Below, piece after piece: positions 1 through 64,000 of a DNA stretch of 64,000 bases (the first letter of the stretch is position 1; each line of letters begins with the position of its first letter). The position numbers and the translations under genes were made by a program. This stretch comes from Balanoglossus misakiensis (Eukaryota; Animalia; Hemichordata), in NCBI GenBank assembly GCA_040954595.2, contig CM082598.2, positions 744,001-808,000 on the forward strand, given 5' to 3'. The notes under the pieces were generated by a model. It did not search any database, was not told the origin of the DNA, and was given only the letters and a program-made list of their open reading frames with translations.

Positions 1-98
1 ATCCAACACGATAAAGACCCAACAAGTTCAGGAGGATACAGATCATTGGCCAATTAAGTCCCAGTTATTTGAATATAAGCAGAACCAGATGTACTCAC

Positions 99-3000
99 CG
101 TGTTTACATTGTGGTTCATAATAATATTCTGCGCTTCATTTGCATAAACGTGAGTTGAATATTGTCCACTGTACTCTTGGACCACAATATCATCATTTCT
201 TCTGAAATCCCACCCATTGAATGGACCTGTACTGATATTATGGCTGTAGTAATCTTCCATAGCTTGGTAAAAACCTGTCAAATGTTGAATTTACAGGATA
301 AGCTCTTAAATTGCAAGAGAAAAGTACTAAATATCAATCATGGAACTAGTAGACCAATTTATGAGATTTCTGTTTGAACAAACCATTCTAAACCACAGCT
401 TTCTGTCAAAGTAACCATTTTAAACCACAGGTATCTACGATAGTATAACCATTCTGAACCAATATATCTCACATTATGCCTACTCTAAACCCAAACCAGT
501 ATACTTGAGAAAACTTAAATGCCCCACGTTTTGGTAAGGGGTTGAACCAAAGCAACCTCAGTCAACTTCAAAAACCATTTACTAACCAACTATCCTACCA
601 CCAGGGTTTAAACAGTATGCTTGGTGTTTTTTTACTCACCGAGAAAATTGTCAAAACCACGATGGTTTGGTAAGCATTCCTTCCTATAAAATCCTAGGTG
701 CCATTTTCCAACCATATTTGTTGAGTAGCCATATTCTTTGAGTTTCTGTGGCAGTGTGATCTCATTGAATGGAAGACATAGTGGTTGCATCATCAATATT
801 GTCCCATGTTGTAAACCAGTATGGATCTGGTAAAAGATGAATGATGAAATGTTATACATTCATCACTTGCTTTATAGAAAGGGAAAGTTTACACTTGGTG
901 ATTTATGTGGTCAACATTTTCTACTGTATAAAATGATGCATTCATAATTGTGACAACTTCCAGGCAGAAAGTGCTACAGATCAGGTTGCATGGACATATT
1001 GCCTCTCTTAATTGTAACATCAGTCCTGTCCAGACTATCAGATTGACAGATGTTGTAAAAGCTGTGTATACAAAATCCAACTGCTTCTGTCCATTCTGTC
1101 AGATGTTTACACATTTGCTGACACTTTGAATATGTGTCATAATGGTATCTGAAGCAGAACCTTTATGGATCTTAAAATTGGCCAAATCTCTTGTTTTCCC
1201 CTTTTATGTGCAATGGTGAAGATGTGTTGTTTTAACAGCAAGGACTATGTGATCTATAACTATTTGTCATAAGTTTTGTCACATTTTTATGTATCGCCAG
1301 CCTAATTTCGACATATGAAATAATTTCTTCAATCAGAATACATATGCATGTCTAGGTGCCTGTGCAGAATGGGTATTTAATTGCATAGCAGTTGGTGGAC
1401 ACACAGCTGGTACATGAGTTACAATGTGCAGTGCAAATACTCAATGTACATAATATTTGAATTATCTGGTGATTGATGCAATGCTTTATTTTTTTAGTCA
1501 TCTTTATTTTGATACAAATGTGGATCTGATCATGACTACCTTGACTCTAATACCCATGCTGTAACCATTAAAATGAAATGATAATTTGATAAAAAATATC
1601 ACTGATAAAAAGGAAACAATAATTTAATATCACAGATCATATCTTGATGAAGAATTCTAAATATACTGATTTTCTGTTAGTGGATATTTCAGTTAGGTAA
1701 AAGGGAATTTATGGCAGTGTATAAAACAAACATTATGTCATGGATTTGATGGTTTCAAACAAAATATGTGTCTGATGTGGGATTATAGGAGTTTGAAGTG
1801 TCGTTATCATTGTGTGTATACTCCATTAAATTTCAGTAATTGACTCCTTAATGACACTAGTCCATTTGAGAGTTCAGTATGCATATTGGCTGACCATGAG
1901 GGCAAGGTTTACCTGGATAGTATGAAACTCTGGTATAAAATTCTTGTCTAAGGTCAAATTCAATGTCATTTACATAATCTTTCAATTCTCTTCAAACAGG
2001 GAAATTGTAGTTGGTGCGCAAAACTGATAAAAAACTTTGTTTTGTGTTTTTCAGAGTCATGTTCGAGCTGTTCATCTTCTACAGGCAAGGAGACACTACT
2101 AACCAAAATTCTGCATCTGCATTTTATTGTTGGTAAGTGAAACTACTTTCTGTTCAAATGTTGGCATTCACATCAATATGCCCTTGTGAATCTAAATCCC
2201 ATATTCAAAAAGTATTAACACACAGATTGTGGTGTATCCAGGTGATACATACTTCTAACCACTTAACTAGTGAACACAAAATAGGCCTCATTCAGGATAA
2301 AATCAAGATTTATTGAGTAGTCATATTTCATATCCATGAATATTTCTTTTAGAATTGCCCCATAATTAAGCTGGTGTATTTCAATTTTACAACTGCGTGT
2401 AATATATAAATATATAAAAGTGCTAAATAAATTATGATGCATTCTGTCCGCATCTCTGACCCGGCATCGCTACAATAAGTACAGCAGCTCCATCTGAGGT
2501 TCAATGGTGATGACACTAACATTTGTGAATATGTAAAAACTGATGTAAAAATAGTTGAATATTTGATATCAAGGACTTCACTAAGCTGATGACGAGCGTC
2601 GGTCAACATGTGGCAATGAACGCAAAAAGATTCATTGTTCCATCTGTGTTGTTTATACACCAGATTTTCGTCAGTCATTCTCATCACGGTCACCATATAG
2701 GCCGTGTTCTCACCAATCCTGCACTGACATTTTTGACAAACACAAGCTATTTCACTAGTGCAAGTTGCACCAGGTATTACTACAGATGCTACTGTTTTAG
2801 GATGAACATAAACCGAGCTGAAAACTGCTAGTTTTCCACTGCCTGTTAAAGTTGCAAATGATATAACATCGTGGATATGCATCCTGTAGCCATGGTTCCA
2901 ATGTCGCACTGTGTCTCCAATATACATAATGTTCATTTCAGTCAATAGATCTACTTGTCCTCGTTTTTATGTCTTCACGATTAAGTTCACTTTTTAAGCA

Positions 3001-3421
3001 ATGCTTGAGCGATGGTGTTCTTGGTATGCACATGCAATTTTTACAGAGAAATAACCTCATAGATGTAGAAAAATGCATGCACTGGAAGTGAATTTTCTAC
3101 CACCAGTGGTATGAGTTGTTTAATGCATGGTGGAATATGAGTTTTGCATCCGCCAAATCGGCAAAGAACATTATTTACCTCATATCTTCCTGTCAGCAAA
3201 ACACTTCTGGATGGTGTACACAAAGAAGGCATGTAGTAATTTTCCAATTTGACTCCTTGTGAGGCCAGTGCGTCGATATTCGGTGTCTTGACGACGGAAC
3301 CATGGTAACCAATATCATCCCAACCTAGATCGTCGGCCAAGATGAAAATGATGTGCGGTCTTGGCGAAGCTGTTGCTAATGGCAACAAGAGAAGCAGAAG
3401 AAACACACAGGATGTCTTCAT
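99..3421 (-). CDS. Arylsulfatase B/I/J-like sulfatase, paralog 1 (5' part; 3' exons lie beyond the left edge)
   Basis: Exons 3421-3179 (243 nt), 826-640 (187 nt) and 274-99 (176 nt), all GT-AG and in frame. Motifs: signal peptide [33 protein letters not shown], formylglycine motif [19 protein letters not shown] and HRGFD. Confidence 0.93.
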
Positions 3422-4850
3422 CTTTGTCGATCGGGATACATAGTGTCATTATAACCAGTTGCCAAAAACCTCTGACTAAATTCAATGAAGCAATCCTAGG
3501 GGGCCTGTATGTTGTGGACCACGTGAACACGTTCTGTCCGCATCAGCTTGTAGAGATTAAAACCCTTTTGTTCAAGGATTGTGTTTCAGCTTAGAGTTTA
3601 CTCTGTCGGTCAGATACCATCCAATTTTATTAATATCACGAAAACATGAACAACATATTCCACGGAAGTAAGAGACACTTGCAGAGCAAGTTTGAAATGA
3701 ACTTTGAAATTGGATTTCATCATCTGTTTTAGAAACAGCCTCCGGAGTTGGGGGTACAATAAGCTTAGGTTGTGATTTATAGCCTCTGCGTCAAAATACG
3801 TGCAAGAGATTATCAGTAATGCACAACACAGCTGACAATTATGACGTCAGTGTTAAAGAAACAAACAAAAAACACTCCTGATATCGAAAACCATTTAAAA
3901 AAAATAAAATTCTCATTTTTCAAGTTATGAAAATATGTGGAATTATAAATAGTAATTTCAAGCACGTCTGCTGTTGGACTAAAGGCTTGAAGCACTTTTC
4001 TCGTCATCGAGAACTTTTTAAATATCAATACCATTGGATTTCAAGTCGACATCTTCTGCATCAAAAGCTCTCTGATATTTGTTACATAGACTGTTACATT
4101 GGTGCAGTAGAACTTGCGTGTGATTGGTGAAATGACCGTGTGTCTAAACTCAACCCAGCCAATGATATGAGGGAAAAATCTGTTTACACTTGAAGTCAAG
4201 GCAACTGACTTAACTAGACAGCTTCGCAGTCCTGTTTAAAATAAAACCTCTAAACAAACGCCTCCGCATATTAAACCAATAAATAATCTAAACCATGAGA
4301 TGTCCCATTGAAATGGCCTTAATACTTTTACTGTACATGTCCCAGGTTTCAACAGTGTTTTACATGTATAACAAACCTGTGGTGACATATCACCATTGTT
4401 CCATGTTTTTTTATACAGAATATGCAGTAATCTTCTGACAAACAGCAAATTATGAAGAAAAACAAGTTTGTCCGTCCTTCAACCATGTATTAAGTAATAA
4501 TCACTTGTTTATTTACTATAGATCAAATTACGAAAACTACATGATGTTGCATGGGGCACAGCTGAGACGGGAACATGCAGAATATCCAGTTGTCATGGAA
4601 ACTCGTTGACACTTTAAGTAACATAATATGGCTAACCTCACAATTTGCATGAAAATCAGATTTATGAAAACACCATGTTCTGTCACAGCTGGTCACAGAT
4701 GGTGTGATCACATGACACAGTTGGCAAACTGGTCTGGGATAGGATATTTCATTCATCCATTTCATGACCATTATATCGACAACTAGACGAAATTAGTCAG
4801 GTCTATTTAGTATCCTTTGCTTACACCGTTGGGTGTTTTTTTCCACAACC

Positions 4851-7800
4851 ATGAAGACGGACAGATACTGGACATCATTTCTGCTTTCCGTAATTTTTGT
4901 GTCATTTTCTGGTTGTGATGCTATAAACAGACCAGCTAACATCGTTTTCATAATGGCCGACGACATGGGCTGGAATGACATCGGCTATCACAATCCAACC
5001 ATGAAAACACCAAATTTAAACAAATTAGCCGAGGAAGGTGTCAAGTTGCATAGTTATTACATGCCGTCTATATGCACTCCGTCGCGTAGCGTCTTTTTAA
5101 CAGGAAGATATGAGGTAAGTTTACCACGTGACATTTCTACATTTTTTACTTCCACTTACCAGCAGACTCAAATTCACATTTCGTGCTGCTATGACAATGA
5201 CCTTTGCCAATATCATCAAAGACAATACCTAGCAATGACAATGCATTACAGTTGTCATGATTCCCATAACAAATTTTGTATTATACAGTCATTTGTATGG
5301 AAGAAACTACTGCTTCATGCCTCTGGGGCAGTTTAATAATAAGTTAATGATGTAAATATGAACTTAATATGAAATATCGTTGGCAGGGTAACCTGTGAGC
5401 ATTCTAAAACTGGTAGAGATCTATATAAATATTTTGATGGCATGATTAATACAATGATAATTACAACCAGATGTGAATTTAATGAGCTTTAGTGTTTATA
5501 AAATGTAATGTGCTCCAATTAATGTATGTATGTTTATGATCTCATCAACTCAACTTATATCTGATATCCTCTTATATAGATTCGCTATGGATTGCAACAC
5601 GGTGTCTTGGGACACTATCAGCGACGTTGTCTGTCGACTGAAGAGACAACGTTTGCTGAAAAATTGCAACAAAAAGGGTACTCTACTCATCTTGTTGGAA
5701 AGTGGCATCTTGGGTTTTACAAAAATGGTTGTTTACCAAGACAAAGAGGGTTTGACTCGTTTTTTGGTAAGTACATAATTCATATTTTTGTTTTGGATAA
5801 TCTACAGTATATGTATGCAATTATTCCTAAATAATTTCAATTGTGTGATGATAACATTTAGGCGGAAACAAAATACTTTGGCGCATTTTTTGTCATTTTG
5901 TATGTGATGATACGTTTTGCACCCAGCAGTAAATTATAAAATGATTGTCTCTTTAGCATCCAAAACATTTTATGATAAAGAGTTTGACTGTCTTCTGAGA
6001 GTGCAGATGTTCCACTTGCAACCAAACAAACAGGAACGATAAATGCCCGAAGGGCAACTGTTGGATGAATGTGTTGATTGTATCCTGTAATTCGGTTGCA
6101 GTGCGTTTCAGCGGGGATTGAGAACGGCTTACCTTACACTGGTTTAAGCAGGGGGATTATTTTGGAACAGCTGGTCATGCACTGAATGCTTTCTTCTTCA
6201 TCGATTCTAATGCCCTGGATTGAAATATTTGCTGCAGGATTCATGTTTTAAGTCAACATATTTCAGTTGTCTTGCGATTAAATATCCATCCATAGGGTAT
6301 ACATACCAAAATCACTTTAAATATTTACATTGAAGTGACAATATAATGTCTATTTATAAAAGTGTTATTTCATACTGTTTTCCCAATTAGGTTTCTATCT
6401 GGGTGCTGAAGATTATTTCAATCATGACTCAACCATGCAAGGACATCATGGTTATGACTTTAGACGTAACGAGGAAGATGTATCACAAGAATATTTAGGA
6501 CAATATTCAACTCATCTGTTTGCTGCTGAGGCACAGGAGATCATCAGAAACCAAGATCCTAACAAGGTAGTACACTGATCAATTAATGCACATATAAATT
6601 GCACAAGGACTGTAACAAAGTGGCCACTATATACCAAGGTGACCACTATATAGAGCTGGCCACTATATAGAGCTGGCCACTATATAGAGGTGGCCACTAA
6701 CACAAGTTTGACTGTTCTGTAATATATTATTTTCGTTATTTGTTTTTCACACAAATCAAACGAAAAATATTTGTTCTCCATCTCTTTGCAGCCACTGTTT
6801 CTGTTTCTGTCTTTCCAATCTGTCCACATGCCTCTACAAGTACCTGAGAAATATGCTTCCCTCTATGATGGTGTTTATGGTTCCCATGACGACTGGAGGA
6901 CCTATGCGGGCATGGTAACGTGCATGGATGAAGCCATTGGAAACGTTACCCGAACTTTGAAAGAGTCGCCTCTATGGGAAAACACTGTTCTTATCTTCTC
7001 AACAGGTAAACTGCAAAATCAAACTTTAACAGTCATACTCATCTGTGATCATTCGGGTTAATTTGTTGTCATAATAAAATGTTTAGACACTCGTAGTACA
7101 GTGCAGAAAACAATTAAAAACAAAGCAGCAAACGTGCAAGACATATAGTGCAATTCATGACTGATATATATGGACTTGATTTTTTGCAAATTTATGAAGT
7201 GACATCAGGTGTTTTGAAAAGAGTGAGCAAACCATGCACTTCTCACAGACTGCTATATAATTTGTAATGGAAGGCTACATACTGGTATGTTAATGATTTT
7301 CAGATAATGGAGCTGATGCCAAGTTTATTGGCAGCAACTTCCCACTGCGCGGAGCCAAAGCCACGTTGTTTGAAGGCGGTGTCCGTGGTTTAGGATTTGT
7401 CACAAGTCCGTTGTTAAGTCCTGATGTCGTTGGTAAAACCAATAGAGAGCTTCTTCACATGAGTGACTGGTTTCCAACGTTTATGCATCTTGCTGGTGGT
7501 GGTGATACTGCTTTGGATAAACCATTAGATGGCTTGAACCAGTGGGAAACAATTAGGTAATGGTTCTAATAATTCTCTGCCATGTAAATGACTTTTATGC
7601 ATGGTCACTGCCATCTCACAAGACAGAAATGTCAAGTTGGGCACTTTTCCCCCATGATTCACTATACAGTTGATGAAGCACTAGAATGCAACTTCCCCGC
7701 CGCCACTATTTTTGTCTGAGTTTGTAACACTGTGCGAGTAATACATAACGGAAATAGCTTTTCCTGAATAATTAAGCCAACTCAACCCTAGAACACATGT

Positions 7801-8558
7801 GAAAATCAGTCAGACAGAAGTTCCCCTTTAGTACATACACTGAAAGCATAAATTTCTTAAGGCATATTAACCATCCATTGAATATATTATTGTTTGTAAT
7901 TTTAGTGAAGGAAAGAAGTCACCAAGGCAAGAAATCTTACATACAATTGACACCTTAGCGCTGCGTCCAGTGGATCGTGGACGAGAAAAATTCTCAACAA
8001 ATCCTTACTTTGACGTATTTACATTGGCGGCTATAAGACTTGGTGATTGGAAATTACTGACTGGACCATCTGGTAATTAGAATATTCATATCACATGTCA
8101 TTTTGGCATTTATTACCATGGATATTAGTGGTGATCCAACCAATCAAAGGCTTTCAGTGGGTAGCCACATGAAAAATTGTGCCACCATGTGGTCAATTGA
8201 TGACTTGGACACATCATTTTAACTTTATTAGGGCATAAATGGAGAGGTGATTGAAATCCTTTAACAATTGTCTCTTCCTCTTCCAGGTAATGATAGTTGG
8301 ATACCTGCTCCAAATTCAAAATTCAAGCCATTCCACCCACAAAAGTTATACGGCAAAGTTGTACGTCTGTACAACATTGCCAAAGACCCATATGAACGTA
8401 AAGATGTCTCAGATCAAAACCCAGAGATTGTTATTGCATTGTTGAGGAGACTCGGAGAATTCAACAAAGACACCATCAAACCAACATATCCAGGGGTAAT
8501 TGATGTCATCTATGGCAATCCAGATGAACATGGTGGACTTTGGGCACCATGGGGATAA
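4851..8558 (+). CDS. Arylsulfatase B/I/J-like sulfatase, paralog 2, complete, 7 exons, 510 aa
   Basis: Exons 4851-5114, 5580-5766, 6391-6566, 6792-7005, 7304-7556, 7906-8072, 8287-8558 sum to 1533 nt in one frame. Motifs: signal peptide, [65 protein letters not shown] and terminal GLWAPWG. Confidence 0.95.
6618..6715 (+). repeat. Short tandem array, about 17-bp unit GGCCACTATATAGAGCT, about 5 degenerate copies (likely non-autonomous element remnant)
   Basis: Visible repeats in intron 3 of arylsulfatase 2, ending in TTTGACTGT. Confidence 0.75.
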
Positions 8559-9858
8559 TTTGTAGAGCTACCACAGTGAGGGCTATGGAACTAATGTTTA
8601 TATCTATGTTTGGGTTCTTTCCTTTTCACTGTTTATTTGCTTAGTATGAACATCGGTGAATAAACCTCCCACTGAGGCTTATATTTGAGTAATCTAACAA
8701 ACGAGATTACCATGCCACGAAATTGTGTATGAATTATAACCATTACATAATATGGTCTGGGAACCTCTTTATTGAGCATTGTGTATCGGTATACCAGATG
8801 GTGCAACTTAGCAGATGGTGCAACCAAGCAGACAGATAGATTAATGGTCAATCTGAAAAGGTTATTGTGAGTTGTATTGGTGATGGTGATTGCAGATGAC
8901 TCTGATGCATTGTAGGAAGAATGTAGACATCATTGTGAGTACATGTATTACAATACTAGCTCCACCCTAAATACTTAGAAAACAACATGCCCAGTGCCTT
9001 TAAAAACAAATTATTCAAATGGAAACGTTGAAGTGGTCATAGTGGCTCAGAGAAATACATGTAAGAATAGACAAGAAAATATGTGAAATGTGATACACAA
9101 AAGAAAAAGAATTGAACGGGGCATTTATTTTTAATAATAATGTGAATATTTATATGTTATTATTTCAGATGTGTAAATAAATGAACGAATTAAAGTCTGT
9201 GTGTAATATCTAAAGTGTCATCCAATTTGCTGGGATCTTGTGCCAACAATCATCAAGTTTTGCATGTTCAAATGGTTGTATGGGGAAAATCTCTATCACA
9301 GAAATGGAAATGAAGTGATGACATCTCTTTGAAATCATTCAGAGAATATGGACTAAGTAATTTATTTGGCTTCAAGGCTATTGACCCATATGCAGAATAT
9401 GTTTACAATATACCTACAGCTGTTACACAACTTTTGTATTTCATTACAAAACACATGGTTTTGTTGCACAGATGTAACAGTAAAGATCTAAAAACCAGTC
9501 AAAAACAGAAAAGAAATGTTTGCAAAGATGATCAATATTCGAGCTCCAAAGGGCATATGAGGACAAGGTGGTCTATAACACAAAGCTAGAGGGTTTTATC
9601 ATCTATGCCACCTAAGGCTGTAGAAAAAAACACCTATGTTTACCAATATTTAAAGTACGAAGTTTATTGTTTCATAATTATGATAATAATAACATTATAG
9701 GACGTTAATCTAATCAAATGAATGTGCTCTGGTTTACTTTCAGTGAAATTCCAAAAGTTTGAGGGCGATATTTCACTCATGGAGCATTTTACCCAGAACG
9801 AGGCTGTAAAAGGTCGAGGAACTCAGAAAGGGGCAGGGCAACCGACAAGAAAGCAACA

Positions 9859-12800
9859 ATGGCGTCTCCCATGAAACCTCCCGTACAAGCTGGGTTCACT
9901 GCCGAGCCAACAGCTCCTTTTCCGTGGCCAGGAACGAAGAAAGAAGACAGGGACGAGTCTCTGTTTGACAAAATGGCAACGATAGGTCGAAAAAAGAAAG
10001 TGAAAGAGGGTAAGTCATCGATTTTTCAGTCAAAATGTACAACTCTGTGAACGGGACGAAATTGCAGGAAATTCTTCAGACGATAAGTCATATACCACCA
10101 AATATGGTATAAGATGGTGCAGTACATGGCCTAAAATTTATCATAGCTGGGATATATCCGCATACGATGAATTTTGGTCAAGTTTGCGTACAAGTATCAA
10201 CAGACATGTCTCTGTGTTCGTAGCCTGTTCATTTCACATTCCAGCATTCATTCGAATGTAAACAAGTCCCATATATAATCTCAGTCACCCTGTGGTTGAT
10301 GGCTTATCAATCATGGACGTCCCATCGAATCGCAGTTTTTTTAATTTCAAAAACGCACTTAATCCGTTATGACAACATTTACTGACTGGCTATTAAACTG
10401 GCCATCATTTAAACTGTCTAAAACACTTGAGACATGTCTGGACCATCATCCATGAATGGGTCAAGTTACAACCAGTTGTTGGTACAGAGAGAGTTATCAT
10501 CTTTCAAAATCAGTAGTCACAGCTATTTTGGGTGTAGTCCAAAACTATAGTCAATATACATTACAAGAAGACATTTAGGCAAGAGATGACATTTGAGGAA
10601 AAAATTCTAACCTTAAAATATGATATAAAATAATACTCTGTTGCTTGGATACAGTGTTATATGACTCCCCCATACTGACTGAAATCTGAAATGTAAACAT
10701 TGAAAATAAATACTATGATTGATTTCAAGTGGATGTCAGTTATGATTATAAGCTGGTGTACTTTTTCTCAACTTTCACATTTTGATCAAGGGTGGTATCT
10801 GCAACATTTGATATCGTTTCAAAATGTTTGATAAGTATGTTGAGTGTTCAGTATAATATATAGATTTTTGGCACAGTCTCTGTGTGTAAAATGTGTTGTT
10901 ATTGACAGATATGTATTGAGCTTAAAGCAAAATTCCTAATTGAAATTCCACAATTTTCCCAACAGTCTCCGAACTTCAAGAAGATGGCAAGCATGCCATT
11001 GATTCACCTACATCAACACCAGCTGTTTCTCCAGAAATGGCGCCGGATGCATATAATCTTGGTAAGTACTGATCACTTTAGAATGAATTAGTGTCATCCA
11101 AGACTGAAAAACTATTTTATATTACACAAATATTAGATTATAACCTTTCAAAAACAAATGGTCCTGTTGGTATGATGTTATTTGGAATATGAAACATGTT
11201 CCAGAAAACAGCCAACAAAGACTGTGAAAATTTGTGAGAATTACTGATTGTTGGTGGCCTATCATTCTTATGAAGAGTAGATTTACTTTGCAGCTTGCTA
11301 TGGTTTCTCTGATTGTTAATGATTTAGTTTGATTTGATTTCAGAGGAGAATGAAGAAAGATCAATTATTGAGATTGAATCACGGGATGACTATAAACTTC
11401 AAGAGTTAATAACAGTAAGTAAAAGCCTATCAAATGATCTGAGAGGTTGGCTCATTAATCCAGTCGCCTATCTGTGATTGGCCTTTTAATTCTGTAAGTG
11501 ACCCATTGATCCTTCTTGTGGTTTGACAATGAAACGTTGATGATACTAGGCCCGTTAAACTGTCTGTGATTGGTCCAGTGAACCAGGCCTTTGATAGGGC
11601 AATGAAGTCCAAACTGTAATTGTTCTCCGATACCTTGTCAGTGATTGGTTGGTTTCAATCTTGTTCGTGTTGTTACAGGTGCTCCTTGATTGGATCAATG
11701 AAGAGCTGCAAGGCCACAGGATTATTGTCAAGGATATCGAAGAAGATTTGTTTGATGGACAAGTACTTGGCAAACTTTTAGGTAAGGAGATTAATTCTCT
11801 TCACATCTTGGAAATTCAGAAACATTGATTTTTTGCCACAATGTTGAAAAATCTATGTATGTATTAGAGTAGTGATTGCTATCATAAGAATTATTGCCAT
11901 GGTTGCAACGCCAGTTTCCATGCCATGGTTACGATGTTGGTGTCTATGGTTACACATCTGCCTGCCATGGCTACTGCACTGATTACCATAGCTACTGTAT
12001 TGTCATGACTACAGGATTGGTTGCAGCATCACAATGCAATCAGAAGAAAGTCAAAGGTTATAGGTTTTGTTGTACATTCACTGCATTATTTCATTCATCA
12101 AGATTATTAGGCTTTTTATTATTGGTATCCTAATGAATGTGTGATGTCTTTCAACAGAAAAACTTGCACATATTAAACTGGAAGTTGCCGAGGTAACACA
12201 GTCAGAGGCTGGACAAAAGAAGAAGTTGAAAGCAGTGTTGGACGAAGTCAATAGAATATTAAATCTACCAAGATGGCACCAACAGAAATGGAGTGTAGAC
12301 AGTGAGTTTCCAATCAGAACTAATCAAAGAGACTGTAGCTTCTGGCTGTTTTTTTAAGTGTTCATATCCTGTCAACAGCTATCTGTTGTTGAACTCAAAA
12401 ATGCATAATGAAATGTCCAGTTCATTGCTAGCTGATCAATACACCTTATATGTCTAAAGTTATTCTCGTCATTGTTGAACATTCAACTGAAATCCAGCTC
12501 ATTTCAAATGCATCAATAGTGAATAATATGCAGAGACTAATAGATGTGTTATGGATTTCCTACCAGGCATCCATTCTAAAAATTTGATTGCGATTCTTCA
12601 TCTACTGGTGGCCTTGGCGTTTCACTTCAAAGCTCCAATCAGAATCCCAGAACATGTTGCTGTACAGGTGGTAGTTTTGCAGGTATGTTTTTTTTTTATT
12701 GTGGATAGTCTGTAGTTTTATATTTAAAGGGAGGGGGTCGTCGCGCCACGTGGGTGTCCCCCTTGATGAGAATATGCCCTCCCATACCAGTGCAAACCCC

Positions 12801-15800
12801 ACTGCAGTCGCCACGACCTACTAGGATCTTCAGTTGCTGCCATGCCCAGTCTACACTACAGTTGGCTGCTTCGTTCATTCTAAGAATGATCTAATTTGTT
12901 GTGGATGAATTGTAATGTTTATAAACAAACGCGGCGCAACAACCCCTTCACTTTAACCCCTCCCCCCCCCTTATTTCCCTGTAAAAAGTCCAGTTGCAGT
13001 GAAGAACAATGGAGTTGACTAAACTATGTAATTTTTCTTATCATTGCAGAAGAAAGATGGTATGCTGCATACAAGACATGTAACCGAAGAAATCACATCC
13101 ACAAATGAGTAAGTACCACTGCCACTATTTATGCTTACAGTGCTAGGGGGGCACAGATTCAAACTGATATAATTTTGGAGTATGAAATTCATATAGCCAG
13201 TTCTAAGGGGTCAACATGTTAAGAATGCAAATGTTCTTGGTACAAATAGTAATCATATAAAGACCAATTCTTTGTACAAACTGAAAGCAGATGTATGTTG
13301 TTCAGTTTTGTAGTGAATTCATGATGACTGACAATTTAAGGCTATCATTTTGATTTTGTATTCACAGTGCAATAGGAGGCCGATTTGAGCGGGATGCGTT
13401 TGATACACTCTTTGATCATGCTCCTGACAAACTCAGTGTCGTCAAAAAGGTAAATAAAACTGTACTACGTTCAGGAGTTTGACAGACTGCAGTATTTGAT
13501 ATGTTTATTAGGGGCCTTGATGGCCTATATACAAAAGCTGAGGAAGCAAATGAAATCAATCGTGTTAAAAGTAATGCCTGTCATGTCTGTGTGCAGATAT
13601 GTTTAAATAAGTTGATAGCTACATTTAGAACATTTAATGCTGTAATGTGATAGGAGCTTAGAGATAGACTTTCTTGACCACTATTTGAATGATCTCAAAT
13701 TGGGCAAACACATGATGTTTAAAATGTTTGGTAGTGTATACATTGCAGTATTAAAAGGATGTTCATAATGTCTTTATTTTCAGTCGCTGATCACTTTTGT
13801 AAACAAACATCTCAACAAGATCAACTTGGAAGTTACAGACTTGGATACACAAGTAAGTTTTTTTTCACATGGTTGTTTTAATCACACAGAGAGAGAGAGA
13901 GAGCTGTAAGTTGATCCTTTGTGCCATTATTTTGTTTGTCTCTTGACGTTATTATCATTATTGTAATTCCAATAACATCCATGAACATCTCTGTTTTTTC
14001 CCCCAGTTCTGTGATGGTGTCTATCTGATTTTGCTGATGGGACTATTGGAAGGATATTTTGTACCACTGTACTGTTATCATCTGACACCAACAACGTTTG
14101 AACACAAGGTAGGAGTTGAATATTGTTCATCTTTAATATATGTTTATGAAAAAACTGAATGGTGTCATTCATGTTACGTTCAATCAAGTGTCTTTCTCCA
14201 CATTGTACTATAGAAGTATGTGCCGTGAGTCAAGGAAGGAATAAGTAATACCATTGCTTTGGTAGCAAACAAAGTCTTGAGAGATCTTGCAATGAGCAGA
14301 AATTCCAGGTGTAATACTTACCGTTTCGTTCTTTAGGGTGAGTCTGAACCCCACTCTGTACAATGTATGTTAAACTGTTGCCACTTTGATTTGTTATAGG
14401 TGCATAATGTACAGTTTGCATTAGATCTGATGCAAGATGCTGGACTTCCTAAAGCCAAAGCCAGGCCAGAAGGTAAGATGAAATCCATTCATAGATGCTG
14501 TTATTTCTTGTAGATGATAGTGGGATGTACAGAAGTTTGGTCACACACACGCACGCACGCACACACACACACACACATTCACACCCTTCCATCCATATTA
14601 TAACTCACCATGCAGCGAACCCTCGATCGTGATTCGTCAATACGCCGTCATGTGACCTTTAGTCATTTCGAACTGTTCCCGAGGGCATCAGTTCGATCGG
14701 TTTCTGCCCGGTACTGTTGCCCTGTCTTGATATAATTCCGTGTTTGGTGTGTTTTAAAACACATGATGACTGACATATTCGGGCAACAGTGTATTTTTGA
14801 AGACCTCGGGACTGCCAGTCACACCAAAACAGTCTGTTTTCCCTCGGGCTATGCCCTCGGGAAAATAAGACTGTTGTGACTAGCAGCGCCCTTGGTCATC
14901 AAAATACACTGTTGCCCTCATTGTCAGTCATCATGTGTATATTGTGTCCCTGTTCTCAGTTGTGTTGAGTGCTTGTGTCAGGACCTGAGTGATTGTGTCA
15001 TCCGTCAAGATGCATAATGATTGACAGTATTTCAGTTATGTAGCAAGTCAAAGTATTCTTTTCTACATCCACTATAAAGTATAATCCAGATAATTCAATG
15101 TAGCAGATATGATACAGACTCCACTATCCTGCAAATTTCCATCAAAGACCTGATGTGATATTTCGTACTTTCTTGTTTTCCTTTGTGTCATTCTTTCGTT
15201 AATTTCTTCCTTCCTTCCTTCCTTGGTTTCCATAGATATTGCTCAGCTCCATATCAAATCCACCATGAGAACCCTCTACAACATTTTCACCAAATATAAA
15301 CAACTGTCTTGAACTATGAACTTTGACCTACCCCTCTCTTTTACCAGGTTCATTTTTATCCTTTCTTTGCCTTGGTTCTTGCATGATCTATATTTCCACT
15401 TGTTTGCTTTTCATTTAGTTTCAAACCTTTTTACTCCACCTTTCCTAATAGTTACTACAAGCTGTAGATTTAAAAAAAAGTTAGTACAGTGAGAAATAGG
15501 GCTTAATAAGTAACCACTGAGTCTTGATGATTGTGATACGTGCATTTTGATCAGATAACACCTGCTCTAACCATGCAATGCAGCTTCTCAGTAGCCAATC
15601 AACATTAAGTAAGCGTGCACATGGCAGTATGATCTCTAAGTTATCAGTACAGTGACAAGTGAAACTCGTTGTAACACACCTCGTCCACTATTACCTGACC
15701 AGGCAACAGTTCTCACAACTGTTACCTGGAAACCATTTGCACATGGGCATACGTGATGAAACGTGCAAAGGAACGATGATTGACAAACCCATGCATAGAT

Positions 15801-16138
15801 AATGAAGTGTGTTACAAATCACATATTGACCTGCCATATTCAGGTGACAGCATGATATCTGTCTCCCTTCAGACTATTATAGGGCAACAGCTATATGCTG
15901 TTGCCCTCATGGCCAGTCAATATGTGTATACTATTTTGTAAATACTACCCTCTAGTAGAGCACCTATTAATCTGGCTGTCCACTACACTTTACTAATAAA
16001 TAACAGAAACCAAAACATTAATGATCTTTCTAAGATTTTATTTTTCTTATTTTCTTCACAGATGTGGTTAATCTGGATTTAAAGTCAACGCTGAGGGTTC
16101 TTTATAATCTGTTTACCAAATATAAACATTTAGGGTAA
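9859..16138 (+). CDS. PARVB: Parvin (alpha/beta-parvin ortholog, two calponin-homology domains), 12 coding exons, 380 aa
   Basis: Exons 9859-10009, 10966-11061, 11344-11414, 11679-11781, 12158-12301, 12567-12682, 13050-13108, 13368-13449, 13784-13852, 14007-14108, 14400-14472, 16062-16138 sum to 1143 nt. Motifs: TIGRKKKVKEV, VLLDWINEEL..RIIVKDIEEDLFDGQVL, ERDAFDTLFDHAPDKL, DGVYLILLMGLLEGYFVPL and DVVNLDLKSTLRVLYNLFTKYK. The symbol marks the family; one-to-one orthology to PARVA versus PARVB is not resolved. Confidence 0.96.
14545..14577. repeat. (CA)n/(CACG)n microsatellite
   Basis: cacacacacgcacgcacgcacacacacacacacac. Confidence 0.9.
14759..14938. mobile_element. Fold-back / MITE-like palindromic element in the last parvin intron
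   Basis: Terminal arms ACACATGATGACTGACA / TGTCAGTCATCATGTGT. Inner arms GGGCAACAGTGTATTTT / AAAATACACTGTTGCCC, AGTCACA / TGTGACT and TTTTCCC / GGGAAAA. Related sequence extends left to about 14600. Confidence 0.8.
15236..15312 (+). CDS. PARVB: Parvin alternative terminal coding exon 12a (duplicate of exon 12b at 16062-16138)
   Basis: Long pyrimidine tract and CATAG acceptor at 15235. Same phase and same 77-nt length as 12b. Encodes (D)IAQLHIKSTMRTLYNIFTKYKQLS*. Confidence 0.85.
15820..15930. mobile_element. Shorter degenerate member of the same fold-back family
   Basis: CACATATTGAC ... GTCAATATGTG arms with internal AGGGCAACAG ... CTGTTGCCCT. Shares CTGTTGCCCTCAT with the 14759 element. 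A further fragment lies near 1881-1906. Confidence 0.7.
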
Positions 16139-17028
16139 TTAATAGTATTAAAAAATAATATTACATTTATTTTCTATTTTCAAATTGAACTCATTACAAA
16201 ATAATTACAATGTGAATTTTGTGACATGTCTTCCAATACATCACTTTCAATCAAGGAAACGTTGATTATAATAAGATTGATTATAGTTATACTGATGATG
16301 GCTGTTACGTGTTTTATGAAGCAGTGAGATTGATCGATTGAGTCTGTCACTTATATCATCAATATTGTTAATATCAATGGATTTTGGATGCAGTATTAAT
16401 GAAAACACAGGCACAGTGTCAACAAGATGTCAAAAAATGAACGCTGCAATATTGTGACATGGTTTTTAGCTGTATATTGTAAAAGCAAATAACACTCAAT
16501 CAAATCTTGTTATCTATCCAATTACAAAATCAGAATGTTTTATATGAACACAAAACTGTCTCTGAGTATTCATTTCACGAAGCACTGCCTTAAAAAGAAA
16601 TTGCTTTTCAAGTAAAAAATATATTTTGCATTTTACTGTATTTATATAGATTGTGTAGAGTTAGAATTTTTACTGCACTTTCCAGCTGAAAAAATTCAAG
16701 CTCTCTGTTATTCTCCAGTATCATTACGTTCAGCCTAAGTCAAGTTTTATAATTAGACACTTGTAATATAGATAGATCGTATATCTTTATATTATTCTAT
16801 ATCCAATCATACTTATTTATCTTTAGTTATCTGTTATATTATTGATACAATCATGATATGATTGGCCAATCTTTGTTATGCATGCTCAATTTTATTTTTA
16901 TTTAGAAAAAATATAGACAATTTTTGTTATAGATGTTAGCATTTTCCTCATGTTGCTTTTTGTTGATGGCAGATATGCATCACCTATAAGCTGAGGAAAG
17001 ACAGTTATATATTTGAGTAGTATTTTTA

Positions 17029-17140
17029 TTTGATAATACATTTGTTTTCATTTGATATTATACATTTGTTTTCATATGATAATACATTTGTTTTCATTTA
17101 ATATAATACATTTGTTTCCATTTGATATAATAAATTTATT
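17029..17140. repeat. AT-rich minisatellite, 21-24 bp unit TTTGATAATACATTTGTTTTCA, about 4-5 copies
   Basis: Direct repeats visible downstream of the parvin stop codon. Confidence 0.75.
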
Positions 17141-19499
17141 TTGGTTTTATATAATCAATTTGTGTTGATGGGCGTGTATGTGTGTGTGAATCCCTTCTGT
17201 GAGAAATGGAGTCTGATAGATTGCATGGCATGCTGTGTTCTTACATAGGTGTTTGTGATTCGTCAGGTTTTAGGCAATAGGATCTAGAAACAGATGAACA
17301 CCAGGTGTAGAAAGCTAAAAGACTTCATCTTCCAGCTTGGGCAGTTACTGGTAAGCTTTTAGTCTATATAAATATAGCACACCTTTTCAGAGTTCCGCAA
17401 AGATCATCTTTGTTTTGTGATCTGATCTAGAGTGGCTGACAATGGAAAGTTCATAGTCAGACACCGTAAGTAATTTTCACCTAACAAAGAAATCTTTGCT
17501 GAATACTCCTTTCTGGGTTACTAGGGAAACAACCAGGTTTCATTATCGTCACTGTCTTAAGGCTTTCATTAATGGTTTCCATGGTTCAATGTTGTGTCAT
17601 GTTCCTGCAGTAAGGTGAGTCACTGTGTGTCGTTGGGGGCGCCAATACATGCCCAAGCTGCTCTTTGTCATATCTCCATCGTCCTTTGTGTCAGTTCGAA
17701 ATTGTCAGCCGTATACCTTTGCACGGAGTGTGGATGATTTTCTTGAGTCATCACCAGTGAGTTTGTTGAGTTAGTCGTGTGTTATATGGGCTGAGAGGGC
17801 ACACTGCTTACAGACGTAAAATTCACACAAAGCTTTTACCCTTGTACTGTTCCCAGCACTGGTTGTAATTGTGTGTCTTATTTCATAATTTGAAGAAAGA
17901 ACAATCGTGATAAATAAGTGATCTCGCGATACATAAATTGCTCTAAACCCAGGCCCTGATATGTTTATTTTACATGTTCAATGACACCATTGTTCTGCAT
18001 CTGCAGAAATCTACGAAAAATTTCCCAGGGAAGACAGTGGAGATCTTCCTCCAATCAAAAATTAACGTTAACGAGTTCACTTCACATTTTCCAACCAGGA
18101 AATCACTTGCATTCCAGTCATTGTCCATTCTGTATCATAGCAACCATCCGTGGCAACCATGCATAGCAACACAAATAATTAATAAACTCCTATAACATAC
18201 CAGGATATACTGTCAATCAAAGTCTGTCTTTCTCAAAAGGCCTATTGCTGTTTTCTTGTTGCTATGGAAACAGTTTTGTCATCTGTGTGACCAATATTAA
18301 AACTATATATTATGGAGTGTAATATGAATTCTAAGCTATCCCATCAGTCATTTCTGGTCGAAGTGCTCTTAGTCTTACTAGAGAGTTGAAATTTTTGAAC
18401 ATAACACAGAGAGGTTTACCTTAAAATAACAGCTGCTGTAAAATGGATAAACTATCACATATTGTAAAGGAAACTTCTAAAAAATCCAAATTATAAACGA
18501 CTCCATAAAATGTATCTCAAATTCAGTTCCTTTGATTGGCTGTAAAATTACGTTATTCTGCTCATCGAGACATGCTTAAATGCTCACTTCAGTGTTACAA
18601 CCAGCCCAAAAGTTAACGAACAAACTTGATTTCCATAAAGTTGTTTATGATTAAAACACTTCATTTGTGAATTATGACATTTAGTACCAAATTTTGGAAT
18701 CATTTCTCAATCCTCCGCTAATGTTCGTTTCAGAATTTGAATCGGTATCACTTTAATTAATTTGCTGACCTTAATCAATGAAGCCATGTGACCAAGCTGT
18801 GGTGCCTTTTGCCAACATTCCTTGAAACACCTACGGTGTTGCTTGGCAACCTGTTCAGTAATTAGCAGAGAAGTTGAGCTCTGAAACTGCTTTGTTTAAT
18901 AGCTGTAAATAAGTTCACATTCTCACTGGATATGAATGCTAGCAAATGTGTCATTTGCCTGAGATTAAAATGCAGAAATACTTCTGTTGGTGTATATGTA
19001 TATTTGATAATTTGTTTGCAAACATTTTCACAATGGGTTTCTTGGTCTGAATCCAGTCCCAATGGCTGAGCCCCTGTTTATGAAATTGGTCTCGAGTCAC
19101 GGACGAGAGCCAATAGTGTGAAAAGAGGTGTGAGGTTGAATGACTATTCGCCCACTGAGAAAATTGTTTCTGACATCCGCAACAATCTTTTTTTATTGCA
19201 CTATGATTGTTAATCCACTCCATGTTTCAACTTGCATGTGATGCAGTCTGATCTTCTGAAATTGTCATAATCAACAGACATGTGTTAATATTTTGCAAGA
19301 ACAAATTGTTTTAATAGCCCTTTGTCATCATGCATGGGACCATCGACTGTCTGTGATGGGACTTTCTTCACCAATAATTTCCAGGGTAGAATAAAGACCC
19401 TGTAAAAAGTTTTAGAGAGATTTATGTAACTTGACCGGATCGGTAGCATCTTCATATCTTTAAAACTATTGCGTGATGTGAATTGTCAAAGTATAATTG

Positions 19500-21000
19500 C
19501 TGGTTGTCGATTTCGTCTGTGTGTTTGTTTCGCAAGCGATGACGCGCGCTTTCCCCACATCGCTATATATATCGCGTGTCCGGGGATGTTTTGGCGGTCT
19601 GGGTGCGGTAAACAGTTGATATCAGTGTATAACCAATGAAAGAGGGTGTACTAAATGTCATTTTACCCTAATGGATCATCAATTAGATCTTGTAACTTTC
19701 TTCGGAGGGGATGGTGATGTTTTGCTGACTTACTAAAGACAATCAATCGATTTTAAATACTTCAAACTCGAAAAATAATAAGGTAAATTCGAAATGGACA
19801 TTTTGTTCGCATCTGTGTCGATTTCATTATGTTTTTATTCTCTTTTTGTGGTAAGAATTTGTTATATTGTAACTTGAATGTGTATGCTACCCCTATTTGA
19901 AATGAAATCACCCGATAACCTTGTGAGGGTGTCAATTTGTTCTATCTGACTGGTGATTTTGCACACTTGGCAACAAGAAAATTGTATTTCAATCACATGT
20001 TCTTGTTGAAATTGGCGCCTTTACCTGACCTCCACGCCGATCAACGAACCCCCACACCTCTAGAAATTACCAAAACGTATACAAGGGCAAATTTGGGGAA
20101 ATATCCGCGTGCTTTTTAGAGCTCAAATCGCTACAGACTGCGAAAAACCTGGCCGTGTTTAGTAGCATGAGAAATGCAAATGAAATAGACATGAAGCACA
20201 TGTATAAAGAACTCCGCATCAGATTGGTCGTGTTCTGATGTCGCGAAGCTTTCTTGTTTCGTGACGATTTTATCTAATGAATTCAAATTTTAGCATCACA
20301 CATGTTGGTATGTCAAAAAGTGATCATATCGATTTTAACAGATTCCGCAGTGACTGATGTTTATTCAAATTCTCCCAAGTTGTATTGTTGTGGCCAAGCT
20401 CCGCCTACTGATTGGTTAATATGTAGTGGCTGAACCATTTGGCGACTGGCATACCTTTTATCATTCCATACATACCACACAGAAAGGGCTGAGGAACTCA
20501 ACAAAACTTCGTTAAAAGCTGTTTTTACTGCGAAAAACCGTTAACTACTATCGCCAGCCGGTGACTCGATAATTCACTTATACGTGAGATCGGTAAGTTA
20601 GGCGAAAATATGCATTTTAAGTCACTTTTGCATGATGGAATGAGTGTCACTCCGTCTGGAAATTCTCGCATCTTTCAAATTTTTGTCATTTTTCTAGGCA
20701 GGACTTCCGGGCCAGACTTTCAACTTAAACGTCCTGCACTTAAAATTAGCCCAAATCACCCCAAAACCAGATCAATTGACCACATACCAAATCTTTGACA
20801 TTCAGTATGTCACACGTTCATATGTTTCAGTCGGCTTGGTCGATTTTTTGGGTGAAATCCGCGGATTTTCAACAATTGGTTGTCAACGGTTGATCGGCGT
20901 CGCAAGTTGACTTTGTTGTGTGGTGTTGTTGTGAAATCTCGACTCCTAATCAACAAAGACGATTGAGAGATCGATATTCAGGTAAGATACCTGTGATTAA
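19500..21000 (+). promoter_or_regulatory. Probable TEAD promoter(s) and non-coding 5' exons
   Basis: CpG-rich relative to flanks. TATA-like TATATATA near 19564 and CCAAT/ATTGG boxes near 19633, 20223 and 20411. Strong donors G|GTAAGA at 19850, G|GTAAGT at 20592 and CAG|GTAAGA at 20981, with an acceptor TTTCAG at 20830. The first coding exon at 28172 begins with an acceptor, so an upstream exon is required. Confidence 0.55.
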
Positions 21001-24000
21001 CCGGTCTGTCCAGGACCATATATATAATATGACCGCGGAGAAGGGTTGGAATCGTCGAAAGACCAGCTGTGTAAAATATAAACAGAGATGATGTACATTT
21101 CAACGCGTGGATACTGACTTCGATTATTGCAAACAGACCAAGCCAAATTGTGCTTGGTGCAATGTGTCACCGCGCCCAACCATATCCTCCGTGACCCCGT
21201 TGACCTATTAAACGATGGTTTATCGCGTCAAGTTTTATCACATGTTGGGGTTGAAAAGTCGAAAAATGAGTCGGCGTGCGCGGAGAAATGAACATGCGAC
21301 CGAAACGTGTGCGGGTTGCCTATTGTTCTGCAAAAGTTATGGGTTTTGTCCGCGACAACTTGTTGTTTCAAACAGACCGAAATAGACAAGGCATCGCATT
21401 AAGAAATAGCCCTACTTATTTTCAGTTCGATACTAGCCTGAAGTGCCTTTGCTTGACTATTTATCGAACCGTAAACGTTTACCGCAGAATTGATTTGCTG
21501 TGATGGGTGTAAATGACGAGCGATCGCACGTTTTTGGACTGACTTCTCTTTGTGTGTAGTGATTCAAGCCAAGCTGCAGCGGGCGAATGGTGTGCCTATT
21601 TTCGAAACTCGTTTGCATATTACTATTGTATACAGCTGTCTCGGTTTCCCCTACAAAGAAAAACTTTTTGTTCGGGGTTTTCATCTGAATGGAGCTAGCA
21701 AGCCCGCTTGTTTTGGATGCCCTGTGAATGGACGGGCCATAACCATTGTTTACTGTATAGATTATTTCCGTCTGCGATGGCGCGGCGAAATCAACAATCA
21801 CAAACTTTGTGCAAATCCATCCTCTTTGCTTGCAACAGGTGTAAGGCGGCGATCGAAGCGTTGAGAGTGGTTTACCCAGACCTGTTATTCAACAGTTTTA
21901 CTGACTATTACTTCGTAATCAAGAGTGATAAATGAGTTTTATCTCTAGCTAATAAAGTTCTGGTAATATTCCCTGGCACAATCCTATTTTGATAACTGTA
22001 TAACTGTTTGCAACTATGTTGGCATGTCCACATCAGCAGGACAATTTTGTATTTGTGTGAAAATTTATAAATAGCTATTTTTACACAAATGGATTACTTA
22101 TATGGGTATTAATGTTATTGATTAATGGGACAGTAATATTCAGGTCACATTTTCCAGTGGGGTTAAAAAATGACTTTTTGGCGATGGCTGATTTCAGTCA
22201 CCTTTATGGTGAGTTGGTCAAATCTCCTTTCGTAATCAACGTCTCTTTCAAGCTAACCCATTCCAGTCGTGATGTTCCTGGAAATGCTTTTCACACAATT
22301 TCTGATCCACATAGCAAACTATATAGGCTTAGCAGTAGTTTTGATAATGCTATCCCGCTATACTTTATATTACCGAGGTTTCATAATTAACAATAATCAG
22401 CTGAGACTTTCATGTAATTCTTATTGAGGATTTTAATTTGTTTAGGCCATCACAGTACTGCTTCTCAGAATAAATAAATAAATTGATGTACCTTTGTTTC
22501 AATAGTGGAATGTGATTGATAGCTAAGCTATATTATTATTAATAAGAAATACATTACTTTCATTTCAAATAGGTCATAAATTTGATGCATGTATGTTTCA
22601 GTATAAGTTTGTTCAGTGTCATATATTAGTTCAGAGTTTAGAAAATATAGAATTACTTAACCTCTTGGATGCTGACTTATTCAAGTTATTGATTTTCAAA
22701 GGGAATTATTTCAAGAAAGATAACATAATCTTTTTAGATAAGAGCACAGGTGAGATACTCTATTCTTGGAAATTAGAACTTAAGTGATCAATTAATCTCT
22801 CGTTAGGCTGTTGCAGTTGGAAATATAAGAGCGTAGACATCTTAAAATAGTGCCAGTGAAAATACTGATCCACACATTAATGAAAATAACGTTAATATTG
22901 CTGTTAGTGACATTTTAATGTTGTTGACTTAACATCCATCCTTTAAATTATCCCTCAATTTATTGATGTGAATTTTGCTGGATTTTGTTGAACAGGTGTC
23001 TGATTTGCTTGTCTCTGGCAGTCAAGTTTGCTTGTCACATACTCAGATGCATCTAGATCTAATTGTGAAGGTAGTCAAAAATGATTCAAATTTGTCAAAA
23101 AGAAACCTAGTTTATGAATGTAAATGGTAAATAGAATCGAGTTTAAACGTAAGAAGGATTTCTATTAAATTTTTGAGTTACTGAAGTTACAGTGGAAATT
23201 TATTGTTTTGTCTTCAAAAGGTTGTTAAAGTCTAGAGAAAATAGTTTAGTTGTGCAGTCAGAGACTTATTTGCAGGTGATTTTGAGAAACAAGAATATTC
23301 AAACATTGTTGACTTGATACAATATTATATAGTTCACTTTCAGACAAATGTGTTGAAATCTGATAAGCAAGAGTTGTGTGTATCGCCCCTCCCATCGATT
23401 TGCAAAATTTTGCCGATCTTGTTTGTGCAGATGCACGTGCATGTGTGTCAGTGTACGTTAACAAAAAGGTCTTGTTCTGGATTTTGCTTGTAAAGAGAGC
23501 GGCATTATTCAACTCAAAAAAGTAGATGGAAGTTTTGGAAACGGCCCAACTAGTGTGGTGGGTTATTGATTGGCAAAACAATGAATGGTTTGTGTTTTGA
23601 TCTCTAAGGCTTGTAAATGATTTGGTTGGGTTGATCTTTCGACTTGACTGTTTTGTTTGTTTATCTGGGATGTGGTGGGGTGTATGAGACCTGTGTGTAT
23701 GTGTACTGTATCTGGGAAATATCCCATGCTTTGGGGAATGCGTCCCCTATTGAGCAGGAAGTTAGTAAGACTTGACTGGACGCCTGGAGTCTAGTCGCCA
23801 CTTGGTTGGGTCGGTAAACTTTGTACTATCAGCAAGCTATGCCTAAAGTCATCGAGTCAGTAGAAGTGGCCAAAGTTTAGTTCAATCGGAAATGGAGCAA
23901 ATCTGATTTGCAGTAACTTGTGCCTCTGGCAAATGATACAATGTGACCTTGGTTTAGAATATTGTTTTTTCAAGAAGCTGATGATTGATAGTGTTTTGAA

Positions 24001-27000
24001 TCATCTTGCATCCTCATTCATTTGATCATGTGACCTCGTCATGTGCTTGTAGTCAAGATGAGACCAGTGTCCTTTATACTTCAAACAAATAAACATCTTC
24101 ACATCTTTCAGTAAAAAGCATTTTATCAATCATGTGAATGGAAAATAAAACTCAAAGCCAGCCTTGGGTAAGGCACAAACTTCAACTGAAGGAAAGATGA
24201 AGTGGTGGGGGGGGGGGGGGGGTCCTCCTAGACTGATTGCAGAAGTCTATAATGGTGTACATGTATATGTATACAGTTTTTGTTTTATGTCTAAGTCTTC
24301 AAAGGCAAGTGATAATATCGTTATACAGCATGTGGTTATTGAAATATCTACAATACAGCTTTATTAATAGTTTAAGTCAAAAGTGGGATCATAGGTTATG
24401 CTTGCCCTGACATAGCAAGTAACAAAAGCTGGTTAACCTGTATTGATCAGATAACTTAGTAACATATGGATAGTTAGTGTAATTATCAGTCTGACATATG
24501 GTACTTGATGGGTTACATATATATCCAAATTGTGATGTTGGTCTGCCCTGGAGGTCACATGACTGTATTGTTGCCTTTGATATTGTGTTCTGTGTATTTC
24601 TAGTTTGTTTCAAGTCATCCATAGTAGTCATATTTTCAGGGGTATTCATTATGTACCAATTGTGGTGGATTATAAATGTGATAACGGAAAACTGAGTATG
24701 TCTCATCAATCATTGCAACTCTTTTATTACAAGTCAATTATCATTTAGCTTTATAGACTAAGGGAAAAATTGAATATGAATATCATGAGTCGCTGGAGTA
24801 TGTCAATGCAACTGTTCTGTCAGATTTCTATTATTGCTATGATATGCCCTAAGGCTAGGCAAAATAATGATATTAGTGGCAAGGCACCAACCTGCTACAT
24901 TGTAGCAGATTGATGCTACTGTACAGCCATTCTTGTCAGGTCAAAGGTTATTAAATATAGCAAGGTGTAAGGTCACAGAAGAGAATCATTTGTTCCTGTT
25001 AGGATGTGTAATCAGTTAGTCATGGTTAAGTCAGCTACTTTATTTGTACCATATCTGGCCTCTTGCCATCAATTTTAAATAGGTCGTTGCAAATGCGGGT
25101 TAGTGATTTTGGCCTTTACCTTACTTAAAGGGACAAAGTCTCTCTCTCGCTACTCTTTTCCATGTTTGATTCAAGACACCGTTGATGTTAATATACATAC
25201 TGTGTATATGTAGTGAATGAACGTTCAACCACACACAACTTCCATCCCGCTTGCATGATATGAGAGTAAAAACTCGCCCAAAATGAATAAATGGTAGAGA
25301 CCGATTATTCATGTTGGCGAGTTTTTTTCACTCTTGATTTGCTACTTCTACTTTTTCTCTGACATCACAAACTAATCCCTAGCCATCACAGGTTATAGAA
25401 TACAAATCCTAGCAGTTTATAGGTTTTGAGATTAATCTCTAGCAAGAAAGTTATACTTCAATATAGTCAGTAAATCCTCAACATCGGCTATCCCTTATCA
25501 CTCTAGGCTACTAGTCTAGGTTACAAAATACGAATCCCAGCAGGTCATAGATTAGATATATTCATGTAATTCTGAAAAAATATTTTATATCAATATTATC
25601 AAGCTTAATTAATCTGCTGGAGATTAAACAACTCTTGCCGACCTTGGCGAGACAGATTTGTAGAATATTAACTCTAGCAATGACTGGTCTTGTCTCAGGA
25701 GGAGTCAACTTGCTTCTTGTAATTCCCAATCGGTTAAGCTCGCCTTTTTTCGGATTTTACAGATAATCATGATAGCAGGACTTAGGGATAAATCTCAGGC
25801 AAATTGTACAAACTGCTTTGATGGTGATGATTTGATGTTTCTATGGTTGCAGGGTTTATAGATTTGTTGTGCTATGGAAACAGTACCTTGTTATTTGCGT
25901 TAATCTAGCTGTAAAATGCTACTTTTTGTTTCTTTAATGGCGAAAGTATATAAGTGTATGAAATGAATAAATGTACTGGTAGTTAGTTAAGGTAGGTCTT
26001 TTCAGCGAACCTGGCGAGTTAAGTACATGTAGGTCAATTTGTAAGTGGGACTAGGAGCTACCCAGGTAGAAAGTTTAAAAATAAGACTGTTCAGGAAGTG
26101 ACTGAAAACATTTTACTGTAATTGACCCCTTTAGAAAATCTCCACATCATCTGATGGACTATAGGGGCTTTCATCCAAACGTTTGTTTTGCCGTTCATAT
26201 AGACTTGGTGATATTCAAGCTTCGGGGATCTTGCACCCCTGGAAAATGGCCCGGAATTTGAAACCTGTCCTGGAAAGTGCTGAAATCCCGGAAAAATGAA
26301 ATCTAGCCGTGGGTGGTCTAGTGACATTTGTGACAGTTCGCAATATGCTGTATCGTACAAATTTTCAGTCCCAGTGGTATTGAAATTATATTACTTGGAA
26401 ATGAATAAGAAGTTAGATGGTTCAATTTCAGAGAAATCTGCCATTTTTCAAACCATATTTCTCATGGTTCTCACAGGAGCATGGTGATTGGTCAAACAAA
26501 CAGCGTTCCCACAATTCCCTAGTGGAGTTTGGGATCTCGGAAAATATTGCCATGACTACTGAAACAGTGCAAAGAATTATGATAGATGTTTCCTTATGAA
26601 CTCTTATATGGATTTGAAGTTAATAATTTCACATGGGAATCTGATAGCACTTGGAACTGTTCCCAACTGGGGGAGATGTGAGATTGATGACTTGTACAGT
26701 CAAGGCCACTCAACTTTAATGGGTCATTGAGTCGGGGACCTATGGTATTTGTTAGTCAAAATTCATCATCGAGAAAAAGAGAAAATTAAATGGTAAGAAC
26801 ATTAAAAATACAGAAGGTTTAACAGCTGAAGACATTAGTCAGTGGTTGAGTCCAGTGGAGGTCATCCTGGAAATAGGAGATGTCATCAATATTATGGAAT
26901 CTTTGGAATGTGCGTAGATGGAAAAAGCTTGTTCCCAGCCTGGTTTATTGTGGCCCTGTTCTCAGTGGTATATCTCAAAGTAAATCTCATGTGAACGGTT

Positions 27001-28200
27001 AAAGTTGTTCTGTCTTCTTTTCTTTCCATGGGAACTGGTTGTCATGATCATAGACAGTCCAAGTTGTCTGTTGGATGTTACAATGATATCACCAGAATGA
27101 AAATTGAAAATTATAATTACGCTATAAGACTAAAGTCTGTAATATTTGATTTAGTGCTTCTTTGCCTATAACATGAAAACAGTTTTGACCGAATACAAAT
27201 TGAAATTTACTCTCTAAGTTTATTATAACCATGATAATTAGCTTTTGTTTCATAGCATTTTAGTGCATTGTATGACTAGCTCAGATTTTGTGATTGCGTA
27301 TGAGTACATATAAAGAGTTTTTTGTTTAATCAGTGCTCTATAGTTATTACCAGTGAAAAATAATAGTCCTTTGTATTCAGATCAAGACAATGCAAACATC
27401 GTGACAGCATGTTCTTGATTAGGTTCAAATGAGTCCCACTTATTTACTTCCTGGGACTGCCTGGTAATTTTCCGGGGAAAGCCTTTCTTATACTTTCCCG
27501 TGAAGGTATCAATTTTTCAAGCTATTCCTAATTTGTTCATGCAGGTATTTTCACTTAAGCCCGCGATTTGCGTCTCTTAGCTGGCTGTGATTCAACGCCT
27601 GTAGGCTGTGATGCACGAGGCTTCGGCCATCTTGGTTCAGTTTGCAGTCTTTATATTTTGACAGAAAAAGTGGCATTAGTCAATAATAACAACAACATTG
27701 TTCATTACACAGTTGAGTGTTTTGCATGAAAGATACAAACACTAATAGTTAGACAGGTGTAATACTGGCAAGGGTGTCTCGAATTCTCTGAATTCAAACA
27801 ACATGGTTTGAAAATGTGATGTAGATCTTATCATCTCTCACCTGTTGATCTCATAGGATATTTATGAATGAGTTGGAATTGTCTGGACAGGTTGTCTGTA
27901 GGTCAGAGGTTATTCTCAGAGTTAAACTCGTGCACACCATAAATTTTAAAAATCCTTAGCTGTTTGATACTACATGTACATGTAGTACATGAATTTACTT
28001 TTCTGTGAATATGTGAAAATTTAATGTCAAGGATTCCCTTACATGATTATTACAAGTACATGTATGCCTTTACATTCAACATTTTCATCTGCCCCAGAAA
28101 CCTGTTGTTACTATGGAGATGTTGCAATACATTTTAATAACTCCAATAAATATTTTGTTTTCAATTTTTAGGGCTACTTAAGTGCATGATCTTCAGCACC

Positions 28201-43407
<15,207 letters not shown>

Positions 43408-45597
43408 AAGTAACTAGAAATGTAGTTCCTACTTACCTTCGAAACTGGTCAAAGATTTGATACATTATCATAAAAAATAGCCACAGTGCCAAGTTTGTGT
43501 TTCATATTAAAAAGTCCTGCACTATAAATTTACTTGGTAATTTCTGTCAAAGGTGTTTATAATATGTGATATTCTGTAGTTATACCATAGACAGTAGATG
43601 AAATAACTGTTTGCTCCAAAATGTAGTCTATCCAGCCACAGATACTAAACTGTTTTCAACAGAAATACTGAGCAGTAGACATAGTGGTTGTCATGGTGAA
43701 TTGATCTCAACCAATCAGAAACAAGTGGGTTGTGTCCATGACGACCGAAAATTTGCTTGTGAATAAGATGCATTTAAATTGTCATACATCACTTCTGTCA
43801 ATGAAAGCCTCAGGAATTACATTTTTTTTCTAAAATACTGGAATGTTTTGGTGCTTGCATGCTGGGACAACTTAATGTATCAAATCTTTGAACAATGAAA
43901 GGTGAAAAGGTCATGTGACCTTAGAAACCACCATTTTGTAAGTGCCAATAACAAAGAAATGCCTTATGTCAACAAAGTGGCAAAACAAATCTATTTTCTG
44001 AACAGAAAAAGTATTTTGAAAGCAATAGTGATAAAAAGGATTAGATATTTTGACAATTTTTTTGATGAAACATGATTGATTTTATAAAGTAGTAGCCATG
44101 GAAATAATTTGTATTTTATATGACCCTCTTTCTAGCTGCAAATATTGTAATGTACTTTTTTCCAGTTTGATAAACCATATCTAATATTTTTTGTTCCCCC
44201 CCCCCTTCTTTCCCTTTAGTGTAGCAGCCATGTTTTTGCAAAGCATTGTGGGTGTTGTGTTCAAATCAGTCAGATTTTTAACTATTACTTATATTTTGTA
44301 TTTTTACCCGATGTTTGAAATTTGGCAACTGCACTTAATATATTCAGCATGCCTTCATCATTTCCTAAGAAAAGCCAAAACGTTTCTAATCCTTCATATT
44401 CACAAGTCACATGCAAGTAATTATAAATTTACGATTCATAATTCATGCTAATAAGGAAAATCTGATCACACCATTAGCAATGTTGGACGATTTGGGCAGT
44501 TGCACTAACTTACTCTGTTTTTTATCCTTCTAGTTGTACACAGACGTTAACTGTTTCTGACATGCCACATCTATGTCAAAGCCAAGTTTCAGTTTCTTCC
44601 AAAATCATGGACATCAGTAGTGCCTGCCTTGTATATTACTAGGCCAAAGAAACTTGTGTGTTTCCAATAACTTATCCTAATTTTTACCTACCGACCCTAA
44701 ACTTTTGTACACCTTTGAAATGCGTAACTTATATGAAAAACAAATGTACTTTGTTTGACAAGCATGTTATAGGAACCACACAATTTCTTTTTGTCTAAGC
44801 GTGACCTTTACATCCTTGCATTTTGTTGGTGTGAGTTCAAAATCTGGAACAGCCAATCATCTCAGAATACTAATTTGCATAAAAGGTCACTCAGGGGTCA
44901 TGGAAGTGGCTTATCTATAAATTTGTACGCGAGCTGGTCCTCATAGTTGTAGATTGCCTGGATGTAAAGGTACATAACTTTAACATAACTTTGGTGACTT
45001 TCTTCCAAGTACAGAACATAGGAATACTTCAATCACAACGCCTCGGATTGACAGAAAATTCTAAAGTGACAAAGTCTGCCGACTACATGTAAGAAAAAAA
45101 TATTTCCTAAACTTGTACCTTTCTGAAGTGCCTGTATATATAGTCCATCCATTTTTTTAACAAAAAGCAAATGAGAAAACTCTGTTTTAGCCTTTTTTTA
45201 AAAACTAAGTCAAAATGAATCATGGCAATCTGAAATGACAGAAATCAGGGAACGTGGCAGTGGTTACTTTGATACAGTGTAACTCTTTGATTAGCCAATC
45301 ATAGACTATTTAAATCCATTGTGACTTCAAGTAGTTTGTTAATTTGAATAGTATCTATACATGTAGGCATGCATATATCAGTTACATGACCTATGACTAT
45401 ACGACTTATAATAGCAAAGTTTTTTATATTGTCTAAATCATACATATCTAACACTTGCAACCCTATCCAGCAATCTTAAGCCTTACCAGAACTTCATCCA
45501 AAGTCAATTGATGTGCCTTGATTTCTACTGTCCAACAAAAAACTAAAACACTCTGTAAATGTTCACAGATTTGGCAGCTTTAGAGATATTCTGTAAC

Positions 45598-45603
45598 AAT
45601 AAA
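45598..45603 (+). terminator. Candidate TEAD polyadenylation signal (AATAAA), implying a 3' UTR of about 2.2 kb
   Basis: AATAAA followed by ATTAAA and a GU/U-rich tract, just before the convergent YEATS2 3' end. Confidence 0.45.
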
Positions 45604-45806
45604 GTAAAATTAAAAATATTTACACATGCTTGATGTCTGCTTTTGTTCTGCTGGCTACCAAGGCACCCATTATTTCCGGGAACATCACCCTATACCTCAA
45701 ACAATCTTAGTGTCTTAAAGGTATACGGTCACACTGGAAATCTGTGATTGACTAGATTGCAATTTTGCCATGGTAAATATGGCTAATTTTACATAGGTGA
45801 CCGCAC

Positions 45807-45916
45807 AATCTGATTAAAATCAGATGTAGGGAAGTACATCTGATTTTAATCAGATTGGGAACTACATCTGATTTTAATCAGATTGGGAACTACATCTGAT
45901 TTTAATCAGATTGGGA
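45807..45916. repeat. Inverted plus tandem 28-bp palindromic repeat between the convergent TEAD and YEATS2 3' ends
   Basis: One inverted unit CAATCTGATTAAAATCAGATGTA followed by three copies of TACATCTGATTTTAATCAGATTGGGAA. Confidence 0.9.
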
Positions 45917-46041
45917 AAACACTTGTACTGAAATTCACAAAGTAACAGATTGAAAACAGTGAAATACATGTCTTGATATTTTAATAACACAATATTAAGT
46001 TTTATATTCCATGGCCAGTGGTAGTATCTTCACCAGATAGA

Positions 46042-49000
46042 CTATATTTCCTCCATCTCCATGGCAACATCCCCAAGATGTTTATTTGTCAGGAAACTGT
46101 ATTTTGGTTGGTTCAAGGTGGCTTGGTAGATATGGGTTGGTAGGATTTCCCCAGGACATCTGTTAGGAGAAAATAAGTTTGTAAATAAAGCATGTTTGTA
46201 AACGTACGCTTTTCTGTCTAAAAATAAACATGAAACACAAATAATTGTTTACTCCTTTGAACTTTACCTGTTGTCTGTTCGATTGCCATGGGCAACAGCT
46301 TGTGCATCTCTCATCAGGTCATTCATAAATTCTACCATTGCCTGAAAAAACAAAACTTGTTTACCATTGTTTGTGGTGTAAAAAAATTCATGGCAGGCTA
46401 GGAAATTCCCCAGAATTCTTTGCAATAATCTTTGCCATGTTTAGAATCATGCATGCTCCCAAAAATTTAAGAATACTTACAGAAAGCAGCATTTCTTCTG
46501 TAACGGGTGCATAAGTATCTTTTGTAACCTCTATGGGAGGTAATTTCACGCCAATCTGTGAAATAAAACAAATTCTATGGCATTAAACTACCAGTATACT
46601 GTGTACTGCAGTATATAGTCTCGGTTACCCAGAAGCCTCTGCTTCTTCCTTTTCATGATGGTTGTTGCAGCCTCAAACATAAAAACAAAACATGCTGAGA
46701 AGTGCTAGACCTGCTAAAATTGTCTATAAATTGAAAAGAGAGAGAGAAGTGTGGTAAATAGTTTTCAAATATGGCCATATCATAATATCAAATGTTATAA
46801 ATGTCGACCATCATGCACCGCTGTGGTCTCAAGTCGGCCATCTTTGCCCGGAGAGGTTTCTACATGGTTTCCCCAGACCCTCTTTCTGGAGTGCCCAACG
46901 GAAGAAGCAGAGGGACTATGCAGTATACTGAACAGTATTACGTTCCCCTATATCTGAGCTTTCAGAAAATTCAGTCTATAGGGGTTTTCGGGCTTTGATG
47001 ATTGACACAAGCTACGATCTCTGAAAGCTACTGTGATTCAGCGTTCAGCTGACAAGCAACTCACCTCTCGACAAGCATTGTTCACAAACTCAGCGTGCGG
47101 TGTAGAAGGTAAGTACATCTGGACTGGTCCACTACTCTGTTCCACTTCTTGTTTTATCGTTATTTTATTTTCCGGGATATTCACCACATCCACCTCCATT
47201 TCTGCAGAGCCCTGTTGTAGTGTCGCCTGGATTTGCTCAGTGTTTTCCAGTAGTGTCTCACATGTTGTGAAGCTGGTTTCCGATAACCATCCTATTAAGC
47301 ATACAATAATATTTCAACCATTAATATCACTATCAATCATAATGTTGAGCTTTCTAACATAATAAACCTTCCTATAATTACAACAGTAAGACTTGCAATC
47401 ACGTGTACAGAGTTGATAATGTGACAATCTTCATAAACTCCTTTTTAAATTTCCACTAAAGCAATAAAATCTGTGCAAAAGAAAAAAGTAACGACTTACC
47501 ATTATCAGTCAGTAGATTTTGTTTACAGGTGTGATCTTCACTGTCTACTTCATCATCAGCATCTTCGCTCTCATCTTCTGCATCATTACTCTCATCACCA
47601 TCATCGTCGTCGTCATCACAACCATCACCAATTTCCATCTCTTTCTCCAAACGCTCCGTTATCTCTTCAGGATCACTTATCCTTTTCTCCGATTTGACCT
47701 CGCCACAAATCTCACAAAACACTCTTTGAATATCAGCTGTGGATGACACAGTGTTTCCATGTTACTCATCGTTGTTAGGGGCAACGCAACTCATCCATAA
47801 TCTGAGCTGTGATTCGCTAATGTGCAGTCACAAGGTGGGGGGGGGGGGGGCAACAGGTCTGAAAACTGTTGCCTTGCTAAGTACACATTGTAAACCCTGC
47901 TGCTGCATTTTTATCATTTTCATACATTTTTTTCTGTCTTTTAAACTTCTCACTTAGAGTGACACATCAATAATTAAATCAAACATGGAACACTGCATTT
48001 TCTGTCTGTATGCAAATGAAACAAGCAAAACCCATCATGAAATTCTCATCGATAAATAAAAGTTGCTATAGTTTATCTTACCTTTATCTGACACACTGTA
48101 ACCATGTCTTCTGCACCATACCATAATCCGTTTCACACTCCACGCATCAGTTTCTGGCCATTTCCCAGACAATTTGATAATTTCTAGGATTATCTTTCTG
48201 ACTTTTGCAGCTCTCTGCCATTCTGCGGATCTCTGTTTGCCAACAGACCATCCTCCATATTGTTCCAATGAAGTCGCACAGTACGGGGACTCATGTTGAA
48301 CTGAAGGAAAGAATATCAAATTGACAAATTAACGGTAGGAACTTATAAACCAATTAATTACCTATTTTATATAAACACGTAATTTCACTGGTAACATTAG
48401 CAGGCTGCCGTTCTTAATGAAAGAAGAGACCAAACAGAAACATGTAATGAATAAATTAACAAATCAGCACTAAAATAAAAAGATAGTACATGTATAATAT
48501 GTTTAAATAAAAATTCTTACCTCTGTCTTTCTTAATCAGTGGATTCCTTTTGACAAGATAGCTCACTAATTCTTCCATGGATGAAATCTTATCAATGCTG
48601 AAAAGTCAAATAAGAAAACATGAGTTATAAGTTGCTAACGACTTTAAGTTGTGCATTTGTCGCCAACGTTTGAAAATTTTCCTGTGGCTACACTTTTACA
48701 TAAGTTGCTTTTCATTTCAAATCATGGTATCACAGCTAATAGGGCTTTAACATTCTTACTGATAATCTACAATGTGTAGCTCTGTGTTACCCACCTGATT
48801 GCTGTAGTTGTAGCTAGGCAACCAACTTCAAGCTTTCTTTCCGCAATGTTGACTGGTAATCTTGGACCAATCAGGGTCGTTGTTGGCTTGGTTGTCCTGG
48901 CAACCTTGGCAGTGGGTACATTCAGCAGGGATATCTTGGAAGCTCCTGTCTGTTCACTTGTCTGGATGGCCGATGATACAGGTCTGAGGAATGGCGCTGG

Positions 49001-52000
49001 TTTGGTAAGTTTTATCAACTGTGGAGTCGTTTTTCTCTCAGTGTTATCACTTTCCGCAGATTTCGTTGTCACTGGTTTGATAGTGTGTACCACTGGTTTG
49101 GTTAGCACTAGTTTAGTAGCAACGGGTTTGCTACCCGATGTAGCAACAATACTCCTGGCTACAACGTTAGGAATAATACTTGCCCCGGTTGCAGACGGCG
49201 TGATGTGTTTTATCATGGTAGTGGCACCGCCAATCACAGCTGTCGATCCCTGGTTATCAATATTTATCGTTGTTGTTGGCTGGTTACCAATAGTCATTGC
49301 TGTTGTTGGCTGGTTAGCAGTGGTAATAGATGTCTTTGGCTGGTTGCCGGTGCTTATAGCTGCTGTTGCTTGGTTCGTGAGACTGATAGCAGTTTTCGGG
49401 ATGAGTGATGTTGGTGATTGTGTAGACATAGCTATGGTGCCAAGATTTGCTGGAAGTCCACTGGCAGGAGTCAATTGAACTGTTGTTCTTGTAACAGCTG
49501 GTGGAGAAGCAATTGTCCTCTGAGATCCACTCGCTACAGTTTTAGTTGTGACTGTCTGTGGCTTGGATACCGGAATGGTCTGCTGGATTTGCACGATACT
49601 GCCGGGCTGGATTCCAGGAATATTGGCTCCTTGTGGTATCAAGATGACATTCCCAGGTGGTATTGGGAACGCTCCTCGAACCTGAACAGTTTGACCTCTG
49701 CCTGCAGCTGCCTGACCTCTCACCTGTTGACTTTGAACTTTGCCCTGTGGTACTGGTGTAGCTATTCTTTGGATTCCTGTAGTTGTTTTCCCGGTTACAA
49801 TCTGACTCGGAGCTGCTAGTCTCTGTATCTGTGTGGTACTTCCGCGAGGTCTGACAGGTTGAGCTGTGATTTGCTGTGCGACTGGTGCGACTAAACGTTG
49901 TCCAGTGGCCTGCACAAGAGCTTGGTGAGGTATTAAAATCATCTTGCCTTGTAAATTAGGATCTGTTGACTTTGCTGCTATGAAATACTGAGTCCCCATG
50001 GCAACACCTGGTGCGGCCATGGTAACACCTGTCGGCATGGCAATAGCTGTAGGCATGGCAACTTGAGGCCTTGGTTGCGGTGACTGGATGATGGTTGCTT
50101 GACTTTTGACATTAGATGTTGGTGATGTCACTTCCATTTTGATGCCGGGTCTTGTTGGCGTGGCGACAGTACTTCGAGGTAAAGATAAACCAGGCGTAAG
50201 TTTGACTACTGGTGAACTCTGTGGTGGTTGTTGAGAAATTACAATGTTTTCACTTTTTGTGGTCGGAATATTTCCAGGTGACAACAAACTGCAACCTACA
50301 GTCTGTCCTGACATTTCCACTTTGCCCTGATTGATTCGAACCTTGGTTGTCATGCCACCGGTTGCTGTGGTAACAGGTAGGCTGCTTGTTGTTGGAGTTG
50401 TTTGGGATGACAGCATGACAAAGCTTCCTGGAGAGCTGACGGATTTTACAGGGTTGATCTTAGCTTGTTGTGTCTGTGTAATATTTAACTTTGGTTGTGG
50501 TAATGGTGTTACACCACTGAGATTAGTCTTGGCAGTTGTTGTAACAGCAGCAGTAACACTAACACTGTTTGAATTATTCTTGGAAGAGCTGATTGGACCC
50601 AATGGTGGCATTGACAATGTTCCAGTTGATGTGGTTACCATGGATGTTGTTGTCTTGGGAACAACCTTTGACCCATTTTGTCCTGCTGTATTCACAGACT
50701 CGTTTAAGCTTGACGGTTGTACCTTAGATCCAGGGGTTTTGATCTTAGGGCTGCAAAGTTGTTGTGCGGCTGCAATCCTCGCTGCGATTTGCGCTGCAGT
50801 TAGAGGCTGAGATGCAGCAGCATCACTGGAAACATCCTCTGCTTCATCTGTGGACTTTGCACCTTGCGACTGCGAATGCTGAATTGTTGTTTCTTCTATA
50901 CAACTTTCTGTTTTACCTTCTGTGTCATTGGATGGTATGGGCGGTTTCGTGTCAGCGTTGTCTCTTTCCTCTACTGAGTATCTGTCTAGTTCTACGTCCA
51001 CAACCTGAAATTGTAACAATACCATTTAGACATTTTCTTTAATGTCAGGTTCAATGAGGTAATAAATATCATACATGTACATCTAATGATCAAAAATTAA
51101 TGGGTTTTAGCAGAACACTTACTGTTTCAGCTCCAAGAGTTTGCAATCCTGTGTATGTCCTGTCAAGCTGAAATAAGAGTCAAAACAGAAATTAACTGAT
51201 GTGAAAGTTTCACATTTTATGTCAGCATGGCTATACTGACCAAACAGAAATTTGGAAATACTTGTGCAAATATTCAAACTAGTGCAAAGTTTACATAGCT
51301 AGTTAGACATCAAATATGTGCGATTAAAATGTCACTGACCTTCAGATTATGAATGATGTCCACTTTTTTGTTGCGTTGATCAACAAAATGTAGTTGAACT
51401 CTGACTGGAAACTCTCCCCATCCTCTCCTTGTCAAATGAAAAGGTGGCTCACTGAAATGAGAATGAGAAAAATTTATACCGAATGCAAAAATGTAACGTG
51501 ATGTACTGAGGTACATTGTTTCACCTAGCACAAAATTGGTGTGTGATACCAGTGTCTTCACAAATTCTGGGTACCTTTAAATCCAAATTGTTTGTTTTTG
51601 TTTTGTTTGTGTACTTAACCAAAGCATACACAAAATCAGTACAGGTATGATCAATTTAATATGCTTACTTACCTGACTTCAACAAGGTCGTTGGGTCTAT
51701 AACTTGGATGCAAGAAGAACCAAACTTTCTTCACAAAGTGGTCAATACGGGGTTCCTACAGAAATAATAATAAATCATTGATTCATTTATGACACAAAAA
51801 TCTTATTTATCACAAAGATCTTTTCACTGTCACTTTTTGACGAATTATAAGAATGATTGATATTCAAGAGTTTACTGTGAATAACTTTATAGTACAGTAT
51901 TTTTGATACAAAAGGCAAAACGGTCACTTAGGTTGTCTATTTAACAAAGGAAAATACTTTTTAACTGACCTCCAGGGGGCCTCTGACATAAACCATCCAT

Positions 52001-53522
52001 TTATGAGTTGATGGATCATTTTCTTCACGTTTGTCTGGAGCGATGTACCTGAGGAGAAAAATATTTAAAATTGTAAGTAATATGACAGAAATTCATGACC
52101 TCTGCGCACGAGCTGTGCCGTACAGAAGTTATTTTCACAAGTGAATGAAAACAGACGGTAGAATAGTGCTGGCTTGCCAACTGTACATCACCAACTCGGT
52201 AAGAAGTTCACAAATTAAAACTAACTTACTTGGATATGTTGCCGACAACAATTCTTTTCTTGACATGGAATCTTGAAGGTCCTGCAGTGGACGCAGCTAG
52301 AGATTGGGCAGACAGTGTTGTTGGAACAATGCCAAATGTGTCCTGAAATACAGCAAGAAAGCATGAAATATAAAACATCTAGACAGTGCTTAGAGAGAAA
52401 CACAGGCAAAAGGATCAAAGGGAAGTGATCGTCTTATGTCAATGTGCCACACCAGAGACTCTGGTTACAAGTGTGCTGTCCTAACAACAGACAATATGAT
52501 GGTGATCTGTGTCAGAGATCGGGAAAGACGATCGTGGCCAACACAACACAATACAATCTTCCAAGCTACGTAGCACTACATACGTTTCCCTGGTTACGAG
52601 GGCCTTTGGGTCCAGTTGGTTCCGTATCCATGGCATCTTTTGTGTCTATTTCCATGTTTTCATCTTCTGTACTGATGTGCCTTACAACATCCTGTTCCAT
52701 GTCAATGTTTAATGATTCCATGGAGGTGGCCGGTGTGGTCGCTGATGACTGTCCCAGTACTTTTTTAACAGCAGGATGCAGGTCCGATTTCTCATTTATG
52801 ATACCTTGTTTCTGATTCTGACAAATGAAATTACAACAACATGTAACTGGTTTAATCTATTGCACGGTATGTCTTGATTTAGAAATCACACATGTACAAT
52901 ATTGAAATTATGACAGCATGTCCTCTCAAAGTACCAGCTAAAGAAGAAGAGTGAAACCAAGAGAGTTTGTCAATTTGTAAATGCTTACCTCCCCGGTGGT
53001 CTGTTCCCCTGGCATCCCATAATATGTGGCCACCACGCAGGCTCTTAAACGATCCAGCATTGATCGAACTTGGTGAATTCTCTGAGGAAAGTCATAAAAC
53101 AAATGTTTTAATGAAGGTAATACACATCTTGAAAATCAAAGTGTTAAACTTTTGACATAAATATGGGCTATCGTTAACAATTCATAATTCAAAATCCGTC
53201 AGAAATCTTTGTCCTTACCTGATCAATAACCTCGATTTCCTTTTCCTTATTTTTCATTTCAACTACAAACTGTTGTTTGATAATGGTTTCAATTCTCTTC
53301 ACTGTGGCTTCTTTTGCTGCAAGATCAATAAAATATCTCACATTTGGTATCCTAACCATTGATTGCATTCCTTTTAAAAGAAACATATAAATGTCAAAAA
53401 GTGACTTGAAAGAAACATTTTCATGACTTACCACCTTCTTCAATAAGACGTTGACGTTTTCTCGGAGTGCCAGTATCCTGATAATCAGGGTCTTGATCTC
53501 CGACTTGATGCATACTTGCCAT
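46042..53522 (-). CDS. YEATS2: YEATS domain-containing protein 2 (ATAC complex acyl-lysine reader), 17 coding exons, about 1394 aa
   Basis: Exons 53522-53432, 53316-53219, 53081-52989, 52817-52584, 52342-52230, 52048-51970, 51755-51673, 51451-51340, 51167-51123, 51004-48795, 48597-48521, 48300-48082, 47736-47500, 47291-47065, 46555-46481, 46341-46268, 46159-46042 sum to 4185 nt in frame. N-terminus [38 protein letters not shown] domain [56 protein letters not shown]. Then a T/S/Q/P-rich linker, [18 protein letters not shown] and terminal FLTNKHLG. Confidence 0.94.
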
Positions 53523-54059
53523 TGTGATGTAATTTTGATACTCCTACTGATAGCACCTGGTGAGTAGATAGATTTTGGAGCTAGTAAGCAGTAGAATTTT
53601 ATGATGTACACCTTACAAGAAATGCACAGATGGGCTTGTACAAACAACAACACAGCTTCAGAGAAAACCTAGTAGACATCATATAAACACAATGATAATT
53701 GCAAAAAATATTCTAAACTGACCCTTGACCATTCTCTAAGCTTGGTTAATATTTTTCATCAATTACACTACCAACAACAATGTGATTATAACCCTCTCTA
53801 TAAACAATAACATCCTTCTGGCCATTACCTAGGCAACGACTACCCCTCATCCTAAAAGTTGATTTCATAGGCAGATTCATATAAGGCAGATTTACCAAAG
53901 GCAGATTTACCAAGGGGGGTATTCTGCTGATAATTTTACAGAATCTTATATTTTAAGATACATGTACATAGATACACAAATTATTATTTTTCATCTCTCT
54001 GAGAGAGGGCGTACTGCTCAGCTTGATCTTGAACGATCAAGGTCACGGTAATGTTTGTT

Positions 54060-54430
54060 ACAAGAAAGACTCCAAAACACAGCCAGTAAAATTGCGAGTT
54101 GCATTTAGTTTGATGTGGTAAAGACAGCGATCTCTCGATCGACGGGCTACAGTCTGGATACGGTTAATAGATCCTTGTCTGCAAAGCTTGCAGGGAACCC
54201 CCACACCCAACCACCACGAACTTCCACTCACGATCACAAATGTGTACTGCAAAGAAGAGGTAGGCTGCGAAAAATGCAGTACATGTAGTAGGTTTCGTAC
54301 ATGCATAGACTGAACACCTGAGAAACCTACCAGATCTGCTCAAAATATCAATGGAATTCCAGCGATCTTCGTGAAAGTCTAGAGTCCTTGTTATATTTAT
54401 GTGGAAGTCGCCATGTTGGATGCGACCCTC
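54060..54430 (-). other. Probable YEATS2 non-coding 5' exons
   Basis: CCAACATGGCG (YY1-like) near 54414, donor CTG|GTAGGT at 54331 and acceptor CTCTTCTTTGCAG at 54247 (84-nt intron). The ATG-containing exon begins with an acceptor at 53556. Confidence 0.5.
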
Positions 54431-55700
54431 TAACTGTTTCATTATAAACAAAGCTTGTGGCGTTGGAGGGCAGAGGTCAAGATAATGTCAAGAGGTGGAC
54501 GAAATGGACACATTGGACCAGAGTTTCATTTCTTGTGTATTAACCATGTCTCATTACACATATGTTCTTTTCACACTATGCTTCGAGAAGCGATTCGCCA
54601 TCACCTTCTCTCAAACATTACAAGGAGTTAATTTATTGATAAAACACCACTGACATTAATTGATTAAATTGTTTTCGGGGTGTCAGTCTGGTTTCAAAGC
54701 GAACATGCATCATTGCATGACAATTCCATTTTGAAGTCCAGATGTAAACTATTTTTGTGTTTCAATGCATTTTAATAAAGGCCACATGGTGTAATACAAA
54801 ACGTGGTGTTTGACTGTTTTCGTCCCCTTCAAGTTGCTGACTGACTAATTCCATCTTGCCAAGAGCTAAAGTTAAAACTACTTTCGTTCTCTAATGTCAG
54901 ATAGGCGCACGGCTACATAAAAAAAGAGAAAAGTATTTTTCCATTCAATTTTTCGTGGCAAATTCTTGAGTTTTGCACATTGCAGAAAATGGGCCCCTAA
55001 TTATTGTTATTTACTAGTATCTATTTTTGTTGCATATTTAGATATTCTCCTATCGATAGCAAGAATATTTGCATATAAGAAACGTGGCATTTTGTCATTT
55101 CTAAGATGATTTGAGAGTGAGTGAATGAGTGAGTCATGTCATACACTAGATAGTGGGCTGTAAACGCGACAGGTAGTTCCATGCACGCGTGGCACCAGTT
55201 TTTGGTCATGGTCATGAGGCTTAGAATAATCACAAAACCTGGTGATTCAGTTTACTGAGGTTGAATCACCCTGGTCGGCCCCTACAAAGGTCATTTAAAC
55301 GGTATTTGCGGTAAACCTCAGGTTGAACTAATATTTTACAGGGGGCGCGTTGAAATATACATGCATTTCATTGCTATGTTGTTTTCATTCGGTCGATCAG
55401 ATGAATCAAAGAAGATTTGTGCCACCTTATGTGACCTTTTATTGTCACTGTGTGTGAAGGTGTCGATAAAAAAGTAGCTGGGTCTGTGTGTGATTTGCAT
55501 GCGAATGTATTCCCAGTGTTGGGAAAGGCCCGACGCCATTCATGAATGTCACTGAAGTTGCTTGGGCAACAGTGATTGGTCTACGATGACATCATGAGCT
55601 AGTTCGTTCTGGCCTGCTCTGATTGGTCGCCCATGACGTAATTTACTATTAATGGAAAGTGATCTCATCGCCTGGTTTACGAGATGATGTCCGCTAGATC
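54430..55700. promoter_or_regulatory. Divergent promoter region YEATS2 / DUSP
   Basis: AP-1 TGAGTCA at 55130, ATTGG boxes at 55575 and 55622, CRE-like TGACATCA at 55587 and TGACGT at 55634. CpG-rich downstream sequence with a donor G|GTAAGT at 55946. Confidence 0.55.
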
Positions 55701-57078
55701 GATCGAGTTCTGACTATGTCGTCGCTGTTTTTGCCTCCAAAATCGCCTTTTCCGTGTATTGTTTTGCTGTATGTGAACGGTGGAGACGCAGGAGGTGTGG
55801 TGTGACCCGAATTTGGAAGCAAAAGCTGCGTTTATCGACGTGGGATCAGCTGGCGAAAAGCGAAGAACTTCAAACTGCTACCAGTTGTGTGCTAACTGGA
55901 AGAACCATTCGAATTTGTCGATTCTTTTCCCATATCGTACTCCTCGGTAAGTACTTTGGGATCATTCAAAGAAAGAAGATCTATTTCATGAAACGGACAA
56001 TAGCAGAGGGCATCTCCAGTACCAAGACCAAGATAACAACAATCAGTCAGAACGGAACTCGTAAGCCATATCGTTGAATAAGAGACCCCAAAAGTTGAAC
56101 CAGCAAAGTTTATTTTTGGATCTGATGCATATGCAAAACTGCAACGTTGAGAATCCAGTCACTCGTCACTTCTGATCGGACAGAGAACTATTTCTTCGCA
56201 GTTACGCTTCGCAGGACAACAGAAACTTAAGATAATAGAAACTCAGTTGCGACAGCATTAAGAAACGTCTTCATGTTCGATTTCATAATTTTTTGCGGCG
56301 TCTTTGGCAATGTTGAAATGTACATACTGCCAGCTATCCGTTGCTAATATTAGAACAAAATTGCCTCAACTCAGTGTGTGATAAGTTATGTATATCCAAG
56401 ACCAAACTTGGATCGCCGAGTTGAGCATCAACTATTTTGTTTAGCTTACGCCAATTGGTAACTCAATACGTAGGGCATATTTTCTGGTATACATCATCCC
56501 ACAATCTTGCCTGGGTCAGTTGAAATTGAGCTATATTCATACAAACTCTGTGACAAAAATATATATAATCGATTTCGACAAGTGACGTATATTGCTTGCT
56601 TGTTAACGTGTCGTCGATGTGCAATATTGGACATTAGGTCTAAATAGCTTAAAATAACCCTACGCTGGTGTAATTTATTTTATCAGGTAGATAAATCTGC
56701 CTTGATTCTATTATTTTCTGTTATCACTTATAAAAAACTCTGGCGTAATTTGGTGACCTAAAATCTATAAGTGTTTAAAGGGACTATTTAAAGTATAACA
56801 GCTCAAGTCTTTTGAGGTTTAATTTTGGTGGATAAAGTCAAATTTGGGAAACAGTTTTCAAAAAACAAAACTGCCATATACAAAAAATTATCTTACCCTA
56901 AAGAAAAAATTTAATAGAGGCTGTCGCAACAAGTCTGAGTTAAAGATCTTCAAGTGACGGACTGGTCAGTCAACTTGGTGTAGTTGCAGCTCTTTTATGG
57001 TGGGACTTGGCTCAAGCATAGATGCAAGCTATTTTTCCAACTCCAATTAAAGAACAATTTCTCTGCCTCAAAAGAAAG

Positions 57079-57270
57079 ATGGCGGAAAAACTTGCAGAAA
57101 CACCGAAGATGCTTCGATCAAACAAGCTAGCAGAGCTACTACAGACGAGCATGGACAAAATTCTGGTCATCGATAGTCGATCCTTTCTTGAATACAACAC
57201 TTGTCATGTGCACAATTCTGTCAATGTGGGCTGCTCAAAATTGATTAAACGTCGACTGCAACAAGATAAG
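57079..57270 (+). CDS. DUSP16: Dual-specificity MAPK phosphatase DUSP8/DUSP16-like, first coding exon (rhodanese/kinase-docking domain); the rest lies beyond the window
   Basis: MAEKLAETPKMLRSNKLAELLQTSMDKILVIDSRSFLEYNTCHVHNSVNVGCSKLIKRRLQQDK then donor AAG|gtaagg at 57270. It matches the LIDSRxFxEYN..CSKLxKRRLQQDK signature of DUSP8/16. There is an in-frame upstream ATG at 57022. I recognised no second exon before 64000. Confidence 0.88.
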
Positions 57271-60200
57271 GTAAGGAAACTTATTCTTGCATTTCTGATT
57301 TTAATTTATCTTTATGTTGCAGGAAGTTAACAGTGAAATATGTTTTGGCATATAAAATTAATGCTTAACGGAGATGAAGTTCAGTTATGATTGAAGGCTT
57401 ATGGAGAACGTGTAAGGCTAAATTCTAAAGAAATTGATACCTTTTGTTATAAAAAAAATGGAAAGACCTTGAAATCAACATTGTTCTTTGACAGCCTGAA
57501 AATTTTCTGTATATAATAAAGTTTTCCTAGATAGGGTTAAAAAATGGTGAGCATCTCTAGTTTCTGGTTTACTTTCGTTTCATTCATTTTCCTAAAAAAA
57601 ATTGTTCAAATTTATTTATATTAGACTAATAAACTATTTTCCCCTTTTGTCTTATTCAATTTTATGAAAACAATAGTATTACACCAAGTCATTAATTTTC
57701 CAAAGGTATTTCAATGAAGATCTTTGAAAAAAAAAACTTTGATTTCTTTTGTTGACGGTTTTGTCTTGTTGCTAGGTGGGCTCGTATGCACTCTGCGTTC
57801 CACCCAATTGTACGAAGTACTGTCTGACTCACACTGTGTCAGACTGCAACTTACATTTGCAGATTTCACAGATCTGACAATAACTTAATCCTCAAGTAGG
57901 CCTAGTCTTAAAAAGATGCGGTATAATTATTTTTCCATTTTTTATAAAAAAATATTACATTTTTCTTTCTTTCTGTATGTAATCGTAAGAAACTGTCAAG
58001 TTCCTCATTGAAGCCCTATGCAATAACTGCACCCTGACTTTGAGATGTATCAAACATACTTTTGTAACTTCAGAATTTCCTTGAAGAAAACAACTACATG
58101 TAATAGGAATTAATTACAGTATGAAGGACATTTTTTTCTGAGAAAGTCCACTAGATTTCAAAGTATGGTCAACTCTTTGTTTAAAAGAAACTGCATTGTA
58201 AGAATGATGTGGTACTTTTCCCGGTTTCCTTTGTGTTACTACGGTATGAATCACCGGGATCCAGAATACAGATTGGTCATTTCCTGTACGGCCCATCAGC
58301 CCATCGCTGACTGACTGGCAATGCACTTGACACATCGCATACAACATTCATTTTACAAAAATACTGGTACAATATTACAATTCGATGACATCATCAGCAT
58401 GATGAGATCACCAATATTTTTTGATATTACAAAGTGTGTTTGAGTAAGGTTGATAATTCCTCATACCTTGGTTGACTTGTGTAATGATTAAATTAAGGTG
58501 CCAAGTCATCGAAGCACTAAGTAAATTCCACACGATTTCTGTGTTCTGGATAGTATTTGTAAGCGAAGGGGGTATTAATGTAAAGAAAAAGCATATGTTT
58601 TTGCAAGAGAAAAATATTTTAGGGTTCTCACAAGACAAGGATGATCAATTATTTCCAGGCACGTGATATAAATTTAGATAAAGTTCATGAATGAAACCTC
58701 CAGAAGAATCTGGAAAATAGATTCCGGCATTTTATGGATAACCATATGAGCTCATTCAACAGCAGAAGGATTTAGTCATGTTTGGATAGCAATGATATGG
58801 AAATCTTTTGATCTTGTGGGAGAATGGCTGAATTTTCATGACGTGTGATGTATTCTGGCCCAAGAGATTGACTTAAGTTCTGTGAATGATAAAAGTCCTT
58901 CAAATGCTTCACAGATTACTGCTACCACTGCAGAAAATATATAACAGAGTCTATTAACAAATATTTGACAGTGTACAATACATATGTACCTGTTGCATAT
59001 GTCAGTAATTAGTATCGGTTGTCGTAAATTTATTTTAATACCCAGGATAGTAATACTACAGAATTATTTATAGTCGGTACTTGATATAAAGGATCGTAAA
59101 TTTTCAGGAGCAAATATTATGAAAGTTATTTGTAGATATTACTATTGGTGCGTGATCAAAGTCAGCATGGATGTGTTCTAAACTGTGTTGAAATGTGATT
59201 GATAGTGACATTTTTCGTACATGTACATTTGTACTCAGTGTGACAGATTCGGTTAGTCTCAGTACATTTAAGAATTACCCAGAGTCACTCAAACATCTGG
59301 AAAAATGAATATTTCACTACTTGGTGGAAAGGCATCGTTTTGTCCATTTTAGTATTTGAATTAGAAGGAAGTAGATTCAGAGGAAACCATTTTAGTGAGT
59401 TTTTGTCACAAAGGATATGACCAATAAGTTGTGACATAGAATCATAAAAGGGAAATGACAAACAGTCTTCAGTGGATGAATGTATGTGCAGCACAGTATT
59501 TTGCTAAATTGTAGAACAATACAGGACTGTACAGTATTGCAATACAGTACACCACACCACAGCTTACCAGAAGTAAGTGGTTGTAGAAATTGAAGGTCTT
59601 ATCCGATGTTTAGTCACATCATACCAATGGCATTTTAATTTAATTTTAAGAGCTTGCTGATATCGTGTTATAAATATAAGAAATAATCTGAGACGTGATC
59701 AGTTGTTTGAATTCTTTCGTAATTACGAATGTACCGATGTTGATCTTGAGTGTTGTTATGGCGTTAACAATGAGATTGCACGCATACCAGGAGAAAGCAG
59801 TAAGTCTGCAAGCTGGACACCATGACACATCGTTTAGGAATTTGCACAATTGTAAAAACTTCCCTAAATAGAATTTACCAAGTCATGTGGAATGGAGCAA
59901 TTGTTTAAGATATATAACCGTTATAATTGCCGTGGGTACTGTAGTGAATAGTCACTGAGCGGTTATTAACACAGATCATGAATTTCGCCCACTGCAGTGT
60001 TAGCATTGCATGTGCCCACATCAGCCCTATATAAGACACCCACATCAACCTGAGCACCCTTGTCAACTCAGCCATTGATCATGGGTACCACGCAATTGAC
60101 CTACATTTCAGGCAATGGTTGCGTCAGGTTAAACCAGGCACATGGCTAATGTTTAACTCTTTCACCAACATGCCCGTTTGGTCCAAATCTATTTTCATAA

Positions 60201-63200
60201 AAGTTATGCTATTTTGCATCATGGGAAATCTACATGAATATTGTTAATGTCATCTTTGTAGAGTTGACAAATTTAAACTTACAAAAACCTCAACAGTTTT
60301 AACACGTCCACCCCCCCCCCCCCCCAGTTTCATTTATCGTGGTCCAACATTACCATAGAAAACAGTAGACTTGGATCAAACCATGGCAGTAAAAGGGTTG
60401 TCAGGATAGAAACGGACAAAACTACATAACTGTTAACAGTACTTTATGCAGTATTGGAAATGAGGAACTTAAACCCGATGAGTCATACATGTATCAACAA
60501 TGGAAAATTTTAAATGAGGATTTTTTTTGTCAAATCTGCACCAAATTACACTCATCTTTTGCATTTTATTATTAAAAACGGCTAAGTGACTATTGTTCTC
60601 TCTATAATCAGCCTTTTACCATGATTGAATGTTACGGTTGATAATCATTATAATTGGTGCGAATTCTACCTAACATAATAGAGAAAGGTTTATCCCCAGA
60701 ATATGACAAGATGTTTCACTAATGACCTGCCATGTTGTCTATTCAGGAGGTGATTATTATAATGTCAGATATCTAATGAGTGCCTTTGTCATCTGATCAG
60801 TCTTTTCATTCAACGGGCAGCTACAGTTTAGATCAGAGCAAAGTTTCAAACGGGTCAGCCCTGAGCTAACCCAAGGCTTGTGACATTCATGAGTGGCTGA
60901 ACTTCAATTGAACGAAACCCACTCCCTCGACAAACAAACTTTACTTTTTAGAGTTTTTTGATCCATGACATTAACAGTCGTAAAATGTCTCTTATCAGTA
61001 AGTACGACTTTAAGTACAGAAATGCAAAGCTCAAAGGCTCCTGAGATCATGTGTTGCTGGTCATATTGGATATACAGAAATAGATTTACATGTATGTTTA
61101 TTTTAAAAACTAAATGTATAACATCATCGTTAAAGATAGAATTTGGTTGAATTATCAATACAGAATAGTCAATACAAAGCAAAATTATAACTTAAAAGAA
61201 GAAATATATGACCAGAAAGATGGACAAGGTAATTCAAACAACGTTAAGATGTTTTGGGAAATAAAAAGAAAATAGCATAGTCTGGATATGCATGTACACA
61301 TATTTCAGTCATGTTTCTAACAAACAAACAAATTCTCGTAGTCGTAATTAAACGGCCCCTAGATCAGATGCTTGTAAAGGCATCCAGGCGACATTTACGT
61401 AAAGGTGACCTTTCATATTTTGCTGGTACTGGTGGGGTCACCCTGCTCAAATTTTAGTTCTTTTTGATACATTTATGGTTTATAGTTATCAGTACTGATA
61501 TTCTGGTATTTTTGAAATTTAGCAAAATCTTCTCTTTTGTGGAAAACACAATGTGTGAGCGATTAACCTTGTAAATGGAGAAATTCTCAGCATCTTAGGT
61601 GGTCCAAAGGATGACATCATACTTGTTGTACGGATGTTTCAAGGATATCGGATGATGTCATATCACATTTGCATGATGTCATAGTCTATGAATCAATGGA
61701 TATTAAAAATCAAGCTACAATGCGCAGTCCATTGTAGCTATCAATGGTGCTATTTTAAACACACACAGCGCAAGGTAAATTTCATCAACCGATTGCTTTT
61801 TATCAAATTACGCGAAGTCGATCAATATTCAGATTATACCAGTACAATACTTCAGTACATTATTGCAATGGAGGTAAGCAAGTCATTGAAATCTTTTGTG
61901 GTGTATGGTAGATGCATTGCGTTTACAAGGACTTTTTGCTTTTACGTTGTTTATTCAAGTTCTGTGACAGATTCCAGTTTCCTTAAGCAGTAACATAATA
62001 GATCTAGTTGAAACCTTGTGAAAATACCGCAGGGTTAAATCTTTTAAGTGAAAGTAGAAAAAATTGCTTTATACTTTCATCATGCTAAAAAGTATATTTC
62101 ATTAATATATTATACAGAGTGATTCATCCTGTGTGTCGTCGTGTGACTTTAGTCAGAACTTGAGACGTACATATTTTAATGATTTAAGGGATTTATTTAG
62201 GGTGTGGTTCTTTCTACTGAAAGTTAGAGTTTATTTAAAAGATGTGTCGATAATAATTTTCATGACATTTATTCATTGAAATCTCATCCCAGAGCGATAT
62301 GCATATGTTAATTACGGATAAAAGCGATCTTGGAAACAGTGAAAAACTGGTAAACTGATAAACAACCTTGTACTGTTTCTACACAAGAGAAAAAAACTAC
62401 TGGTGGACTAAAATTGTGGGCTTTGATTTATGGAAAATTCCTCCTCTCCCTCCCCTCTCATTTAGTTGCAAGAAGCTCCCCGTGTGGCAATACCACCTAC
62501 ATACTTCATTGTTGAGCATCGGGCCAGTCAAAAGTGGAATTTTCCACTTTTGTTGGTGGAAACCAGTAAGACGTCACTTTCGCACAAAACAACAAGTCAC
62601 TGCACAATTGCATGGTATCAGAAACTGCCATTTTCCAGTCAATTATTTTCAATCATTGAATAAAAATGAATAGTAGATGTAGAGGTTCCTTTTTCCTTGA
62701 ACCAACCATACAATAGCGGGTGACTCATAGTCATGTGATCTCCTCACCAAGGTCAAGGACACGTGGAGATGATTGGCGAGTCAACCATCAAACGAAGTCA
62801 CTTAGTATAAAATTTACGGATGATCTAGAAATTTGTCACGAAGACTTTCATTAGCACATTGTCATGGCCGAATAAAAGCTGGTCGTTTCAGCGAAGGACT
62901 CCTTGGTATTTGTCACGCAGATTTTGATAAGGGACATCGGATGTCGGTCTTTTTAACTTGTTGCTGTCAATTCTTTTGTGTAGAACATTCAGCGTAGCCG
63001 CGAAAGAACAGAAGCTTGAAATCCAGTTTAAATTTAAGTATGACTGATTGGAAGTTCTGGTCATGAATCTTGTGGTTGAAATGAAATGTTGGGGTCACAT
63101 ATTCTGGCGGGATGTTAAGTGTTAACAGTTGAAAGGGCAGCGGACAGCTTTTTGAGTGATTCAGAACAAAGAGATGGAATGAAGGGTTGTGGCTGCGGAT

Positions 63201-64000
63201 CATGACTGGGAACTTTAAGCAGTTGTTTGAAAGAAACGGCCTTGAATTGTGGTTCCATGACACGGACTCAATAATCAGTGGTTTGAAAGAAAAATCCTTG
63301 AGTTTTATATATGCTAGATTTCTATAACTACAATTCTGTACGATTACAATGGTTCACATTGGCATGCAAGGTCCTGGACTAGTTTTTCGTCCACATAGTC
63401 GCTTGTGCAATCCCAGTTTGGATCCAGTGTGAACTGAAGTCTATCCGACAGTAACTAGCTTGTATTTGTAACATCTCTTTCTCTCATTCCCAACCACTTG
63501 GAGTGCCGGATCAGCAGTGGGGGATATATCAATCCCATGATATCACCAAGAACCGGAATAAGATTTCTAACACTTGTGATTTGTGGATATTATGTCTCGT
63601 ACTTGCCTGAAGCTGGTTTAAGATAATATCCCCAACTCGCATAAGAAACATAATCTGAGATCCTTGAGGGTGTGAGATTCTATTAATCCAATCCATTCAG
63701 ATTAATATTAAGTCAGTCTGCTTTTAATTTCACATACAAATAACTAATTATGCTCATGTTTTATTTCTAACCATCCAAACTATGATATTAAATATTCTAT
63801 GCAGTTGGAATATTGCAGTATTTAATGTGTTATTGTTAGAATCTGTAAACTAGAGGGATAGGGATTGGTTTTCCGTGGATTGCGGAATGTACTCCATAGA
63901 AGAATCAGCTCAGAGGCATCTCAATAATTCCCACAATGTGATGTTAGTGTAGCTATAATGGGATTGGTTTGGAGGTCACTGTGTATTTACAACACGAGTC

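What the first reader, a model, noticed from the sequence alone, without database searches (positions are those of the whole stretch)
15236..16138. Parvin has two duplicated alternative terminal exons that swap the last CH2 helix
Seen: exon 12a (15236-15312, DIAQLHIKSTMRTLYNIFTKYKQLS*) and exon 12b (16062-16138, DVVNLDLKSTLRVLYNLFTKYKHLG*) have the same length and phase and intact acceptors. They are 15/25 identical in protein, and 10 of those 15 shared residues use different codons, which points to an old duplicate with both copies constrained. Known: this segment is the terminal helix of CH2, the domain that binds ILK and paxillin LD motifs. From memory, 12b is close to the vertebrate beta-parvin C-terminus. 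Inference: one gene makes two CH2 variants with different ILK-PINCH-parvin or paxillin binding, diversifying by splicing what vertebrates diversify by paralogs. I do not know of this being described.
Basis: partly seen in the sequence, partly recalled or inferred. Interest (0 to 1): 0.8.

Follow-up and report, generated by a model that had tools for sequence, protein, structure and literature searches.

The report
Ancient alternative last exon in parvin
Acorn worms, sea urchins, sea stars and a brittle star carry a second, duplicated last exon in the cell-adhesion gene parvin that replaces three residues almost unchanged in other animals, likely giving them a second parvin that still joins adhesion complexes but is predicted to be tuned differently.

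Summary
Observation confirmed. The window holds a 12-exon parvin gene, 353 of 380 residues identical to acorn-worm (Ptychodera) parvin, with two 77-nt terminal exons: 12b (canonical) and 12a. 12a is constrained (differences from 12b at codon positions 1/2/3: 9/3/17; neutral simulation P 4e-4). RefSeq lists both ends as isoforms in 7 of 12 named hemichordate and echinoderm species examined, one of them frameshifted. All 12a ends carry Ala/Gly350, Gln351 and His353 (alpha-parvin numbering), where 209 of 210 other parvin ends have Val, Asn and Asp. None was found in the amphioxus, vertebrate, mollusc or arthropod proteins sampled. It is probably one duplication in the ambulacrarian ancestor; the tree tests are mixed. 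The published paxillin contacts in this segment are unchanged, the ILK contacts I could read lie in shared exons, and vertebrate alpha and beta parvin both look like 12b. The change sits in the turn between helices F and G. No RNA was available for this organism, and the structure predictions failed. This is a new member of a known class (tandem-duplicated C-terminal exons), annotated in databases but not found in the papers searched.

The parts
9859..10009 (+). parvin coding exon 1 (ATG)
   Evidence: best-scoring GT-AG model, 353/380 identical to P. flava XP_070542635.1
10966..11061 (+). parvin exon 2
11344..11414 (+). parvin exon 3
11679..11781 (+). parvin exon 4 (CH1)
12158..12301 (+). parvin exon 5 (CH1); query that found the hemichordate and amphioxus parvins
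12567..12682 (+). parvin exon 6
13050..13108 (+). parvin exon 7 (linker)
13368..13449 (+). parvin exon 8 (N-linker helix and start of helix A: most of the paxillin site)
   Evidence: PMC2572193
13784..13852 (+). parvin exon 9 (CH2)
14007..14108 (+). parvin exon 10 (CH2, C/E loop with ILK contacts G305-P309 equivalents)
14400..14472 (+). parvin exon 11, last shared exon (ILK salt-bridge region E332-D336 equivalents); phase-1 donor
15150..15235 (+). acceptor region of 12a: 86-nt AG-free zone, 22-nt pure pyrimidine run of TTCC repeats, branch-point-like words at 15150 and 15199
   Evidence: a regulatory role is untested
15236..15312 (+). alternative terminal exon 12a (derived type: Ala350, Gln351, His353, Gln370), stop TGA
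15995..16000 (+). only AATAAA between 12a and 12b; candidate poly(A) signal of the 12a mRNA, overlapping a TACTAAT word at 15991
   Evidence: use as a signal is untested
16062..16138 (+). terminal exon 12b (canonical type), stop TAA

Best explanation
This hemichordate-type parvin gene has two homologous last exons, likely born in one tandem duplication in the ancestor of hemichordates and echinoderms and likely spliced as alternatives, so that one gene makes a canonical parvin (12b) and a second form (12a) predicted to keep its paxillin and ILK sites while rebuilding the turn between helices F and G of CH2. Shown: the exon pair, purifying selection on 12a, annotated isoform pairs in relatives, and the residue pattern. 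Inferred, splicing: exon 11 joins either acceptor 15236 or 16062. A 12a mRNA would then end at a poly(A) site before 12b or carry 12b in its 3' UTR; neither needs a downstream intron, so it would escape nonsense-mediated decay. Inferred, protein: V350A, N351Q and D353H remove the Asn/Asp of the F-G turn, including the residue just before helix G, next to L354 and K355, which hold the N-linker helix. The most likely effect is a tuned adhesion adaptor, with shifted stability or N-linker position (hence paxillin affinity) or a changed third surface, used as a minor, probably tissue-restricted isoform. Odds: functional alternative exon about 0.93; single ambulacrarian origin about 0.85; effect through the F-G turn with both main partners still bound about 0.55.
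For: Gene model and phases. Third-position bias and neutral simulation. RefSeq X1/X2 pairs identical except for the last 25 aa in P. flava and G. talaboti; the window's 12a is 23/25 and 19/25 identical to their X2 ends. 12a-type ends in Strongylocentrotus purpuratus, Lytechinus pictus, Acanthaster planci, Asterias amurensis and Amphiura filiformis, each beside a canonical isoform. Of 225 ends classified, 15 are 12a-type, all ambulacrarian; the other 210 have V350, N351 and D353 in 209 of 210 each, and 0 of 46 further proteins carry Gln351 or His353. The seven 12a ends group in the tree with support 97.6/97. Helix F is 346-350 and helix G is 354-368 (PMC2572193). K355, R359, Y362, F365 and K369 are kept in 13 of 13 in-frame 12a ends.
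Against: No reads for this organism; expression rests on RefSeq models, whose reliance on RNA-seq is recalled, not checked. 5 of 12 named ambulacrarian species (Patiria miniata, Asterias rubens, Lytechinus variegatus, two Diadema) showed no 12a isoform in the clusters read, and the Amphiura 12a model goes out of frame after 11 residues. Overall identity of hemichordate 12a to echinoderm 12a (14-17/25) is no higher than to 12b ends (14-17/25). A tree forcing hemichordate 12a and 12b together was not rejected (AU p 0.18), and the alignment has only 24 columns. 12a evolves faster than 12b. I saw no study of residues 350-353, and the complete ILK interface list was not available.
Confidence: 0.6

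Rival explanations
1. 12a switches a main partner off or on: the 12a form binds ILK or paxillin very differently, perhaps acting as a dominant-negative or ILK-free parvin.
For: The exon supplies all of helix G, which forms part of the paxillin site and holds the N-linker helix. L354 and L358 vary in hemichordate 12a (Ile/Val/Thr; Met), and position 370, next to R/K369, is Gln in 13 of 13. Three near-invariant residues are replaced, so the effect may be large.
Against: The direct LD contacts Y362, F365 and R/K369 and the salt-bridge residues K355 and R359 are invariant in 12a. The ILK contacts read are in shared exons.
Confidence: 0.2
2. 12a is mainly a regulatory exon: its use lowers parvin output (poison exon spliced on to 12b, or an unstable mRNA or protein) and the protein form matters little.
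For: Donor-like GTRAG words lie downstream of the 12a stop at 15489 and 15609; using one would put the stop far upstream of a junction. The Amphiura model is frameshifted, and 5 of 12 species show no 12a isoform.
Against: A poison exon needs no conserved peptide, yet Gln351, His353, the helix-G core and the frame are kept across two phyla, with third-position bias.
Confidence: 0.08
3. Hemichordates and echinoderms duplicated the exon independently and converged on Ala-Gln-x-His.
For: A hemichordate 12a+12b clade is not rejected (AU p 0.18); overall identities are uninformative.
Against: It needs the same three rare replacements twice at sites otherwise fixed in 209 of 210 ends. The two-duplication tree is rejected (AU p 0.014), as is an echinoderm-only clade (p 0.01).
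Confidence: 0.08
4. 12a is a decaying, unspliced duplicate and the RefSeq isoforms are prediction artefacts.
For: No direct splice evidence was obtained here, and RefSeq XP records are models.
Against: Neutral simulation P 4e-4, pS saturated against pN 0.27; conserved in seven other species.
Confidence: 0.04

Closest known systems
Tandem exon duplication-derived substitutions, C-terminal class (77 of 236 human events; PMC8373072, PMC9741552; passages read)
   Same: Duplicated 3' coding exon giving homologous alternative C-termini; ancient; core residues kept and surface residues changed.
   Different: 'parv' does not occur in either main text (supplements not checked). This event was seen only in hemichordates and echinoderms and lies inside a globular domain, not in a tail.
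Vertebrate alpha- and beta-parvin CH2 (PDB 2VZC, 3KMU, 4EDL; PMC2572193, parts 1-3 of 6 and passages read)
   Same: Two CH domains (Pfam PF00307), N-linker helix, paxillin contacts; 12b is 22/24 identical to the beta-parvin end.
   Different: Both paralogues are 12b-type at 350, 351 and 353. The parvin review (PMC2792345, passages) names only N-terminal isoforms.
RefSeq 'beta-parvin-like' isoforms of ambulacrarians, e.g. XP_070542645.1, XP_077999819.1, XP_011672788.1, XP_022102658.1, XP_071791976.1
   Same: The same alternative end, already present as automatic annotation.
   Different: Unnamed and uncharacterised; no paper on it turned up.
Actinin-family duplicated exons (listed in PMC9741552 for vertebrates, arthropods and nematodes)
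   Same: CH-domain cytoskeletal adaptor diversified by alternatively spliced duplicated exons.
   Different: Those are internal mutually exclusive exons (recalled); here a terminal exon swaps helix G of a type-5 CH domain.

Membership tests
Parvin family | Variable N-terminus followed by two CH domains | tested here: met
   Pfam CH, two stretches, in both isoforms of four species; window model 353/380 identical to P0001
Parvin family | Type-5 CH2 with N-linker helix and its helix-G contacts (L354, K355, L358, R359) | tested here: met
   Sequence level only; K355 and R359 are invariant in 12a, L354 and L358 are mostly conservative
Parvin family | Binds ILK and paxillin LD motifs | not testable with these tools
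Tandem exon duplication-derived C-terminal substitution | Two adjacent homologous coding exons of the same phase | tested here: met
Tandem exon duplication-derived C-terminal substitution | Each transcript uses one exon or the other as its coding end | tested here: inconclusive
   Annotated so in 7 of 12 named relatives; no reads for this organism
Tandem exon duplication-derived C-terminal substitution | Both copies under purifying selection and conserved across species | tested here: met
   cross-species dN/dS not computed (no DNA of relatives)
Tandem exon duplication-derived C-terminal substitution | Choice coupled to alternative polyadenylation | not testable with these tools
   Candidate AATAAA at 15995 only
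Functional equivalent of the vertebrate alpha/beta paralogue split | The two ends differ where alpha- and beta-parvin differ | tested here: not met
   Alpha and beta differ at 349, 352 and 369 and share V350, N351, D353; 12a differs at 350, 351 and 353

The most novel reading that the evidence does not exclude
Ambulacrarians invented a second parvin whose invariant His353, in place of the otherwise fixed Asp at the start of helix G, works as a switch (pH- or metal-sensitive, or a docking site for a new partner). It would reposition the N-linker helix and let one cell type, such as muscle or nerve, regulate its integrin adhesions in a way no vertebrate parvin does. The F-G turn would then be an unrecognised third functional surface of every parvin CH2.
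Probability: 0.17. Interest if true: 0.72.

Novelty: new member of a known kind. Interest (0 to 1): 0.5.

Why it matters
Parvin's last 25 residues are among the most fixed in the animal adhesion machinery (V350, N351 and D353 each in 209 of 210 ends sampled). A variant that two phyla have kept since their split, over 500 million years by my recall, is a natural experiment on what the F-G turn of CH2 does, a spot for which I found no functional study. It is directly testable by putting the three changes into human parvin or comparing the two sea-urchin isoforms. It also offers a molecular character for Ambulacraria. The kind of event is common, and the isoforms already sit unremarked in RefSeq, which limits the surprise.

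Tried and rejected
RNA evidence: no RNA holder listed for 13700-17200, so no reads were laid. No whole genome is held, so I could not check for a second parvin gene or get DNA of relatives for cross-species dN/dS. Structure prediction: AlphaFold2 with the same 27-row alignment for P. flava 12a and 12b left CH2 at pLDDT about 32-71 in both. Both models were 15-19 A rmsd from the solved CH2, so they are uninformative; the fused helix F+G in the 12a model against a broken one in 12b is not used as evidence. No complex prediction was sent: no ILK or paxillin sequence was at hand. A search with the last 40 residues of the 12a isoform found only 2 cluster representatives, both 12b-type; the 50% library gave 47 hits, none 12a-type. 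Both searches see representatives only, so absence outside Ambulacraria is a sampling result. Clusters were read in part: oyster 15 of 18, shark 15 of 49, one unnamed cluster 15 of 32. 14 of 239 proteins were left out of the tally as fragments or unmatched ends; one is a canonical end that the pattern missed and one a shark isoform with an unrelated short end. The 210 canonical ends are redundant (43 distinct 22-mers). The tree used 26 rows and 24 columns and left out the frameshifted Amphiura 12a and duplicates. Splicing-factor motifs: one TGCATG at 15380 against 1.0 expected; the TTCC run is a single microsatellite; 12a's 86-nt AG-free zone is shorter than exon 10's 94. None of this shows tissue regulation. 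Literature: (search listings) gave nothing on this exon. Fukuda 2009 and Stiegler 2012 were not held. Supplements of the tandem-exon papers were not read. Earlier scan notes had nothing on this exon.

Full report
Observation. Each is 77 nt, follows an AG, continues the phase-1 donor at 14472 and stops at the same codon. They share 15 of 25 residues (10 by different codons) and 47 of 77 nt, while the 60-nt flanks match at chance level. With 11 shared GT-AG exons from 9859 to 14472, either end gives 380 residues. No third copy lies in the window.

Constraint. Differences between 12a and 12b fall 9, 3 and 17 on codon positions 1, 2 and 3; pS is 0.81 (saturated) and pN 0.27. Scattering the same 29 changes at random over 12b gave an open frame with 14 or more of 24 identical residues in 0.04% of 200,000 trials. 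This compares paralogous exons, not orthologues; DNA of relatives was not available.

Relatives. Exon 5 found Ptychodera flava, Glandiceps talaboti and amphioxus parvins; the window's protein is 353/380 identical to the P. flava one. Both hemichordates have RefSeq X1/X2 pairs that differ only in the last 25 residues, X1 like 12b and X2 like 12a. The window's 12a matches the X2 ends at 23/25 and 19/25; 12b matches X1 at 25/25. Echinoderm clusters hold the same pairing in Strongylocentrotus purpuratus, Lytechinus pictus, Acanthaster planci, Asterias amurensis and Amphiura filiformis, the last going out of frame after 11 residues. Patiria miniata, Asterias rubens, Lytechinus variegatus and two Diadema species showed no 12a end, so 12a is annotated in 7 of 12 named ambulacrarian species. 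That RefSeq isoform models rest on RNA-seq is recalled, not checked, and no RNA run was listed for this window.

Signature. Of 239 proteins fetched, 225 had a classifiable end. Fifteen are 12a-type and all are ambulacrarian. In alpha-parvin numbering (fixed by the PDB alignment), the 13 in-frame ones have Ala/Gly350, Gln351, His353 and Gln370. The other 210 have Val350, Asn351 and Asp353 in 209 of 210 each, though they are redundant (43 distinct 22-mers). All 22 amphioxus proteins, 3 lamprey proteins and the shark, mollusc and arthropod clusters read lack the signature, as do 46 of 46 further proteins. These searches see representatives and annotated isoforms only.

Origin. In a 26-row, 24-column tree the seven 12a ends form one group with support 97.6/97, and a tree with separate duplications in the two phyla is rejected (AU p 0.014). 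Under looser constraints an echinoderm-only clade is rejected (p 0.01) but a hemichordate-only clade is not (p 0.18). Overall identity does not separate the options. The case for one origin rests mainly on three shared replacements at otherwise fixed sites.

Where the change sits. Lorenz et al. (PMC2572193; parts 1-3 of 6 and passages read) place helix F at 346-350 and helix G at 354-368, so the exon covers the end of F, the F-G turn, all of G and the tail. Paxillin LD motifs contact Y362, F365 and R369 of this segment; the N-linker helix packs on L354, K355, L358 and R359. K355, R359, Y362, F365 and K369 are kept in 13 of 13 in-frame 12a ends. The ILK contacts I could read are G305-P309 (PMC8591738, part 1 of 4) and E332, L333, Q335 and D336 (bioRxiv 10.1101/2021.03.30.437490, passages), all in shared exons. 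The primary interface papers were not held, so this list may be incomplete. A peptide-array site for syndecan-4 on rat beta-parvin (322-353) runs into this segment (PMC12447578, passages), which is a lead only. Alpha- and beta-parvin are both 12b-type at the diagnostic sites, so the paralogue analogy fails at the residue level.

Mechanism. Shown: exon pair, constraint, conservation and residue map. Inferred: exon 11 is spliced to one of two acceptors; the 12a mRNA ends near the AATAAA at 15995 or runs through 12b as 3' UTR. Inferred: the 12a protein stays in the ILK-PINCH-parvin complex and binds paxillin, but loss of Asn351 and of Asp353, which from its position would cap helix G, shifts stability, the N-linker helix or a third surface. 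Tissue restriction is a guess from the class; motif counts gave no support. Both AlphaFold models failed to fold CH2 and say nothing.

Comparison and novelty. Duplicated last exons giving homologous C-termini are a known class, with 77 human cases (PMC8373072 and PMC9741552, passages); neither main text mentions parvin. The parvin review passages name only N-terminal isoforms. Searches listed no paper on this exon; the library lacks most subscription journals. An unchecked earlier scan note reports an optional duplicated exon in ILK of lophotrochozoans, a possible parallel that I did not test.

Verdict. Real, old and constrained; already present as unnamed RefSeq isoforms; a new member of a known kind, with a sharply defined and testable substitution. 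Interest 0.5.

Noticed in passing
window 14759-14938 and 15898-15930: An inverted repeat in intron 11 (arms pair at -54 kcal/mol). Its 5' arm can also pair with a partial copy between 12a and 12b (-39), the second-best partner among 3198 windows scanned, which would loop out 12a. Short related pieces occur at 1882-1905 and 13320-13335, so it may be just a dispersed repeat; conservation untested.
   Followed up: partly
window 34589-40742 (+); protein P0183: A TEAD gene (TEA and YAP-binding domains) lies downstream of parvin on the same strand. An oyster gene model fuses parvin to a TEAD-like sequence, and human PARVA lies beside TEAD1 (recalled), so this looks like an old gene neighbourhood. 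One paper was listed for it, not read.
   Followed up: partly
P0159, P0154, P0156, P0150 (alignment A1, columns 305-315): Sea urchins have an optional 11-residue insert in the CH1-CH2 linker that combines freely with both last exons. No matching exon was recognised in the window's intron 7.
   Followed up: partly
P0004 against P0003 (alignment A1, columns 234-244): Amphioxus parvins have an optional 11-residue insert in CH1 that repeats the preceding Trp-x-x-x-Lys-Trp-Ser pattern, like a partial exon duplication.
   Followed up: no
P0152, P0153 (Amphiura filiformis): The 12a-type end is normal for 11 residues and then reads like a one-base frameshift; assembly error or real loss is unknown.
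   Followed up: no
window about 4926-8500 (+): A multi-exon gene just upstream of parvin that looks like an arylsulfatase (first exon translated; family name recalled, not scanned).
   Followed up: no
window 47000-54500 (-) and 57022-57330 (+): A minus-strand gene with a 752-aa low-complexity exon, resembling YEATS2 (recalled; no Pfam hit on the one exon tried), and a rhodanese-domain exon like that of a MAP kinase phosphatase.
   Followed up: no
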